Source: an uncultured Prevotella sp. (GTDB lineage Bacteria > Bacteroidota > Bacteroidia > Bacteroidales > Bacteroidaceae). Taken from it: 64,000 bases of DNA. The first letter of the stretch is position 1; each line of letters opens with the position of its first letter. The notes beneath the pieces were generated by a model, which was not told the origin of the DNA, searched no databases, and saw only the letters and a list, made by a program, of their open reading frames with translations. Made by a program: the position numbers and the translations under genes. Location of the stretch: assembly GCA_946402275.1 (NCBI GenBank), contig CAMIVY010000002.1, forward strand, positions 144,724-208,723, in the 5' to 3' direction. Below are positions 1 through 64,000 of this stretch, one piece after another.

Positions 1-1205
1 TTGATGACAATCTCCTTGATGGGGTGGTAGTTCAGACCCAGCGCCATACGCTTGATGGCGGTATAGTCGTAGCTGGTGTTCTTGGTGGCGCTGGCGTAGG
101 GGTTGTAGGTCTCAAAGCGTCCGAAGAGGTACATCTTCTGGTTATGCTTGCGCAGACAGTCTATCTGCGAGAAAATATTATAACCCGCCTCTATACCCAC
201 GGCGTATGCATTGCCGCTGACAAAAGCCGAATGCTTGTAGGGAGACTTCGAATTCAGTCGGTTATACATATACTTCAGCTGGTCGGCATCACCCAGATAG
301 CCATAGTCTGCCTGTCCGCGGACAATCCAGTTATGGGCATTATACGTAAAGTCGATAGACCCTATCACTACCTTACCTTTATACGTCGCACCAATACCGT
401 TGGCATCGTTAGGATAGCTGTTGCCGATAGAGTGACCATAGTAACCGCTCAAACCGATGCGCAGGCCGGGCACCGTGTAGTTATCCATACGCAGGGCTAC
501 ACCGTACTTGTTGGCAATATCGAACTCCAGTGGCGACTTATGCCCCTTATGAATCCATCCCACGTTCGTAAACTGGTCGGCATTCAGACCAGCCAGGAAC
601 TGTGCTTCGTAGCGGAAGTCACCATAGCGTCCCCAGAACGATACACCCGTCTGATGCCAGGTGGAAGGCAGGATGGTATTCTCGCCCTCAGGACGATACA
701 CCGTAAAGAAGTTCAGAGGCTCGTGGTGAGCATTGTTCAGACCCACCGGCACCACGATGTGTCCGGCGCGGATGTTGGCCCAGCGTCCGAACGACTTCTG
801 CAGCCAGAACTGCTCCAGCTCTACCTCGCCGCCCTTCTCGGTCTCCTGTTCCCACTCGCCGCCTTCCTCGTCTTCCTTCTCATAGGCTATGCCGTTGCCA
901 CCATGTTCGAACTCAATCTCAGTGCCTAGCGACCAGCCCTTGCCAAAGTCGTAACCTAAGTATATCACAACATGGGGTATGTCGAAACGTCCATGGGAAG
1001 GGTCGTCCTTGTGTGCTTCGGGTTGACTGTAGCGGCTCACATGGTCGCTGTAAAAGTTACGCGTATAGTTTGCTTCACCATATCCTCCTATTCTGAAACG
1101 CGAAGCCGTCGTGGTCATGCTCGTACTGTCGGCAGCGCTCTGCTGTGCCTGTCCGTTCAGCCATACAGCCATTACTAATAATGTAAATACGATTCTTTTC
1201 ATCAT
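1..1205 (-). CDS. Outer-membrane porin-like beta-barrel protein (runs off window edge; absent from ORF track)
   Basis: Hand translation from ATG at 1205 is open to the window edge: MMKRIVFTLLVMAVWLNGQAQ signal peptide, then RFRIGGYGEANY...HGRFDIPHVVIYLGYDFGKGW..GTEIEFEHGG...GGEVELEQFWLQK...HEPLNFFTVYRP, typical of Bacteroidota porin O/P-like barrels. TAnnTTTG promoter upstream. Confidence 0.75.
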   Translation of the reverse strand, partial: MMKRIVFTLLVMAVWLNGQAQQSAADSTSMTTTASRFRIGGYGEANYTRNFYSDHVSRYSQPEAHKDDPSHGRFDIPHVVIYLGYDFGKGWSLGTEIEFEHGGNGIAYEKEDEEGGEWEQETEKGGEVELEQFWLQKSFGRWANIRAGHIVVPVGLNNAHHEPLNFFTVYRPEGENTILPSTWHQTGVSFWGRYGDFRYEAQFLAGLNADQFTNVGWIHKGHKSPLEFDIANKYGVALRMDNYTVPGLRIGLSGYYGHSIGNSYPNDANGIGATYKGKVVIGSIDFTYNAHNWIVRGQADYGYLGDADQLKYMYNRLNSKSPYKHSAFVSGNAYAVGIEAGYNIFSQIDCLRKHNQKMYLFGRFETYNPYASATKNTSYDYTAIKRMALGLNYHPIKEIVI

Positions 1206-1233
1206 CTGTTTTTTGTCGAATAAATTTCGAGTG

Positions 1234-1280
1234 CAAAGGTAAACAGAATCAAAAGAACCCACAATACCTAAAATTCGTGA
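1234..1280 (-). promoter_or_regulatory. Bacteroidota -7 box (TACCTTTG) plus upstream motif TCACGnnTTTTAGGTATTG
   Basis: CAAAGGTA at 1234-1241 and CAATACCTAAAATTCGTGA at 1262-1280; the same pair with the same 28-bp offset recurs at 10114/10142. Confidence 0.75.
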
Positions 1281-1330
1281 AAAAAAACTCCGCTCCCCCA
1301 TAGCAATAATCATTACTAATGAGGAGCGGA
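1280..1330 (-). terminator. Probable intrinsic terminator of the TBDT-M16 operon
   Basis: TCCGCTCC (1289-1296) / GGAGCGGA (1323-1330) inverted repeat followed on the minus strand by a T run (A run 1280-1287), just after the M16 stop. Confidence 0.6.
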
Positions 1331-1345
1331 TAAATTGTTTATTGG

Positions 1346-4165
1346 TTATTGTTCCGACAGCATGGTGACCTCGATGCACCGATGGGCGTTGAGCAGACGT
1401 TGTGCCATCTGCTGCACCTGACGGGCTGTCATCTGATTGACCATTTGGCAATAGTTGGCATCGAAGTCGGCATCGTCCTCCAACTCATGCCACAGCACGT
1501 AGTCCCAATAGCCATCGTCTATAGCCAGCTGGTCGTACTGTTTTGTAAGATACTTTTTCACCTTATCCATGCTGGTGGGCTCTGGTCCTTTCTCGGCAAT
1601 GTTCTTCAACTGCTGGTAGATGATGGGGTTGAGCTCGTGATAGCGCTGGGGGTCTGCATTGTATGAAATCTTAAGGGTAGCGTTAGGCTGGTCGTCTTTA
1701 TCCAGGTCGAAGGCCACGCTCACACCGTATGTGCCTCCTTTCTCCTCGCGTACGGAATCGGTGTAGGCTATGGAGAGGCATCGCTTCAGGAAGTCCAGTT
1801 CCAAGTCGCTCTGTGGCGAGAAGGGTACATCGGCGGTATAGACGATGCTGACATTGGCCAGGGGTGTGGCCATCTGCTTGCGGAACACATGCGTTCCAGA
1901 TTCGTTGACCACACGAGGCAGACGGTCCCAACGGGTCTGCTCATGGGCATGGGTAGCTGGCAGCGTAGCCAGATACTGGCAGAGAAGGGGTCGCAGTTCG
2001 TCGAGTGAGAAATGACCTACTATCACCGTTTTGAAGTTGGCAGCATCGGCAAACCGCTCCTTATAAATCTGGAAGATGCGGTCGTAGTCGGCCTTCCTGA
2101 CCACGTCCTGGGTGACAGGCTCCATGCGTGGGTGGTGTCCATAGAGGATGGCCTTGATGGAGTCGTTATAGTCAACCTTGGGTGATGCATTACGATTGCT
2201 GAGGAAGGAGAGCGTCCGGTTCATCAGGCTGTTGAATGCCGTAGTGTCACGACGGGGCTGTGTGAAGTAGAGGTAAGTCATTTCGAAAAGTGTCTTCATA
2301 TCCTTCACGGAAGCGCTGCCGCTGATGCTCTGTCCTCTCGAGCCCACAGAGGGTGAAATGCGTACGGCCTTCCCCGTCAGCATCTTACGCAGGGTGACGG
2401 CATCGAATTCGCCTATTCCTGCTTCGGTGATGCTGCTGGTGATGAGCGAGAAGTTAGGGATATCCTCGTCGCCATAGAGCGAAGTACCTCCATCAGCCTT
2501 CATCGTCATCTGTACCTGGTCGGCGGTGAAATCGGTGCTGCGGGCATAGACCTTCATACCGTTGGAGAGTGTCAGCTCAGTGAAGCCATGCTTGTAGGGT
2601 TTCTCGCTGACAATGCTTCCCGGCTTGGGCAGTTTGGCTATCAGCCTGTCCGCCAGTTTCTTCTCAGCGTATGCCTTATACTGCTGTTGCTGGGCATCAA
2701 GGATGGTCTGCTGCAACTGCTGTTCGGTAGGCAGCACTACACCGTCCTTATCAGGTCCATAGAGCACACATACCTGGTTCTGGTCGGTAATCAACTGGCG
2801 TACAGCATGATTGACTTCCTGCAGTGTGACGGTCTTATCCAACTGCTGTGTCATCTGCAGGTCGAAATCCTCGGAGGTCAACGGTTCGGCTGTAAGGAAA
2901 TGTTGCACGCACTTGTTTACAAAATAGCTGTTACGACGCTCGTTGCGCTCCTTGTAATGGCGCTCAGCAGCGGTGAGCATGATTTTCTTGGCACGATCCA
3001 ACTCGCTTTGTGTGAATCCATGCTGGCGCACACGCTCGGTCTCAGCCATGGCAGCCTGCAGTCCACCCAGGATATAGTCGTGCTTACAACTGACTGACAG
3101 GGAGAAAGCCTCCTTGGTGCGGCTGACAAAGAAATGACCGGCACGCGCAGTAGCACTCATGAAGGGCGGATTAGCCTGTTGGCGCAACTCGCTCAACCTT
3201 CCGTTCAGCATGGAGCTGATGAGTCTATCGACATAATCATCACGCAGGTATTTCTCGTTGTTCTTCGCATGGTCAGGAGTGGCATCACGCTTCATATAGA
3301 CATGAACCATCGTGATAGGCTGTTCCTTGTCCTTCTGGATATTGACAATCATCTGGTCGTTGTCGGGAACGGGGTAGTAGATGCGCTGGGCAGGGTTCAC
3401 CGCCTTGGGAATCTGCGAGAAGAGCGCCTTCACCTTCCGCTCCACCTTGTCAACGTCAATATCGCCTACTATCACAACGGCCTGCAGGTCGGGACGATAC
3501 CATTTCTGGTAATAGTCGCGCAAGTCCTGATAAGGGAAATGATCCACGATATCCATCGAGCCGATGGGCAGGCAGTCCTCATACTTCGACCCTTTATAGA
3601 TATAAGGCAACGCGTCTTCCTGAAGGCGCTGCATAGCCATTCCTGCACGTCGTGTGCGCCATTCCTCATGAATGACACCACGCTCCTTGTCTATCTCCTT
3701 ATCCTCCAACAGGATGTAATGGCTCCAGTCGTTGAGCACCAACAGACAGGAGTCGAGGATACCCTCGCGCTTCAGGGGTGCTGAACCGATGTGATAGACC
3801 GTCTGGTCAACAGAGGTGTAGGCATTCAGGTTGGCACCGAACTTCACGCCGATGGTCTCGCACCAGGGTACAATGCCCAGTTGACCGTTCTTGCCGGGAA
3901 AGTGCTTCGTACCGTTAAACGCCATGTGCTCCAGGAAGTGGGCCAGTCCGCGCTGACGGGGTTCCTCCAGAATGGAGCCTACACGTTGGGCAATATAGAA
4001 ATCAGCCAGTCCCGCCTCTTTCGCATTATGGCGGATATAATAGGTCATTCCATTGTCCAAACGTCCCACTCTGAACGAGGGGTCTTGTGGCAGACCCTGG
4101 GCTACTGCCATGATGGTCAGCAGCACCAGAACCGACAAAGCATATATTTTCTTCTTCATCATCAT
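1346..4165 (-). CDS. M16 family zinc metallopeptidase (PqqL-like), signal peptide
   Basis: Inverted zincin HFLEH in GLAHFLEHMAFNG, NAYTS, EIDKERGVIHEEWR, C-terminal VREEKGGTYGVSV; 939 aa; signal peptide ending AVA-Q. Confidence 0.92.
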   Translation of the reverse strand: MMMKKKIYALSVLVLLTIMAVAQGLPQDPSFRVGRLDNGMTYYIRHNAKEAGLADFYIAQRVGSILEEPRQRGLAHFLEHMAFNGTKHFPGKNGQLGIVPWCETIGVKFGANLNAYTSVDQTVYHIGSAPLKREGILDSCLLVLNDWSHYILLEDKEIDKERGVIHEEWRTRRAGMAMQRLQEDALPYIYKGSKYEDCLPIGSMDIVDHFPYQDLRDYYQKWYRPDLQAVVIVGDIDVDKVERKVKALFSQIPKAVNPAQRIYYPVPDNDQMIVNIQKDKEQPITMVHVYMKRDATPDHAKNNEKYLRDDYVDRLISSMLNGRLSELRQQANPPFMSATARAGHFFVSRTKEAFSLSVSCKHDYILGGLQAAMAETERVRQHGFTQSELDRAKKIMLTAAERHYKERNERRNSYFVNKCVQHFLTAEPLTSEDFDLQMTQQLDKTVTLQEVNHAVRQLITDQNQVCVLYGPDKDGVVLPTEQQLQQTILDAQQQQYKAYAEKKLADRLIAKLPKPGSIVSEKPYKHGFTELTLSNGMKVYARSTDFTADQVQMTMKADGGTSLYGDEDIPNFSLITSSITEAGIGEFDAVTLRKMLTGKAVRISPSVGSRGQSISGSASVKDMKTLFEMTYLYFTQPRRDTTAFNSLMNRTLSFLSNRNASPKVDYNDSIKAILYGHHPRMEPVTQDVVRKADYDRIFQIYKERFADAANFKTVIVGHFSLDELRPLLCQYLATLPATHAHEQTRWDRLPRVVNESGTHVFRKQMATPLANVSIVYTADVPFSPQSDLELDFLKRCLSIAYTDSVREEKGGTYGVSVAFDLDKDDQPNATLKISYNADPQRYHELNPIIYQQLKNIAEKGPEPTSMDKVKKYLTKQYDQLAIDDGYWDYVLWHELEDDADFDANYCQMVNQMTARQVQQMAQRLLNAHRCIEVTMLSEQ

Positions 4166-4167
4166 TA

Positions 4168-5394
4168 TTATTTCTTCATCGACGGCGTTTGACGAGCCAC
4201 CATGTCGTTCGTAGAATTATTGGTATCAACATACTTGCCTGCAGAGTCCGTCTTGCGCTTGATGGCAGTACCACGCTGGGTGGTATCCTTCGAGTTGGCA
4301 CGGCCTGCCACCCATCCGGCATCCAGCTTCTCGGAGATGACAAACCAGCCGAAGTCGTCCTCAGTACCCAGGTTAACGGCATCGAGCACCCACTCGTTGG
4401 GCACCTGCACCTGCTTGCTCTCCATCACCTTGCCCGTCGTGGCGGTATAGGTAGGCGTCTCGCTATGGTTGGCTATGAAGGTCTCCTTATTCTCCTTCAT
4501 ACGGGCAATGGCATAGCTGCGGTTCTGTTGTACGGAGGGCAGCCAGATGGTCTGCGTATAGCAGTAGATGTACTCCAGGTTGGGGGTGTCGTAGTCGGTA
4601 TCCATGCTGTTGCCACCATTGTCGAGGAACACCTCGAAGTCGGCACCCGTCAGGTCGTAGGAATTAGCGTTGACGGTGCGATGATCCATGGCGTTGTTGG
4701 CAATAACGATGCGCTCGCCTGGCTCTACAGGATGGTCAGTACCATTGCCTGGAATCATAAAGACGGCACCGGCAGGGATGGCATACGGACGTACGTCGGG
4801 GCTCCAAGGCTGGTTGCCGGAGCTGCCACTCTGATACTGCGACTCGATGAGTGCTATGCTGTCGGCATAAAGCACCACGTCGCTGTTGTTGGTAATCACG
4901 AAGTAGGCATCGTAGTTGTAGTTCTTGTTCTGAGGAGTCAGCGTACCCGTGGTACAGATTTCAGAGAACACGAAGCCACCCTCAGCCTTAAATGAGTTGA
5001 CAATCATCTTGGTGGAGGTGGATTTCTCGTTCAGCGCAACATCGTTTGAGGCTACCTCGAAGTCGGTAGAACCAGCCACGCCGTCCTTCTTGAACGAGAT
5101 GTTACCCTTAGCCGTGAGGTTGTATTTTCCCTCTGTCAGACTGGGGATAGTCACCACATAGTTGGCACCACTCTTGACGGGCATGGGCAACTTGGTCACC
5201 TCGCCACTCTGCACATTGGTGGCAGTACCTTCGAAGCTGTTCAGCACCACATCGGTCACATTGATAGGCATCTCGATGGTTACAGAGCCATTCTTTACTA
5301 CATACGGTTCATCATTGTCCTTGCTACAAGCAGTAAACAGGGTGCTTGCAGCCACGAGCATCATGCTCACGAATAAAAGCTTTTTCATTTTCAT
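4168..5394 (-). CDS. DUF4876-like surface lipoprotein
   Basis: Lipobox FTAC followed by acidic SKDNDE; motifs ITNNSDVVLYAD, IPGNG..HPVEPGE, ADFE, VPNEWVLDAVN, DTNNSTND characteristic of DUF4876 proteins. Confidence 0.75.
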   Translation of the reverse strand: MKMKKLLFVSMMLVAASTLFTACSKDNDEPYVVKNGSVTIEMPINVTDVVLNSFEGTATNVQSGEVTKLPMPVKSGANYVVTIPSLTEGKYNLTAKGNISFKKDGVAGSTDFEVASNDVALNEKSTSTKMIVNSFKAEGGFVFSEICTTGTLTPQNKNYNYDAYFVITNNSDVVLYADSIALIESQYQSGSSGNQPWSPDVRPYAIPAGAVFMIPGNGTDHPVEPGERIVIANNAMDHRTVNANSYDLTGADFEVFLDNGGNSMDTDYDTPNLEYIYCYTQTIWLPSVQQNRSYAIARMKENKETFIANHSETPTYTATTGKVMESKQVQVPNEWVLDAVNLGTEDDFGWFVISEKLDAGWVAGRANSKDTTQRGTAIKRKTDSAGKYVDTNNSTNDMVARQTPSMKK

Positions 5395-5430
5395 TTTGTT
5401 TTAATTAATATAATATAAGTTTCGTATTCA

Positions 5431-6930
5431 CTAAAAAACAATTCCTACCGCCAGGTGCACATTCGCCTCGTGCGCATGCTCAGAGCAGAACTGCCACGCA
5501 GTAGCCACCCTTCCGAAGCAACCGACAGGCCACCCCTGAGGCTGGTAGTCGGCACGCACACCCGCCTGGGCCTGTGCATAACTGGCTTTTTGGTATTTGT
5601 AGTTGTGGTTCACATAGTCCTTGATGCTGGCGGACATATTGGCATAGGGCATCACGATGGCATGGCTCACATTAGCAGCATAGCCACCCTTGGCAAACAC
5701 GTTCAGCCGGAGGTGGTCACCCACCCTTTTCAGCCACTGTGCCGTCAGTTCTCCATACACGCGGGCATATTCCATCTTACGTTCCACATATTCATATTTC
5801 TCACGCTGACTCAGCCAACCCGCCTTCAGTTGGAAGTGCCAGTTGCCACGACCATAGAGCGCAGAGGCTGCCACATCCCAGCGATGCAGGTGATACATGG
5901 TCAGGTCGGTCAGTATGGGATAGTCCTGACCCGACGCCGTTCCCACCACGTGTTCATCATTGGCACGCTTGTCGTAGGAAGCATGCAGCAGCAAGGCTTT
6001 TTCATCTGTTGCCGTCTGTTGTTTCCACCCCATCATCAAGGTGGTCTGCTGGCGATACAGGGTGGTCAGGGGCAGCGAGTTATACTCATCGGAAATACGC
6101 TCATACTGGTGGATGGCATGCTGCACATGAGCCATCCATCCACACGCTCCCTCCGGTTGCAGGTCGAGGGCCAATGCCCCACCCTTTCCTTCATAGAATA
6201 TGTCGCGGTTCGAACCAGAAAAGCGCACATAGCTCGTTCCCAGTCCTGTCATCTGCAACTCGCCCATGCCGTTCTGTTCGCCATAGAAATCGACATCGGC
6301 GGTCTGGCGATAGATATTCCCCTCGGCAGAAAGTCCCAAGCGGTAGTGCCCTACCCTACGGGCTGCTCCTGCCTTCAACGTCAGGTCTGAGACAACGCTA
6401 CGCATACGGGGATCGTAAGTGCGGTATTCCTGTTCGGCACGGAACTTCAGCTCGCCTCCCAACATCCATTCCTGGTGCGCTATGGCATAGCCTCCAGAGA
6501 AGAGGTAACGCTCACGATGGGTGTCACCACCCAGACTGTCGGCTACCACATCGGGATAGAGCAGTTGGAAATCGGCCACATTATTATATTCCTTGCCAAA
6601 AAACTTACCATTGCTATAGGCTGCCTCACCCCACACCACGGACGAGGGTGTCAGGCGGATATACGACTGGACAGCCACCTCGGGCAGCAGGAACCCCTTG
6701 CCTTCCTCCACGCGGAAGGCATCACTCTGATGACGATAGTCGCCCTGAAGGGTCAGCTCTGTGAATGGTTTCAGATAAGCCTGTGTCATCAAGGCTGGAT
6801 TCTGCAATGCCTCGCAGACGGTATGACGCCAGAGTGAATGGCGATTAACGTAAGCGGAATCGGTGTCTGTCGCCTTCACTGGCAACAGCAAGACCCACAG
6901 GCAGATGATGATATATCGTGTTCTATTCAT
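5431..6930 (-). CDS. Outer-membrane beta-barrel (DUF6850-like)
   Basis: Signal peptide, QNPA, VADSLGGD..RERY.FSGGY, YR.YDPR motifs, alternating beta strands, C-terminal aromatic (VGIVF); typical neighbour of DUF4876 genes. Confidence 0.65.
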   Translation of the reverse strand: MNRTRYIIICLWVLLLPVKATDTDSAYVNRHSLWRHTVCEALQNPALMTQAYLKPFTELTLQGDYRHQSDAFRVEEGKGFLLPEVAVQSYIRLTPSSVVWGEAAYSNGKFFGKEYNNVADFQLLYPDVVADSLGGDTHRERYLFSGGYAIAHQEWMLGGELKFRAEQEYRTYDPRMRSVVSDLTLKAGAARRVGHYRLGLSAEGNIYRQTADVDFYGEQNGMGELQMTGLGTSYVRFSGSNRDIFYEGKGGALALDLQPEGACGWMAHVQHAIHQYERISDEYNSLPLTTLYRQQTTLMMGWKQQTATDEKALLLHASYDKRANDEHVVGTASGQDYPILTDLTMYHLHRWDVAASALYGRGNWHFQLKAGWLSQREKYEYVERKMEYARVYGELTAQWLKRVGDHLRLNVFAKGGYAANVSHAIVMPYANMSASIKDYVNHNYKYQKASYAQAQAGVRADYQPQGWPVGCFGRVATAWQFCSEHAHEANVHLAVGIVF

Positions 6931-7311
6931 TTAATCTAGGAATATGATGTTCAATGTTGCCTCGCTCCTGCCACTGGCTACCAGCTCCACATAGTCGCTG
7001 ACAGCACGGAACGAGCGCAGGAAATGCTGACCTTTCCGGTCGGTATAGCTCACAATGCCTTCCACGTTCACCTGGTAGGAACCACGCAACAGTTCTATTT
7101 GCAGTTCTGCACCCGTGAAGTCAGCACTACTGACCACATGGCGCGTATTCAGGTTGGTCACATGGGCCATGGCCTGTACGCGTTCTATCGTCAATGTGTC
7201 GCCACCATCCAGTCGGATGGAAGCCAGCGTCATATAGTCGTCGTTGTCCTGATGACAGGCAGCGAGTGCCATTGTCATGGTCATCACTAACAAAGTCAGT
7301 ATCTTCTTCAT
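6931..7311 (-). CDS. Small lipoprotein, unknown function
   Basis: Lipobox LAAC + acidic HQDNDD; abuts or overlaps both neighbours; resembles N-terminal domain of the DUF4876-like protein. Confidence 0.7.
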   Translation of the reverse strand: MKKILTLLVMTMTMALAACHQDNDDYMTLASIRLDGGDTLTIERVQAMAHVTNLNTRHVVSSADFTGAELQIELLRGSYQVNVEGIVSYTDRKGQHFLRSFRAVSDYVELVASGRSEATLNIIFLD

Positions 7312-10094
7312 ATAATCACGTTCATTTCAAGTCCGAAATAAGGTTTGGTATGACGGCGGATGGTCTTGCCGTAACTCTCGTAGTCCGGCGAGCAGTCCCA
7401 TATCCTGTTGCAGAACAGGGCCACCTTCAGACGGTCGTTCAGCAGTTTCTTCGTCACCTTCAAGTTCAGGTTCATGGCAAAGGGTACCGTGCTCTTCGTA
7501 TAATTGGTCGAGGAGCGTATCAGCCACTTCAGATAAGGGTCCGAAGCACATGCCGGAGTCCACTCGTGAATGGCACCCTGCGCATCCATATAGGCATCAG
7601 GCTCGCTGCTCAGCGCATCGTGTTGTGAGGAGGTGTACCATTGGCATTGTGCTGATACCGAGAAGCCCAACTTCAACTTAGGCACATCGGTATCGAGCAT
7701 AAAGTTGGTATTGGCCATCTCGTTCACCACACCCTCCTGGTCACGGTATAGTCCTACATACTGCAGTCGGCTACTACCCACCACCACGCTGGGGCGTTCC
7801 ATGATAAGTTGTGAATTACGATAGGTGGTGCGGAACCATGCCCCTGTTATCGTAAGACGGGTGTAAAGATGTGGGATGCGCTTCGATGCAAAGGTCAGCT
7901 CCACACCCTCTTTCTTCGTCTGACTGCCATTCTCGTAGTGCGAATAGGCACTCAACTCTGTCAACAGCTGGTAGGGCATTCCGTCGAGTGAGGGAGGTGC
8001 CGTCAAGGTAGAGGCGTCCACCCCTGATGCATCGTATTTCTTATACTCGTAGGGCTGATAGTTAGTCTGACTGCGGAATCCTGATGTCATGTTCTCATGG
8101 AAGTAAGTCACCGTCAGTCTGTTGCCTCCCACGTTCAGGTCGGCAGTCACCTCCCACTTTTTGTTGCGGGCAGCTCCCAGTTGTGCATTCAGTCCAGGGA
8201 TGATATAGGTGCGCTGGTTGATACGACTGAGTTCTGGATTGATATTGTAATACTTCAGTTGTAGCAGGTCGATATAGGCAGGATCTGGGAACAACTGGTC
8301 GATGGTGGGCATCTTGGTATGCTGTCCGACACCTCCTGAGAGACGTATGAAAGAAGGTTGTGCAAACATGGTGAAACGGGGAAACGTAAAGCCGATGTTG
8401 GCGCGAGGGTCCAGATACCACTTTCCGTTCAGCCGATAGTCGGCAGGCACATTCTTCGACCTAAAGGTACGAAGCGACCCAAGGTCGAGCATCATCTGCA
8501 GGGCACGCACACCAGCCATCAGCTCCAACTGACAGGCTCCGATGGGCATCGTGGCTTTTTCTTCTGCATAGAAAGAGAGTGTATGGTTGGCAGGTTTCTC
8601 CGACAGTCCGCGCATACGTATCTGAGCCGTGGGATAGACAGGGCGCTCAGCGTCGAACACCTGTCCCTCGCCATAGTTCTTGTCCATGTTCCAGTCGGCA
8701 CCCACCAGCAAGGTGTTAGCCACCCTCCTACTGGGAATCTGCAGACGGGCATTCATTTTCAGGAATACATTCAGCGGCTTTCCATCGACATCTTGCGTCG
8801 CCTCATATACATAAGGTAATATCAACAGGTCGTATTCACCCTCTTCCGTATTCATCACAGCTCCAGTCATACTCTGCAGACTCACCGTTCGCGTTCTCGA
8901 AATCCTGTCGTGCTCATAAGAGGCAGCAGCCATCATCTCGGCACTTTTCAGCCAGACGGGCCTTTTCATCTTCAACTCCCATTTGGTGGAGAAAGCCATC
9001 CTGTTATAGTTCGACTTATACCTGTCAACAGCACCCTTGTTCAGGTCAGGGTCCTGCTTCTCACCATCAAACGACCCCGTATAGTCCAGATTAGTGCTCA
9101 TCAGCAAGTCGTAATGGGCACGCTGCCAGGTATGTCCCAGACGAGCAGAGAACGTCACACGCGAATAGTTGTTCAGCGGATTCCTCGGGTCAGCCTTCGA
9201 ATTCAGGTAGTCTGCGCTGATGTTCAGCGTCGTGCGGTTCCTCAGCGTGGTGAGCGTATCAGCGGCATGGTCCCATTCGAAAGCCTTCGCCAGATAAAAG
9301 AGCTTGGAGCCCATGTCCGACTTCAGACGGGCGTGCAGGTCGTGCCCGCCCTTGCGGCGTTCTATCTTTACCAGACCACTGGTCAGGTCGCCATATTCCA
9401 CCGAAGGAATTCCCCTGACAATCTCCACACGTTCTATATCATCCGTTGACAGGGTGCGCATGTCAACACCCGCATTCGTGTTGTCGCGGTCACTGGCAGC
9501 CGTCTCCCATGCACCACTCACATACTGCATGTTGGCATTGGTGGAAATACGAGCCCCATCCACCAGAAAACTCGTACCCAGGGATGAAGTAGCATAGTTG
9601 CTGCCCATAGGACTGGCTTCACGCAGACGGATGTTGTTCGTAGCATTCAGCACAGGGTCTTTGCTCACACCACCAGGCAGCAGTTCCAACAGGTCGGCAA
9701 AACTCGAAGGCTGCAAATGTTCCATCGCATGTTTCCCGATAGTCGAGGCACTTGTCAGTCCATGACTCTCCTGAGCCGTTACCACCACCTCGCCCAGCTT
9801 GCTGATCTCAGCCTTCAACAGGTATCGCCCATCCTTTCTGACAGCCGTCACCAGGGGAGTATATCCCACATAGCTGATTTTCAGCCTTGTCTCATTATTT
9901 TTAGGTATCTGGAAGCGTCCATCTACATTCGTCACGGTCAACGCCCTACCCTTTGCCGCATCCGTTATCGTGGCTCCCACAATGGGTTCCCGCGTTTCCG
10001 CATCCATCACGATACCCTTCACAACCTCCTGAGCATCAGACAATTGGAATGCAAATAAAAGCAATAACAAAAACAATAGTCGTTCTTTATACAT
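7308..10094 (-). CDS. TonB-dependent receptor (non-SusC type)
   Basis: N-terminal carboxypeptidase-regulatory-like domain (VKGIVMDAETREPIVGATI..ISYVGY), EVVVTA box, plug motif DIERVEIVRGIPSVEYGDLTSG, barrel C-terminus YFGLEMNVII. Confidence 0.9.
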   Translation of the reverse strand: MYKERLLFLLLLLFAFQLSDAQEVVKGIVMDAETREPIVGATITDAAKGRALTVTNVDGRFQIPKNNETRLKISYVGYTPLVTAVRKDGRYLLKAEISKLGEVVVTAQESHGLTSASTIGKHAMEHLQPSSFADLLELLPGGVSKDPVLNATNNIRLREASPMGSNYATSSLGTSFLVDGARISTNANMQYVSGAWETAASDRDNTNAGVDMRTLSTDDIERVEIVRGIPSVEYGDLTSGLVKIERRKGGHDLHARLKSDMGSKLFYLAKAFEWDHAADTLTTLRNRTTLNISADYLNSKADPRNPLNNYSRVTFSARLGHTWQRAHYDLLMSTNLDYTGSFDGEKQDPDLNKGAVDRYKSNYNRMAFSTKWELKMKRPVWLKSAEMMAAASYEHDRISRTRTVSLQSMTGAVMNTEEGEYDLLILPYVYEATQDVDGKPLNVFLKMNARLQIPSRRVANTLLVGADWNMDKNYGEGQVFDAERPVYPTAQIRMRGLSEKPANHTLSFYAEEKATMPIGACQLELMAGVRALQMMLDLGSLRTFRSKNVPADYRLNGKWYLDPRANIGFTFPRFTMFAQPSFIRLSGGVGQHTKMPTIDQLFPDPAYIDLLQLKYYNINPELSRINQRTYIIPGLNAQLGAARNKKWEVTADLNVGGNRLTVTYFHENMTSGFRSQTNYQPYEYKKYDASGVDASTLTAPPSLDGMPYQLLTELSAYSHYENGSQTKKEGVELTFASKRIPHLYTRLTITGAWFRTTYRNSQLIMERPSVVVGSSRLQYVGLYRDQEGVVNEMANTNFMLDTDVPKLKLGFSVSAQCQWYTSSQHDALSSEPDAYMDAQGAIHEWTPACASDPYLKWLIRSSTNYTKSTVPFAMNLNLKVTKKLLNDRLKVALFCNRIWDCSPDYESYGKTIRRHTKPYFGLEMNVII
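8451..8489. repeat. 39-bp palindromic REP-like element inside the TBDT coding frame
   Basis: ATTCTTCGACCTAAAGGTACGAAGCGACCCAAGGTCGAG, 38/39 identical to the intergenic copy at 12269-12307; encodes LDLGSLRTFRSKN. Confidence 0.85.
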
Positions 10095-10113
10095 CTGTTA
10101 CAATAATTTAGTA

Positions 10114-10160
10114 CAAAGGTACTACGAACAGTAAACTGTCGCAATACCTAAAACACGTGA
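10114..10160 (-). promoter_or_regulatory. -7 box (TACCTTTG) plus shared upstream motif for the TBDT operon
   Basis: CAAAGGTA 10114-10121 and CAATACCTAAAACACGTGA 10142-10160; 17/19 identical to 1262-1280. Confidence 0.75.
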
Positions 10161-10184
10161 TTTGACATTGAATTACAGATGCAT

Positions 10185-10225
10185 AAAAAAACTTTCGCAA
10201 GCATCCGCTTACAAAAGTTTCTTTT
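10185..10225. terminator. Probable intrinsic terminator after the pullulanase operon
   Basis: AAACTTTCGCAAGC-ATCC-GCTTACAAAAGTTT imperfect hairpin with an A run on the left and a T-rich tract on the right. Confidence 0.55.
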
Positions 10226-10259
10226 CATTTTTCTTTGGTCGAGCGTGCCCGGCCTACGG

Positions 10260-12245
10260 TTACTCGTACATAATCAGGGCAGACTGGGGATGGACTGTGA
10301 CCTGAGCGGCATAGATCTTGTTGGTGGACTGCTCGTTGATGTGTCCGTCCTCGCAGACGATGGTGTAGGTGGCCTTGGGGACGGCTACCTGCTGGGCCTG
10401 GCGCGAGGCGTTGAGGATGACGATGATGTTACGCCAGTCGTCACGTCCTGCATAGTCCTTCAGGCGGAAGGCTACGACACTGGGGGGTGTCTGCAGGAAC
10501 TCGAGGTGCTTGCGCACGAGGTGGGCATCGCCCAAGCGGAAGGCGGGATGGTGCTTGCGCAAGGCGATGAGGTCCTGATAGTATTTGAACACCTGGGGGT
10601 AACGCTGCAGGTTGGACCAATCGAGGTGGTTGATGCTGTCGGGCGACTCGAAGGAGTTGTGGACACCTTTCTTGTCGCGCAGCAGCTCTTCGCCACTGAG
10701 CATGAAAGGTACGCCCTGCGAGGTGAACACGGCAGTCTGCGCCAGCAGGTCAAGACGAACCAACTCGTTCATTTGACTATTGGACAATTGACCATTGGAC
10801 GGTTTCAAAGTGGGGATGCTGGCCTTGAGACGATCTACCAGACACATATCGTCGTGACAGGAGACATAGGACATCATCTGGGTGGGTTCTAATGCCCAGG
10901 GGACTTTCGAGTAGTTGACCTTGGACATATCGACCTGCGGATGGAGGATGGCACCGGCAATGCCGAACTTGAGGCTTTCCTCGCAGTCGGGAGCACCACC
11001 CAGCCAACCGGGCTTGGTATCGTCAGAGAAAGGTCCACGGAGGGCATCGCGAATCTCGTCGGAGAAGGCGGCAATGCCCGGCATCTGCGGGATGTTAGCC
11101 TTCATACCGAGCTTTTCGACAGGCAGGGCACAGGGACCAGCACTCCACCCCTCTCCATAGATGAAGATGGAGGGGTTGATGGCATCGACCATCTGACGAA
11201 TCTGGTTCATGGTCTCGATGTCGTGACAGCCCATGAGGTCGAAACGGAAGCCGTCGATGTGGTATTCCTCTATCCAGTATTTCACGGACTCCATCATGAA
11301 GCGACGCATCATGGGTTGCTCCGAAGCGGTCTCATTGCCACAACCCGAACCGTTGGAATATGAAAATTCATCGTGTGCATCATTTCTCATTTCTCCTTTC
11401 TCATTTCTCATTTTTCTATAGAAATAGTCGGGATAGGTACGCTGGAAATTGGAGTGGTCGATGTCGTAGGTATGGTTATACACCACATCGAGGATGACGG
11501 CAATGCCTGCCTGATGGAGGGCTTGCACCATCTGCTTGAACTCAAGGATGCGGGCTACGGGGTTGTAGGGGTCGGTGGAATAGCCGCCCTCAGGAACGTT
11601 GTAGTTGACGGGGTCGTAGCCCCAGTTGTACTTATTATCGCTGAGTCGCGTCTCATCGACGGAGCCGTAGTCGTAGCTGGGCAGGATATGCACGGCATTG
11701 ACACCCAATGCCTTCAGGTGGCTGATAGCCCATGGCTCGGTGAGAGCCAGGAACTTGCCCGGATACTTGGCATCAGAACGGGCGATGGAGAAGTCGCGAT
11801 GGTGGAGCTCATAGACGATGAGGTCGGCAGGCGACTTGACAACAGGACCACGGTCGGCATCCCATGCATCGGGAGAGGTCTGTTCGGCATGGATGATGGC
11901 TCCACGATGACCATTGACTCCCACGGCTTTGGCAAAGACGCCAGGGCACTCGCCACGCCCCATGTCGAAGGTATAGAAGCGACCCATGAGGTCGCCCTTG
12001 ACGGTGGCTGTCCACAGTCCACCGGCATAGGTCATCTTGACGGTCTTCAAGGCCTTGCCTCCTATGCCGTCCTTATAGATTCTGACCACTACCTTCTTGG
12101 CGGTGGCAGGGGCAAAGAGACGGAAGGTGGTAGCCTCTGGGCTGTAGGTCATCTCGTTGAACGAAAAGTCCTGGGCAATGCATAATTCATAATTCATAAT
12201 GCATAATGTTAGCAGGACCATTCTCTTTATATATTTCTGTATCAT
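10260..12245 (-). CDS. pulA: Type I pullulanase (GH13)
   Basis: YNWGYDP signature, DVVYNH, DGFRFDLMG, YGEGW, YVSCHD catalytic regions; signal peptide. Confidence 0.93.
   Translation of the reverse strand: MIQKYIKRMVLLTLCIMNYELCIAQDFSFNEMTYSPEATTFRLFAPATAKKVVVRIYKDGIGGKALKTVKMTYAGGLWTATVKGDLMGRFYTFDMGRGECPGVFAKAVGVNGHRGAIIHAEQTSPDAWDADRGPVVKSPADLIVYELHHRDFSIARSDAKYPGKFLALTEPWAISHLKALGVNAVHILPSYDYGSVDETRLSDNKYNWGYDPVNYNVPEGGYSTDPYNPVARILEFKQMVQALHQAGIAVILDVVYNHTYDIDHSNFQRTYPDYFYRKMRNEKGEMRNDAHDEFSYSNGSGCGNETASEQPMMRRFMMESVKYWIEEYHIDGFRFDLMGCHDIETMNQIRQMVDAINPSIFIYGEGWSAGPCALPVEKLGMKANIPQMPGIAAFSDEIRDALRGPFSDDTKPGWLGGAPDCEESLKFGIAGAILHPQVDMSKVNYSKVPWALEPTQMMSYVSCHDDMCLVDRLKASIPTLKPSNGQLSNSQMNELVRLDLLAQTAVFTSQGVPFMLSGEELLRDKKGVHNSFESPDSINHLDWSNLQRYPQVFKYYQDLIALRKHHPAFRLGDAHLVRKHLEFLQTPPSVVAFRLKDYAGRDDWRNIIVILNASRQAQQVAVPKATYTIVCEDGHINEQSTNKIYAAQVTVHPQSALIMYE
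10770..10800. repeat. Degenerate 7/8-bp tandem repeat in pullulanase
   Basis: atttgac tattggac aattgac cattggac; encodes SNGQLSNSQM. Confidence 0.6.
11381..11415. repeat. CATTTCT heptamer tandem repeat (5 units) in pullulanase
   Basis: catttct catttct cctttct catttct cattttt; encodes KMRNEKGEMRN. Confidence 0.85.
12181..12208. repeat. CATAAT(T/G) heptamer x4 in pullulanase signal peptide
   Basis: cataatt cataatt cataatg cataatg; encodes LCIMNYELC. Confidence 0.85.
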
Positions 12246-12268
12246 ATTTCATTCGTTTTTTATTATGA

Positions 12269-12307
12269 ATTCTTCGACCTAAAGGTACGAAGCGACCAAA
12301 GGTCGAG
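12269..12307. repeat. 39-bp palindromic REP-like element, intergenic copy
   Basis: ATTCTTCGACCTAAAGGTACGAAGCGACCAAAGGTCGAG between the GH97 stop and the pulA start; outer stem TCGACCT/AGGTCGA. Confidence 0.85.
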
Positions 12308-12316
12308 TGATACGAA

Positions 12317-17016
<4,700 letters not shown>

Positions 17017-17040
17017 TGGGCTGTATAGTTAGTTATTATC

Positions 17041-18375
17041 TTATTTTGTTTTTTCACGAATCACAGAAACGCAGAGGGCTCCGACGACCAGGAGTACACC
17101 AGAGACAATCATCATGGTAGATTGGTGATGACCTACCACGGAGAGCACGATGCCACCACAGAGGGCTGCGATAATCTGGGGAATGCAGATGGTGCCATTG
17201 AACAAGCCGAGATAGGCTCCCATGTGACCATAACCCTGCAAGGCATTGGTGACAAAGGTGAAAGGCATGGCGAGCATGGCAGCCCAGGCGCATCCGATGA
17301 GCAGGAAGGGAATGAACTGCATATACTGGTCGTGGAGGAAGGGTACCATCGCAAAGCCTACGGCACCCAACAACAGACTGGCAGCATAGGCTACCTTGAT
17401 GTTCTTGAACTGGGGAAGAACAGCTGCCCACACCACAGAGCCGATAGCCTGAACGGCAAAGAGCACACCTACCCAGTTGCCTGCTATCTGGAAGTTTTCT
17501 GAAGCAGGGTCGGTAGTGTCCCAAACGGTCTCAGCAATAGCGCCGGTGGTATAGTTCCACATATAGAGGAATGCTGCCCAGCAGAAGAACTGCACCAGTC
17601 CGACCTTCCAGAAGGTGGAGGGGGCTTTCTTCAACAGGGTGAACCAGTTGGCAGAATCTTCCTCATTAGTCCCATTGGTCTCATTAGTCCCATTGGCCCC
17701 ATTAGCCCCATTATACTCCGCATACTCCTGAGGATTCCACTCTTTCACCTTCGAAGTGGTATAGATGACACAGAGTATCAGGATGGCAGCACCGATATAG
17801 AACGACCAGATAACGGAATCGGGCACCACACCCTTCTCAGCGACATTGCTGATGCCTATGAAGGTGAAGATGAAGGGGAAGAGATAGCCTGCCACAGAAC
17901 CAGCATTGCAGAGGAACGACTGGATGCTATAGGCCTTGGCTTTCTGCTCTTCGTTCACCATGTCGCCCACCAACATCTTAAAAGGCTGCATCGCCATATT
18001 GATGCTGGTGTCGAGGAACATCAGCGCTATCAGTCCGAACATCATGGCAGCACTAACGGTAAGCCCCAGCGAACCGGCATTGGGCAACAGGCACATCACG
18101 AGCACGGCTACTGCGGCTCCTATAAATAAATAAGGTACGCGACGACCAAAGCGCGTCCACGTCTTATCACTCAATGTTCCCACAATGGGTTGCACCAGAA
18201 TGCCCATCAGCGGGGGCAGTATCCAGAAATAACTCAGCGAATGGGGGTCAGCTCCCAGTGTTGCAAAGATACGGGAAATGTTAGCCGACTGGAGGGCATA
18301 GGCTATCTGCACGCCAAAGAATCCGAAGCTCAGATTCCACAGGCTCCAAAACGGTAAATTCGGTTTTTGTTTCAT
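17041..18375 (-). CDS. MFS maltose/maltodextrin-type transporter (SLC45/SUC-like)
   Basis: About 12 hydrophobic segments, GFFGVQIAYALQ, VQPIVG.LSDKTWTRFGRRVPY, DTSINMAMQPF, GAYLGLFNGTICIPQI; starch PUL context. Confidence 0.85.
   Translation of the reverse strand: MKQKPNLPFWSLWNLSFGFFGVQIAYALQSANISRIFATLGADPHSLSYFWILPPLMGILVQPIVGTLSDKTWTRFGRRVPYLFIGAAVAVLVMCLLPNAGSLGLTVSAAMMFGLIALMFLDTSINMAMQPFKMLVGDMVNEEQKAKAYSIQSFLCNAGSVAGYLFPFIFTFIGISNVAEKGVVPDSVIWSFYIGAAILILCVIYTTSKVKEWNPQEYAEYNGANGANGTNETNGTNEEDSANWFTLLKKAPSTFWKVGLVQFFCWAAFLYMWNYTTGAIAETVWDTTDPASENFQIAGNWVGVLFAVQAIGSVVWAAVLPQFKNIKVAYAASLLLGAVGFAMVPFLHDQYMQFIPFLLIGCAWAAMLAMPFTFVTNALQGYGHMGAYLGLFNGTICIPQIIAALCGGIVLSVVGHHQSTMMIVSGVLLVVGALCVSVIREKTK
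17664..17713. repeat. 9-bp tandem repeat CATT(A/G)G(T/C)C(C/T) x5.5 in MFS central loop
   Basis: cattagtcc cattggtct cattagtcc cattggccc cattagccc catta; encodes NGANGANGTNETNGTNE. Confidence 0.85.
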
Positions 18376-18441
18376 GACTACTATATTTTATTTTTGTTTT
18401 AACTACAATTTCTTGTGGTTTTTAACGACAACTTAAACAAT

Positions 18442-19467
18442 CTACCTCGTTGTCCCTCTTATCACCAGGCGCGTTCTCACCACGCGCCGTTCTGCCTTGT
18501 CGCGAGGCAGGATACCCTCCACCTGGTCTATCAGGATGTCAGCAGCCTCCTCGCCTACCTTCACCCCACGCTGTTCCACGGTGGTGAGCATAGGATCGCA
18601 AGCCACGGCACGCTGCCCGTTGGTGAATCCGCAGATGGAGATATCGTCAGGCACACGGAACCCCATGCGCTTGGCAGTATATAGGATGCCGATAGCCGTG
18701 TCGTCGTTGACGGCAAAGAAACCATTGGGGATATGATCACCCTGAAGCAATTCAGGCGTGACAGCTTCCGCATCAGCACGATTGTCGCAGATACGCGTCA
18801 GGTTCTCGTCATACGGCAACCCATGTTTCAACAGAGCGTCCTTATAACCGTTAAAGCGGTTCTTGGAAATCTCCAACGTAGGGGCTGATCCATAGAAGGC
18901 AATGCGGTTGCAACCGGTCTCAATGAGATGGGTCACAGCATTGAAGGCTCCCATATAGTCATCAACCACCACCCTACTGGCATTGACTCCCGTACAGATG
19001 CGATCGTAGAACACCAGTGGCAGACCAGCGTCCATCAAACGCTCGAAATGGCCGTAACGATGGGTATCCTTGGCTTGCGACACGATAATTCCACAGACTT
19101 TATTTTCGTAAAAAGACTGACAAATGCGCACCTCGCGCTCATAGCTCTCACCACTCAAAGCCACCATGATACGATAACCTCGGGAAGAGGCCTCCTCCTC
19201 AATGCCTGCCAGCACTGAAGAGAAATAGAAATGAGTGAACTCGGGAATGATGACACCTATCACCTTCAGGGGTTGAACCTTCGAGTGGCGCAACGACTCT
19301 GCCAGCATGTTGGGTGTAAAATTATGCTCACGCGCAAACTGCTGGATCATAGCCCTTCGTTCTGCTGAGATACGGGGGGAGTCTTGCAGAGCACGTGACA
19401 CCGTTGACACGCTGATACCCAACTCGCGGGCGATGTCCTTCATTGTTAATGGAGCCTTCTCGTTCAT
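18442..19467 (-). CDS. LacI-family regulator (MalR-like)
   Basis: HTH TMKDIARELGISVSTVSRAL, FAVNDDTAIG, VPDDISICGF, LTTVEQ. Start moved to ATG 19467 because the track TTG at 19491 lies inside the -7 box. Confidence 0.9.
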   Translation of the reverse strand: MNEKAPLTMKDIARELGISVSTVSRALQDSPRISAERRAMIQQFAREHNFTPNMLAESLRHSKVQPLKVIGVIIPEFTHFYFSSVLAGIEEEASSRGYRIMVALSGESYEREVRICQSFYENKVCGIIVSQAKDTHRYGHFERLMDAGLPLVFYDRICTGVNASRVVVDDYMGAFNAVTHLIETGCNRIAFYGSAPTLEISKNRFNGYKDALLKHGLPYDENLTRICDNRADAEAVTPELLQGDHIPNGFFAVNDDTAIGILYTAKRMGFRVPDDISICGFTNGQRAVACDPMLTTVEQRGVKVGEEAADILIDQVEGILPRDKAERRVVRTRLVIRGTTR

Positions 19468-19488
19468 AATGGTTCTTAGTTCTGAGTG

Positions 19489-19496
19489 CAAAGATA
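19489..19496 (-). promoter_or_regulatory. -7 box TATCTTTG for the LacI/catabolic operon
   Basis: Matches TAnnTTTG, about 22 nt upstream of ATG 19467. Confidence 0.7.
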
Positions 19497-19549
19497 TTGA
19501 AAAGTTTTATTCGCTATTCCTTTACCTTATTTATTTATTAAGAAACACG

Positions 19550-19567
19550 AATGCAAACGTTTGCATT
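19550..19567. promoter_or_regulatory. LacI-type operator
   Basis: Perfect 18-bp palindrome AATGCAAACGTTTGCATT with central CG, between divergent lacI and susC. Confidence 0.85.
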
Positions 19568-19620
19568 AACCTTATAACGCATTTAACTCAAAAAAAGTAT
19601 CAACGTATTTAAAAATCTCT

Positions 19621-19628
19621 TACTTTTG
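19621..19628 (+). promoter_or_regulatory. -7 box TACTTTTG for susC operon
   Basis: Matches TAnnTTTG about 70 nt upstream of susC. Confidence 0.65.
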
Positions 19629-19696
19629 CACTTGATTCAAGTCAATACTATCGAATTTCGAGAACTAATAACAATTATACTAACTTTAAAATTCAA

Positions 19697-22693
19697 ATGA
19701 TGAAGCAATTAAACATTAAAACTCCGTTTAGGATGTTTGTCCTCATGCTGGGACTCTTCCTATCCGTAGGTGCCTTTGCTCAGATTGACGTCAAAGGCCA
19801 TGTGAAAGATGCTCAGGGCGAACCCATCATTGGTGCTACAGTACGTGTGGCGAACACACAAATCGCTACTGTAACCGACTTCGACGGTAACTTCGTCCTT
19901 AAGGCAAACCAAGGTGCTGACATCACAATCACGTATGTCGGATACCAGGAACAAAAAGTGAAGGCTGCTCCTAATCTGGAGATTACACTGCAAGAAGATG
20001 CTACAGTCCTCAGCGATGTTGTCGTAATTGGTTATGGACGCGCTAAGAAAAGTGATTTGACAGGTTCTGTAACAGCGATGAAACCTGATGAGATGTCTAA
20101 AGGTATTACCAACAATGCCAGCGATATGCTCGTAGGTAAGATGGCTGGTGTTGACGTCATCACAAGCGGTGGTGCACCTGGTGCAGGAGCTCAGATTCGC
20201 ATTCGTGGTGGTGCATCAATGTCTGCATCGAATGACCCTCTGTACGTTATCGATGGACTGACTATTGACGGAAATACTGCTAAAGGTATGTCTAACGTCT
20301 TGGCTATGATTAACCCGAACGACATTGAAACCTTCACCGTACTGAAAGACGCTTCTGCTACCGCTATTTATGGTAGCCGTGCCTCTAATGGTGTTATCAT
20401 CATCACAACCAAGAAGGGAAGAGCTAATCAGAAACCTAGTGTAAACTACAATGGAGACATCACAATTTCTACTATTGCCAAGAAATATGACGTATTGGAT
20501 GGTAACCAATATCGCGACGTGGTAGCAAATACAGAAGGATTGGATGCCTCTCTGTTGGGAACAGACAACACAGACTGGCAAGACCAGATTTTCCGTACTA
20601 CTGTATCAACAACTCATAGTTTGTCTATCAGTGGAGGTCTGAAGAACATGCCTTATCGCATCAGTGCCGGCTATAACCACAGCGACGGTATTGTTATGAA
20701 CAACTACTTGCGTCGTTTTAATGCATCTGTCAACCTTGCTCCTTCTTTCTTTGACAAGCACCTTCAGTTAAATGTCACAGCTAAGTATATGTTTGAACAC
20801 AACCGCTATGTTAGCGATGGTGGTGCTATTGGTGCAGCGTTGTCTATGGATCCAACTCGTCCTATTCACAGCGACGATCCCAACTTCCAATTCACTGGCG
20901 GTTATTGGCAGTATCAGGTAAACGCTTCTTCTTTCTCAGATCCTAGCTGGACCAAGAACGTTAACCCTAATGCAACCCAGAACCCTGTCGCTCTGCTTCA
21001 GACAGAGATGATAAAGGCTAATTCGCACGACTTCTCTGGAAACTTTGAGGCCGACTACAAGATTCACGGATTCGAAGATTTGCACGTACATGCTAGCCTT
21101 GGTGCTCAGTATACAGACTCTCACCAGAGAACAAATTACTCGCCCTATTCATACAACAACAACTATTATGGTTGGAATGGTGAGGATTTCTATTGGAAGT
21201 ACAACATCGTAGGTAGTGCCTACCTGCAGTATATGAAGGAAATCGGTATTCACAATATCGACATCATGGCTGGTGCAGAACAGAGTCACTACCATCGTTC
21301 AGGTTTCTCAGAGGGAGCTGGATGGGATTATTATAAAGCTGAAGAGCACTCTCCTTCAACCCGTCAGGACACAGAATGGCGCACCCACAACTCTTTGGTC
21401 AGCTACTTTGGCCGTTTGAACTATTCATTGCTTGACCGATACATGCTGACTGCAACGTTCCGTGCCGATGGTTCTTCTCGTTTTGCTGAAGGAAACAAAT
21501 GGGGTTATTTCCCCGCTGTCGCACTGGCATGGAAAATCAATGAAGAACCCTTCTTCAAAAACGCCACTTGGCTGGATGAATTCAAACTCCGCCTCGGTTG
21601 GGGTAAGACAGGTCAGCAGAATGGTATCGATGATTTCTACTATTCACCATTATATGTGCGCAGTAACGCCTATGCACAGTATCCATTTGGCGACACCTAT
21701 TATTATACAACCCGTCCAAACCGTTACAATCCCGACCTGACATGGGAGAAGACGACTACTTATAATGCAGGTATTGACTTCATGGTATTGAACGGACGCT
21801 TCGGTATCAACATCGATGGTTACTATCGTAAGACCACCGACCTCTTGGCTACTGTAAACATTCCTGCCATGATGAACTTCGGTGACATGCTGATGAAGAA
21901 CGTTGGTTCTTTGGAGAACTATGGTCTTGAGATGGCCTTCGACATTAAGCCTATCGTTACCAACGATTTCACTTGGCAGCTGACTTATAATGTTGGTTGG
22001 AACCACAATAAGATTACTGAACTAGACGCTGGTGCCCAAGATTGGGTATGGACTGGCGCACGTCTGGGTATGAGTGGTTATCTGCAGCGCAACAAAGTTG
22101 GCGAGCCCGTTAACTCATTCTATGTATTCCAGCAGGTTTACGACGAGGCAGGCAAGCCTATCGAAGGCCTGTATGTAGACCGTAATGCCGATGGTCAGAT
22201 TACAGATGCCGACCGTTATTACTACAAGAGCCCCGCAGCTGATGTGATTATGGGTGCCACCACTAAGTTCCTCTGGAAGAAATGGGATCTGAGTGCATCG
22301 TTCCATGCTTCATTAGGTAACTATGTATATTATGACTTCCTGGCAAGCCGTGCACCAGTTGGAACAAATCTGTATTCTAATGCAAACTTCCACAACACTA
22401 CTGCCGAGGCCGTAGCACTGGGCTTCACCGGTACCAGTGTCACTGCCGACCTTTATAAGTTTAGTGACTATTTCGTTCGCAACGCTTCCTATTTGAAGTG
22501 CAGCAACATCACGCTGGGATATTCTTTCGACACATGGGACAAATACCTGAAAGGACGTATTTATGCCACCGTACAGAATCCATTTATCATCTCTAAGTAT
22601 GACGGTCTAGACCCAGAGGTTGCCAGCGGATACGATAGCAACCCCTATCCACGCCCCATTAGTTTCCAACTTGGTATTAACATGAATTTCTAA
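19697..22693 (+). CDS. susC: SusC/RagA TonB-dependent transporter (starch PUL)
   Basis: VVVIGYG, DLTGSV, NPNDIETFTVLKDASATAIYGSRASNGVIIITTK, RADGSSRF, LTWEKT, GLDPE, C-terminal F. Confidence 0.95.
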   Translation: MMKQLNIKTPFRMFVLMLGLFLSVGAFAQIDVKGHVKDAQGEPIIGATVRVANTQIATVTDFDGNFVLKANQGADITITYVGYQEQKVKAAPNLEITLQEDATVLSDVVVIGYGRAKKSDLTGSVTAMKPDEMSKGITNNASDMLVGKMAGVDVITSGGAPGAGAQIRIRGGASMSASNDPLYVIDGLTIDGNTAKGMSNVLAMINPNDIETFTVLKDASATAIYGSRASNGVIIITTKKGRANQKPSVNYNGDITISTIAKKYDVLDGNQYRDVVANTEGLDASLLGTDNTDWQDQIFRTTVSTTHSLSISGGLKNMPYRISAGYNHSDGIVMNNYLRRFNASVNLAPSFFDKHLQLNVTAKYMFEHNRYVSDGGAIGAALSMDPTRPIHSDDPNFQFTGGYWQYQVNASSFSDPSWTKNVNPNATQNPVALLQTEMIKANSHDFSGNFEADYKIHGFEDLHVHASLGAQYTDSHQRTNYSPYSYNNNYYGWNGEDFYWKYNIVGSAYLQYMKEIGIHNIDIMAGAEQSHYHRSGFSEGAGWDYYKAEEHSPSTRQDTEWRTHNSLVSYFGRLNYSLLDRYMLTATFRADGSSRFAEGNKWGYFPAVALAWKINEEPFFKNATWLDEFKLRLGWGKTGQQNGIDDFYYSPLYVRSNAYAQYPFGDTYYYTTRPNRYNPDLTWEKTTTYNAGIDFMVLNGRFGINIDGYYRKTTDLLATVNIPAMMNFGDMLMKNVGSLENYGLEMAFDIKPIVTNDFTWQLTYNVGWNHNKITELDAGAQDWVWTGARLGMSGYLQRNKVGEPVNSFYVFQQVYDEAGKPIEGLYVDRNADGQITDADRYYYKSPAADVIMGATTKFLWKKWDLSASFHASLGNYVYYDFLASRAPVGTNLYSNANFHNTTAEAVALGFTGTSVTADLYKFSDYFVRNASYLKCSNITLGYSFDTWDKYLKGRIYATVQNPFIISKYDGLDPEVASGYDSNPYPRPISFQLGINMNF

Positions 22694-22706
22694 AATCGTC
22701 ACAATT

Positions 22707-24419
22707 ATGAAGAATATTTTTCTAAAAACAGCTATAGTCGGATTAATTGCTATGGGAACTGCTTCCTGTGCCGACGAGCTGAATATACAATCCATAGATC
22801 CAAAGACATCACCATCGTTTGATGATATGGAGCTCTTGGCCAAGCAGTATGCTACACTCGGACTGACAGGTCAAATTGGTGGCGCTGGTAACAGTGATAT
22901 CAGTGGTGATGAGGGTGAAATCGGTTTCATTCGTACAACTTTCAATCTGGAAGAGCTTTGCACGGATATTTGTGCTTGGGCATGGCAGGACAATGAGGAC
23001 ATCAAGCCATTGACCAACATCCAGTGGACCTCAAGCAGTTCACGTGCATATTGGGCATATCAGCGTTTGGCTTATGACATTACCCTTTATAACTCTTATC
23101 TGTCTCAGCAAGGTGGCCGTAGTGACGGAGAATACCCTCATTATTTGGCTGAGGTACGTTTCTTGAGAGCCCTCCATTATTGGTATTTCTTGGACCTTTT
23201 CCACAAAGCTCCATTTAAAACGGACTTCTCTATGAGCGAGCTTCCTATTGAAAAGGGTGGAAAAGAACTCTACGACTGGATTGACCAAGAGTTGACAGAG
23301 ATTGAGCCACTATTAGCTAGCATCGGTTCTTTCAACAACACCCAGAACTTCGGTCGTGCTGACCAGGGTGCAGCTTATGCGTTGCACGCTCGTCTAGCTC
23401 TGAACTCAGAGGTTTATACAGATGGTCAGGTTAAGGACTATCAGAAAGCCATCGACTATTGCGATAAGGTGATTGCCGGTCCTTATGCTCTTTCTGTAGC
23501 ATCTAAGAACGGTTTCACTGGTTATGAGCAGGTATTCATGGGTGATAATGACACCAATCCTCAGGCTATGAAAGAGATTATCTTTGCCATTCGTCAAGAT
23601 GGTAACAAGACACAGTCTCACGCTGGAAGCACCTATATGGTCAGCTCTTGCCGTGTTGCAGGTATGCCTTACAGCTATACTGATAACTATTGGAGCTGTA
23701 ACTTTGCACGCAAATCTCTTATCGAGAAGTTCTTCCCAAATGTAACTGACTGCAAGATTCCTTCTGAGGATGCTGTTAAGAAGTACATGGAAGACCATAA
23801 CCTGAAGAATTTTGAGAATGAAGCAGACGTGATTGCTGCCGATGCAGAATTAGGTGGTTCAACAGCCGACATCATTAAAGCAGCAAACGATGATCGCGCC
23901 ATGTTCTACGGTGGTGTAGGTGGTGATTCAAAAGAGAATATCCGTAAGTACACCATGGAAAAGAACATCAAGAACTTCTATGATGGTCTTAGTATTGTAA
24001 AATGGCAGAACCGTCGTTCAGACAACTCATCTCCGAGTCCTACCATATTCTCAGATACAGATATTCCTGTATTCCGTCTGGCAGAAATGTACATGACTCG
24101 TGCAGAGGCTAAACTCCGTCTGGGCAAAGCTGGTGCTGTAGACGATGTAAACGTCATCAGAGCTCGTGCTCATACCAACACATTGAATGCTATTGAGCTG
24201 AAAGACATGCCTGACGAATGGTGTCGTGAGTTCTATTTCGAAGGCCGTCGTCGTAGTGATCTTGTACGCTTTGGTCTCTTTACTTCCAGTCGTTACGTAT
24301 GGCCCATGAAGGGTGGTACGCCTACAGGTACTGGTGTTGACTCTCATTATAACATCTATCCGATTCCTGACAACGACTTGGCAGGTAATCCGAATATGAC
24401 CCAAAATCCTGGTTACTAA
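22707..24419 (+). CDS. susD: SusD/RagB lipoprotein
   Basis: Lipobox TASC, AEVRFLRAL.Y..LDLF, FRLAEMY..RAEA, E..REFYFEGRRRSDLVRFG, YPIP, QNPGY. Confidence 0.95.
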   Translation: MKNIFLKTAIVGLIAMGTASCADELNIQSIDPKTSPSFDDMELLAKQYATLGLTGQIGGAGNSDISGDEGEIGFIRTTFNLEELCTDICAWAWQDNEDIKPLTNIQWTSSSSRAYWAYQRLAYDITLYNSYLSQQGGRSDGEYPHYLAEVRFLRALHYWYFLDLFHKAPFKTDFSMSELPIEKGGKELYDWIDQELTEIEPLLASIGSFNNTQNFGRADQGAAYALHARLALNSEVYTDGQVKDYQKAIDYCDKVIAGPYALSVASKNGFTGYEQVFMGDNDTNPQAMKEIIFAIRQDGNKTQSHAGSTYMVSSCRVAGMPYSYTDNYWSCNFARKSLIEKFFPNVTDCKIPSEDAVKKYMEDHNLKNFENEADVIAADAELGGSTADIIKAANDDRAMFYGGVGGDSKENIRKYTMEKNIKNFYDGLSIVKWQNRRSDNSSPSPTIFSDTDIPVFRLAEMYMTRAEAKLRLGKAGAVDDVNVIRARAHTNTLNAIELKDMPDEWCREFYFEGRRRSDLVRFGLFTSSRYVWPMKGGTPTGTGVDSHYNIYPIPDNDLAGNPNMTQNPGY

Positions 24420-24440
24420 TCTTTAAATGAGCATACAAAT

Positions 24441-25601
24441 ATGAAAAAGATATTATTCAGTCTGTTAGTTCCCGCACTTTTCATGGGGTTAATGACTTCA
24501 TGCGAAACAGACAGGGACAGCAATCCGACACTGGATGTCAGCAAAGCCCAGGAAGGTTTCCATCTGAACGTTCCTGCCAATGCTGTTAACAACACATACG
24601 ACTTGTTAGCAGGCGAAAAGCTGTGGATCACAGCTGAGCAGCCTAATTACGGTGGTCTGCCTTATATGACACGTTATTTTGTACAGGTGTCTAACGAAGA
24701 GGCTTTCACTCAGTTTACAGAACTGGCCACTTCATTCACTACAGCAAAGATGGGTGTGGATACCTACGAGATGAACCAGGCTATCGTAGCCATGTTCAAA
24801 GAGAAGAATCCTGACCTAGATTATCCCAACTTACCCGCTCCCGTTTGGATTCGCCTCCGTGCCATTATTGATGGTTACTCCTATGGCGAAAGTTTCTCCA
24901 ACATCATCAAGTTGCCTAGCGTACTGGCTAACTATCAGGCTCCGAAGGCTACCCTGCCTACAGACATTCTGATTGTAGGTTCTTCCATCCAAACTGCATG
25001 GGCCGACTGGAAGCCATTAGCACCTGTCTATGACAGCCCAGGCAAGTTCTACACCATCGCCTACTTCCCAGCTGGTGGACAATTCAAATGGGGACTTGAG
25101 AAGTTTGATTGGCGCGGATATGATCGTATTAAGAATTATGACGATCAAGCTGGTGCTGGTATCCATGAGGCTGCTAGCGACGGAAACATCCAGATTGACA
25201 ATGCTGGTTGGTATGGCCTGCTCTTCGATGCCGAGATTGTTGGAAATAACATCCAATACACACTGCATGTTTATCCTGCTGCTGCTTACGTTATTGGTAA
25301 TGGTACTGGTACGTGGGACGACTCCGCAGCTGAATGGGCTCTGACTGCTCCTGCTGATGCCAGCGGACAGTGGGTATCTCCTGCATTCACAGGATCTGGC
25401 GAGTTACGTGCATACATCAAGTATCCAGGCATCGAATGGTGGCGTACTGAGTATACGCTTTATCAAGGAGAACTGTACTGGCGTACTGTCAACATCATTA
25501 GCAGTTGGGCAGACAATGTTGGTGCCGAATACTCTGTAAATGTAAGTCCTGGTCAAAAACTCTACGTTGACTTTGACAAGAATACTGGTGAAGTAAAATA
25601 A
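24441..25601 (+). CDS. SusE-like starch-binding surface lipoprotein
   Basis: Lipobox MTSC + ETDRD, SusE-type W..EQPNYG...Y.VQVS and IRLRA..SN, Trp-rich C-terminal modules; follows susD. Confidence 0.8.
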   Translation: MKKILFSLLVPALFMGLMTSCETDRDSNPTLDVSKAQEGFHLNVPANAVNNTYDLLAGEKLWITAEQPNYGGLPYMTRYFVQVSNEEAFTQFTELATSFTTAKMGVDTYEMNQAIVAMFKEKNPDLDYPNLPAPVWIRLRAIIDGYSYGESFSNIIKLPSVLANYQAPKATLPTDILIVGSSIQTAWADWKPLAPVYDSPGKFYTIAYFPAGGQFKWGLEKFDWRGYDRIKNYDDQAGAGIHEAASDGNIQIDNAGWYGLLFDAEIVGNNIQYTLHVYPAAAYVIGNGTGTWDDSAAEWALTAPADASGQWVSPAFTGSGELRAYIKYPGIEWWRTEYTLYQGELYWRTVNIISSWADNVGAEYSVNVSPGQKLYVDFDKNTGEVK

Positions 25602-25620
25602 CTAAAAAATCACAGAAAAT

Positions 25621-27474
25621 ATGAAAAAATTATTATATAGCCTTTTTGCAACAGCGAGCTTCGTGCTCGCCAGTTGCACAGGCGACTACACCGACTGGGC
25701 TGCCCCACAGGCATACAGCCAAGAAGAAGCTGCTGCCAAATATGGCATTACTTTCGCTGCTGGTCCTGACGCAAACATTGTCATGCCTGTAGAGGAAGAT
25801 GAGATTAAGCTCGTACAGATTAATGCTCAAAACGATGACATTGCTGGTTACACCATTAAGTCCATCACTATCGATGGTCATGAGATCCCTGCAAATACTA
25901 ACGGAAACTACATCACTGTTTCTGCCAAGGATCTGAATTCACTCATTGAAGAGTTGAACAATTCTCGTGCATCTGTTCAGCGTGCTTATACCCTTAAGAC
26001 TGTTGTGTCCATCAACATGAAGAGCGGTGAGTCTGTTACCTTTGAGACAGAAGCCAATATCAATGGTAGTCTTACCCCTAAGGCAACTCCTTCTATCGAC
26101 CCCAAGGGCTATTTCATCTTGGGAGGTTTTGAAGAGAATGCTAATGATAAAGGAGAGGGCTGGCAGCCCAACAAGCCCATCTGGATGACAAGTAACGGAG
26201 ATGGTACATTTAGCGCAGAAGTAACTACTCTTGCGGAAGGTTCCAATTGGTTCAAGTTCTATGAAGGAAGCAACTACGTAGCTGGTGACTGGGATTCTAT
26301 TAATAAAGGTGAGATGGGATGTGCAGTTAACGGTGATAACTCTGTTAATGGTTTTATCATTACAAAAAATGACTATGTAGCTGTTCAGACCCCAGTTGTT
26401 GATGGTGAGCCAGGCAACGTATACAAGATTACCATTGACATGAATAATCTGACCTATAATGTTGCACGTGTACCCGTTAACCTCTATTTGGTTGGTGGTA
26501 CTAACGACTGGTACTCTTCTGCCGTCAACAAGACTGTGAAGTTTAATCAGGCTGATCCAGAGAAGGCTGTTTACACTTTAACAATTCCAGCTGCTAAGGG
26601 CGACACTTGGTTTGCATTTGGTGACGACAAGGCTTGCGATGCTATTGCCAACAATAACGACTGGAAACTGCTCTATGCTACAACGAACGGTAATGGTAAG
26701 AATGGTGAAAGCGGAACATTTGTCCGTCGTAACAAAATGCCAGAAGGCGATGATGGTTCATTTATGGTAGCTGCAGGCCCTGACCTTATCGAGATTACAA
26801 TTGATCTGAATAAAGCTACCTATGTAATCAAAGGTATCGAACTTTCACCTCTTTACTATGTAGTAGGTGCTGTTCAGGGCTGGAGTGACAAGAACAAGAC
26901 TCACATCTTCACTCCTCATTCTAAGAAAGTGCTCTCTTATACAACAAAGTGGACGGGCGCTTGGGATTTGAAGTTCTGGAACGCAAACGACTTTGGTGAC
27001 TGGGGCAAGGCTTATGGATGCCAGGTTGATGGTGACAGTTCACCCAGCGGTGCTATTATCGGCAGCAATGCCCAAGCCATCTCTGCTCCTTCTGCAGAAT
27101 TCTATACCTTCACCATTGATATGGATAATATGGTATACACTTGGACCAAGCTGGACAACCAGAGTCCCACCGAGTATCAGTACATCTCTTTGATTGGCGA
27201 GTTCAATGGTTGGGGTGGCGACTATGAGCTGACACAAGTTGCTCCACACAACTGGCACTGTGTATTCACACAGGAGAATGCTGGTATGCTGAAATACCGT
27301 GCTAACCACGACTGGTCAACCAACTGGGGTTATGGATCGGACGGTGATTGGAATGTAGCAACGGCTATTGATCACATCGGTACAAACGGCGGTGGAAACA
27401 TCTATGTTCCAGCAGGCACATACGATGTCTATCTGAACGACATCACGAGCTCAATGCTCTTTGTTCAGCAATAA
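25621..27474 (+). CDS. SusF-like (DUF5115-type) starch-binding surface lipoprotein
   Basis: Lipobox LASC + TGDYTDWAAPQ; repeated Y/L-xxG-xxxGW modules, KYRANHDWSTNWG, AGTYDVYLND. Confidence 0.8.
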   Translation: MKKLLYSLFATASFVLASCTGDYTDWAAPQAYSQEEAAAKYGITFAAGPDANIVMPVEEDEIKLVQINAQNDDIAGYTIKSITIDGHEIPANTNGNYITVSAKDLNSLIEELNNSRASVQRAYTLKTVVSINMKSGESVTFETEANINGSLTPKATPSIDPKGYFILGGFEENANDKGEGWQPNKPIWMTSNGDGTFSAEVTTLAEGSNWFKFYEGSNYVAGDWDSINKGEMGCAVNGDNSVNGFIITKNDYVAVQTPVVDGEPGNVYKITIDMNNLTYNVARVPVNLYLVGGTNDWYSSAVNKTVKFNQADPEKAVYTLTIPAAKGDTWFAFGDDKACDAIANNNDWKLLYATTNGNGKNGESGTFVRRNKMPEGDDGSFMVAAGPDLIEITIDLNKATYVIKGIELSPLYYVVGAVQGWSDKNKTHIFTPHSKKVLSYTTKWTGAWDLKFWNANDFGDWGKAYGCQVDGDSSPSGAIIGSNAQAISAPSAEFYTFTIDMDNMVYTWTKLDNQSPTEYQYISLIGEFNGWGGDYELTQVAPHNWHCVFTQENAGMLKYRANHDWSTNWGYGSDGDWNVATAIDHIGTNGGGNIYVPAGTYDVYLNDITSSMLFVQQ

Positions 27475-27495
27475 GCATAAAGATCTTTCAATATT

Positions 27496-27531
27496 CAGGC
27501 GGACACCTACCCTAGGGTGCCCGTCTGTTTT
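27496..27531 (+). terminator. Intrinsic terminator of susCDEF
   Basis: CAGGCGGACACC...GGTGCCCGTCTG stem followed by TTTT. Confidence 0.75.
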
Positions 27532-27653
27532 ATATTAAGGAAAAATATTGCTACCATTAATGCTCGCAATTGTTAGACTTAAATGTAGCATTTTTATTAT
27601 TTAATACGCCAGTTCGGGATAAGTATATGACTTATGCTCTGAAAAATATTTTT

Positions 27654-27733
27654 AATAACCCTGCCTTATTTTGGAATAACCCTGCCTTATTGGACAATAA
27701 CCCTGCCTTATTCAAAAATACTTTCGGAGTATT
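27654..27733. repeat. 21-bp-period tandem repeat
   Basis: AATAACCCTGCCTTATT x3 (27654, 27675, 27696) with 4-nt variable linkers, plus a degenerate AATACTTTCGGAGTATT at 27717. Confidence 0.9.
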
Positions 27734-27778
27734 CCCAAAAACAAAGGCTTTAAGGGTATAGGGTATCTAGAGATGTAA

Positions 27779-27796
27779 AATGCAACCGATTGCACA
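27779..27796. promoter_or_regulatory. Second LacI-type operator upstream of amylase
   Basis: AATGCAACCGATTGCACA keeps the TGCAA-nCGn-TTGCA core of the 19550 palindrome; -7 box TATCTTTG at 27849-27856. Confidence 0.75.
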
Positions 27797-27882
27797 TGCT
27801 CTCAAAAAATTTCCACAACATTGTAGTTCACCCTATTTGTAAATTTTGTATCTTTGCAAAGTAAATCTAACGACTAACGATT

Positions 27883-29724
27883 ATGAAACGACTTTTTACC
27901 TCATTATTGATTACGTTGACCACCCTAACAACGATGGCACAGGGATGGCCCGCAGAATACAAAGGTGTGATGTTGCAAGGATTCTATTGGAATGGTTATG
28001 CAGATTCCCAATGGCCATTACTTGAAAGAGATGCAAACAATCTGGCCACAACATTCGACCTGGTATGGGTACCCCAGAGTGCTAACTGTGGAGGACAGTC
28101 TATGGGCTACGACGACTTGTATTGGTTCGCGAATTACAACAGCTCGTTTGGAACAAAAGAAGAGCTGAAGTCGATGATTTCCACATTTAAAGCTAAGGGT
28201 ATCGGCACGATAGCCGACATCGTGATTAACCACCGTAAGAATGTTTCGAACTGGGTGGACTTCCCCAAAGAGACATACAAGGGAGTGGACTATGAGCTGA
28301 AATCGACAGATATCTGTGCTGATGATGATAAATACAAACAAGGAAACACATGGGTTTATCCCACCAAGGATTGGGCCACACAGAACGGATACCAACTCTC
28401 GACAAACAACGACACAGGTACAGACTGGGGTGGTATGCGCGATTTGGACCATAAGAGTACGAATGTGCAGAACAGCGTCAAGGCTTATCTGAAGATGCTG
28501 TTGGAGGAGGAGGAATTTGGCTATATAGGCTTCCGTTACGACATGGTGTTGGGCTATAGTGGAGCATACACCAAGATATATAATGAAGACGCGAAACCAA
28601 AGTACTCGGTAGGTGAATGCTGGCATAGCACAAATACCATCAAGGACTGGATAGACGCTACCGGCAAGACCAGTGCCGCCTTCGACTTCCAGTTCCGTTA
28701 TACCGTGCGCAATGCTATCAACAGTCAAGACTGGAGGAAATTGGCTGATAAGAATGACGGTAACTGGCCATTGGTGAGCAAGGAGTATTATAGTGGAAGC
28801 TATCGCCAGTATGCCGTAACATTTGTTGAGAACCACGACACGGAATATCGATCATCAAAGGAGCAGCAGGATCCACTCCGTAAGGACACGTTAGCAGCCA
28901 ATGCCTATCTCTTGGCTATGCCTGGAACACCCTGTGTGTTCATGACGCACTGGCTGGCTTACAAGCAAGAGATTGCCAACATGGTGGCAGTCCGCAAGGC
29001 TGTGGGCATCAGCAATATAAGTATACCAACAGAAGTGGGTAGTGTCAAGGACTACTATGCCGTACAGGTAGAGGGCAGTGGTAGCAAGAAACTACTTTGT
29101 GTGGTTGGCACGAAGGCAAACAGTTATACTCCTAACAACAGTAACTGGAAAAAAGTGATCAGTGGTTACCACTATGCCTACTATGTACAAGGTATTGAAC
29201 CCGCAGATATTACTTTGCCAGAAGTGAAAGAGGACGGGAAACCGAAGGATGGCGTGTACGATGGCGTACCCTCGTTCTGCACCATTGAAGAAGGCGAAAT
29301 CTGTGCTTTCTTCGAGGCTCCTTTGACATGGGGCGCGCTGACATATACTTGGGCATGGATGGATAAAGGTGACGGTAAAGACTATGTAGGCACAGACTGG
29401 CCTGGTGTCGGTGCAAAGCTAATAGGTACTGCCGACAATGGCAATAGAGTGTTTAAGTGGGTGTCTACCAAAACTACAGCCCCTGACAACATCATTTTCA
29501 GTGGTGCCGAAAACAAGACTGCCGATATGGTATTCACCAACGCAGGCTATTACACCAAGGACGGAAAACAAGCCGTAGTAACGGCAACCGGCATTGAAGC
29601 CGTTCGCACTACCCCATCAACAAAGGACAATGTCATCTATGATCTGCAGGGTCGTAAGGTAAGCAAAGAACAATTGAAGAAGGGCTTGTACATCGTAAAC
29701 GGCAAAAAAGTCGTGATAAAGTAA
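27883..29724 (+). CDS. GH13 alpha-amylase with starch-binding module and T9SS-type C-terminal domain
   Basis: MLQGFYW, ADIVINH, GFRYD, VGECW, FVENHD; Trp-rich YTWAW..WPG module; tail TGI...IYDLQGRKV...KKGLYIVNGKKVVIK. Confidence 0.88.
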   Translation: MKRLFTSLLITLTTLTTMAQGWPAEYKGVMLQGFYWNGYADSQWPLLERDANNLATTFDLVWVPQSANCGGQSMGYDDLYWFANYNSSFGTKEELKSMISTFKAKGIGTIADIVINHRKNVSNWVDFPKETYKGVDYELKSTDICADDDKYKQGNTWVYPTKDWATQNGYQLSTNNDTGTDWGGMRDLDHKSTNVQNSVKAYLKMLLEEEEFGYIGFRYDMVLGYSGAYTKIYNEDAKPKYSVGECWHSTNTIKDWIDATGKTSAAFDFQFRYTVRNAINSQDWRKLADKNDGNWPLVSKEYYSGSYRQYAVTFVENHDTEYRSSKEQQDPLRKDTLAANAYLLAMPGTPCVFMTHWLAYKQEIANMVAVRKAVGISNISIPTEVGSVKDYYAVQVEGSGSKKLLCVVGTKANSYTPNNSNWKKVISGYHYAYYVQGIEPADITLPEVKEDGKPKDGVYDGVPSFCTIEEGEICAFFEAPLTWGALTYTWAWMDKGDGKDYVGTDWPGVGAKLIGTADNGNRVFKWVSTKTTAPDNIIFSGAENKTADMVFTNAGYYTKDGKQAVVTATGIEAVRTTPSTKDNVIYDLQGRKVSKEQLKKGLYIVNGKKVVIK

Positions 29725-29732
29725 AAGGTACG

Positions 29733-30212
29733 ATGAAGCAGCGACTTCTCTTTGTCTGCCTGGGAAACATCTGTCGTTCACCAGCCGCTGAAGGTATTAT
29801 GCAGCGACTGGTGGACGACAGAGGTCTATCTGACCAGTTCCACATTGAGTCGGCAGCTATCGGCCCTTGGCATATCGGTGATTTGCCTGACAGCAGGATG
29901 CGCCGCTGTGGCAACAAGCATGGCTATAACTTCAACAGTCGCGCCCAACAGTTGGACAGCTCGTATTTTGACCACTTCGACCTCATCATTGGAATGGATC
30001 ACGAAAACATAAGGGCCATTTCTTCCAAAGCCCGTAATGAAGAGGACAGGCGGAAAATCAGGCTGATGGCCGACTATCTGCATCACCACCCCTCGCAAGC
30101 CACGATTCCAGACCCTTACTATGGAGTGGAGCGCGACTTTGAATTGGTCATAGAGCTTTTGGAAGATGCCTGTGAAGGCTTACTGAAAGCTATCATAGAA
30201 CAAAAAAAATAA
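29733..30212 (+). CDS. Low molecular weight protein-tyrosine phosphatase
   Basis: P-loop VCLGNICRSPAAE and IPDPYYG. Confidence 0.93.
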   Translation: MKQRLLFVCLGNICRSPAAEGIMQRLVDDRGLSDQFHIESAAIGPWHIGDLPDSRMRRCGNKHGYNFNSRAQQLDSSYFDHFDLIIGMDHENIRAISSKARNEEDRRKIRLMADYLHHHPSQATIPDPYYGVERDFELVIELLEDACEGLLKAIIEQKK

Positions 30213-30246
30213 TGGAATAATAACAAAATAGACAGAGACTCAACAT

Positions 30247-32286
30247 ATGAAGAAAGTGTTATCAGCAACCATCTTATTCCTCTTTGCGCTGTCAGCAATG
30301 GCGCAGATGATGGATCCAGTACACTTCACGACTGAACTGAAAAAATTAAAGGGGAACGAGGCAGAGCTCGTTTTCTCGGCAACGATTGACCCAGGATGGC
30401 ATGTATATTCCACGAATCTGGGTAGCAACGGACCGATCTCCGCTTCGTTTAACACGGTAAAGATGGATGGTGCTGAACTGGTGGGCAAGTTGCAGGCACG
30501 GGGTCACGAAATCAAGAATTTCGACAAGCTCTTCGACATGGAGCTGCGCTATTTTGAGAAGGCGGTGACATTCGTACAGAAAATCCGTTTCACCAAGCCA
30601 CACTACTCGATTGACTGCTACGTGGAATATGGAGCCTGCAATGACGAGGCTTGTCTGCCCCCCTCTGAAGCTACGCTGAAAACGAGCGGAGAGAGCCCTG
30701 TGGCAAGCACTGAGAATACCCAAGAAATTAAAGAGGAAAAGGTGGCTGAAAAGACGGATGCTGACACGATAACGGCGCAACATGATTCTTCATCCGTGGC
30801 AGTAGCAGCAGAGGCAGAGAATGACCTTTGGCAACCCGTCATTGAGGAACTGAAGACAATGGGTGGTAGCGACAACATAGCAGACCATTCCTTGCTCTAT
30901 ATCCTGCTGATGGGATTCATTGGCGGTCTGCTGGCTGTCTGTATGCCTTGCATCTGGCCTATCATCCCCATGACGGTAAGCTTCTTCCTGAAACGTGCCA
31001 TGACGGACAAGCGGAAAGGCATTAAGGATGCAATCATCTATGGACTGAGCATCATCGTGATATATCTGGGCTTGGGATTGCTTGTGACGGCAATCTTCGG
31101 TAGCGACACGCTGAACGCCATGTCAACCAATGCCATATTCAATATCTTCCTATTCGTGCTGTTGGTGGTCTTCGCCCTGTCATTCTTTGGTTGGTTCGAA
31201 ATCAAGTTGCCCGATAGCTGGGCGAATGCTGTGGATACCAAGGCTTCCACGACTAGTGGACTGCTTTCCATCTTCCTGATGGCCTTCACCCTTGTGCTCG
31301 TTTCGTTCTCCTGTACAGCTCCTATCATCGGTCTGCTTTTGGTAGAGACGACAACCAGTGGGAACTGGCTGGCACCAGCCTTGGGAATGTTCGGTTTTGC
31401 ATTGGCGTTAGCCCTACCCTTCACACTCTTTGCACTCTTCCCTGCATGGCTGAAACAGGCTCCTAAGTCAGGATCGTGGATGAACACCCTGAAAGTCGTG
31501 CTCGGATTTATTGAGTTGGCTTTCGCCTTGAAATTCTTCTCCGTAGCCGACCTTGCCTATGGCTGGCATCTGTTGGACCGTGAGGTGTTCCTGTCGTTAT
31601 GGATTGTCATCTTTGCCTTGTTGGGAGCCTACCTCTGCGGATGGCTGAAATTCCAGAGTGATGTCCTACTCACCATGAACCAAGAACCATTAACCGTGAA
31701 CCACAAACCCATGCCTGTGGCCTGTATCATGGGCGGACTGTTATCACTGGCCTTCGCCATTTACATGGTTCCTGGACTCTGGGGAGCTCCCTGTAAGGCT
31801 GTAAGTGCTTTCGCACCACCTATGAACACACAAGATTTCAACCTGAACACAAAAGTGGTGGAAGCCAAATTCACAGACTACGATGAAGGAATGGCTGCTG
31901 CCAAAGCACAAGGAAAGCCCGTGCTCATTGACTTTACAGGATTCGGATGTGTCAACTGCCGTAAAATGGAGGCGGCGGTATGGACAGACCCAGAGGTGGC
32001 TGATATGTTGACGGACGACTTTGTGCTTATCTCACTCTATGTGGATGACAAGACACCACTCAAGGAACCCATAGAAGTGACTGACGCCCACGGCAATACC
32101 AAGACGCTGCGTACCGTAGGGGCAAAATGGAGCTGGCTACAGAGTTCCAAATTCGGAGCCAATGCCCAACCGTTTTATGTCGTGCTCGACAACAACGGGA
32201 AACCACTAACTAATAGCCGTGCCTACGATGAGGACATTGCGGAATACATCAAATTCCTGAAAAAAGGTCTTGAGAAATATAAATAA
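30247..32286 (+). CDS. dsbD: DsbD-family protein-disulfide reductase
   Basis: N-domain GWHVYS and ACNDEACLPP, TM cysteines MPCIWP and FSCTAP, thioredoxin FTGFGCVNCRKME. Confidence 0.88.
   Translation: MKKVLSATILFLFALSAMAQMMDPVHFTTELKKLKGNEAELVFSATIDPGWHVYSTNLGSNGPISASFNTVKMDGAELVGKLQARGHEIKNFDKLFDMELRYFEKAVTFVQKIRFTKPHYSIDCYVEYGACNDEACLPPSEATLKTSGESPVASTENTQEIKEEKVAEKTDADTITAQHDSSSVAVAAEAENDLWQPVIEELKTMGGSDNIADHSLLYILLMGFIGGLLAVCMPCIWPIIPMTVSFFLKRAMTDKRKGIKDAIIYGLSIIVIYLGLGLLVTAIFGSDTLNAMSTNAIFNIFLFVLLVVFALSFFGWFEIKLPDSWANAVDTKASTTSGLLSIFLMAFTLVLVSFSCTAPIIGLLLVETTTSGNWLAPALGMFGFALALALPFTLFALFPAWLKQAPKSGSWMNTLKVVLGFIELAFALKFFSVADLAYGWHLLDREVFLSLWIVIFALLGAYLCGWLKFQSDVLLTMNQEPLTVNHKPMPVACIMGGLLSLAFAIYMVPGLWGAPCKAVSAFAPPMNTQDFNLNTKVVEAKFTDYDEGMAAAKAQGKPVLIDFTGFGCVNCRKMEAAVWTDPEVADMLTDDFVLISLYVDDKTPLKEPIEVTDAHGNTKTLRTVGAKWSWLQSSKFGANAQPFYVVLDNNGKPLTNSRAYDEDIAEYIKFLKKGLEKYK
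31671..31712. repeat. AACCnnn heptamer x6 in DsbD loop
   Basis: caccatg aaccaag aaccatt aaccgtg aaccaca aacccat; encodes TMNQEPLTVNHKP. Confidence 0.75.
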
Positions 32287-32444
32287 CCCTCACGAGGGTG
32301 AGAGTTCTCTACACTGTAACGATAGTGGAAGTGGAGGGAATCGTAATCGACCTAAGTCGCTTTTACAAAGCGGAGCGACTAAAAGAACCCTCACGAGGGT
32401 GAGAGTTCTCTTCACTGTAACGATAGTGGAAGTGGAGGGAATCG
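32285..32444. repeat. 59-bp direct repeat of tmRNA 3' end and terminator, separated by a 42-bp hairpin
   Basis: 32285-32343 vs 32386-32444, one mismatch; period 101 bp. Confidence 0.92.
32381..32411 (-). terminator. tmRNA intrinsic terminator
   Basis: Minus strand AGAACTCTCAC-CCTC-GTGAGGGTTCT followed by TTT. Confidence 0.75.
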
Positions 32445-32821
32445 AACCCTCGTCCACACGAGGAAACCATACGCTTTCTACATGCTTATCTTGGCCTTCA
32501 TTTTCGTGCCGTGACAAGACCCAAGCCACCAATCACGACCTTATCCTCTAAATTTCATCAGACTATCGAGGCCTAACCTGACTATTCCCGATTTACCTGC
32601 ACCGCTTGACCCTCAGATTCGGGACTACATCCTTGGAGCGATGTCTCGTTCTCCTACCTTGTAAGAGAATTAGGCCAGTAAACTACTGTACTTCGTTTAG
32701 GCAGCGAGAGCGTACTTTGTTTCGCCAATTAATTTTCCGACCGACGTGATTATGGAGTCCACAGCCGTCACTCCGCATGCTTACGTACCATCTCGGCTCG
32801 CTGTCAAATCCAGTCACCCCC
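32424..32821 (-). ncRNA. ssrA: tmRNA
   Basis: 5' GGGGGTGACTGGATTTGAC; acceptor GGGGGTG/CACTTCC with G3-U70 and discriminator A; T-arm GAGGGTTCGATTCCCTC; tag ORF GETKYALAA-stop at 32726-32697; 3' end reads ACTA, so CCA is not fully encoded. Confidence 0.96.
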
Positions 32822-32845
32822 AAGATAAATATCGTAATTGGACTG

Positions 32846-32905
32846 CAAAAATACAACATATTTTCGATACAACCATCGTTTTCTCGGAAAAATTAGTTAA
32901 TTTTG
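32846..32905. promoter_or_regulatory. Divergent -7 boxes for ssrA (minus, 32846-32853) and the polysaccharide operon (plus, 32898-32905)
   Basis: TATTTTTG and TAATTTTG both match TAnnTTTG. Confidence 0.6.
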
Positions 32906-32943
32906 CACAATATTTAGCACGATAACGTGTTTTTATATTATTA

Positions 32944-35487
32944 ATGCGCACGAATATGAAACGAATAAGTACGATTATAATCGGTCTGCTGTTGGCAACA
33001 GCCTCAACATGGGCCCAGTCCGGCATGACCGATAACCAAGTGATGGACTATGTCATAGAGCAGAACGCCAAGGGAGTTTCACGCCAGCAGATTGTTACCC
33101 AACTGATGCAGCGCGGTGTGACCATCGAACAGATACGCCGTATCCAGAAGAAGTACCAGAAACAGATTAAGAACGGTTCGCTTGGCGCAGAAGATATTAC
33201 CGCTGGCTCCAAAACGGTGAAGTCTAGAATGCGCGAGGCCAACGGAGAATTGCGTGAAGAACAGGCAAAGAAAGACAAGCAGAAAGCTTCGCAGTTCCGC
33301 ATCAAGGACAGCAAGATGGAGTCTTACAAGAAGCAGAAGCATACTTACAATGAAGACGACAAGGACTTCGTAGAAATGGACGAGGCCATGGACTTCATGA
33401 TGCCCGACTCGCTGAAATACTTCATGGAAGAGAAAGAGGGTAAGCGCAAGATATTCGGTCACGACGTGTTCAACAACAAGAACCTCACTTTCGAAAGCAG
33501 CATGAATCTGGCTACTCCACAGAATTACCGTCTGGGACCTGGTGATGCCGTCAATGTAGATATTTGGGGTGCTTCGCAGGAGAGTGTTACAGAAATCATA
33601 TCACCCGACGGAACCATTACCATCGAAGACATCGGTGTCATCCAATTGGGTGGTCTCTCTGTCAGTCAGGCCAAAGCACGCCTGAAGAAAGTATTAGGTC
33701 CGAGGTTTCAGGGATCTCAAATTGACCTGACCCTAGGCCAGACCAGAACCATTACGGTTAACATCATGGGTGAGGTGAAAGTACCTGGAACCTATACTAT
33801 GTCGGCTTTTGCCACTGTTTATAACGCTCTCTACATGGCAGGAGGTCCTAACGAGATTGGTACCTTGCGAAATGTCAAGGTGTTCCGTCGCGGCAGACAA
33901 GTAACCAGCGTTGATGTTTACGACTTCCTGCTCAACGGAAAGCTGACGGGCGATGTACGTCTGCAAGACAACGATGTTATAACGGTCGGTCCATACGAAG
34001 CCCTGGTAAACATTACGGGTAAGGTGAAGCGTCCTATGTTCTACGAGATGAAGAAGACGGAAAGCGCCGCTACCCTACTCCGCTATGCAGGTGGTTTTAC
34101 AGGCGACGCTTATACAAAGGCTATCCGCATCAACCGCAAAGCGGGCAATCAGTATTCCGTGTTCAGCGTTGGCGAATTTGACATGAGTCAATTCAAGCTG
34201 ATGGACGAAGACTCCGTCAGTGTTGACTCGACGCTCAACCGCTATCAGAACATGGTTGAAATCAAAGGTGCCGTATTCCGTCCTGGCATGTACCATGTAG
34301 GCGAAAACATCAGCACTGTCAAGGCATTGGTAGAGGCTGCAGCAGGCCTGACAGAGGGTGCCATCTCGCAACATGCCGTCATGCACCGTATGAGAGCAGA
34401 CCGCACGCTGGAAGTATTGAGCGTGGATGTTCGTGGCATTCTGGAAGGCACTACACCCGATGTCCCCTTGCGCAACGAAGATGTGCTCTACATTGCCAGT
34501 CGTGAGGAGAAAGTAGAGAAGCAAACGGTAACCATCAATGGCGAAGTACTCTATCCTGGTACCTACAAATATGCAGCCAACGAGAGTGTAGAAGACCTCA
34601 TCTTACAGGCAGGAGGTCCTACCGATGCCGCTTCATTGGTAAAAGTTGACGTGTCGCGCCGCGTCAGCAATCCTAATGCCACAGAGGCCGGCGACCAGAT
34701 AGCACAGACCTTCAGCTTCAAGTTGACCCCCGACTTCAACATTGCCGATCAGCCTGACTTCAGACTGATGCCATTTGACGAAGTCTATGTACGCCGCAGT
34801 CCTAACTATACCGAACAGCAGAACGTTACCATTGAAGGTGAAGTACAGTTTGAAGGTACTTATACCCTATCCAATAAAGGTCAGCGATTGAGTGATGTCC
34901 TCAAACAGGCTGGTGGACTGACCAAACGAGCTTACCCCGAGGGCACCAAACTTCTCCGACTGATGACTCCCGAAGAACGCGAACAGATGGAAGTAGTGCT
35001 TCGCACCGCTCAGCGTAACTCTGGACGTGACTCCATTGATGTCAAGAAGCTCATGACTAATGCCAACTACCCCGTAGGTATTGAACTCGACAAAGCCTTA
35101 AAGAATCCTGGTTCTGAGGACGACCCCATCCTGCGTGAAGGCGACCGCATCGTTGTCCCCCGCTACGATGGCACTGTCAAGATCAATGGTGAAGTGCTCT
35201 ATCCCAACACCGTCTATTTCAAGGAAGGGAAAGATGCCAAGTATTATATAGAACAGGCTGGTGGCACCACCTCTAGTGCCAAAAAGAGTCAGACCATCAT
35301 CATCTACATGAACGGCATGGTGGCCCGTGCCGACCGCAAACACAAACCACGCCCTGGTTGCCAAATCGTTGTACCCACCAAGAAACAACGCCGTGGCCTG
35401 GGCCTGCAGGAGTGGCTGAGTATAGGAACCAGCACCGCCTCATTAGGTACGATGATTGCCACTATTGCTAACTTGACGAAGAAGTAA
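32944..35487 (+). CDS. Polysaccharide export protein with multiple SLBB domains (KpsD/Wza-like)
   Basis: IFGHDVF, PQNYRLGPGD, repeated GEVK.PG.Y / L..AGG SLBB units, C-terminal PG.QIVVP and amphipathic helix. Start may be 32956. Confidence 0.88.
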   Translation: MRTNMKRISTIIIGLLLATASTWAQSGMTDNQVMDYVIEQNAKGVSRQQIVTQLMQRGVTIEQIRRIQKKYQKQIKNGSLGAEDITAGSKTVKSRMREANGELREEQAKKDKQKASQFRIKDSKMESYKKQKHTYNEDDKDFVEMDEAMDFMMPDSLKYFMEEKEGKRKIFGHDVFNNKNLTFESSMNLATPQNYRLGPGDAVNVDIWGASQESVTEIISPDGTITIEDIGVIQLGGLSVSQAKARLKKVLGPRFQGSQIDLTLGQTRTITVNIMGEVKVPGTYTMSAFATVYNALYMAGGPNEIGTLRNVKVFRRGRQVTSVDVYDFLLNGKLTGDVRLQDNDVITVGPYEALVNITGKVKRPMFYEMKKTESAATLLRYAGGFTGDAYTKAIRINRKAGNQYSVFSVGEFDMSQFKLMDEDSVSVDSTLNRYQNMVEIKGAVFRPGMYHVGENISTVKALVEAAAGLTEGAISQHAVMHRMRADRTLEVLSVDVRGILEGTTPDVPLRNEDVLYIASREEKVEKQTVTINGEVLYPGTYKYAANESVEDLILQAGGPTDAASLVKVDVSRRVSNPNATEAGDQIAQTFSFKLTPDFNIADQPDFRLMPFDEVYVRRSPNYTEQQNVTIEGEVQFEGTYTLSNKGQRLSDVLKQAGGLTKRAYPEGTKLLRLMTPEEREQMEVVLRTAQRNSGRDSIDVKKLMTNANYPVGIELDKALKNPGSEDDPILREGDRIVVPRYDGTVKINGEVLYPNTVYFKEGKDAKYYIEQAGGTTSSAKKSQTIIIYMNGMVARADRKHKPRPGCQIVVPTKKQRRGLGLQEWLSIGTSTASLGTMIATIANLTKK

Positions 35488-35493
35488 GAAAGT

Positions 35494-36567
35494 ATGGAAG
35501 AGATGAAGAAAAACAGACCTGAGGTTATTGACATACGTATCATCTTTAAGCAGATACGAGACAATAAGATTTTGTTCTATAAAGTATTGTCAATCGTTTT
35601 CGTACTATCGTGCATATATATACTCGGTATTCCCCGTTATTACACCTCTGATGCAAAGCTGGCTCCAGAAATGGGAGGTTCTTCGACAGGAAGCATCGGA
35701 TCTATTGCTTCTGCCTTCGGATTTGACCTGAGTAATATGGAAACTGCCGATGCCATCTATCCGACTTTATATCCTGACCTGATGGAAGACGACGGTTTTG
35801 TCACAGGTTTGTTTAACATCCGAGTTGTCAGCCAGGACGGCCAGATCAACACGACTTACTACGATTATTTAAGGAAACACCAGAAGAAGAGTATATGGAG
35901 CTATCCCATAACTTGGATTAAAATCCTATTTACCTTTAAAAAGAAAGACCAAGGTAGCAAAGAAGGCAAATTTGATCCTTACAATCTGTCAGAACCAGAC
36001 TACGATATTGCGGAGTCTATCAGGGGTAACATCATGTTCAATTTCAATGAAAAGACTGGTATAGTCAGCATCAAGACCAAAGCACAAGACCCTCTTATCT
36101 GTAAAACACTGGCCGACTCCGTTATGGCCCACTTACAAGATTTCATAACAGAATATCGTACCAACAAGGCACGCATAGACTTTGATTATTACAGGCATCT
36201 GGCTACCAAGGCCAAAGAAGACTACGAGAAGGTTCGCAGGGTGTATGCCAGTATGGCCGATGCCACGACAAACGTATCATTGAAGAGCGTCGAATTGAAA
36301 TTGCAAGATATTGAGAATGACATGCAACTGAAATTTAATGCCTACACAACCGTCAACAATCAGTTGGAAGCAGCCAAAGCAAAGGTTCAAGAGCGTACCC
36401 CGGCTTTTACTACGCTGAAAGGAGCAGCTGTGCCCCAAAAACCTGCTGGTCCCAAAAGAGTATTCTTTGTACTCTTTATGCTTATTCTTTCATCAGTAGT
36501 AACGGCAGCTATCGTTTTACGTCACGATATAATTAAAACACTACCAATGAACTATCATAAAGATTAG
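35494..36567 (+). CDS. Wzz-like chain length determinant / co-polymerase
   Basis: IDI..IF N-terminus, two TM ends, DAIYPTLYPD, coiled coil, VQERTPAF...VPQKPAGPKR; no Walker A kinase domain. Confidence 0.85.
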   Translation: MEEMKKNRPEVIDIRIIFKQIRDNKILFYKVLSIVFVLSCIYILGIPRYYTSDAKLAPEMGGSSTGSIGSIASAFGFDLSNMETADAIYPTLYPDLMEDDGFVTGLFNIRVVSQDGQINTTYYDYLRKHQKKSIWSYPITWIKILFTFKKKDQGSKEGKFDPYNLSEPDYDIAESIRGNIMFNFNEKTGIVSIKTKAQDPLICKTLADSVMAHLQDFITEYRTNKARIDFDYYRHLATKAKEDYEKVRRVYASMADATTNVSLKSVELKLQDIENDMQLKFNAYTTVNNQLEAAKAKVQERTPAFTTLKGAAVPQKPAGPKRVFFVLFMLILSSVVTAAIVLRHDIIKTLPMNYHKD

Positions 36568-36570
36568 CTT

Positions 36571-37785
36571 GTGGAAATTGCCTTTTCTGACAAAATAAGT
36601 ATTTCTTTCAAAAAAGATATTCTGCTCACCCCCATGATATACGTGGTATGGGCATATATGGCTATTACCTATTTGAGAGGTATTTTTTTGCGCTTGCCCG
36701 TTATTAAAGACAACGTAGAGATTGCCATAATACTTTATTTTGCCTTTCCGGTTATTCTGGCAATTCCGTCATTGTTTAACAAATTCTGCTTGGGAGACTA
36801 CCTCTTTTATTTAGCCAATGTCTTGTTTCTGTTGTCAGGTTATGTTTTTTTCCCTGAGAACACTGAGTATTTAAATGAAAACATACTGACATGTATATTC
36901 TGTATTTTCCCTTTTTATTTCCTCGGACGGATAATCGAAATAGAAAAGTCATTTGATGCATTCCTTCTCCTGTCTGCAGCTTGTATTCTGCTTGACCTGT
37001 TCTACTTCTTAGTTTACGCCCAAAACAACAAGAACATGGAAGAAGTTGCCGGTCAGGACAATATGTTTGCAGCATATCAGATACTTCCGCACGTTGCATT
37101 TCTTCTATGGGCGACCTTGAAAAAGTTCCGAATCTGGAAAATTGTTACCACGTTTCTTGGCATATTATTCCTCCTTTCATGTGGAACACGAGGTCCCTTG
37201 GTATGCTTGGGATTTTTCACCATTATATATTTCTTCTTCTATATGAATTTCAAAGGAGCTGTGTATGTCAAATTTTTCATCCTTGCTATGGCAAGTATTG
37301 TGATTGTGAATTTGCAAAGCATTGCCATAGCTCTGGCCAAAGTATTTACTGGACTACAACTTAGCACACGTATCCTTGAGAAGTTTATTACCGGAGAGCT
37401 TGGAAATGATTCTTATCGGAGCGTTTTACGTGACAGGCTTTATGAGGTTCTGGACAGCGGAAACCATTTCTTTGGCCTCGGGGCTTTCGGCTGTCGCAAT
37501 TATGACATCGTGTATCCACATGTCTTGCATCTTGATTTTTTCTGTACATACGGCTATCTCGTCGGAACCGCACTTTTAATATTACTTTTCCTTCTTATCG
37601 GATGGGCATTTTGGCTTTCCCGAAATACGAGTGAGCAAGTGTTCTTGCTATTCCTGTTTTCGATCACCATCATAAAACTCCTATTAAGTGGCACCTTTAT
37701 TCAAGAACCCTATTTTTTTCTGTTAATTGGAGCATGCGTGAAAGTATTTTTAGATAAACGTTCTATACTCTATGATAACAGGTAA
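36571..37785 (+). CDS. Wzy polymerase / O-antigen ligase-like membrane protein
   Basis: About 11 TM segments, GTRGP motif, late periplasmic loop with FGLG and YPH...LD..YG. Confidence 0.75.
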   Translation: MEIAFSDKISISFKKDILLTPMIYVVWAYMAITYLRGIFLRLPVIKDNVEIAIILYFAFPVILAIPSLFNKFCLGDYLFYLANVLFLLSGYVFFPENTEYLNENILTCIFCIFPFYFLGRIIEIEKSFDAFLLLSAACILLDLFYFLVYAQNNKNMEEVAGQDNMFAAYQILPHVAFLLWATLKKFRIWKIVTTFLGILFLLSCGTRGPLVCLGFFTIIYFFFYMNFKGAVYVKFFILAMASIVIVNLQSIAIALAKVFTGLQLSTRILEKFITGELGNDSYRSVLRDRLYEVLDSGNHFFGLGAFGCRNYDIVYPHVLHLDFFCTYGYLVGTALLILLFLLIGWAFWLSRNTSEQVFLLFLFSITIIKLLLSGTFIQEPYFFLLIGACVKVFLDKRSILYDNR

Positions 37786-39217
37786 CAAGATAGTCAGTTC
37801 TTTTATTTGGAAATTGCTTGAAAGATTTTCATCACAAGCAGTTTCTTTAATGGTAACTATAATTCTTGCACGCCTTCTTCTTCCAAGCGAGTTCGGAATA
37901 GTAGCCATCATTACCGTTTTTATTGAATTGGCTAATGTCATTATAGACGGAGGGCTTAACACGGCATTGATACAAAAGAAAGAAGCCGACAACCTTGATT
38001 TTTCGACTATCCTGTATTTCAGTCTCGCACTGTCTTTTGCTCTATACATAATACTTTTTTTTGCTGCCCCCCACATCGCCTCTTTCTATGACAACACGAT
38101 ATTAACACCCGTATTACGAGTTCTGAGTATTAATCTGTTTTTCAACACTATTAATGCCATCCAGCGCGCATTCATCGCAAAAAACATGCTTTTCAACAAA
38201 TTGTTTTATTGCAATTTAGCAGCTATCATGACCTCTGGCTGCGTGGGAACAATCATGGCATATGGAGGCTGGGGCGTGTGGGCTTTGGTCTTTCAGCAAA
38301 TTGCAAACCAATTTATACTCACGGTGGTTATGTGGTTCACTGTCAAGTGGCGTCCTATCTTGAGATTCTCCATGGAACGATTCAAAGGGCTCTTCGACTA
38401 TGGATGGAAGATTTTTCTCACCAATCTAATCATTGCAATATATGAGAATGCAAGAAGTCTGATTATCGGCAAAATATACCATCCTTCAACTTTAGCTTTT
38501 TTTGACAGAGGAAAACAAATTCCCAGTCTTGCCATCACCAATTTCAGCGTATCTCTTCAGACCATCTTATTGCCTGCTTTTTCCGATATCCAAGATGACA
38601 AGATGCACGTAAGACAACTGATGACACACTCCATAAAACTAGTCAACGCCATCATTCTGCCCGTACTCGTATGCCTAGCTGTTTCGGCCAAACCACTTGT
38701 CATTCTTTTGCTTACAGAAAAATGGCTGCCTGCAGTACCATTCTTGCAGATTTTTTGTGTGGCTTATATGTTGATTCCTATCCAAAGTGCTAATATGAGT
38801 GCCATCAAAGCTTTGGGATATAGCAATATCACGCTTAAGATAGAACTCCTTAAGAAATTCATAGAAACAATTATTCTCATTGTCAGTTTCCTCATTAATG
38901 CCTACGCCGTTGCTTGGGGTATTGTGTTATATAATTTCATAAGCATAGCCATCAATTCATATCCATGCAAAAAAATCCTTGATTACGGTCCTAAAGAACA
39001 GACCATGGACATTCTCCCATACATACTCATTTCATTCCTCATGGGAGCAATCATCTATACTTTTTCCTTTATCAAGATGCACCCAGGAATTCTTCTCACA
39101 TTGCAAATCAGCAGTGGTTTTATTATATACATCATACTGAATATAGTTTTTAACACAAACGGTTATAAGTATGTAAAGCCCCTCATCAAAGAAAGACTAC
39201 ATTCAAATCATCATTAA
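37772..39217 (+). CDS. wzx: Wzx flippase
   Basis: ILARLLLPSEFG, DGGLNTALIQKK, GVWALV.QQ, LLTEKWLPAVP; 12+ TM segments. Confidence 0.88.
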   Translation: MITGNKIVSSFIWKLLERFSSQAVSLMVTIILARLLLPSEFGIVAIITVFIELANVIIDGGLNTALIQKKEADNLDFSTILYFSLALSFALYIILFFAAPHIASFYDNTILTPVLRVLSINLFFNTINAIQRAFIAKNMLFNKLFYCNLAAIMTSGCVGTIMAYGGWGVWALVFQQIANQFILTVVMWFTVKWRPILRFSMERFKGLFDYGWKIFLTNLIIAIYENARSLIIGKIYHPSTLAFFDRGKQIPSLAITNFSVSLQTILLPAFSDIQDDKMHVRQLMTHSIKLVNAIILPVLVCLAVSAKPLVILLLTEKWLPAVPFLQIFCVAYMLIPIQSANMSAIKALGYSNITLKIELLKKFIETIILIVSFLINAYAVAWGIVLYNFISIAINSYPCKKILDYGPKEQTMDILPYILISFLMGAIIYTFSFIKMHPGILLTLQISSGFIIYIILNIVFNTNGYKYVKPLIKERLHSNHH

Positions 39218-39226
39218 GCAAGTCAA

Positions 39227-40387
39227 ATGAAACGTGTAATGCTAATCTTCGGCACTCGTCCTGAAGCCATCAAGATGGCTCCATTGGTGAAAGAACTTCA
39301 GAAGCATCCCAAGGCTTTTGAGAGCCTAGTGTGTGTTACAGGACAGCACAGGGAACTACTTGATCAAGTTCTTAGAGTCTTCGATATCACACCTGACTAT
39401 GACCTAAACATTATGAAACAGGGACAAGACCTGTATGACATCACATCCCGCGTCTTGACAGGCATGCGCGAAATTCTACAGAAAGCCAAGCCAGACCTTG
39501 TACTGGTGCATGGAGACACAACCACATCAACAGCCTCAGCCTTAGCAGCCTTCTACCAGCAGATTCCTGTAGGACATGTTGAGGCAGGGCTTCGCACCAG
39601 AAACATATACTCACCATGGCCAGAAGAGATGAACCGCCAAATTACAGGGCGTTTAGCAACCTACCATTTTACCCCCACCACACTCTCCAAAAAGAACTTG
39701 CAGGAAGAATGCGTTCAAGGTAAAATTATCGTGACAGGCAACACGGTTATAGATGCACTCCACATGGTGACAGACAGGCTTTCCCAAGATAAGGTTTTGG
39801 CCAAAGAACAGGAAGCCGCCCTATTAAAGGCCAGCTATGATGTCATGCGCTTGGACAATGGTCGGAAGCTGATTCTCATAACAGGACATCGGCGCGAAAA
39901 CTTCGGAGAAGGTTTTATCAATATGATAACAGCCATCAAAGACCTTACACGAAAGTATCCTGATGTTGATTTCGTTTATCCCATGCATCTTAATCCTAAC
40001 GTCCGCAAGCCCATACATGAGGTATTTGGTGAAGATTTAAGCTGTTTGGGGAATATATTCTTCATCGAACCCCTTCAATATCTAGAGTTTGTATATCTGA
40101 TGGAGAGAGCACATATTGTACTTACTGATAGTGGGGGCATACAAGAGGAAGCCCCTGGCTTGGGTAAGCCAGTTCTCGTGATGCGTGACACCACAGAACG
40201 CCCTGAAGCAGTAGAGGCAGGAACGGTACACCTTGTGGGAACTGATTATAACCTCATTATTAAAGAAGTCAGCACGCTGCTTGAGAACCGGGAAGCCTAC
40301 CAGAAAATGGCAAAAGCTGTCAATCCCTATGGAGACGGGAAAGCCTGTAAACGGATAGTAGAAGCACTTATTGAAAGTTTAACGTAA
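39227..40387 (+). CDS. wecB: UDP-N-acetylglucosamine 2-epimerase (non-hydrolysing)
   Basis: FGTRPEAIKMAP, TGQHR, VHGDTTT, HVEAGLRT, TGHRRENFG, TDSGGIQEEAP, TERPE, NPYGDG. Confidence 0.95.
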   Translation: MKRVMLIFGTRPEAIKMAPLVKELQKHPKAFESLVCVTGQHRELLDQVLRVFDITPDYDLNIMKQGQDLYDITSRVLTGMREILQKAKPDLVLVHGDTTTSTASALAAFYQQIPVGHVEAGLRTRNIYSPWPEEMNRQITGRLATYHFTPTTLSKKNLQEECVQGKIIVTGNTVIDALHMVTDRLSQDKVLAKEQEAALLKASYDVMRLDNGRKLILITGHRRENFGEGFINMITAIKDLTRKYPDVDFVYPMHLNPNVRKPIHEVFGEDLSCLGNIFFIEPLQYLEFVYLMERAHIVLTDSGGIQEEAPGLGKPVLVMRDTTERPEAVEAGTVHLVGTDYNLIIKEVSTLLENREAYQKMAKAVNPYGDGKACKRIVEALIESLT

Positions 40388-40398
40388 GATACTAAAGT

Positions 40399-41496
40399 AT
40401 GCATGCACATATCATATACAATTACCTTAAGCCTAACGGAGTGGGCATTTCCATAGGTGGTGTACAAACTTACATTACCAATCTCATCCCTTTATTGAAA
40501 AAGAGCGGATACAGCATTACCATCTATCAAGTTTCCGATTTGGACTTCCACCAGGAATTTGCTGACTATGACATATATGGACTAAAAACAGATGAAAGGA
40601 AGCAAACTGCTGCTGTGTTATCAGCATTTGCATTTCAGCACATCAACCCAACAACCGACTTGTTAATATACGGAACAGACTTCCTAATCCATAAAAAATC
40701 ACCGTGCCGCTCCATTGCCATACAACACGGAATTTCTTGGGACATCCCGTTTGACAACTGCTCAAAATTGAGATATTTAAAGCACTACTTAGGAAAATGC
40801 AAAGATGCATGGAAGACCATTCAGCGAGTGAATAAGGTTGACCAATTAGTATGCGTTGACTACAACTTTGTCAATTGGCACAGGGCAACATCTCCCTATT
40901 CAAAAACACGACACATTGTCATACCTAATTTTTCTGCCATTCCAGCATTTCAGCCGCAAAAAAACAATAAAGACATCAAAATAATATTTGCAAGACGACT
41001 CTTCGCCTATCGTGGAACCCGTCTTTTTGCAGATGTAGCAGAAAGGATATTAACGGAGTATAAGAATGTCTGTGTTACGATAGCCGGCACCGGACCAGAT
41101 GAAGACTATATGCATCAGAAACTGGATAAATTCTGCAATGTGGAATTCACTACATACGAAAGCAAAGACAGTCTAAGAATCCACGAAGACAAGAATATTG
41201 CCGTTGTGCCTACCTTAGGATCTGAAGGTACATCTTTGTCTCTCTTGGAGGCAATGGCATCAGGATGCGCTGTAGTATGTACCAATGTGGGAGGAATGAC
41301 TAATATCGTACTAGACGGATATAATGGACTTTTGGTCAATCCTGAAAAAGAAGATCTCTATCAAGCACTTCGGAACCTGATAGAAGATATTGCCACAAGA
41401 ACAGTACTACAAGCTAATGCATATATGACCGTCAGCAAAGCCTTCTCACTGGAAAAATGGCAAAGGAGATGGCTAACACTACTTCAACGACAATAA
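40399..41496 (+). CDS. GT4 glycosyltransferase
   Basis: GGVQTY, EGTSLSLLEAMASG..VV.TNVGG (EX7E). Confidence 0.88.
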   Translation: MHAHIIYNYLKPNGVGISIGGVQTYITNLIPLLKKSGYSITIYQVSDLDFHQEFADYDIYGLKTDERKQTAAVLSAFAFQHINPTTDLLIYGTDFLIHKKSPCRSIAIQHGISWDIPFDNCSKLRYLKHYLGKCKDAWKTIQRVNKVDQLVCVDYNFVNWHRATSPYSKTRHIVIPNFSAIPAFQPQKNNKDIKIIFARRLFAYRGTRLFADVAERILTEYKNVCVTIAGTGPDEDYMHQKLDKFCNVEFTTYESKDSLRIHEDKNIAVVPTLGSEGTSLSLLEAMASGCAVVCTNVGGMTNIVLDGYNGLLVNPEKEDLYQALRNLIEDIATRTVLQANAYMTVSKAFSLEKWQRRWLTLLQRQ

Positions 41497-41507
41497 ATAA
41501 GAAAGAA

Positions 41508-42641
41508 ATGGAAAAATTATGTTGTTTCTTCAATTACAACCCACTATACCGGTTTCCGATTTACAGCGAGATGTCAAGACAGCTTGAGTGCGATTTCTAC
41601 TTCGGCGACTCTGTTTTCGAACCCTTAAAGCAGTTTGACCCACAAAAGCTGAAAGGATTTCAGAAGACATTGCATACCGTCAGGCTATTTAGAGAATACA
41701 AATGGCATAAGGGGGTGCATTCACTCTTGAAGGGATACTCTGCATATCTGATTACTGGCCAATACGAATATCTCTCTTACTGGGTTATTATCTTCTATGC
41801 AAAGCTAACAGGGAAGCGCATATATTGCTGGACGCATGGTACATCCCAAAAAGCCTTAGGTAAAACTAAAGAACGGCTTATAAACAAGCTTTTTTTTAAG
41901 GTCATGGATGGAATACTCATGTACAACAGTTACAGGATTCCAAACATGGAAGCTATAGGGATCAGTGCCAACAAACTTTTCGTCATCCACAATTCACTCG
42001 ACAGTCCATTTCAAACAGATATCTATGACAAACTGCAACCCTCCAGCATCTATAGAGACCATTTCCATAACGACCTTCCAACTGTAATTTATATTGGACG
42101 CATACAAAAACGCAAGAAAATAGATTTGCTAGTAAAAGCCATCGCCTACCTTTATCATGACAACAATCCTCTTAATCTTGTCATTGTCGGAAAAGCCACT
42201 CAGGAAAACGATATTGAGCAGTTAGTTCTGGACAAGGGAATTGCTGACCATGTATGGTTCTATGGTCCCTGTTTTGAAGAGGAGAAAAATGCTGAGTTGC
42301 TTTACAACGCCGCAGTTTGTGTATGCCCTGCAGAAGTCGGTTTGACTGCTATTCACTCTCTGACGTATGGTACACCAGTTATTTCCAACAACGATTTTGA
42401 CACACAAATGCCAGAATTTGAAGCCATCATCAATGGCGAAACTGGTTCTTTCTACCAGGCTGGTGATATTCCTAGCCTTGCTCAGGAGATAGTAAGATGG
42501 AGCAATAAGACAACAGAAGAGCGCACTGCCATACGTGCCCGGGCAAGGAAAGAAATCACAACATCATGGAGCATAAACTATCAAATAGATGTACTAAGAA
42601 ACGTTTTTCCAGATTACAAATCATCATATAAGTCGAAATAG
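41508..42641 (+). CDS. GT4 glycosyltransferase
   Basis: YIGRIQKRKKID, GLTAIHSLTYGTPVI, QMPEFEAI; likely start ATG 41508 rather than 41457. Confidence 0.8.
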   Translation: MEKLCCFFNYNPLYRFPIYSEMSRQLECDFYFGDSVFEPLKQFDPQKLKGFQKTLHTVRLFREYKWHKGVHSLLKGYSAYLITGQYEYLSYWVIIFYAKLTGKRIYCWTHGTSQKALGKTKERLINKLFFKVMDGILMYNSYRIPNMEAIGISANKLFVIHNSLDSPFQTDIYDKLQPSSIYRDHFHNDLPTVIYIGRIQKRKKIDLLVKAIAYLYHDNNPLNLVIVGKATQENDIEQLVLDKGIADHVWFYGPCFEEEKNAELLYNAAVCVCPAEVGLTAIHSLTYGTPVISNNDFDTQMPEFEAIINGETGSFYQAGDIPSLAQEIVRWSNKTTEERTAIRARARKEITTSWSINYQIDVLRNVFPDYKSSYKSK

Positions 42642-42646
42642 CTACT

Positions 42647-43906
42647 ATGAGAGTATTATGGATCACCAACAGTCTCCTTCCCGAAGCTATTGCAAAGATT
42701 CGGAAGGAAGAAATCCAACAATGGAAAACGACAGGAAGTTGGATTATTGGAGCGGCCAATGCACTAACTAAAGAACAGAACATACAGTTGTATATGGTCT
42801 CTACATCTCAGCAAGTAAAGTCGCTAACCAGAATAGAGACAGCAGACATTGTGTCTTATGCCATTCCCTACGGGAAAGGTTGCGAGTCAGTTAATACAGA
42901 ATACAACAAATACATGAAGGCCATCAATGATGAAGTAAGGCCAGACATCATTCATATTCACGGGACAGAATATTCACATGGCTGGGCGTGGATTCAAGCA
43001 TGCGGTAGCCAACATGTCGTAATATCCATCCAAGGAATGACTTCGGTTTGTAGCCAATATTACCACGAAGGTATCAGCATCTGTGAAATCTTAAGCGCCA
43101 TATCCTTCCGAGATATTATACGTGGCGGCATGCTACGAGGGCAGATGTCATTCAGAAAACGCGGCGAGTACGAGAAGAAGATGATACAGTCCGTAAGACA
43201 TGTCATAGGGCGAACTTCATGGGACCATGCCCACGTTATGACCATAAACCCTCATTGTACATATCATTTCTGCAATGAGACTCTAAGAGATGACTTTTAT
43301 ACCGGAGAGAACTGGGAATACGGGAATTGCCAACCCTATACCATATTTATCAGTCAGTCGCTGAATCCGTTTAAAGGTTTGCATCAATTAATAAAAGCTC
43401 TGCCACATATATTAAAGTCTTTTCCAGACACACATGTCTTTGTTGCCGGTGAAGATCCTACGCTCGGATACGACATTTCCAATTGGTGGAGAATCACTGG
43501 TTATGGAAGATATCTTAAGCATCTCATGCGTCATTTGGACGTCAAGAAGCATATCACGTTTATTGGGAATGTCGATGCGAGACAAATGAAGGAAGAATTG
43601 TTAAAATGTAATGTCTTCGTTATGCCCTCAGCAATAGAGAACAGCCCTAACTCTTTAGGCGAAGCACAGATACTAGGTGTTCCATGTGTCGCATCCTACG
43701 TAGGAGGAATACCAGACATGATGAAGGGTAATGAGGAGAATCTATATAGATATGAGGAAACGGAAATGCTTGCCAGGCTGATTTGTCGTGTATTCATGGA
43801 AAAAGATCACCAGACTGATATGTCAACAATAGCAGCCTTGCGACACTGTCCTCAAAAAAATCTTAAGGATTTGATTTCTATTTATGAAAGCATTTTGAAT
43901 TTATAA
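42647..43906 (+). CDS. GT4 glycosyltransferase
   Basis: PDIIHIHGTE, KGLH, ENSPNSLGEAQILGVP.VASYVGG. Confidence 0.88.
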   Translation: MRVLWITNSLLPEAIAKIRKEEIQQWKTTGSWIIGAANALTKEQNIQLYMVSTSQQVKSLTRIETADIVSYAIPYGKGCESVNTEYNKYMKAINDEVRPDIIHIHGTEYSHGWAWIQACGSQHVVISIQGMTSVCSQYYHEGISICEILSAISFRDIIRGGMLRGQMSFRKRGEYEKKMIQSVRHVIGRTSWDHAHVMTINPHCTYHFCNETLRDDFYTGENWEYGNCQPYTIFISQSLNPFKGLHQLIKALPHILKSFPDTHVFVAGEDPTLGYDISNWWRITGYGRYLKHLMRHLDVKKHITFIGNVDARQMKEELLKCNVFVMPSAIENSPNSLGEAQILGVPCVASYVGGIPDMMKGNEENLYRYEETEMLARLICRVFMEKDHQTDMSTIAALRHCPQKNLKDLISIYESILNL

Positions 43907-43924
43907 CATAACAAGTAAAATAGC

Positions 43925-44857
43925 ATGACTGAAGTTACGTTCATGAAAATAGCAGCAATACTCACCGTACACAATCGTAAGCAGAAAACACTCACATGTT
44001 TACGTCACCTCTTTGATGCAACCAACCACTATAACAACAAGGAGAAAGGAAAAATCAAATTGTCAGTCTATCTGACTGACGACGGATGTACCGATGGGAC
44101 CGCCGAAGCTGTTATGAAATCTTTTCCTGGTCGACATATCCGTATCCTTAGGGGAACAGGATCACTCTTTTGGGCTGGCGGCATGCGTCTTGCGTGGAAG
44201 ACTGCTATGGAAGAAAGCGAAGAATGGGACTACTATCTTCTATTGAATGATGACACCAATATGATGGATTCTGTCTTTGACGAACTGTTTGAAGCAAATA
44301 GCTATGTTCTCAAGCAGACAGGCAGACAGGGTATAATATCTGGTATCACCTGTCAACCTGGAAACAAGTCCCAAATCACCTACGGAGGACTCAACTTCGT
44401 CAACAAGACCAAAGGACGGCAGGTTCTTGTTTTGCCAAACGAAGTACCACAGCGTATAGATCTTACCCATGCCAACATTTTACTGGTTCACCACTCAATA
44501 GTAAAAGAGATAGGGATTTTCTACAGAGGCTACACCCATGGCTGTGCAGACATCGACTATAGCATGATGGCTAAGCGACATGGTATTCCAACTTATTCTA
44601 CAGCAAATGTATGCGGCGAATGCGTTTACGACCACATATCACAGAAAGAAGAGGCTGAACACCTTACCACGATGACATTAACAGAACGTAAAAAATACGT
44701 CAACTCACCCACACATTGCGACAGTGATTACCTACAATTTGTATATCGCAATTTGCCATTGCGATATCCCTTGGCATGGCTATTGCGTACTATCCGAGTT
44801 TATGTTCCCTATTTATACTTACATATCACAAATTTCAGAGGTGTTTACAAATCATGA
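43925..44857 (+). CDS. GT2 glycosyltransferase
   Basis: LTVHNR, TDDGCTDGT, LFWAGGM, LLNDDT, ADIDY. Confidence 0.87.
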   Translation: MTEVTFMKIAAILTVHNRKQKTLTCLRHLFDATNHYNNKEKGKIKLSVYLTDDGCTDGTAEAVMKSFPGRHIRILRGTGSLFWAGGMRLAWKTAMEESEEWDYYLLLNDDTNMMDSVFDELFEANSYVLKQTGRQGIISGITCQPGNKSQITYGGLNFVNKTKGRQVLVLPNEVPQRIDLTHANILLVHHSIVKEIGIFYRGYTHGCADIDYSMMAKRHGIPTYSTANVCGECVYDHISQKEEAEHLTTMTLTERKKYVNSPTHCDSDYLQFVYRNLPLRYPLAWLLRTIRVYVPYLYLHITNFRGVYKS

Positions 44858-45672
44858 GCGTTTCTGTTATCATACCCACCTATAAGCCTCAGGAGTATTT
44901 ATTCAATTGTCTTGATTCGCTATGCCTGCAAACGCTGAATAAAGACCAATTCGAGGTTATCATTGTACTTAACGGACCGAAGAATCCTTACTTTGACCTT
45001 ATAGACAGCTACATCCAAACCCATTTTGACATTATCAACATACGCACTCTTTATAGTGACATACCTGGAGTGTCAAATGCCCGCAACAAGGGCATTGACG
45101 AGGCTTTGAGTAAATATATTACTTTTATAGATGATGACGATGTCGTAAGTAAGACTTTTCTTGAGGAATTATTAGCAAAGGCCCATGAAGATTGCTTGGT
45201 AATATCCAATGTCTATGGAATTGATGATACCACAGGCAAAGCTTATGAATATTTACTTTCTAAAGAATACAAAAAAATAGCCCGTATTGAAACGCCCTCA
45301 TTCTTCACTGCCAGGAGACTCTTGTCACCTGTTTGGTGCAAAATAATACCTCAAAAAGTAATTAACGGCGACCGTTTTCCTACTGATTTTGCCTTGGGTG
45401 AAGATTCCCTCTTTATGTTCAACATTTCACGGAGAATCAAAGACATCCGAATAACTTCTCCGGACGCAGTTTACTATGTCCGCCATCGCAATGGTTCCGC
45501 ATCCCGCCGCCATTATAGTTACTGGTTTCGCATACTTCTGGCATTCCGAACGACATTTCGGTATTTTTTCATCTACATAAGAACGCCTTTCTCTTACAAC
45601 TTTCCCTTTTTTATGACCCGTATAGCAGCCACCCTACGAAAACTAGCAAGGAAAGCATACGAGACTGAATAG
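44854..45672 (+). CDS. GT2 glycosyltransferase
   Basis: VSVIIPTY, GVSNARNKG, FIDDDD, LGEDS; start ATG 44854 overlaps the upstream stop (ATGA). Confidence 0.87.
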   Translation: MSVSVIIPTYKPQEYLFNCLDSLCLQTLNKDQFEVIIVLNGPKNPYFDLIDSYIQTHFDIINIRTLYSDIPGVSNARNKGIDEALSKYITFIDDDDVVSKTFLEELLAKAHEDCLVISNVYGIDDTTGKAYEYLLSKEYKKIARIETPSFFTARRLLSPVWCKIIPQKVINGDRFPTDFALGEDSLFMFNISRRIKDIRITSPDAVYYVRHRNGSASRRHYSYWFRILLAFRTTFRYFFIYIRTPFSYNFPFFMTRIAATLRKLARKAYETE

Positions 45673-45689
45673 ACCGTGACAAGGACAGT

Positions 45690-46454
45690 CTAGAGTTTAA
45701 ACTCAAAAATCTTGTAAAGGAACTTCACACTAATCATCAGCGGATTGGTGTAGATACCATTCTCACGACAACCACGTACATCGTCCTTGATGAGCTGCAA
45801 TCGGCTCTTTATATTGCATGTACTGGCACCACCAGTTCGCATAGTTACAAAATCAATAGGCAAATATTTCGCCTTAATTTTATAAACCATAAACAAACGG
45901 ACCATCATCTCATAATCAGAACCTATCTTATAATCTATCTTATAGAGACCCGCTTTTTCGTACACTTCCCTTCGGCAATAAAACGAAGGATGGGCTGGCA
46001 TGAAACCGAAACGGAGCCACATCGGACGAAAGGGCTTTGAGCTGTAATAGCGCACGATTTTGTCTGGCTCGCCGTCGTGTATAAAATGTATGTCCCCATA
46101 TACTGCATCAATGTTTGGGTCGTCAAAATTAACTACCATTCGTTCTATCACATCATCGCCCGTAAAATAGTCATCAGAGTTCAAAATGCCTACGATGTCG
46201 CCCGTAGCCATCCGTATTCCTTTATTCATGGCGTCATAGATACCTCCGTCCTTTTCGGAAATCCACTTCAGACGGCCACTAAACTGTGGTTCATATTGAT
46301 GTATGATATCCAATGAATTATCATGAGAGGCACCATCGACAATGATATATTCTATATCTGCATAGGATTGCGCTAGCACTGACTTTATTGTCTCTTCCAA
46401 TGTAGAAGAGCTATTGTATGCAACAGTTACTATTGATACTTTCATCTTTTTCAT
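45690..46454 (-). CDS. GT2 glycosyltransferase (WcaE-like), inverted relative to the cluster
   Basis: VSIVTVAYN, IIVDGAS.D, SEKDGGIYDAMNKG, LNSDD, PAHP, SDYE, MRTGGAS; likely start 46454 or 46445. Confidence 0.88.
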   Translation of the reverse strand: MKKMKVSIVTVAYNSSSTLEETIKSVLAQSYADIEYIIVDGASHDNSLDIIHQYEPQFSGRLKWISEKDGGIYDAMNKGIRMATGDIVGILNSDDYFTGDDVIERMVVNFDDPNIDAVYGDIHFIHDGEPDKIVRYYSSKPFRPMWLRFGFMPAHPSFYCRREVYEKAGLYKIDYKIGSDYEMMVRLFMVYKIKAKYLPIDFVTMRTGGASTCNIKSRLQLIKDDVRGCRENGIYTNPLMISVKFLYKIFEFKL

Positions 46455-46605
46455 TATTTTTATAACGCAATATCTTTTTAGATATTGTGTATAATCCATG
46501 ATTATATTACATCATGACAAGTCACTACACCTATCTTTATGCTAAAATAACATTAGAAAACAGCAATAGCCCAACAAAACACTTGCATATCTCAAGAAAA
46601 AGTCA

Positions 46606-46613
46606 TACCTTTG
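46606..46613 (+). promoter_or_regulatory. -7 box TACCTTTG upstream of the 11-bp array and orphan gene
   Basis: Matches TAnnTTTG with TTG at about 46583. Confidence 0.6.
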
Positions 46614-46680
46614 CCAAATCGTACTCCAATTTAGGTCTAACTTACCTCCAAAACATTCAAGTTTCAGCCTCTTTTCTTGT

Positions 46681-46830
46681 GCGATTGAACTACGTTTGAT
46701 ATACGTTTGTTGTGCGTTCATAAATCGGACAACAATCGAACAACAATCGAACAACAATCGGACAACAGTTGGAGGAAGAGCGAAGGAAGGACGGGGCAAA
46801 GGTAGAGATGAAATGGAGTTCGGTTGGACA
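46681..46830. repeat. 11-bp periodic array
   Basis: Core AATCG(G/A)ACAAC x4 (46723-46766); CG falls every 11 bp from 46682 to 46792. Confidence 0.85.
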
Positions 46831-46873
46831 GTAATTATAGTAGAATTAGCGAACAATTAGATCATATTGAGGT

Positions 46874-47614
46874 ATGAAAAGGAAAGGAACAGGAAAAGGA
46901 CTGATGGTTGTTGGCAGTATGCGAAAGGACGGCATTACGACCTACATGAAGCAAGGCAGGATGATTATTCGGTCTGCCAACTCCATGGAGAAGCGCAGCA
47001 ATACGCTGCCTCAGTTTATTCAACGGCAGAAAATGCGTCATTCCGTGGCGCTATGGAGGATGATGAAGTATTGTGAGCCGATGTTTACCAAAGGAACAAC
47101 GGCTTATAACAACTTCCTGTCGCTGGCCAATCGGTTGCCGGTGTTGTATGTAGAAAAGATACTGATGGAGAACACATCGTTTCTGATGCCAGGCATACCC
47201 GTAAGTGACGGTAACCTTCCGAAGATTAAAGAGGAGTTGGGCGTGGTGGACGGAATGCCAGCCCTGATTACTAATCTCAAGCCTCATGACTGGGAACCTT
47301 GGACGAAGTTATGGCTTTATACCGCCGTTCAGACTGGTGAATACAGAGATCTTCACGTGCAGTTCAGCAAACGCGAAGTATCTTGGGAAGAGATGACGGT
47401 GGTGGACGGACATTATGTATTGAAGTGTAAGGAATTCTCCGATGAGACAAAAGGCTGGGCACTGGTGTTGGTAAAAGGGGAACGCTGTTCGCCACAGGCC
47501 ATTGTTACACGTTGTACGCTATACCAAAAGTACATGACAGAAGAAGCCTTAGAGAAAGCAGCAGACAGCTATGGCGGACTGACTGACACCCCGTATCTGT
47601 CACCAAGTCGATAA
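46874..47614 (+). CDS. Hypothetical protein with basic N-terminus (DUF6266-like N-terminal pattern)
   Basis: 246 aa; G..V.GS...G.T.Y...G..IIR....RSNT..Q..QR.K pattern; no signal peptide. Confidence 0.6.
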   Translation: MKRKGTGKGLMVVGSMRKDGITTYMKQGRMIIRSANSMEKRSNTLPQFIQRQKMRHSVALWRMMKYCEPMFTKGTTAYNNFLSLANRLPVLYVEKILMENTSFLMPGIPVSDGNLPKIKEELGVVDGMPALITNLKPHDWEPWTKLWLYTAVQTGEYRDLHVQFSKREVSWEEMTVVDGHYVLKCKEFSDETKGWALVLVKGERCSPQAIVTRCTLYQKYMTEEALEKAADSYGGLTDTPYLSPSR

Positions 47615-47659
47615 ACTTGAAAAAACAATGTGAATAGACACAATAAAACGTAATAATGG

Positions 47660-47678
47660 CAGTTATATAATATAACTG
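47660..47678. promoter_or_regulatory. 9-1-9 palindrome, possible operator
   Basis: CAGTTATAT-A-ATATAACTG, 10 nt before ATG 47689. Confidence 0.45.
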
Positions 47679-47682
47679 ATAA

Positions 47683-50600
47683 TTGCATATGACGATATAT
47701 CTACTTATTGCATTTTTATTAAGTATGATTTGTGGGCTAATCTTCACGCCCCTCATCTTGGATTTCTGCAAGCGGAAGAAGCTCTACGACATACCCAACG
47801 AGCGGAAAGTGCATAAGAATGCCGTTCCTCGGTTAGGTGGTCTCTCTTTTTTTCCAAGCATGATGATGGCATTCGTCATCGTACTGGTTTTCTTCTCATT
47901 CAACAGGCAAGGTGACATCCCCATAAAGACGTGGAGCATGAGCTTCATTACAGGACTGGCCATCATCTATTTGATAGGCATTATTGACGACTTGATAGGA
48001 CTGAATGCCAGCAGTAAATTCATCGCCCAGATAATAACAGCCTGCTTGCTGCCGATTTCCGGACTGTACATCAACAACCTCTATGGACTTTTTGGTATCT
48101 ATGAACTTCCTTATGCTGTAGGCATTCTGCTGACCATTTTCATCATTGTTTTTATTGACAATGCCATCAATCTCATAGACGGCATCGACGGACTGGCAGG
48201 CAGTCTGTCGCTGTTGGCTTTAGGTGGTTTCCTTGCATACTTCGTACACAACGATGTATTCGTACATACCTACAACATTTTAGTAGCTGGTATGATGGGA
48301 GCATTGGTCACTTTCCTATACTTTAACATTTTTGGGCGGACTGAGCGAAACACAAAGATTTTCATGGGCGATTCCGGCTCATTGTCTTTAGGATTCACAT
48401 TAGGATTTCTCTCGATAAAATGTATGATGAACAACATCGCTGTATGGCCAGAACGGTCTGATGCCCTATTGGTGCCCATCTCGCTGTTGTTTGTGCCTAC
48501 AGCTGACGTCGTAAGGGTCACCTTACATCGACTGCGCCATTGTAGCCCTCTGTTTCTTGCAGACAAGAACCACATCCACCACAAGCTCTTGAGAGCGGGG
48601 TTGTCACAGCATCAGGCGTTAGCTGCCATTCTGGTGATGGCTATTGCCGTCATCTTGCTGAACTGGCTACTCTTCCCTACTCTGAACACATTGTGGATAG
48701 TGGCTATTGACACTGCCATTTACTGTCTGATCAACGTATGCATCAACCAATGGATAGACAGCAATTATTTGAAACGGGCTTTCGATGTGGTCCTCTCGTG
48801 TATGTGCCTCATCTTGTTTTCACCCTTGATACTCATTTGTTATCTCATTATCAAGATAGGAGGGGGACCCGCTATCTACAAGCAAGAACGTATCGGCAAG
48901 GGAGGTCGGCCCTTCTATATCTACAAATTCCGAAGCATGACGGTTGATGCAGAGAAAGAGGGCGAGGAACTGCTGCAACTGGACAACGACCCACGACAGA
49001 CAAGAATCGGACGCATCCTTCGCAGTCACCATCTGGATGAACTGCCTCAGTTATGGAACGTCCTTTGTGGCGACATGTCCTTTGTCGGACCTCGTCCGGA
49101 ACGCAAATACTACATCGACCAAATCATGGAACGTGATTCTCGCTATGAAAAACTTTATGCCTTACGTCCAGGTGTCACTTCCTATGCCACGCTGAAAAAC
49201 GGCTATACGGATACCATCGACAAAATGCTGGTACGCCTGGAAATGGATTTATACTATCTGGAGCATCAATCATTATGGACTGATATAAAAATCTTAATGA
49301 AAACTTTTGGAAACATCGCATCTGGACGGATTTTCTGTATAGCCTTCGCAATCCTATGTGCAAACAATCTTCAAGCACAGGATTCGCTACAGACTCGCAT
49401 TACCTACGACCTGACAACGGAAGCTGCCGTAGGAACGGGCGACTTTACAGCCTACCAGTTGACTACCAATCGACACCATGTGCTTGCCACCCGTCCTAAC
49501 ACGGCTTATCTGCGGGGTGCGGTCAACATAGAGCATGCGTTCAACGAAAACTGGAAATTGTCAGGTGCTATCGATGCCATCGGTTCCCTGCATGCTGACC
49601 ACAAAGCCTACCTGCAGCAGTGTTATGCCAACCTGAGTTGGAAACAGTTCTTCCTGGAGGTGGGTAGCAGGGAGCAAGAAATGGTGGTACGTGACAACCT
49701 GCTCTCCGTGGGTTCGTTTGTCAATGGCATTAATGCCAAGCCTATTCCACAGATACACGTCGGAACCAAAGGCTTCTGGAATGTACCTTTCACAAAAGGC
49801 TGGGTACAGATAAACATCGACTTCGGCTACGGAAAATTCCTGGATAACAGCTATCGTGAGAAACAATATTTTGATCATCAGGATGTCAGTTACCAATATG
49901 CCACAGGAGCCTATTATCACCATAAGCACCTCTATATCCGAAGCAATCCCGAGAAGCCCGTTTTCATAACCGTAGGTATTAATCATGTTGCACAGTTTGG
50001 TGGTACCAATAATGACTATCGAACAGGAACCCTGATCACCAAAAGCAAACCAGCCAACTTCAAGGCTTTCTGGAAGATTATCTTTCCGGCTGGAGACAGC
50101 AACTATTTCGAGAACGAGTCAATGGAAGACTGGGTATATGGCAATCACCTCGGCTTGTTAACTTACCAAATTGGATGGAACATCAACAAGAACCATCAGG
50201 TGCAGGCCTATCTGGACAATCCTTTTGAAGATGGCTCAGGTATGCGTAAGGGCAACGGATGGGACGGACTATGGGGACTGCAGTATAGCAACAAAACGCC
50301 CGGCAGGCAGTATGTGCGCGGTGCTGTCTTTGAATATTTCCAAAGCACCAACCAGTCTGGTCCCTTGCATTGGGACAGTGGTGATTATCCGGAACCTATC
50401 CGTAGCCAGATTACCGACTTAGTGACGGGTAATGACAATTATTACAATCACTCGTTCTATGGTAGTTATGCTCACTACGGCATGACGCCAGGCATTGGCC
50501 TGATTACTTCACCTATTTATAATAAGAATGGGTTCAATGAGTTTAGCAACAATCGTGTCAAAGCATGGCATCTGGGTGTCAATGGCGAGTTGACAGACCA

Positions 50601-50817
50601 TCTGTCCTATCTAGCCAAAGGCTCTTATCAGGAAGGATGGGGCACCTATAGTGCTCCTGCACCTCAAAAGCTACACTCTTTCGATGCCCTGTTCCAAGGC
50701 AACTACAAGCTGGGACCTTGGCAGTTCTCTGCTGCCTACGCCTTTGATGCAGGCAACATCTATGGTCACAACAATACGTTTAACATTAAAATCGGTTATC
50801 ATGGCAAGATTTTTTAA
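47683..50817 (+). CDS. Triple fusion: WecA/MraY-type polytopic phosphoglycosyltransferase + PglC/WbaP-type sugar transferase + Wzi-like outer-membrane barrel
   Basis: aa ~1-360: DIPNERKVH..PRLGG, IIDDL, NLIDGIDGL, FMGDSGS, HIHH. aa ~364-550: KRAFD, KFRSM, DPR.T..G, LDELPQL.NVL.GDMSFVGPRP. aa 566-1044: QQCYA, NAKPIPQ, YGNHLG, DNYYNH, LITSP, NNRVKAWHLG, terminal F. Likely start ATG 47689. Confidence 0.85.
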   Translation: MHMTIYLLIAFLLSMICGLIFTPLILDFCKRKKLYDIPNERKVHKNAVPRLGGLSFFPSMMMAFVIVLVFFSFNRQGDIPIKTWSMSFITGLAIIYLIGIIDDLIGLNASSKFIAQIITACLLPISGLYINNLYGLFGIYELPYAVGILLTIFIIVFIDNAINLIDGIDGLAGSLSLLALGGFLAYFVHNDVFVHTYNILVAGMMGALVTFLYFNIFGRTERNTKIFMGDSGSLSLGFTLGFLSIKCMMNNIAVWPERSDALLVPISLLFVPTADVVRVTLHRLRHCSPLFLADKNHIHHKLLRAGLSQHQALAAILVMAIAVILLNWLLFPTLNTLWIVAIDTAIYCLINVCINQWIDSNYLKRAFDVVLSCMCLILFSPLILICYLIIKIGGGPAIYKQERIGKGGRPFYIYKFRSMTVDAEKEGEELLQLDNDPRQTRIGRILRSHHLDELPQLWNVLCGDMSFVGPRPERKYYIDQIMERDSRYEKLYALRPGVTSYATLKNGYTDTIDKMLVRLEMDLYYLEHQSLWTDIKILMKTFGNIASGRIFCIAFAILCANNLQAQDSLQTRITYDLTTEAAVGTGDFTAYQLTTNRHHVLATRPNTAYLRGAVNIEHAFNENWKLSGAIDAIGSLHADHKAYLQQCYANLSWKQFFLEVGSREQEMVVRDNLLSVGSFVNGINAKPIPQIHVGTKGFWNVPFTKGWVQINIDFGYGKFLDNSYREKQYFDHQDVSYQYATGAYYHHKHLYIRSNPEKPVFITVGINHVAQFGGTNNDYRTGTLITKSKPANFKAFWKIIFPAGDSNYFENESMEDWVYGNHLGLLTYQIGWNINKNHQVQAYLDNPFEDGSGMRKGNGWDGLWGLQYSNKTPGRQYVRGAVFEYFQSTNQSGPLHWDSGDYPEPIRSQITDLVTGNDNYYNHSFYGSYAHYGMTPGIGLITSPIYNKNGFNEFSNNRVKAWHLGVNGELTDHLSYLAKGSYQEGWGTYSAPAPQKLHSFDALFQGNYKLGPWQFSAAYAFDAGNIYGHNNTFNIKIGYHGKIF

Positions 50818-51193
50818 ATATTTTCTCTTATCACTTTTCGCTATTCACTTTTCACTTCTCTTCTCCTCGTGTCAAGAAGGAAGAGAAGCCGGTGATTTGC
50901 TAGGCCAGTGGCGCATGGATCATACCGATTCCAAATACATCAGTTTCTCTGGTTCACTTGTTTGGATCAAGGATCTCAATATGGGTGCTGTTAACGGAAA
51001 TTTCCAACACACAGGCGACAGTTTGTTTATTCAATGTTATTCGGAAAAGGCAGAGAAAAAAGACACCACACTCCTTGAAGAATCATTTGGTTTCAAACCC
51101 TTCAATAATATCAGGGTAAAAATAGCTGCCTTAGATAATGACCAGCTCGTCATTACCAAAGGCAGCCAAACATGGAGTTTCCACAAATACTGA
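50801..51193 (+). CDS. Small lipocalin-like lipoprotein
   Basis: ATG 50801 gives MARFFK...FSSC lipobox; GDLLGQWR, FQHTGDSL, W.FHKY tail. Confidence 0.7.
   Translation: MARFFKYFLLSLFAIHFSLLFSSCQEGREAGDLLGQWRMDHTDSKYISFSGSLVWIKDLNMGAVNGNFQHTGDSLFIQCYSEKAEKKDTTLLEESFGFKPFNNIRVKIAALDNDQLVITKGSQTWSFHKY
50824..50858. repeat. TCACTTT heptamer repeat in lipoprotein signal peptide
   Basis: tctctta tcacttt tcgctat tcacttt tcacttc; encodes LLSLFAIHFSL. Confidence 0.65.
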
Positions 51194-51194
51194 T

Positions 51195-53249
51195 TTATTT
51201 CTTGATGCGGTAGATACGGAACGACATGGCGGGCAGTTGGTCATTGATGACCGACTGTTTCTTGCCTGTCTCGACTGCTACACTACCCTTCTTGGGTGTG
51301 ATGAGTTCAGGCTGCTGGATACTATTCTCGTCATCCAGGCCCTGATGACTCAGGGTAAGGGTCTGTGCCGTTTCTGTAGCAGCCATATCTTTCAGGTTCA
51401 GCGTGATGGGCTGCTCGCTCTTCGATGTATTAACCACCTTGACAATAACCTCATTGGCATTCTTGTCAAAGGCGGCTGAAGCGAAGAGTCCGTTTTGACC
51501 TTCCTGGTTAGCAACAGGCTGGGGCTTGCCCTTCTTCGTCTTAGCCGGTGTAGTCAGTGACAGCACATGGGTACCCTTGTTGGTGGCATACATCTGCTGA
51601 ACATAGTAGCTCACGGTCTTGAACATCTGTGTCTGGTCGTACCAAATCTGGTCGGGACGCCACTGCCATCCATCGACATGGGCGAAGAGAGGAGCGGGAG
51701 TCGTCATGTGAACAATGTCGGCATTGCGCTCAAAGCCCGTCATGTGACCAGCCTCCAAGATAGCGGCCTCGTAGTGGTTCCACTTCTTGCCCTTTCCATG
51801 ACAAGCATACTCGCCGGCAAACACCTTCGGACCCTTGCGGTCGTAAGAGTCGTAGCGCAGACCATGACTCAGAAACCATGCCTCGTCACGATAATAGTGC
51901 TCGTCGTAGAGATCCACCTTCAATTCTTTCATGCGGGGCTGTAGCAGGTCGAAGTCCCATCCCTCAGAATTTGGACCAGTGGTACCAATCAGCTTCAGCG
52001 TCGGGTATTTGGCACGCAGGGCATCGCTGAACTTCTTCAGTCGCTCAGTAAATACTGGACCAAAACCGCCATGAGCCTCGTCGTAGTCCCACTGCTCGTT
52101 ACCGACACCCAGGAACTTCAGGTTAAAAGGAGCAGGGTGTCCCATATCGGCACGTACCTTACCCCACTTCGTAGTTACATCACCATTGGCAAACTCCACG
52201 AGGTCGAGAGCATCCTGAATATAAGAATCCAGGTCATCAATGGCAACATGTACGCCAGGCTTGGTTGGGTCAGGGTTCTGGAACTGACAGCTCAGTCCAC
52301 ACGAGATAACGGGCAATGGCTCGGCACCGATGTCCTCAGCCAACTGGAAGAACTCAAAGAAGCCCAGTCCATACGACTGATAGTAGTCTGGATAGTAACG
52401 GAAGTCAAAGGTATGTTCCCAGCGGTTCTGATTCAGCGGACGGTTTTCTACGGGACCTACCGAGTTTTTCCACTGATAACGAGTTGCCAGGTCGGTACCC
52501 TCCACGATACATCCACCAGGGAAGCGGAAAATGCCCGGATGCAGGTCTTCCAAAGCCTGTGCCAGGTCGCGACGCATACCATTCTCACGGTTCTTATAGG
52601 TATTGACAGGGAACAAAGACACATGTTCCAGACATACTTTGTTAGCACTGTTCAGGAAGATGCGCAGTTTGGCATGCTTCAGTGTTTTCGTAGCGGTCAG
52701 CGTAACAGTGTATTTCTTCCATTCCTTGGAGGTGATATCCAGTTTCTGCTCGGCAAACTCCTGCTGCTCATCCATTGAATTCTCCTGAATCAGCTGGATG
52801 CGAATGGCAGAATTACCCTTGGGAGCCTTCGCCCATACTGAGAAGCGGTAGTTCTCACCCTTCTTCACACCAATGCCGAAGTAACCTTCGTTCACCAGAC
52901 CAGTGCGACGGTCACGATGGCCAGGGTCGCTCAGTTCCACATAGTGCGGGCAACGCTCAAAGGGGCCATCATCTTCCACATCGACACGGCCAAAAGCCTG
53001 CCAGCCCATCAAGTGCTGAGGGAACTCAAAGGAGCGGTTCTTTACCAGTTCACCATACAATCCGCCGTCAGCAGCATAGTTGATGTCCTCGAAAAAGATA
53101 CCATACATGGTCGATTGGATGGGAGCACCCAACTTCTTGGCACTTACATCCATCGTCATTTGTGCCATAACGACAAGGGATGTACCCATGACGACAGCCA
53201 ATGATAATAATCTTTTCTTCATTTTCTTAGGTTTTATAAAGTTATACAA
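51195..53249 (-). CDS. GH51 alpha-L-arabinofuranosidase
   Basis: YGIFFEDINYAADGGLYGELVKNRSFE, FRFPGGCIVEG, GVGNEQW, DEHYY, AGEYA; start may be 53222. Confidence 0.92.
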   Translation of the reverse strand: MYNFIKPKKMKKRLLSLAVVMGTSLVVMAQMTMDVSAKKLGAPIQSTMYGIFFEDINYAADGGLYGELVKNRSFEFPQHLMGWQAFGRVDVEDDGPFERCPHYVELSDPGHRDRRTGLVNEGYFGIGVKKGENYRFSVWAKAPKGNSAIRIQLIQENSMDEQQEFAEQKLDITSKEWKKYTVTLTATKTLKHAKLRIFLNSANKVCLEHVSLFPVNTYKNRENGMRRDLAQALEDLHPGIFRFPGGCIVEGTDLATRYQWKNSVGPVENRPLNQNRWEHTFDFRYYPDYYQSYGLGFFEFFQLAEDIGAEPLPVISCGLSCQFQNPDPTKPGVHVAIDDLDSYIQDALDLVEFANGDVTTKWGKVRADMGHPAPFNLKFLGVGNEQWDYDEAHGGFGPVFTERLKKFSDALRAKYPTLKLIGTTGPNSEGWDFDLLQPRMKELKVDLYDEHYYRDEAWFLSHGLRYDSYDRKGPKVFAGEYACHGKGKKWNHYEAAILEAGHMTGFERNADIVHMTTPAPLFAHVDGWQWRPDQIWYDQTQMFKTVSYYVQQMYATNKGTHVLSLTTPAKTKKGKPQPVANQEGQNGLFASAAFDKNANEVIVKVVNTSKSEQPITLNLKDMAATETAQTLTLSHQGLDDENSIQQPELITPKKGSVAVETGKKQSVINDQLPAMSFRIYRIKK

Positions 53250-53258
53250 ATAATCATA

Positions 53259-55391
53259 TTATTCTTCCCAACGAAAAACAGCCCCATTGCGACGGGCTGG
53301 ATCTGCCCCTGCGAAGTCCATAGAATAAGGACTGCCCGTAGTAGGACTCTTGCCGACATATCGGTGGGTACGCATCGACATGAGCATAAACTCACGGTCG
53401 AGATAGTCCTGCCACATAAACACTTCTGCTTTCGAGGCATCAGTGGTCAAACGGACATCACCGGCAAGACCGTAGCCAGCACAGAAAACGTAGCGACCAT
53501 CCTCGCACTGGAGGATAACCTGTCCCTGCCCCTTGTCAATGATGCGAAAACGGGTTAGCTTGGAATTGTCCGTGGCATAGGTGTCGTGTAGCAAACCATG
53601 CTCCAGAGCAATAGCAGGACGACCTGTGGCAAGATTGATGATACGGAAACTCTTGCCGTAAGGAATATTACCCGAACGGTCAGCCTTGGGCTCTACGACA
53701 GTGAAATTGTCAAACTCTGCATAGCCACCCTGCTTGCCCTTGTGATTGAAAGCAAAGAGGGCGTGGCGCGAGCCTTGGAAGGTGATGAGCTGATAACTTA
53801 AAGGCATCTCACGGCCTATCTGACGATAGTCCTCGCCATTGAGCGAGTATTCATAGTGTGCCTGGTCATGGTCATAGTCACCTACCATGCGCAACCATAC
53901 TTTTTTGATGATCCCGTCTGTTGCGGCGATACCTAAGGTCACAGTATCGTTGACAGCTTGTTCGAAACAGCGTAGATGCAGGCGAGAGTCATCCTTGGTG
54001 ACACCAATCCACGAGCAGGGCACATTGATGTTACCCAGTCCGGCAACGTCGCCATCTTTCATACCTTGAACATAGAGTTCGACGGTAGCAACGCTGGTAG
54101 GACCAATGACGCGCTGCGTCAACGTGTTGCGAGCCCACATCAGCTGTTCTGCAGGCATCGATTGCAGGCGCAGACGTCCTTTCTTCAGGCTCCATTTGCT
54201 GTCATCGGGATTGTGGTTCCACTGCCATACACGGCCCAGCATCTTGCCGTTGAAGTTCTCAGAGCGCTGATAGGGAGCGAAGGGTGTTGCTTGCTGCTGT
54301 GGCGCAGCAACAGACTGGATATTTGGCTTGAGCCATGTACGTGGAGCTCGCCCCAGATTACCCTCCAGTCCCAACATGGGCCAGCCGTCTTTCCACGTAA
54401 TCGGTGCCAGTGTCACCGTACGACCTATCGAGTGGAAGTCCATCATCAGCAAGGCCCACCACTGACCGCTCTGGTCTTCGACAATGCCTCCCTGATGAAT
54501 ATTGGTACAAGCGGTAGCATCCTTGTCAACTGCAGGAATACCAAACTGTGTTCCATCTTCACCAATGCGGTACTTCACATCACGAGGCACCTGTGTCAGT
54601 GAAGCAGCATGGTAACCGAACGTCTCGTCGGCTGTGATGGTAATCGTCTCGTAAGGTCCCCAGATACTCTTGGAACGCGAACAGAGGGTTCGTCCATTAG
54701 GTTTATAATCAGTAGAGATAAGGTAGTACATCCCATTAATTTTATACATGTGGTGTCCCTCCCCCACTGCATTACCCTCAGGAATGATGACACGCTCTGT
54801 TTCCTCTTTCGGTCCGCTCATGTCAGGTTTCAGTTCTGTGCACTTCACCTCTCCATAGCCATGAATGGCATATATCTTTCCATCGTCGTCGAAGAGCACA
54901 GAAAGGTCGTAGATACGACCCTGCATGTTATGATGCTTCCATGGTCCTCGGATATCCTTGGAGGTATAACATTGTAGCCCTTTACCGTTGATATTTGTAA
55001 AGACATAAAACTGGCCGTTGGCATAACGGATGGCGGGTGCCCACACACCCTGTCCATAAATCTCTTGATGGTTCTTCAGCGAGAAGGCATCGTCATCAAA
55101 ATCAAAACGGTCAAAGCAGTAGCTGATGTTTTCCCAGTTGACCAGATCCCTGGAGTGCAGAATGACCAATCCCGGCACGCTGTGCATGGTGGTGCCGGCC
55201 AGATAGTAGTCATCGCCCACCCGGAGGATGTCAGGGTCCGAGAACTCGTCATAGAACAACGGATTCGTAAAGGTTCCATTTCCATTATCAGCAGTCCAAG
55301 ACGTCTGAGCACTTGCTGTACTCAAATGAGGAATGAGCAATGAGAAATGAGAAATGAAAATGAGAAATGTGGAAATGATTAAACGTCTCAT
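53259..55391 (-). CDS. GH43 xylosidase/arabinofuranosidase with C-terminal beta-sandwich and fascin-like module
   Basis: DPDILRVGDDYY, S.DLVNW, WAPAIRY, LFDDDG, EG.H.YK, HQGG, WQWNHNP; likely start ATG 55391. Confidence 0.88.
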   Translation of the reverse strand: MRRLIISTFLIFISHFSLLIPHLSTASAQTSWTADNGNGTFTNPLFYDEFSDPDILRVGDDYYLAGTTMHSVPGLVILHSRDLVNWENISYCFDRFDFDDDAFSLKNHQEIYGQGVWAPAIRYANGQFYVFTNINGKGLQCYTSKDIRGPWKHHNMQGRIYDLSVLFDDDGKIYAIHGYGEVKCTELKPDMSGPKEETERVIIPEGNAVGEGHHMYKINGMYYLISTDYKPNGRTLCSRSKSIWGPYETITITADETFGYHAASLTQVPRDVKYRIGEDGTQFGIPAVDKDATACTNIHQGGIVEDQSGQWWALLMMDFHSIGRTVTLAPITWKDGWPMLGLEGNLGRAPRTWLKPNIQSVAAPQQQATPFAPYQRSENFNGKMLGRVWQWNHNPDDSKWSLKKGRLRLQSMPAEQLMWARNTLTQRVIGPTSVATVELYVQGMKDGDVAGLGNINVPCSWIGVTKDDSRLHLRCFEQAVNDTVTLGIAATDGIIKKVWLRMVGDYDHDQAHYEYSLNGEDYRQIGREMPLSYQLITFQGSRHALFAFNHKGKQGGYAEFDNFTVVEPKADRSGNIPYGKSFRIINLATGRPAIALEHGLLHDTYATDNSKLTRFRIIDKGQGQVILQCEDGRYVFCAGYGLAGDVRLTTDASKAEVFMWQDYLDREFMLMSMRTHRYVGKSPTTGSPYSMDFAGADPARRNGAVFRWEE
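55325..55380. repeat. AATGAGA heptamer repeat (about 8 units) in GH43 signal peptide
   Basis: aatgagg aatgagc aatgaga aatgaga aatgaa aatgaga aatgtgga aatgatt; encodes IISTFLIFISHFSLLIPHL. Confidence 0.85.
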
Positions 55392-55396
55392 AACTA

Positions 55397-56416
55397 TCAA
55401 CTTTCAACTAACACTGGCCATCCGTCAGCCGTCCATTGTATCTTGCGCTGTACCAATATCGCAGCACCTTTATGCTCCACGCTATAACCATGACTGATAT
55501 AGATGTCCTCACCATTCATGTTGTAAGCAGCACAGTGACCGATGGCTTCAAAAACCTTTTTATCGCCCTCTATCACCGGTGTGCCACCACCTTCGCGCAT
55601 GTCCTCACCGTTGCGGTCAACATAGGGTCCATCCACCGTCTTGCTACGCCCCACTACTACGCGATAGGTACTCTTGCTGCCCATACAGCAGTAATCCCAT
55701 GATACAAACAAATAATAATACCCCCCATGCTTCATGATAAACGGAGCCTCAACAGCATTCGTACCCGCATACTTGCTGGTGGGATTAGCCATGCGGTTAT
55801 TATTTTTGGGAGAATAACGACGCGCTATTGTACGAGGTGTTTCTCCTTTGGCAATATGCATTGTCGTGTCCAGTTTAGCCAATTGTATGCCATCCCAGAA
55901 CGAGCCCCACACGAGCCAAGGTTCATCGTTCTCGTCAATCACGAGATTGGGGTCAATGGCATTCCAATTGTCTCGTTTGGCTTTTGAAGTTACGATACAG
56001 CCCTCATCTTTCCATATAGGGAACGCGAGTGAAGGCTTACTGAGCAGACCGATAGCCGATCCGTTCTTACCAAAGGTCGAGCAACTGTAGGCAAGCCACC
56101 AGCGCCCATGCCATTTGATGACATCAGGAGCCCACACATGATGAGTAAAACCGGGAACGGAATCGCGAGTCCACTCCGGTATTACCGTCATTACCGGTTC
56201 AGGCAATACCGTCCATGTCTTCAGGTCCTTGGATGTCATCTGCTGGATGCCCATACCTGTACTATATATATAATAGGTACTGTCCTCCCAAGCCATTACG
56301 GGGTCGTGCACCATCGGGGCCTGTGTCTTGAAAGCAGCAAACGGACGCCGCTGTCTCTGTGCCGTCAACACGACACAGAGACTCACCAGCGTCAAACATA
56401 CAATTAACCGTTTCAT
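55397..56416 (-). CDS. GH43 arabinan 1,5-alpha-L-arabinanase
   Basis: VHDP, WAPD, YS.STFGKNGSAIG, NAIDP, WGSFWDGI, VEAP, YYYLFVSWD.CC, GHC. Confidence 0.9.
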   Translation of the reverse strand: MKRLIVCLTLVSLCVVLTAQRQRRPFAAFKTQAPMVHDPVMAWEDSTYYIYSTGMGIQQMTSKDLKTWTVLPEPVMTVIPEWTRDSVPGFTHHVWAPDVIKWHGRWWLAYSCSTFGKNGSAIGLLSKPSLAFPIWKDEGCIVTSKAKRDNWNAIDPNLVIDENDEPWLVWGSFWDGIQLAKLDTTMHIAKGETPRTIARRYSPKNNNRMANPTSKYAGTNAVEAPFIMKHGGYYYLFVSWDYCCMGSKSTYRVVVGRSKTVDGPYVDRNGEDMREGGGTPVIEGDKKVFEAIGHCAAYNMNGEDIYISHGYSVEHKGAAILVQRKIQWTADGWPVLVES

Positions 56417-58860
56417 GGTCTTGATGTTATCCTGAATATATTTAGTGAATAAGCAGGTAATTCCACTTCTATGCGATTCTCTTTGGGAGAGAGTTCGTGA
56501 TTGGTGGGATAGATGAGTGTAGGCTGCTGGAGCGTATTTTCGTCCATGCCATCATTAGCACAAAGGCGCACCAGACGGGCACCCTTCACGGCAAAATTGC
56601 TGACATCCAGACGAGCCGTTGTAGCCGCTGCCTGGGTGTTGACCACCTTGACAATAAGTTCGCCAGCAGGCTCATCGATAGTAGCACTGGAGAACACACC
56701 AGGCAGGACATCGCCCTTCAACACCGTGTCGAACACCAAGTCCTTATCAAGCCAGCACTTCAGGGTGTCACCAGCCATCTGCAACGTCACGTCATACCAG
56801 CGGCCAGCCTCAATCTTGCCGGGCTTAGTCTCTATCTGGCTTTTGCCACCGCCACTGATTCGTTCAATGCCATGCTGCGTATTGCCCCAACCGCCGAAGT
56901 TAATCCAACAGTAATGATCGGCATCAGTGTAGTTGAACACTACCATGAACCCTTCGTCACCACTATCTTTGCGAGCACGGAACTTAGCCGTATAGTGGTC
57001 GCCCACCTTGGCTTTGCACATTGCCACACAGTGCTCCTTGGTGCTGGTCTGCGACACATGACCTTCAGGAGCCAGACTCCAGTCGCCGCTGATAAATTCT
57101 GGCTGACCGGATTTGGGCAGTGGACTGGGATGTGTAAACGACGCCTTAGTGCCCCAGGTTGCAAAACCGATGCGGCTCTCCTTCGGTGTCACCTGAGTCT
57201 TTGGTTGCACCCTATACGGATTGTGCTGCTCAACCTTCACCACCTGCGTTCCCAGATGCTGTGGCATCAGCTGCTGCACGTAGTACGACGGTGTGCCCAT
57301 GACACGGTTGCTGTTAAAGCGGATCATATCTGGACGCCACTTGGCATCGTTCTCGTTGACAAAGATGGGAGCATAAGAGTTCATGGGCACCATGTCCGAA
57401 TTGTTCTCCATACCCATCATATAGACAGCCTCACCTAGTGCAGCGTTCATATTACCTAAGTTGCCAAAGCCCGAGGTGACGGCATATTCGCCGACATAAA
57501 TCTTCGGACCACGGCGGTCGTAGGCATCATACTTGCGGAAAGCCTCGGCAAACCACGCCGGATTACGGTAGTAGTGCTCGTCCAACAGGTCGACAGGCAA
57601 CTGGCTCTCCCACTTGGGATTGTCGTCACCCCACGCCACCACGTTACCAATGAGGTTCATCTTGGGGTACTTCTCCAAGATAGCCTTGCGGAACAAATCA
57701 TAGCGGTCATAGTAGTGGTCGCTCTGCTGTTCGGGATTGGGTTGGTTGTTCTCGTTGCCTATTTCCAGATACTCAATATTGAAAGGTGCCGGGTGTCCGT
57801 TCTTGGCACGCAGGGCACCATACTTCGTCTTGACGTCACCATTGGCATACTCCAAGGCTGCCAGACACTCGTCAATCCACGGCTGGATGCTGTCCAACGG
57901 TGTCAGTCCACCGTGCCACAAACCTACATTTACCACATAGAGCGGCTTGGCCCCCAAGTCCTCTGCCATCTGCAGATATTCATGGAAACCGATGCCGTCG
58001 GTAGTGCGATAGCCCCAGTTGACATTCCAGTGTCCTGGACGCTCTTCAATGGGACCAATGGTACGCTCCCAACGGAACGCATTGTCTGGCGACACCTGTC
58101 CTTCGACAAAGCATCCACCAGGGAAACGCATGAACTTCGGATGCATCTCGTAGAGCATCTGTGCCAAGTCTGGACGCAGTCCATTCTCGCGGTTCTTAAA
58201 GGTCGGCGGGAACAACGACACGACATCCAAGTCTATCACCCCCTTGCCGTCCAACACCAAGGCAAACTGCGCTTTCGGGTCATTAGCCGTAGCCTGCAGC
58301 GTAGCCGTGTACTTGCGCCACTGCTTGTCAACAGCGAAACCTTCAATAGTCGTTTCGGCATATAACTTCAATCCGTCCTTACTGCACAAAGTAGCCTTGA
58401 TGCCACCCTTGTAGGAGCCTTTGGCCCAGAAACTCAACCGATAGGTACGGCCCTGTACGGCATTGATACCCCAGTAGCCCTCGTTGACCAGACAGACAGG
58501 CTTTTGCGGTGTCGCTGCCACCGACAACTCCAAGGCGTGGCCCTGTGCATCGTTCAACAGTTTTACCTTTTTGCCGGCCTTGATGAGTGTAGCCTTCAGT
58601 TGCGACGGAGCCTCCGCATAGACAGACCATGCCTCCATGGTGGCAGGCTTGCCATATCCCTCGCCGTCCTCAAAGGAACGGTTGCGAATCAGTTCGGCAT
58701 AGATACCGCCGTCGGCAGCGTGGTTGATATCCTCAAAGAAGATGCCATAATGTGTCGGGCTGATTTTAGGTCCACGCTGACCGGCATCAACACGGATTGT
58801 AATCTGTGCACTGGCGTTCATCACCGCCAGTGCACAGACAAAAGCCTGTAATCGCTTCAT
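56413..58860 (-). CDS. GH51 alpha-L-arabinofuranosidase (long form with inserted beta-sandwich)
   Basis: YGIFFEDINHAADGG, MRFPGGCFVEG, EIGNEN, DEHYY, VGEYA, SYAP, WRPD. Confidence 0.92.
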   Translation of the reverse strand: MKRLQAFVCALAVMNASAQITIRVDAGQRGPKISPTHYGIFFEDINHAADGGIYAELIRNRSFEDGEGYGKPATMEAWSVYAEAPSQLKATLIKAGKKVKLLNDAQGHALELSVAATPQKPVCLVNEGYWGINAVQGRTYRLSFWAKGSYKGGIKATLCSKDGLKLYAETTIEGFAVDKQWRKYTATLQATANDPKAQFALVLDGKGVIDLDVVSLFPPTFKNRENGLRPDLAQMLYEMHPKFMRFPGGCFVEGQVSPDNAFRWERTIGPIEERPGHWNVNWGYRTTDGIGFHEYLQMAEDLGAKPLYVVNVGLWHGGLTPLDSIQPWIDECLAALEYANGDVKTKYGALRAKNGHPAPFNIEYLEIGNENNQPNPEQQSDHYYDRYDLFRKAILEKYPKMNLIGNVVAWGDDNPKWESQLPVDLLDEHYYRNPAWFAEAFRKYDAYDRRGPKIYVGEYAVTSGFGNLGNMNAALGEAVYMMGMENNSDMVPMNSYAPIFVNENDAKWRPDMIRFNSNRVMGTPSYYVQQLMPQHLGTQVVKVEQHNPYRVQPKTQVTPKESRIGFATWGTKASFTHPSPLPKSGQPEFISGDWSLAPEGHVSQTSTKEHCVAMCKAKVGDHYTAKFRARKDSGDEGFMVVFNYTDADHYCWINFGGWGNTQHGIERISGGGKSQIETKPGKIEAGRWYDVTLQMAGDTLKCWLDKDLVFDTVLKGDVLPGVFSSATIDEPAGELIVKVVNTQAAATTARLDVSNFAVKGARLVRLCANDGMDENTLQQPTLIYPTNHELSPKENRIEVELPAYSLNIFRITSRP

Positions 58861-58872
58861 AGCTAACAGTTG

Positions 58873-60822
58873 TTATTCTCCTACCTTATATCCCCAGATG
58901 GTAACACCAGTCTGACTATCCAAAGCCGTAAAGCTTGGTGCCTTCGTATCTGTTGGCTCCAGGGTCTGAGGTACCATTACACCCTTATAGTCCGAACCCA
59001 GATTAATGGTGATATACGATGTACCGGCGTTTATCTTCCAAGTACCTTTGGCATCACCTGTGATGGTGCCATCGGCATTCAGCTTGATGTCAACAGGAAC
59101 GGCATATTCCATCTTAGTCTGATCCAGTCCATAGCGGTGAGCCAGCAGTTTATAGTTGCCGGGGATGTCAGCCGTAGCCACCTTCTGAGCAGCAGCGATA
59201 CCAGCGCTCTTGACGCCCTCGCCAGTGTACTCAAACGGAGCAGCTACCAACCAGCCTTCCTCGTTCTGATAGACCTGGTGAACACGTACCTGATGACCCT
59301 CACCCCAATTCTGGAAACGAGTATGGTAAACCAGATAGGTGCGTCCGTCCGGAGCAGCAATGATACTGTTGTGACCCTGAGCACGCTCGCCGGAAGCAGC
59401 CTCAGCACCACCCGTCAGCAGATTGCCCCACATAGAGTATGCACCGAAGATATTCACACCACGGTTACCATCATTTTCCGTAGGACCGAAGTTCAGTTGA
59501 TAAGTATCATAGACTGCGGAACTACCCTTGCTGTCAACGTATGGTCCATCAGGATTCAGTGAACGGAACACACGCATCTGGTAGCCACCAGCAGCTTCCA
59601 AACCGCCATAGGTCATAAACAAGAAGTAGTAACCACCAATATACTCTATATAAGAAGCCTCACCCGACACATAATGCCCACCTGCTATTTTCTTACCAAA
59701 ATATGGATCGGAGGTCTCACTCTCTGCATAAGTGACATCATAGTCACGCAGACCAGTCTCCTCATCGAGTTCCAGCATAAAGATACCACCGCTCCATGAA
59801 CCATATGACATCCATAGTTTACCAGCCTCGTCATAGAATACACAGGGATCGATAGCATTAGGCCAGTGATTACCATAGTTATCACTTGGAGCATAGCGAC
59901 TAGGCAGTGAAGCCTGCTCACCCAGAACAATCTCCAAATCGGTAGATTTATAAGAATCACCATCTCTAAATCCGCTCATAACGATAGGAGACTGATAACG
60001 ATAAGGACCTGTAATATTGTCAGCAGTCAGCATGATGATGCTAGAATACCATCCGTCACCATTGATGCTAAGATACATACACCACTTACCCATTTTCTTG
60101 TTATAGATGACATCAGGAGCCCACATGTTACCATTGACATCGTATGAAGCACTACCGCGTTGAGACCAAGCAAGAGCGTTGAAGTTCAGGTTGTACTCTA
60201 CTCCACCCTTCTTTACCTTAGTAACCTGAGGAGTAGTAAACGCATCAACATTATCAGCATTCGTGCTGGTTGCGGTAGCCCAAGGAGCTGTAAATGCCTC
60301 CCAAGACATCATATTGTTACACTTAGCGGCAGCTCGGTGCGAACCGAAGATATAATAGGTGCTAGTTGTTGGATCCCAAACTACACTTGGATCATGAACA
60401 CTGACACGCTTCAATGCTGATGGCCCCTCTGTCTGAGGATCGTCTTCAGTAGATTCTGAAGATGAAGTTGTAAAAGATACTTCATCAGAATAAACTACGT
60501 CATAACTTGTCTGAACAAAACCACGAACGTAGTAGGTAGTGCTCTTTGCAAGACCGCCAATGGTCAGAACCATGTCCTTACTGGTAGAATATACTTTATC
60601 ATCACTAATAGTAGGATTAGGTGAAGTTGAGTAACATACACCACGATGAATGATGTGCGAACCAGTAGCCGTCAAAGTCACAATAGCAGAGCTACCGGAA
60701 ACAGAAGACACAGTGGGGGCAGTAACCGTCAGAGGAAGGTTTACCTCGTTGATGTCGTCCTTACAGGCTATTGCCATCATTACGATGGCAAACAGCGCTA
60801 ATAGTTTAGAGATATATTTCAT
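58873..60822 (-). CDS. Surface lipoprotein GH43 endo-arabinanase with N-terminal FN3-like domain
   Basis: Lipobox AIAC + KDD; RGVCYST..NPT and TTYYVR (FN3-like); VHDPS, WAPD, NAIDP, YGSWSGGI, GEA, GHNS. Confidence 0.87.
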   Translation of the reverse strand: MKYISKLLALFAIVMMAIACKDDINEVNLPLTVTAPTVSSVSGSSAIVTLTATGSHIIHRGVCYSTSPNPTISDDKVYSTSKDMVLTIGGLAKSTTYYVRGFVQTSYDVVYSDEVSFTTSSSESTEDDPQTEGPSALKRVSVHDPSVVWDPTTSTYYIFGSHRAAAKCNNMMSWEAFTAPWATATSTNADNVDAFTTPQVTKVKKGGVEYNLNFNALAWSQRGSASYDVNGNMWAPDVIYNKKMGKWCMYLSINGDGWYSSIIMLTADNITGPYRYQSPIVMSGFRDGDSYKSTDLEIVLGEQASLPSRYAPSDNYGNHWPNAIDPCVFYDEAGKLWMSYGSWSGGIFMLELDEETGLRDYDVTYAESETSDPYFGKKIAGGHYVSGEASYIEYIGGYYFLFMTYGGLEAAGGYQMRVFRSLNPDGPYVDSKGSSAVYDTYQLNFGPTENDGNRGVNIFGAYSMWGNLLTGGAEAASGERAQGHNSIIAAPDGRTYLVYHTRFQNWGEGHQVRVHQVYQNEEGWLVAAPFEYTGEGVKSAGIAAAQKVATADIPGNYKLLAHRYGLDQTKMEYAVPVDIKLNADGTITGDAKGTWKINAGTSYITINLGSDYKGVMVPQTLEPTDTKAPSFTALDSQTGVTIWGYKVGE

Positions 60823-60842
60823 AATACAATTCTTTTAAATGA

Positions 60843-62792
60843 TTATTCGAATACCAGATAACTGCTGTCGACAGTGAAGCGGAAATAGAAGTTATCAGGA
60901 TCAATGGTATTGATGCCGATATAATCCTGAGTATAGTCAACACCATTGTTGCCATGCATCACAACCTTGATGTCAGCAGTGCCATCGCCGTTATTGACAA
61001 TCTTTGCAGATACCTTGGCACCATTCATGGCAGGACGCCATGCTTCCCAGTCTCTTCCATCCTCCATCGTCGGAGTGCAAGCAGCATAACCATCACCCCA
61101 ACCGAAGTTGTCAGCACGAACCACAGCATACTCAGAATTGTCTGCCTTACAGAGAACTATACAGAAGTTATTCCAGTTATTGGCACATGAAGAGTAGTTC
61201 ATGAAGTTGACGGTACATACTTGATGTCCGATAACCTGGATATTAGGAGAGTGTGCTCCCCAGAATGGTGTTGAGCAATCAGAAGCACCCACTTCCTTAT
61301 CGAATACGAGATGGCTGCCGTCAACGGTATAGCGGAAGTAGAAGTCGTCTGGATTAACGGTGTTGATTCCTTTATACTCCTGAGTGTATGTAACACCATT
61401 GTTGCCAACCATCACAGCCTTCACGTCAGCTGTTCCGTCACCATTGTTAGTGACATAGGTGGTCACTTTGGCACCGTCCATGGCAGGACGCCATGCTTCC
61501 CAGTCTCTTCCTTCCTCCATCGTCGGAGTGCAAGCAGCATAGCCGTTACCCCAACCGAAGTTGTCAGCACGAACCACTGCATACTCAGAATTGTCAGCCT
61601 TACAGAGAACGACACAGAAGTTGTTCCAGTTATTGGCACATGAAGAGTAATTCGTGAAGGTGGCTACCTTCGTCTCCTTCGGAGCAATCTTGATATTCTC
61701 AGTATGAGCACCCCAGAAAGGCGTAGAGTTGTCTTCTGCACCCAAGAGAAGTGGAGTGGGAACGACCACGGTCTGTGTAAATGCAGAGAGTTCCTTCACA
61801 ACGCTGAACGTCTTACTTGCCATAATTGCCTTGTCGGCATTTAAGCCTTTGAAGGTCTTGTTATAGAGTACAATAAGTGTCTTTTGTCCAAGGTCTTCCA
61901 TATTAGGAATAGCCTCGAATTGGAGATCTTTAGCTGTTACAGTTGCCGTAACACCTTCCTCGAAGGTCACTAATGCCGTAACATTGGCCATTGCCTCTTC
62001 AAGGGTCTGACCAACCAGAACCTCGCTGGGAACGCCATTCAACTCCATAGAAAGAGGTTGCTTGTCATTAGCAGAAGTGCGTCCACCGATAGGATCGATA
62101 TTGGTTGAAATGAAGCTAACCAAAGAACCCTCAATACCAATTCGGCAAGCTAAGGGCATATCAGCCCCTGTTGAGGGGAACGAAGTAGTCTGAGTATAAG
62201 TCTTTGTCAAAACTCCATTTGTCATCTTGATAAAGAGACCACCATCAGTACGATCAACTGTCAGTGTAATTGTACCGTTCATTTTCTGTGAATTAGCATC
62301 AACATCATCATCTCCTGAAGAGCTGACAAAGTTACCGCTGACAAGACTACGGTCAATTTCTGTACCTGTTGTATTCCACTCTGAGTTCTTACCTGGATCA
62401 TTGTCATAACGAATCACACCATATTCATCTCCAAGTTCTCCCGTTTCTGCATTAGTGCATGCATTTAGAACAACATAGAAATTTTTAAAATACTTATTAT
62501 CAGGATTGACAGTCAGTTTAAATTGGGCCTGCCACTTTGCACCAGCTGGTACGACATAAGTCTTACCTAATGTCCAGAAACCAGAGGACAAATCTTCCTT
62601 TCCGATGTTATACACATCTTCCATCTGGCCAACGAGCTCTTCCTGCTCCTCCTCTTCTTCTTCGCCGCCCATTTCTGAGAGCCAGTCAGGAGCATTTATT
62701 TTGTAAAGATCAGCACCTTCACAACTTGCCAACGTCATGATGCCAAGTGTTGCGACAAAAAGAGCTGAAACAAATTTATTGAGATATTTCAT
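60843..62792 (-). CDS. Surface glycan-binding lipoprotein (SGBP-B-like) with two tandem 151-aa modules
   Basis: Lipobox LASC, follows susD, Trp-rich repeats NNWNNF..YAVVRADNFGWG. Confidence 0.75.
   Translation of the reverse strand: MKYLNKFVSALFVATLGIMTLASCEGADLYKINAPDWLSEMGGEEEEEEQEELVGQMEDVYNIGKEDLSSGFWTLGKTYVVPAGAKWQAQFKLTVNPDNKYFKNFYVVLNACTNAETGELGDEYGVIRYDNDPGKNSEWNTTGTEIDRSLVSGNFVSSSGDDDVDANSQKMNGTITLTVDRTDGGLFIKMTNGVLTKTYTQTTSFPSTGADMPLACRIGIEGSLVSFISTNIDPIGGRTSANDKQPLSMELNGVPSEVLVGQTLEEAMANVTALVTFEEGVTATVTAKDLQFEAIPNMEDLGQKTLIVLYNKTFKGLNADKAIMASKTFSVVKELSAFTQTVVVPTPLLLGAEDNSTPFWGAHTENIKIAPKETKVATFTNYSSCANNWNNFCVVLCKADNSEYAVVRADNFGWGNGYAACTPTMEEGRDWEAWRPAMDGAKVTTYVTNNGDGTADVKAVMVGNNGVTYTQEYKGINTVNPDDFYFRYTVDGSHLVFDKEVGASDCSTPFWGAHSPNIQVIGHQVCTVNFMNYSSCANNWNNFCIVLCKADNSEYAVVRADNFGWGDGYAACTPTMEDGRDWEAWRPAMNGAKVSAKIVNNGDGTADIKVVMHGNNGVDYTQDYIGINTIDPDNFYFRFTVDSSYLVFE
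60846..61745. repeat. Intragenic direct repeat, 453-bp period
   Basis: tgcttcccagtctcttcc occurs at 61041 and 61494; the core of about 170 bp is nearly identical. Confidence 0.9.
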
Positions 62793-62819
62793 AATCTTTA
62801 TCTATTAAAGGTTTTATTG

Positions 62820-64000
62820 TTATTTGCTCAAATCAACTACAGGATGAACAGTCCAACCATTCTTGGTAAAGTACACAGAGTTGTCTAAATCTTTATTTGC
62901 AGAGTTACCCACGAGGCTAGAGTTCTTATTCAGATCGCCCTGATAAATGGGGAAATACTCATGACCCTTCTGGTATTTGTCGAAAGTACTCTCAACGCCA
63001 GAAGTACCATAAATAATCTTTTCCTTCACATCAGCAGCGAGCTTATAAGCACCATGCTCCTTCAACTGCTGCAAACGGTTGGTATCATGGAAGAAGCCCC
63101 AACGGATAAGGTCGTAGCAGCGACCTGCCTCACAACCGAACTCCTTGGGACGCTCGACATTGGCAATCTGCTCGAACAATTTGTCGGCAGAATTGAAATC
63201 AGAGAGTTTCAAATCATTCAGGTTAGCACGACGACGTACCAGATTAATCCAGTCAATAGCCTGCTGGGTAGGACCATTTACCTCGTTTTCGCACTCAGCA
63301 GCACGCAGCAATACGTCAGCATAGCGCATGATACGAAGATTAATACCACACTTCAGACCCGTAACCACTGAAGAATAAAGACCTGTACGGAAATTGGTGT
63401 ATTTGGCAACGGGCAGACCACCATTAACTGTGTTAACAACAACAGGGGCATCATCAGACATCTTTGCTGTGTAGCACATATTTCCCAGACCGTCTGAATA
63501 GTTTTCCCAGTCAGTTTCATAAGTACCAATGGTCCAATACAGACGGGGATCGAGTTTTCCGTCCAGGGTTTTCTCACCATCCTTGAAGAGGTGATAGAGC
63601 CAGGGAGCTGCTGCCAAGTCCTGCCAGCTACCTGTACTTGCAGGTGCGAAATTGGCCTCTAAGGCATGTCCCTGAGAAGCATTCTTACTAATGTTCACAG
63701 GTGTCCACTCATCATCTGAGCCCTGAGTGCCATAGTCGAGGAACTGTACCTCGTAAAGGCTCTCGGCATTGTTCTCGTAGGCACTGCCCTCGCGGAAATT
63801 GTCACCATAGTTCTTCATCAACTCATAGTGACCATAGGTGCCTCCGATAATCTCCTTTAGCACGGCGAGAGCCTGGCTGTACTTGTGGCGCTGCATCAGA
63901 GCACGGGCATAGTAACCGGCAGCAGCACCGCTGGTGGCACGACCTTTGGCCCACTCACCACCTGCATCGCGGGTAGGCAGCAGAGTCATGGCCTCAGAGA
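62820..64000 (-). CDS. susD: SusD/RagB lipoprotein of the arabinan PUL (5' part outside window)
   Basis: GRAT.GAA, ESLYEVQF, DPRL..T, MRYADVLL..AE, IN.VRRRA, ER..EF..E..R.YDLIRWG, FPI. Confidence 0.9.
   Translation of the reverse strand, partial: SEAMTLLPTRDAGGEWAKGRATSGAAAGYYARALMQRHKYSQALAVLKEIIGGTYGHYELMKNYGDNFREGSAYENNAESLYEVQFLDYGTQGSDDEWTPVNISKNASQGHALEANFAPASTGSWQDLAAAPWLYHLFKDGEKTLDGKLDPRLYWTIGTYETDWENYSDGLGNMCYTAKMSDDAPVVVNTVNGGLPVAKYTNFRTGLYSSVVTGLKCGINLRIMRYADVLLRAAECENEVNGPTQQAIDWINLVRRRANLNDLKLSDFNSADKLFEQIANVERPKEFGCEAGRCYDLIRWGFFHDTNRLQQLKEHGAYKLAADVKEKIIYGTSGVESTFDKYQKGHEYFPIYQGDLNKNSSLVGNSANKDLDNSVYFTKNGWTVHPVVDLSK

Follow-up and report, generated by a model that had tools for sequence, protein, structure and literature searches.

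A two-hairpin repeat of rumen Prevotella, found between genes and in frame within a TonB-dependent receptor, as a probable non-autonomous insertion element

Rickettsia palindromic elements (RPEs) are dispersed repeats that reportedly lie both between genes and in frame within functional genes, where translation is said to yield additional peptides in loops or at the surface. Classical RPE-1 measures about 100-150 nt. In cyanobacteria the small dispersed repeats SDR1-8, about 21-27 nt long, are reportedly mobile with no enzyme known to move them, and are said to be nested in one another and in arrays of heptamers (STRR). Miniature elements derived from IS200/IS605 (PATEs), which move by a peel-and-paste route, are at least 100 nt long and have their end hairpins in common with an identifiable parent bearing TnpA. 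REP and REPIN sequences are imperfect hairpins of 20-40 nt, present in tens to hundreds of copies that are mostly extragenic, rare between divergent genes and patchy among relatives (PMC3116915; PMC3733652), with intragenic in-frame copies reported for several species (PMC3733652). REPs are defined by a GTAG or CGTC tag, RPE-4 and RPE-6 being treated as REPs of the CGTC type (PMC3733652). SDR repeats are cited in passages of PMC3116915 and PMC5861425. Of the described systems the RPEs, REP elements and cyanobacterial SDRs appear, by analogy, to be closest to the element considered here, and a search of the literature found no description of such an element in Prevotella.

Two copies in the window and the empty receptor site

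The window is a 64,000-nt stretch from a 3.4-Mb rumen Prevotella genome in which two 39-nt strings on the + strand (8451-8489 and 12269-12307) are identical at 38 of 39 positions, the lone mismatch (8480 C, 12298 A) falling in the loop of the second hairpin, with 0 matches to the repeat expected by chance (100 shuffles). The preliminary description had placed such a pair here in one orientation, the first copy read in frame within a receptor and the second between GH97 and pulA, and all of this is borne out by the host ORF and by the spacer. Its figure of 39 bp holds for the repeat but not for the inserted unit, which is 36 nt in both copies (Table 1), the leading ATT common to the two being flank and, in the receptor, a pre-existing Asn codon; the boundary of the receptor copy is ambiguous by 1 nt. 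The intergenic copy lies 9 nt past the GH97 stop and 23 nt ahead of the pullulanase start in a spacer of 71 nt, and is absent in a related species (G386). A third, diverged family member sits between both copies of a duplicated tmRNA 3' end.

Table 1. Element copies and neighbouring genes in the window
Feature	Position	Strand	Remarks
Receptor-gene element copy	8454..8489	+	hairpin A 8454-8474, hairpin B 8475-8487, tail AG 8488-8489
Intergenic element copy, GH97-pullulanase spacer	12272..12307	+	hairpin A 12272-12292, hairpin B 12293-12305
Third, diverged family member	32341..32393	-	covariance-model E 1e-5
Host gene, TonB-dependent receptor	7308..10094	-	CarbopepD_reg_2, Plug, beta-barrel; 928 aa with insert, 916 aa without
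GH97 gene	12317..14590	-	upstream of the intergenic copy
Pullulanase-type GH13 gene	10260..12245	-	downstream of the intergenic copy

The repeat folds preferentially into two hairpins side by side. Hairpin A has 5+3 bp, a bulged purine and a 4-nt loop, and hairpin B has 5 bp and a 3-nt loop, the minimum-energy fold giving both (z about -3 to -4). In keeping with this, 96.8% of cells in the family alignment are paired, compared with 25-39% in slid controls, and both-sided compensatory changes occur at 4 of 13 pairs. Of the two folds first put forward, a single stem or two small hairpins, the second is thus upheld with a larger first hairpin than was drawn, while the long stem is not favoured. 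Across the family the element is 33-39 nt long; hairpin A starts CTTYG and carries the bulged purine in most copies, with a perfect stem in some subfamilies, and hairpin B is a short CG-closed stem followed by a tail of 2-5 nt (GAG, GAGCG or ATTA).

Translated from the - strand, the receptor copy supplies 12 residues, 537-548 of the protein (P0001). Two receptor alleles 98.6% identical to the window protein lack exactly these residues. The 12 residues are also missing from all 15 aligned homologues (59-82% identity) and from 8 orthologues within the genus, and in orthologous receptor DNA exactly the 36 nt are absent. The empty junction is read from protein within the species and from the DNA of orthologues about 80% identical; the same-species loci recovered in a metagenome scan (L171 and L180) were both filled. 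In an AlphaFold2 (AF2) model built from 68 sequences (pLDDT 76), used after an earlier model (pLDDT 55) was set aside as too poor, the sole low-confidence segment of the barrel is 538-554. The 12 inserted residues, predicted to be disordered, lengthen the connection that joins two strands of the barrel. Short turns alternate with long loops in the predicted model, which suggests that this connection is extracellular, and the peptide is probably a tolerated passenger. A PDB sequence search with the receptor matched only its N-terminal domain.

Family size, junctions and coding copies

The element belongs to a dispersed family. Within the window's genome nhmmer found 69 copies at E<0.1, and a 24-nt degenerate pattern gave 36 matches with 0 for its reversed control. 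Among 150 sampled Prevotella species 55 have matches, in a patchy distribution with very unequal copy counts, and the pattern is also present in the cultured isolates Prevotella sp. tc2-28, Prevotellaceae bacterium HUN156 and MN60. Copies are mostly extragenic, many lying in short spacers between co-directional genes; by a crude longest-ORF gene caller, on which the genome-wide gene-context counts rest, 7 lie between convergent and only 2 between divergent genes, and 16 run with transcription and 14 against it, which is no bias. Adjacent pairs are few (e.g. C19:9241/9274) and most copies are single, so that the family is not organized as inverted doublets.

A T is found at -1 in 48 of 49 copies, and on removal of the element the flanks rejoin exactly with no target-site duplication. 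Neither end is an inverted repeat of the other, so that the element has neither the terminal inverted repeats nor the target duplication of a classical MITE. Excision in silico restored an in-phase tandem array of heptamers in 27 of 48 copies; moving the boundaries by 1 nt lowered this to 0-8, and the rate at randomly chosen intergenic positions was 6%. The genome carries 630 arrays of period 7. As read from these junctions, the element has been copied to new sites precisely, directly 3' of a T, in either orientation and without target duplication, often landing within heptamer arrays and sometimes within another hairpin element. The receptor site and a site in a CbiE/T gene have neither array nor microhomology.

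At least 11 copies lie in frame inside real genes of the window's genome, and a second species (G123) has 2 more, such that residence in frame within protein loops is a general trait of the family; in the receptor the donated peptide, put at 12-13 aa in the preliminary description, has 12 residues. In the 10 further host genes the Pfam envelopes span the insert or the insert lies in a linker, and translation runs through copies of either orientation and in several frames. No gene-breaking insertion was seen among the copies; those that keep the frame, by their own length or together with the surrounding array, in loops and linkers persist and are translated. Filled and empty alleles coexist within clusters of 90% identity at three sites, in the receptor, an OMP_b-brl_3 gene and the CbiE/T gene, the last having empty, single and double alleles with the second insert nested. 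In the tree of the OMP gene the filled state falls in both of the clades supported at 100/100, while the receptor and CbiE/T allele trees gave no resolved branching. Recombination among strains, or precise deletion, might account for part of this presence and absence. A filled and empty pair also exists within the genome, where a RAYT-like gene is duplicated and its end repeat occurs with the element and without it.

Taken together, the evidence makes it very probable that both window repeats are copies of one non-autonomous element with two hairpins, 33-39 nt long, that inserts at the DNA level. The preliminary description had called the repeat a tiny non-autonomous mobile element while allowing that it might exist in two copies only or encode an ancient conserved peptide; the former view is supported by precise empty sites and about 70 copies, no transposase being linked to the element, and neither reservation survived, with matches in over a third of the species sampled, orthologues that lack the peptide and empty alleles in near-identical receptors.

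Candidate movers and alternative explanations

With limited confidence, it may be proposed that the folded single strand is recognized in trans by a structure-specific nuclease of the HUH/Y1 type or an analogous enzyme. The more specific proposal that the repeat is a REP/REPIN-type element mobilized by a resident RAYT (HUH Y1) transposase is doubtful. Of the four PF01797 (Y1) genes in the genome one is IS200-like, and three are RAYT-like but score below the NCBIfam cut-off; the bulged imperfect hairpin, the fixed adjacent base and the lack of target duplication resemble IS200/IS605 chemistry. However, none of the four is bracketed by the element, each having its own unrelated end repeats, and the sole copy adjoining a Y1 gene has itself inserted into one of these end repeats. 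PF01797 is present in 42 of 55 genomes with the element and 42 of 95 without, relatives not being independent, and a copy lies within 2 kb of a RAYT-like gene at 3 of 11 loci, the 10 loci in other genomes giving 2 of these; yet one genome with 24 copies (G079, 97% complete) has no PF01797 match. Likewise, neither a GTAG nor a CGTC tag is present in the family alignment, where the ends are those given above, inverted doublets are rare, and the link between copy orientation and GC skew (30 vs 17, p=0.13) is not significant and is confounded by gene strand. As such the spread by RAYT or HUH transposases first suggested for the repeat stays an analogy, because no Y1 gene is flanked by it. The partial nhmmer matches in the genome included no autonomous parent, a unit bounded by hairpin A on one side and hairpin B on the other. 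A DUF559 nuclease was also considered as a partner and rejected, the two DUF559 genes of the genome having no significant copy nearby.

Spread with no dedicated enzyme, in which strand switching during replication or repair synthesis would copy the hairpin module from another locus and heptamer arrays, prone to slippage and rich in microhomology, would offer places to land, is rather unlikely. In its favour are the absence of both target duplication and partner gene, the in-phase interruption of arrays by more than half of the copies in a genome rich in such arrays, and the position of the nearest relative of the receptor copy just 3.8 kb away. Set against these, the sharp and uniform termini with their nearly invariant T look enzyme-defined, the receptor and CbiE/T insertions lack array and microhomology alike, and the same module recurs in many species.

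It is highly improbable that the repeat is instead a functional RNA element, a terminator, stabilizer or regulatory hairpin selected at each site, with the coding copy acting as a regulatory structure in the mRNA. In its favour, compensatory changes maintain the stems, and the preference for spacers between co-directional and convergent over divergent genes recalls REPs; but the copies show no preference in orientation to transcription, there is no U-tract, a scan of positions 7000-15000 with Rfam 15 gave no match at E<=1, copies in either orientation and in several frames are translated, and presence varies within the 90%-identity clusters. Chance or ancient similarity, with the peptide an old part of the receptor, has no supporting point and can effectively be discarded, being refuted by the shuffles, by the homologues and orthologues without the 12 residues and by the 98.6%-identical empty alleles.

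The insertion element and the heptamer arrays it interrupts might, speculatively, represent a distinct mode of moving DNA in Bacteroidota, sharing its principle with the cyanobacterial SDR/STRR system, driven by an undescribed enzyme or replication process and routinely remodelling outer-membrane surface loops within species, though this reading is open to considerable doubt.

Significance and comparison with known systems

Few DNA units for which recent insertion is well supported are as small as this element, and, as for the CGTC-type REPs and the cyanobacterial SDRs, no mover of it is known. Cultured carriers and public rumen metagenomes with filled, empty and nested alleles make its mechanism testable. 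It offers a route for extra loop peptides into proteins, two outer-membrane barrels being affected here, and polymorphism in such barrels could, speculatively, matter for recognition by phage or bacteriocins. For annotation, copies in frame look like inserts peculiar to a lineage, lengthen ORFs at their starts and can cause gene calls to be split, while the sites of presence and absence are ready-made strain markers for rumen Prevotella.

The Prevotella element resembles the PATEs in its hairpin ends, in leaving the target unduplicated and in inserting 3' of a short fixed sequence (here the T at -1), but no TnpA parent bearing its end hairpins was found. As with REPs it is a short imperfect palindrome in many dispersed, mostly extragenic copies, differing in the absence of the GTAG or CGTC tag and of a bracketed RAYT, and in that two unlike hairpins stand in tandem in place of inverted doublets. 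With the RPEs it shares palindromic repeats both between genes and in frame within functional genes and the lack of a linked transposase, but it belongs to another phylum, is unrelated in sequence and is distinguished by its 33-39 nt, its two-hairpin form, the lack of a CGTC tag and its strong tie to heptamer arrays. Judged by description, the SDRs, very small repeats nested and set in heptamer arrays, come nearest to the nested insert and to the interruption of arrays in phase seen here; they are known from the Nostocaceae, whereas the present element is found in Bacteroidota, where frequent in-frame residence in genes and polymorphism within populations are shown.

Empty sites and the receptor loop

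The 39-nt string proposed in the preliminary description to be both genic and intergenic occurs twice on one strand, the two copies differing at a single position, against a chance expectation of none. The first copy lies in a gene for a TonB-dependent receptor (P0001), relatives of which carry CarbopepD_reg_2, Plug and TonB-barrel domains, and the second takes up most of the 71 nt separating two minus-strand genes, one for a GH97 protein and one of pullulanase type. The repeat is real, but the inserted unit is 36 nt rather than 39 nt, the ATT at the repeat start being a conserved Asn codon of the host receptor. Exactly 12 residues are absent at the insert point in 8/8 receptor orthologues from the genus and in 15/15 metagenomic homologues (59-82% identity), and orthologues approximately 80% identical at the DNA level lack exactly 36 nt, with a 1-nt boundary ambiguity and no target duplication. 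Among the 12 aligned members of the 90%-identity cluster holding P0001, 10 carry the insert (nine of 928 aa and one 553-aa fragment), with P0129 and P0132 (916 aa; 98.6-98.7% identical) lacking exactly these 12 residues. Empty sites were found both across the genus and within the cluster, ruling out the alternative that the peptide is an ancient conserved part of the receptor, as it is absent from all of these orthologues and homologues and from both 916-aa alleles. G386, the closest genome found, lacks the intergenic copy; its flanks there are 89-91% identical, and its spacer is heptamer-like and shorter by a corresponding amount. Two contigs from metagenomes, with 97.4% identity across 12.8 kb, retain both copies, which are therefore no assembly artefact. 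On these sequence comparisons both window copies are insertions.

Coordinates of the element copies and associated features (window positions unless a contig of the source genome, G000, is named)
Feature	Position	Strand	Remark
39-nt repeat, first copy	8451-8489		36-nt element 8454-8489
39-nt repeat, second copy	12269-12307		36-nt element 12272-12307
Receptor ORF P0001	7308..10094	minus	928 aa; contains first copy
GH97 gene	12320-14590	minus	
Period-7 arrays	12181-12208, 14524-14570		
tmRNA 3'-end duplication	32281-32444		
Shortened derivative	G000:C4:56342-56363		
Copy adjoining GC-rich hairpin	G000:C2:258129		
Hairpin-B copies in paralogues	G000:C18:24815-24853, G000:C5:113724-113762		
L021, IS200-like	G000:C1:128134-131478		
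L022/L023, RAYT-like	G000:C19:1-4898		tandem copies
L024, RAYT-like	G000:C52		

In an AF2 model of the receptor (68 homologues, pLDDT 76, pTM 0.73) the single low-confidence barrel segment, 538-554, comprises the insert and its neighbours and falls between strands 521-536 and 560-570. Strand connections from residue 503 to the C-terminus strictly alternate, short ones of 2-8 residues with long ones of 17-47, with the connection 536-560 belonging to the long series and the loop measuring 11 residues without the insert. In outer-membrane barrels the long series is generally extracellular, and the insert-bearing connection would accordingly be placed outside the cell by this rule. The mapping agrees with the suggestion that the element donates a peptide to a protein loop, here one of 12 residues.

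Two other features of the window may be recorded. The GH97_N match of the GH97 protein spans residues 23-345 on a 229-position profile, indicating ~90 extra residues in that domain that are possibly further repeat-derived inserts. The tmRNA 3' end and terminator are duplicated (63 nt, 97% identical) with a diverged hairpin-family member as the 38-nt spacer between the duplicates, which could represent an att-like scar or an insertion accompanied by duplication.

Family structure and insertion sites

Searches of the assembly (3.38 Mb, 73 contigs) with short-word BLAST and an nhmmer profile identified 69 family matches at E<0.1, of which about 50 are full-length, taking the family far beyond two copies, and a degenerate 24-nt pattern gave 36 matches vs 0 for the reversed control. 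Forty aligned copies share two adjacent hairpins. In hairpin A a bulged purine separates a 5-bp stem (CTTYG/CRAAG) from a 3-bp stem, which is capped by a TAAA or TGAA loop; in some subfamilies the stem is perfect. Hairpin B is a CG-closed stem of 4-6 bp with several sequence types, followed by a tail of GAG, GAGCG or ATTA. In this alignment 96.8% of cells pair compared to 25-39% in slid controls, with both-sided changes at four pairs (e.g., U-A 28, C-G 10). Where either one stem or two small hairpins had been envisaged, both window copies have the two hairpins as their minimum-energy fold, whichever strand is taken, rather than the single long stem. The element has no Rfam match. One shortened derivative, with the 5' half of A fused directly to the 3' half of B, looks like a product of recombination between these stems, which resemble each other.

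CTTYG is preceded by T in 48/49 copies, and the position before that is likewise T in 37/49; the immediately preceding T belongs to the target in every filled/empty pair with readable DNA. Following in-silico excision, with cuts placed immediately before CTTYG and behind the GAG, GAGCG or ATTA tail, 27 of 48 copies rejoined as an in-phase heptamer array (at least 5/7 matches across the junction) compared to 0-8 of 48 when the boundaries were shifted by 1 nt and 6% of random intergenic places. There are 630 period-7 arrays in the genome vs 100 of period 6 (TRF score ≥30), and one lies within 30 nt of 32/69 copies, where random placement would give 1.5 and random intergenic placement 6.9; neither window copy is inside such an array. 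The terminus and excision results together indicate that insertion is precise, without duplication, after T and with heptamer arrays preferred. The array units are of the RTGAAnA kind, and a crude ORF caller placed 162 arrays >150 nt inside ORFs.

Copies in other genes

Using the crude ORF caller, 30 of 52 near-full-length copies were assigned between co-directional genes (16 running with transcription and 14 against it), seven between convergent genes, two between divergent genes, three at contig ends and 10 deep inside ORFs. Ten further host genes were confirmed by Pfam, encoding an OMP_b-brl_3 barrel, MiaA, CobQ, CbiE/T, CbiB (CobD_Cbib), a metallophosphoesterase, an MFS transporter, a PAD_porph deiminase, an RsmB/F-like methyltransferase and an ECF sigma factor, with the insert within the domain envelope or in a linker in each. 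Genic copies occur in both orientations and are read in several frames. Another species (G123) has two in-frame copies among about 21, one within a Peptidase_M19 domain and one in an AMP-binding enzyme. Two paralogous ~570-600-aa proteins start with a translated hairpin-B copy forming part of the signal-peptide n-region (MKKIMRSTFGRLF...).

The 90%-identity clusters of the host proteins revealed two more polymorphic insert sites. In the OMP_b-brl_3 barrel gene filled and empty alleles differ by 12 residues, and filled alleles occur in both of two 100/100-supported clades, which calls for either recombination or more than one gain or loss. Four of these alleles (P0136 and P0140-P0142) show an independent 11-residue presence/absence polymorphism (IPEQSSPTRSL) near the N-terminus. 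CbiE/T alleles are empty (403 aa), single (416 aa) or double (429 aa), and in the double alleles (P0167, P0174, P0179) the first element is itself interrupted by another hairpin-type insert of 13 residues. The DNA of the nested insert is of a GC-rich hairpin type that also adjoins one element copy elsewhere in the genome.

Candidate transposases and known systems

A RAYT/IS200-like gene flanked by the element, looked for as the preliminary description proposed, was not found, with none of the four PF01797 (Y1 transposase) genes of the source genome bracketed by it. One is IS200-like and three are RAYT-like, scoring below the NCBIfam cut-off, and each has its own end repeats unrelated to the element. 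One of two duplicated RAYT-like genes has a variant element copy inside its end-repeat hairpin and the other is empty, providing a filled/empty pair within one genome. The L022/L023 genes (289 aa) each have ~31-nt hairpin-forming terminal inverted repeats, and L024 lies between the arms of a perfect 34-nt inverted repeat. L021 lies amid different GC-rich hairpin repeats (stem CACAGGGGC/GCCCCTGTG and others) with which it may form a true REP/transposase pair.

A covariance model detected the family in 55 of 150 sampled genomes of the genus, with very unequal counts per genome that are lower bounds, as no more than 40 candidates were scored in each. PF01797 was present in 42/55 genomes with the element vs 42/95 without, a suggestive co-occurrence among genomes whose relatives are not independent. 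One 97% complete genome (G079) has at least 24 copies and no PF01797 match, and 10 RAYT-like loci in other genomes had only two nearby element copies. The DUF559 genes of the source genome are not flanked by the element, and element orientation relative to GC skew was not significant.

The element does not show the defining features of the IS200/IS605 derivatives, no parent element having been found, nor those of the classical MITEs, as it has neither terminal inverted repeats nor target duplication, nor those of the REP/RAYT systems, as it has no tag or bracketed RAYT gene. No description of such elements in Prevotella or Bacteroidota was found in the literature. With empty-site alleles surviving in the same species, its interpretation as a tiny non-autonomous insertion element donating a 12-residue loop peptide is supported in essentials. 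Palindromic repeats lying in frame in genes have a precedent in the RPEs of Rickettsia. Among REPs, intragenic copies have been listed from several phyla (PMC3733652), and CGTC-type REPs resemble the Prevotella element in lacking a transposase. In behaviour the closest analogue appears to be the cyanobacterial small dispersed repeats (Elhai et al., 2008).

Follow-up and report, generated by a model that had tools for sequence, protein, structure and literature searches.

How can one uninterrupted reading frame supply two enzymes of the inner membrane together with a barrel of the outer membrane? A frame of this kind lies on the plus strand at 47683-50817 of the window (the whole stretch of 64,000 nucleotides that was analysed), which belongs to a draft genome, 89% complete and in 73 contigs, of a rumen Prevotella-type bacterium. 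The original prediction saw in it a cleavable polyprotein, cut by signal peptidase I (SPase I) at an internal signal peptide and so fixing a 1:1:1 ratio of its products, with in-frame re-initiation at ATG 49297 as the alternative. The frame is open over 1044 codons counted from TTG 47683, where it begins, and this TTG is aa 1 in all residue numbers below; the true start is probably ATG 47689, giving 1042 aa, judging from the homologue P0002, which starts MTIYLL. A WecA-type transferase (PF00953), a small monotopic transferase (PF02397) and a Wzi-type barrel follow one another in this order (Table 1).

Table 1. Features of the fused gene and of its surroundings (positions in the window)
Feature	Position	Strand	Evidence
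Rest of the Wzx/Wzy-type polysaccharide locus	29733..47614	+	Pfam scans
OPX exporter, 847 aa	32944-35487	+	Pfam scans
Whole fused gene	47689..50817	+	1042 codons from ATG 47689; junctions bridged by DNA and RNA-library contigs
WecA-type polytopic phosphoglycosyl transferase (PNPT/GT4), aa 3-362	47689..48768	+	PF00953, TIGR02380, hydropathy
TTG (L363) at the ancestral ATG site of the small transferase	48769..48771	+	DNA alignment with L031/L018 (unfused) and L016 (fused)
Small monotopic phosphoglycosyl transferase (PglC/WcfS type), aa 363-553	48769..49341	+	PF02397; tail comparison
In-frame ATG (M539), candidate internal start, 27 codons ahead of the cleavage site	49297..49299	+	MFE, AT content
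Putative internal signal-peptide core, aa 549-565, ending LQA	49327..49377	+	Alignment with stand-alone Wzi-like precursors; hydropathy peak
Predicted mature Wzi-family outer-membrane beta-barrel, aa 566-1044, Gln first, Phe last	49378..50817 (stop codon included)	+	AlphaFold model, homologues
Lipocalin-like lipoprotein gene, 130 aa	50801..51193	+	PF16585 (E 1e-6); lipobox FSSC

Architecture and origin of the fused gene

The first part of the frame matched PF00953 at aa 86-247 (E 8.7e-30; 104.3 bits against a Pfam cut-off of 27) and the NCBIfam model ECA_wecA (TIGR02380) at aa 9-321 with 127.6 bits; since the latter score is under the equivalog cut-off of 326, the domain is WecA-type and not a WecA orthologue. 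The cytoplasmic-loop motifs of PNPT enzymes, DD, NxxNxxDGIDGL, FMGDSGS and HIHH, are present in K/R-rich loops, and a simple hydropathy scan, taken together with these loops, predicts 11 TM helices with the N-terminus outside and the C-terminus inside. The small transferase matched PF02397 at aa 364-545 (E 3e-63, 213 bits, Pfam; profile positions 1-177 of 179) and the NCBIfam model EPS_sugtrans at aa 361-548. Its re-entrant helix with a Ser-Pro break (LILFSPLIL), its Asp-Glu dyad (LDELPQ) and its PRP motif (GPRPE) are all present, a hydrophobic segment is seen at aa 363-398, and the hydropathy topology predicts that the domain is cytoplasmic. When compared with 206 unfused homologues ending in GK(K/I)F and a stop, it is complete to its native last residues, SGR-IF. 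The original prediction of three domains in a single stop-free frame was thus borne out by the open frame, by the Pfam and NCBIfam matches and by the fold of the barrel model (see below); the motifs it listed (DD, DGIDG, FMGDSGS, HIHH, KRAFD at aa 364, LDELPQ, GPRP) all lie where it had placed them, as do ATG 49297 and the CAG codon of Q566 at 49378.

Could such a frame result from faulty sequencing or assembly, or from an accidental fusion of recent date that is being lost? Of the 301 genomes that represent species of the genus, only two (G000 and G191) showed a stop-free junction between transferase and barrel, and the genome is an incomplete draft. Against this reading, contigs from independent DNA runs of other studies (X2 records 18 and 19, X3 record 26) and from RNA libraries (X13 records 2 and 5, X16 records 11 and 14) run across both junctions free of indels, so that the stop or frameshift that would have undone the original prediction did not appear, and the stretch is present in sequencing runs of 12 studies. 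Nor is the fusion confined to one assembly or to decayed domains, the other danger foreseen: the catalytic motifs and the barrel are intact, and fused relatives are conserved at 67-97% identity in many samples. Two of them are triple fusions: P0002, with 168 member sequences, shares 97% identity, and P0004, seen in two samples, 68%. Fusions of a transferase with a barrel, about 682 aa long, make up at least 25 clusters. An artefact or a decaying gene is thus largely refuted, and we regard it as very improbable. Fusions of WecA-type and small transferases are much commoner (574-aa and roughly 613-aa forms, many clusters), and GT2-Wzi, CDP-alcohol-transferase-Wzi and WecA-Wzi fusions exist as well.

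In relatives, wecA, the transferase gene and wzi are separate adjoining genes. The unfused wecA/small transferase/wzi-like/lipocalin block (G015 contig C59, G298, L031/L032) holds the same genes in the same order at 65-85% identity, and in L031/L032 the downstream neighbours, a small lipoprotein and an arabinofuranosidase, are identical in kind to those of the window. In these congeners wecA and the transferase gene share an ATGA overlap, a stop and a few codons, or a frame change, precede wzi, and the barrel starts from a Met of its own with a basic N-terminal part; in the window, a frame change and a deletion have erased both gene boundaries. The former is a net 1-nt frame change at the WecA-transferase junction, located upstream of the point where unfused relatives have the ATGA stop/start overlap, and TTG 48769 now stands in a context at the 96th percentile for local structure and at the 95th for AT content. 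A single ancient fusion inherited vertically was rejected, since the barrel tree needs at least 13 state changes, at least 6 of them forced by well-supported branches.

The fused gene sits at the end of a capsule/exopolysaccharide locus, which also encodes an LMW phosphatase, a DsbD-like protein, a Wzz-like protein, a Wzx flippase, a UDP-GlcNAc 2-epimerase, and GT1 and GT2 transferases, one GT2 being on the minus strand. The lipocalin-like gene overlaps the last 17 nt of the barrel, and this downstream partner is conserved in all related loci (homologues of 125-144 aa). A mobile element at 50806-50936, suggested by a depth spike and a '113-nt skip', was discarded, as the signal rests on a short, 23-nt flank within a CT-rich stretch.

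The barrel and its internal signal peptide

The HMM matches expected from the original prediction were obtained for the two transferases and not for PF14052 (Wzi): the C-terminal part gave no Pfam match by its own sequence, even at E <= 10, and a profile of 61 homologues matched nothing among the PDB sequences. PF14052 was matched by 48 of the 61 aligned homologues; the barrel of P0014, which is 62% identical, matches it with E 1.3e-20, and a 76%-identical homologue is named 'capsule assembly Wzi family protein' by NCBI. Because the sequence gives no PF14052 match of its own, we draw the link to the Wzi family from the homologues and from the fold. The AlphaFold model of the C-terminal part is a beta-barrel (pLDDT 90.8), as had been proposed, and its best solved match is Wzi of E. 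coli K30 (2YNK), both in Foldseek (E 3.6e-14) and in VIA-align (Z 29.1, rmsd 3.1 A over 358 residues; the next-best family reached Z 22.6).

'Wzi-like' therefore holds for fold and family; it does not hold for the N-terminal plug. K30 Wzi, the outer-membrane lectin that anchors group 1 capsule and has 18 barrel strands, shares only 13% identity with the barrel and has an N-terminal alpha-helical plug (residues before 90) that closes the periplasmic mouth, whereas the barrel model covers Wzi residues 90-477 alone and its first strand begins 5 residues past Q566, meaning that the plug is missing from the predicted barrel. With the plug absent, a capsule-anchoring role is not assured, and plug-less Wzi-like barrels have been proposed to be export porins and not anchors (bioRxiv 10.1101/2022.02.11.480155). 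As with Wzi, the gene of the barrel belongs to a Wzx/Wzy-type locus that carries an OPX exporter. A search of the 89%-complete genome turned up a single barrel homologue.

Stand-alone precursors of such barrels consist of a Met, a basic N-terminal part, a hydrophobic core and a small residue, followed by QD. In the fused forms the hydrophobic core and the cleavage region are retained, and the Met and basic part are replaced by the transferase C-terminus (SGR-IF); position -3 is A, V, S, T, I or L and position -1 is A (C in one of them), and this holds even at 67% identity. Judged from this alignment, aa 549-565 are the hydrophobic core and cleavage region of the ancestral signal peptide of the barrel. 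The internal SPase I site that the original prediction had placed before Q566 is well supported by homology to about 90 stand-alone precursors, which positions the cut at A565|Q566, and the Bacteroidetes substrates of this peptidase follow a Q-rule (PMC5837995). Leu, found here at -3, is accepted by SPase I, though it is not the commonest residue. With its signal-peptide cleavage site still intact, the barrel has to be released by a cut.

The predicted topology is consistent with this: by hydropathy, aa 549-565 cross the membrane in the inside-to-outside direction, and with 11 TM helices and a cytoplasmic C-terminus ahead of it, an internal signal would be inserted the right way round. A hydrophobic segment behind the cytoplasmic domain of a membrane-inserted protein normally inserts, exposing the cleavage region to SPase I. 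In Bradyrhizobium FbcH, a single reading frame joins a polytopic protein of the inner membrane, through a segment resembling an internal signal peptide, to a domain that is exported, and processing splits the product in two. With a polyprotein of the FbcH type the fused gene shares a stop-free ORF, an internal hydrophobic core, a small-residue site and the inside-to-outside orientation. The two FbcH products stay in one inner-membrane complex, whereas the barrel released here is predicted to need BAM assembly at the outer membrane.

The candidate internal start at ATG 49297

The context of ATG 49297 has the weakest local structure among all in-frame positions of the gene (MFE -0.2 kcal/mol) and an AT content of 0.75 (98th percentile), and Bacteroidetes select start codons by lack of mRNA structure and not by a Shine-Dalgarno sequence (PMC6847099). 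Of 25 distinct fused transferase tails, 15 have a Met at position 13, 17 or 18, compared with 5 among 79 unfused ones, the counts being non-independent because the fused clusters are related to one another; on the barrel tree, the Met states at these positions need 4, 3 and 2 changes, respectively. Fused genes thus appear to have gained Met codons in the transferase tail on several occasions, and unfused ones rarely have them there. In addition, two unfused barrel genes (P0126 and P0185) use a relic transferase tail as leader. The Met enrichment, the least structured context and these relatives with the same leader all lend weight to the alternative start.

Two tests did not discriminate. Low structure combined with AT-richness is not specific for an internal start, as fused genes without a tail Met score high too; this context may reflect merely K/I/L/F-rich coding. 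Likewise, in-frame ATG, GTG or TTG codons counted at the DNA level were present in the tail of 7/7 fused and 8/11 unfused genes. The tail lacks any Met in 5 of the 30 fused clusters (P0005, P0022, P0024, P0025 and P0029), which are seen in several samples, and the sole tail ATG of the triple fusion P0004 lies in a GC-rich, ordinarily structured context. In these genes, which have no credible ATG, the barrel must come from the polyprotein route or from a non-AUG start.

Within 47683-50817 the plus strand has no promoter-like Bacteroidetes -7 motif (TAnnTTTG); the closest copies lie at 46606-46709, and their total in the window is at chance level. With no such motif inside the gene, all of its products come from one mRNA. 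In-frame internal initiation from one mRNA yields shorter isoforms, for instance of IF2 or ClpB; these short forms are isoforms of the long product, whereas the candidate short form here would be a distinct protein destined for export.

Production of the barrel

We lean, with some reserve, towards a real three-gene fusion that yields a bifunctional inner-membrane transferase and a barrel freed by SPase I from two precursors. The ancestrally adjacent wecA-type, small monotopic transferase and wzi-type genes would have fused into one; the two transferase domains would remain joined in the inner membrane as one bifunctional enzyme, and the barrel, once cut between A565 and Q566, would move on to the outer membrane. 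One precursor would be the full read-through polyprotein, with aa 549-565 spanning the membrane from inside to outside; as no stop separates the parts, each ribosome starting at ATG 47689 must make it. The other would be a shorter pre-barrel started at ATG 49297, with a 27-residue signal peptide. Both routes probably feed the cut, although the cut itself and the share of each route are what we infer. The gene is then formally a cleavable polyprotein, yet its barrel supply is probably not locked to 1:1:1.

Could cleavage of the read-through precursor be the only source of the barrel, with the internal ATG unused and the 1:1:1 ratio maintained? The parts follow one another free of stops, the topology is consistent with it and the cleavage region is conserved; moreover, tails without Met persist, the tail ATG of P0004 is poorly placed, and the cleaved cytochrome b/c1 precursor FbcH provides a precedent. 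On the other hand, Met is enriched in fused tails and turns over among them, the barrel of unfused relatives uses the same leader, and the barrel tree calls for at least 6-13 switches between the fused and the unfused state, so that tight coupling cannot be essential. ATG 49297 is also the least structured site of the gene in a phylum that chooses its starts in this way (PMC6847099). Obligate cleavage and the fixed ratio are thus not supported in the form first proposed, the internal-start evidence pointing to a second route, and we consider them unlikely. The converse, in which the internal start alone yields functional barrel and the read-through fusion is an untranslocated or degraded by-product, would agree with the Met enrichment and the context of ATG 49297, as well as with the N-terminal signal peptide of the stand-alone genes. 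It seems improbable to us: by established principles and by the topology, the internal hydrophobic segment should insert and expose the cleavage region to SPase I, an uncut 480-aa barrel on each WecA-transferase should be costly and yet the fusion persists at 67-68% identity, and some fused genes have no credible ATG.

Beside the two-precursor reading that we prefer, we put forward only tentatively, as somewhat doubtful, a working envelope polyprotein in which the barrel would be made attached to the WecA-transferase, cut by SPase I and passed to the periplasmic chaperone/BAM route, coupling glycan initiation in amount and place to an outer-membrane partner. Given the GT2, CDP-alcohol-transferase and WecA fusions to Wzi, such a solution would have arisen repeatedly. 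The literature searched gave no description of transferase-Wzi or WecA-transferase fusions, nor of a natural bacterial polyprotein joining inner-membrane enzymes to an outer-membrane barrel. In the BiPGT class a monotopic transferase core is fused to another pathway enzyme; the available part of that account describes acetyltransferases or glycosyltransferases as partners and does not mention a polytopic WecA-type or an outer-membrane barrel partner (PMC11626204).

If the read-through precursor is processed, it would be a natural polyprotein linking inner-membrane enzymes to an outer-membrane barrel, and a test of whether SPase I and BAM accept a barrel whose signal is internal and preceded by 550 residues of membrane protein. 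The joining of polytopic and monotopic priming transferases, which belong to unrelated classes, also raises the question of why two initiating enzymes stand side by side in one locus. If the barrel comes mainly from the internal AUG, a start codon would have been rebuilt inside the upstream gene after a deletion removed the original one; this would be less surprising, yet useful for gene calling in Bacteroidetes, which ignore Shine-Dalgarno sequences. Fused barrels of this kind are currently annotated just as 'sugar transferase'.

The fused gene and its occurrence

The original prediction placed two priming transferases and a Wzi-like barrel in a single uninterrupted frame, and this frame was borne out. 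As indicated in the table, residues are numbered from the TTG at 47683, although the actual start is most likely the ATG two codons further on, since the near-identical homologous cluster P0002 begins MTIYLL. The Pfam scan found both transferase domains far over cut-off, NCBIfam was concordant, and every motif that had been quoted was found where it had been placed. As the catalytic motifs are kept, both domains are probably active priming enzymes. The WecA-type and monotopic genes adjoin in nearly all congeners searched.

Coordinates of the fused gene, its parts and its neighbours
Feature	Position	Remarks
Three TAnnTTTG motifs	46606-46709	ahead of 246-aa ORF
246-aa ORF	46874-47614 (+)	directly 5' of fused gene; no Pfam match
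Fused gene, open frame	47683-50817 (+)	1044 codons without stop
Most likely start	47689	ATG
WecA-type transferase domain	aa 86-247	PF00953 (GT4/WecA-MraY type)
Small monotopic transferase domain	aa 364-545	PF02397 (Bac_transf)
Candidate internal start	49297	ATG, M539
Putative signal peptide remnant	aa 549-565	
Predicted SPase I site	49378	between A565 and Q566; position is that of the Q566 codon
Lipocalin-like lipoprotein	50801-51193 (+)	130 aa; lipobox FSSC; PF16585 Lipocalin_8, E 1e-6
CT-rich signal-peptide coding part of lipoprotein gene	50806-50936	
Arabinofuranosidase (ASD1/Alpha-L-AF_C with CBM4_9) and GH43 gene cluster	51195-62792 (-)	abuts polysaccharide locus

The fusion is real. The stretch 48500-49600 is present in sequencing runs of 12 studies (sheep and cattle gut), six RNA libraries being among these runs, and the junctions are bridged by independent contigs. 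One DNA run covers 48141-48869 and 49192-50223 (contig set X2, records 18 and 19); a contig of another study (X3 record 26), from a strain about 98.6% identical, covers 47619-49460, and its indels all fall 5' of the start codon. The junctions are spanned by contigs from RNA libraries as well (X13 records 2 and 5, X16 records 11 and 14), which are read as presence in RNA libraries, not as transcript ends or expression levels. Nor is the fusion restricted to one assembly: triple fusions recur in the protein collection as P0002 (97% identity, 168 member sequences), P0003 (90%; a record of only 908 aa, aligned over 87% of the query) and P0004 (68%, two samples). Fusions of the small transferase to the barrel, each of about 682 aa, fall into at least 25 clusters (67-82% identity); P0025, one such cluster, was found on seven contigs, the longest of 240 kb. 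The same collection abounds in WecA-transferase fusions, 574 aa or about 613 aa long.

Two-domain fusions of this last kind (574 aa, about 613-630 aa; P0031-P0121) are very common in the genus and its metagenomic relatives (for example congeners G003, contig C32, and G016, contig C4). In another congener (G005, contig C26, 52960-53556) a transferase-domain match lies within a 1058-aa open frame, possibly another long fusion that is differently composed. Wzi-family barrels are also preceded, in one chain, by other cytoplasmic or inner-membrane enzymes (P0229, P0337, P0330, P0014): a GT2 (744 aa), a CDP-alcohol phosphatidyltransferase (735 aa) and WecA with no small transferase beside it (860 and 879 aa), partners which suggest that the enzyme-Wzi theme recurs. 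The barrel of P0014 retains, in frame, a Met and basic N-terminal part of its own.

For a polyprotein that is cut, the nearest parallel is the cytochrome b/c1 precursor of Bradyrhizobium. In the literature searched, neither WecA-transferase nor transferase-Wzi fusions were described, nor was any pairing of the two unrelated priming-enzyme superfamilies, polytopic and monotopic. Described bifunctional monotopic transferases have acetyl- or glycosyltransferase partners (PMC11626204).

The fused gene is the last of a Wzx/Wzy-type polysaccharide locus that also encodes an LMW phosphatase, an 847-aa OPX exporter, a Wzz-like protein, a Wzx flippase, a UDP-GlcNAc 2-epimerase and several glycosyltransferases. 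The lipoprotein gene starts inside the barrel gene and shares its final 17 nt; as all related loci seen have a gene of 125-144 aa behind the barrel, overlapping it in this way, the lipoprotein is likely a functional partner of the barrel. Over its CT-rich part the summed depth of public-run contigs rises to 550-1100x, and one contig skips 50819-50933. The 246-aa ORF, whose position is occupied by a 242-aa gene in the related loci L031/L032, is probably the first gene of the fused gene's transcription unit.

The barrel and its proposed internal signal

The C-terminal 500 residues of the fused gene gave no Pfam match of their own; representatives of clusters built at 50% identity include about 1000 relatives. 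The Wzi profile (PF14052) matched 48 of 61 aligned relatives but not the window's own sequence; a 76%-identical relative is named 'capsule assembly Wzi family protein' by NCBI. An AlphaFold model built on the alignment of relatives (pLDDT 90.8) is a large beta-barrel, whose best solved Foldseek match is Wzi (2YNK, E 3.6e-14); VIA-align gave Z 29.1 and an rmsd of 3.1 Å over 358 residues, the next family reaching Z 22.6. Only residues 90-477 of Wzi are aligned: in the model the N-terminal helical plug is absent and the barrel begins 5 residues after Q566. By modelled fold and transitive profile matches, the barrel is a member of the Wzi family, but a plug-less one. Since an export-porin role was proposed for plug-less Wzi-like barrels near OPX genes (10.1101/2022.02.11.480155), it may be either a capsule anchor or an export porin.

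About 90 stand-alone homologues have a classical signal peptide of 20-22 residues (Met, a basic residue, a hydrophobic core, a small residue, then Gln-Asp), and their mature barrels start QD(S/T)L..(I/V)(T/S)YDL, a Gln start in line with the Q-rule that SPase I substrates of Bacteroidetes follow (PMC5837995). In every fused form the hydrophobic core, cleavage region and Gln persist (-3 is A, V, S, T, I or L; -1 is A, in one case C), whereas the transferase's extreme end, ...SG(R/K)(I/V/M)F, replaces the Met and basic part. Judged from these alignments, aa 549-565 is a remnant of the barrel's signal peptide, its positive charge being supplied by the terminal Arg/Lys of the transferase. The hydropathy scan gave 11 transmembrane segments in the WecA part, and the motif-bearing loops are all K/R-rich, which implies an N-terminus out and a C-terminus in, as in E. 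coli WecA. After the re-entrant helix and 145-residue cytoplasmic domain of the transferase, aa 549-565 would span the membrane from inside to outside, and so the predicted internal signal is correctly oriented for SPase I. The conserved cleavage region and this topology support well the proposed cut before Q566, whatever the precursor.

Origin of the fusion

In congeners wecA, transferase and wzi stand in the same order but as separate genes: the first two share an ATGA, GK(I/K)F and a stop close the transferase, and wzi begins a few codons later or in another frame. A stop-free transferase-barrel junction was seen in only the window's genome and G191 among 301 species representatives of the genus. 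According to the DNA alignment, the WecA-transferase fusion arose when the frame shifted by a net 1 nt shortly before the ancestral ATGA; the small transferase's ATG is TTG in the window and still ATG in P0004.

The barrel tree requires 13 or more switches between fused and unfused, and well-supported branches impose at least 6 of them. Fusion status has thus switched back and forth repeatedly, probably by inter-locus recombination. In two 'unfused' barrel genes the leader still contains a transferase-tail relic: P0126, with downstream neighbours as in the window, is preceded by a complete transferase gene and then a spacer containing a TAccTTTG promoter-like motif, and P0185 follows an aminotransferase gene. 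In the orthologous L031/L032 (2894-3140), flanked by the same arabinofuranosidase, the transferase is complete (189 aa) and ends at a stop of its own, a spacer of about 100 nt with a TAccTTTG promoter-like motif comes next, and the barrel leader contains a relic copy of a transferase tail, LKILQRTFGNITSGR; this looks like a fused gene 'un-fused' by recombination.

Polyprotein and probable internal start

As no stop separates the parts, any ribosome starting at 47689 translates the entire chain, and a polyprotein is therefore produced. Left uncut, it would burden each molecule of the enzyme with an unfolded barrel domain of 480 residues; that the fusion has persisted down to 67-68% identity, all domains being intact, speaks for a cut. 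An additional internal start at ATG 49297 probably supplies barrel alongside it. A Met at tail position 13, 17 or 18 occurs in 15 of 25 distinct fused tails (30 clusters) versus 5 of 79 distinct unfused tails (206 transferases), its states need 4, 3 and 2 changes on the barrel tree, and it shifts among the window's own close relatives (KILMKTF in P0001/2, TDMKIL in P0003/6/7, none in P0005); the fused clusters are, however, related, so these counts are not independent. Bacteroidetes starts are chosen by low mRNA structure and upstream adenines, not by Shine-Dalgarno sequences (PMC6847099), and ATG 49297, AT-rich upstream, has the weakest predicted local structure among all in-frame positions and equals the true start in this respect. 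Yet the low-structure signature is also present in fused genes without the Met, and possible starts counted on DNA are alike in fused and unfused genes. From the relic-leader genes a pre-barrel with such a leader is made alone. On the other hand, a tail Met is missing from 5 of the 30 fused clusters; three of these, with Val there when read at the DNA level, have only a GTG at -20, a codon shared with unfused genes, and the sole ATG of P0004 lies in a GC-rich context.

Re-initiation at ATG 49297, offered in the prediction as an alternative, gains support from Met enrichment and low structure, but its context is not specific and some fused clusters lack the Met. Altogether, the polyprotein route and the internal start probably both operate here, and the former suffices in some relatives. 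The proposed fixed 1:1:1 ratio is unlikely.
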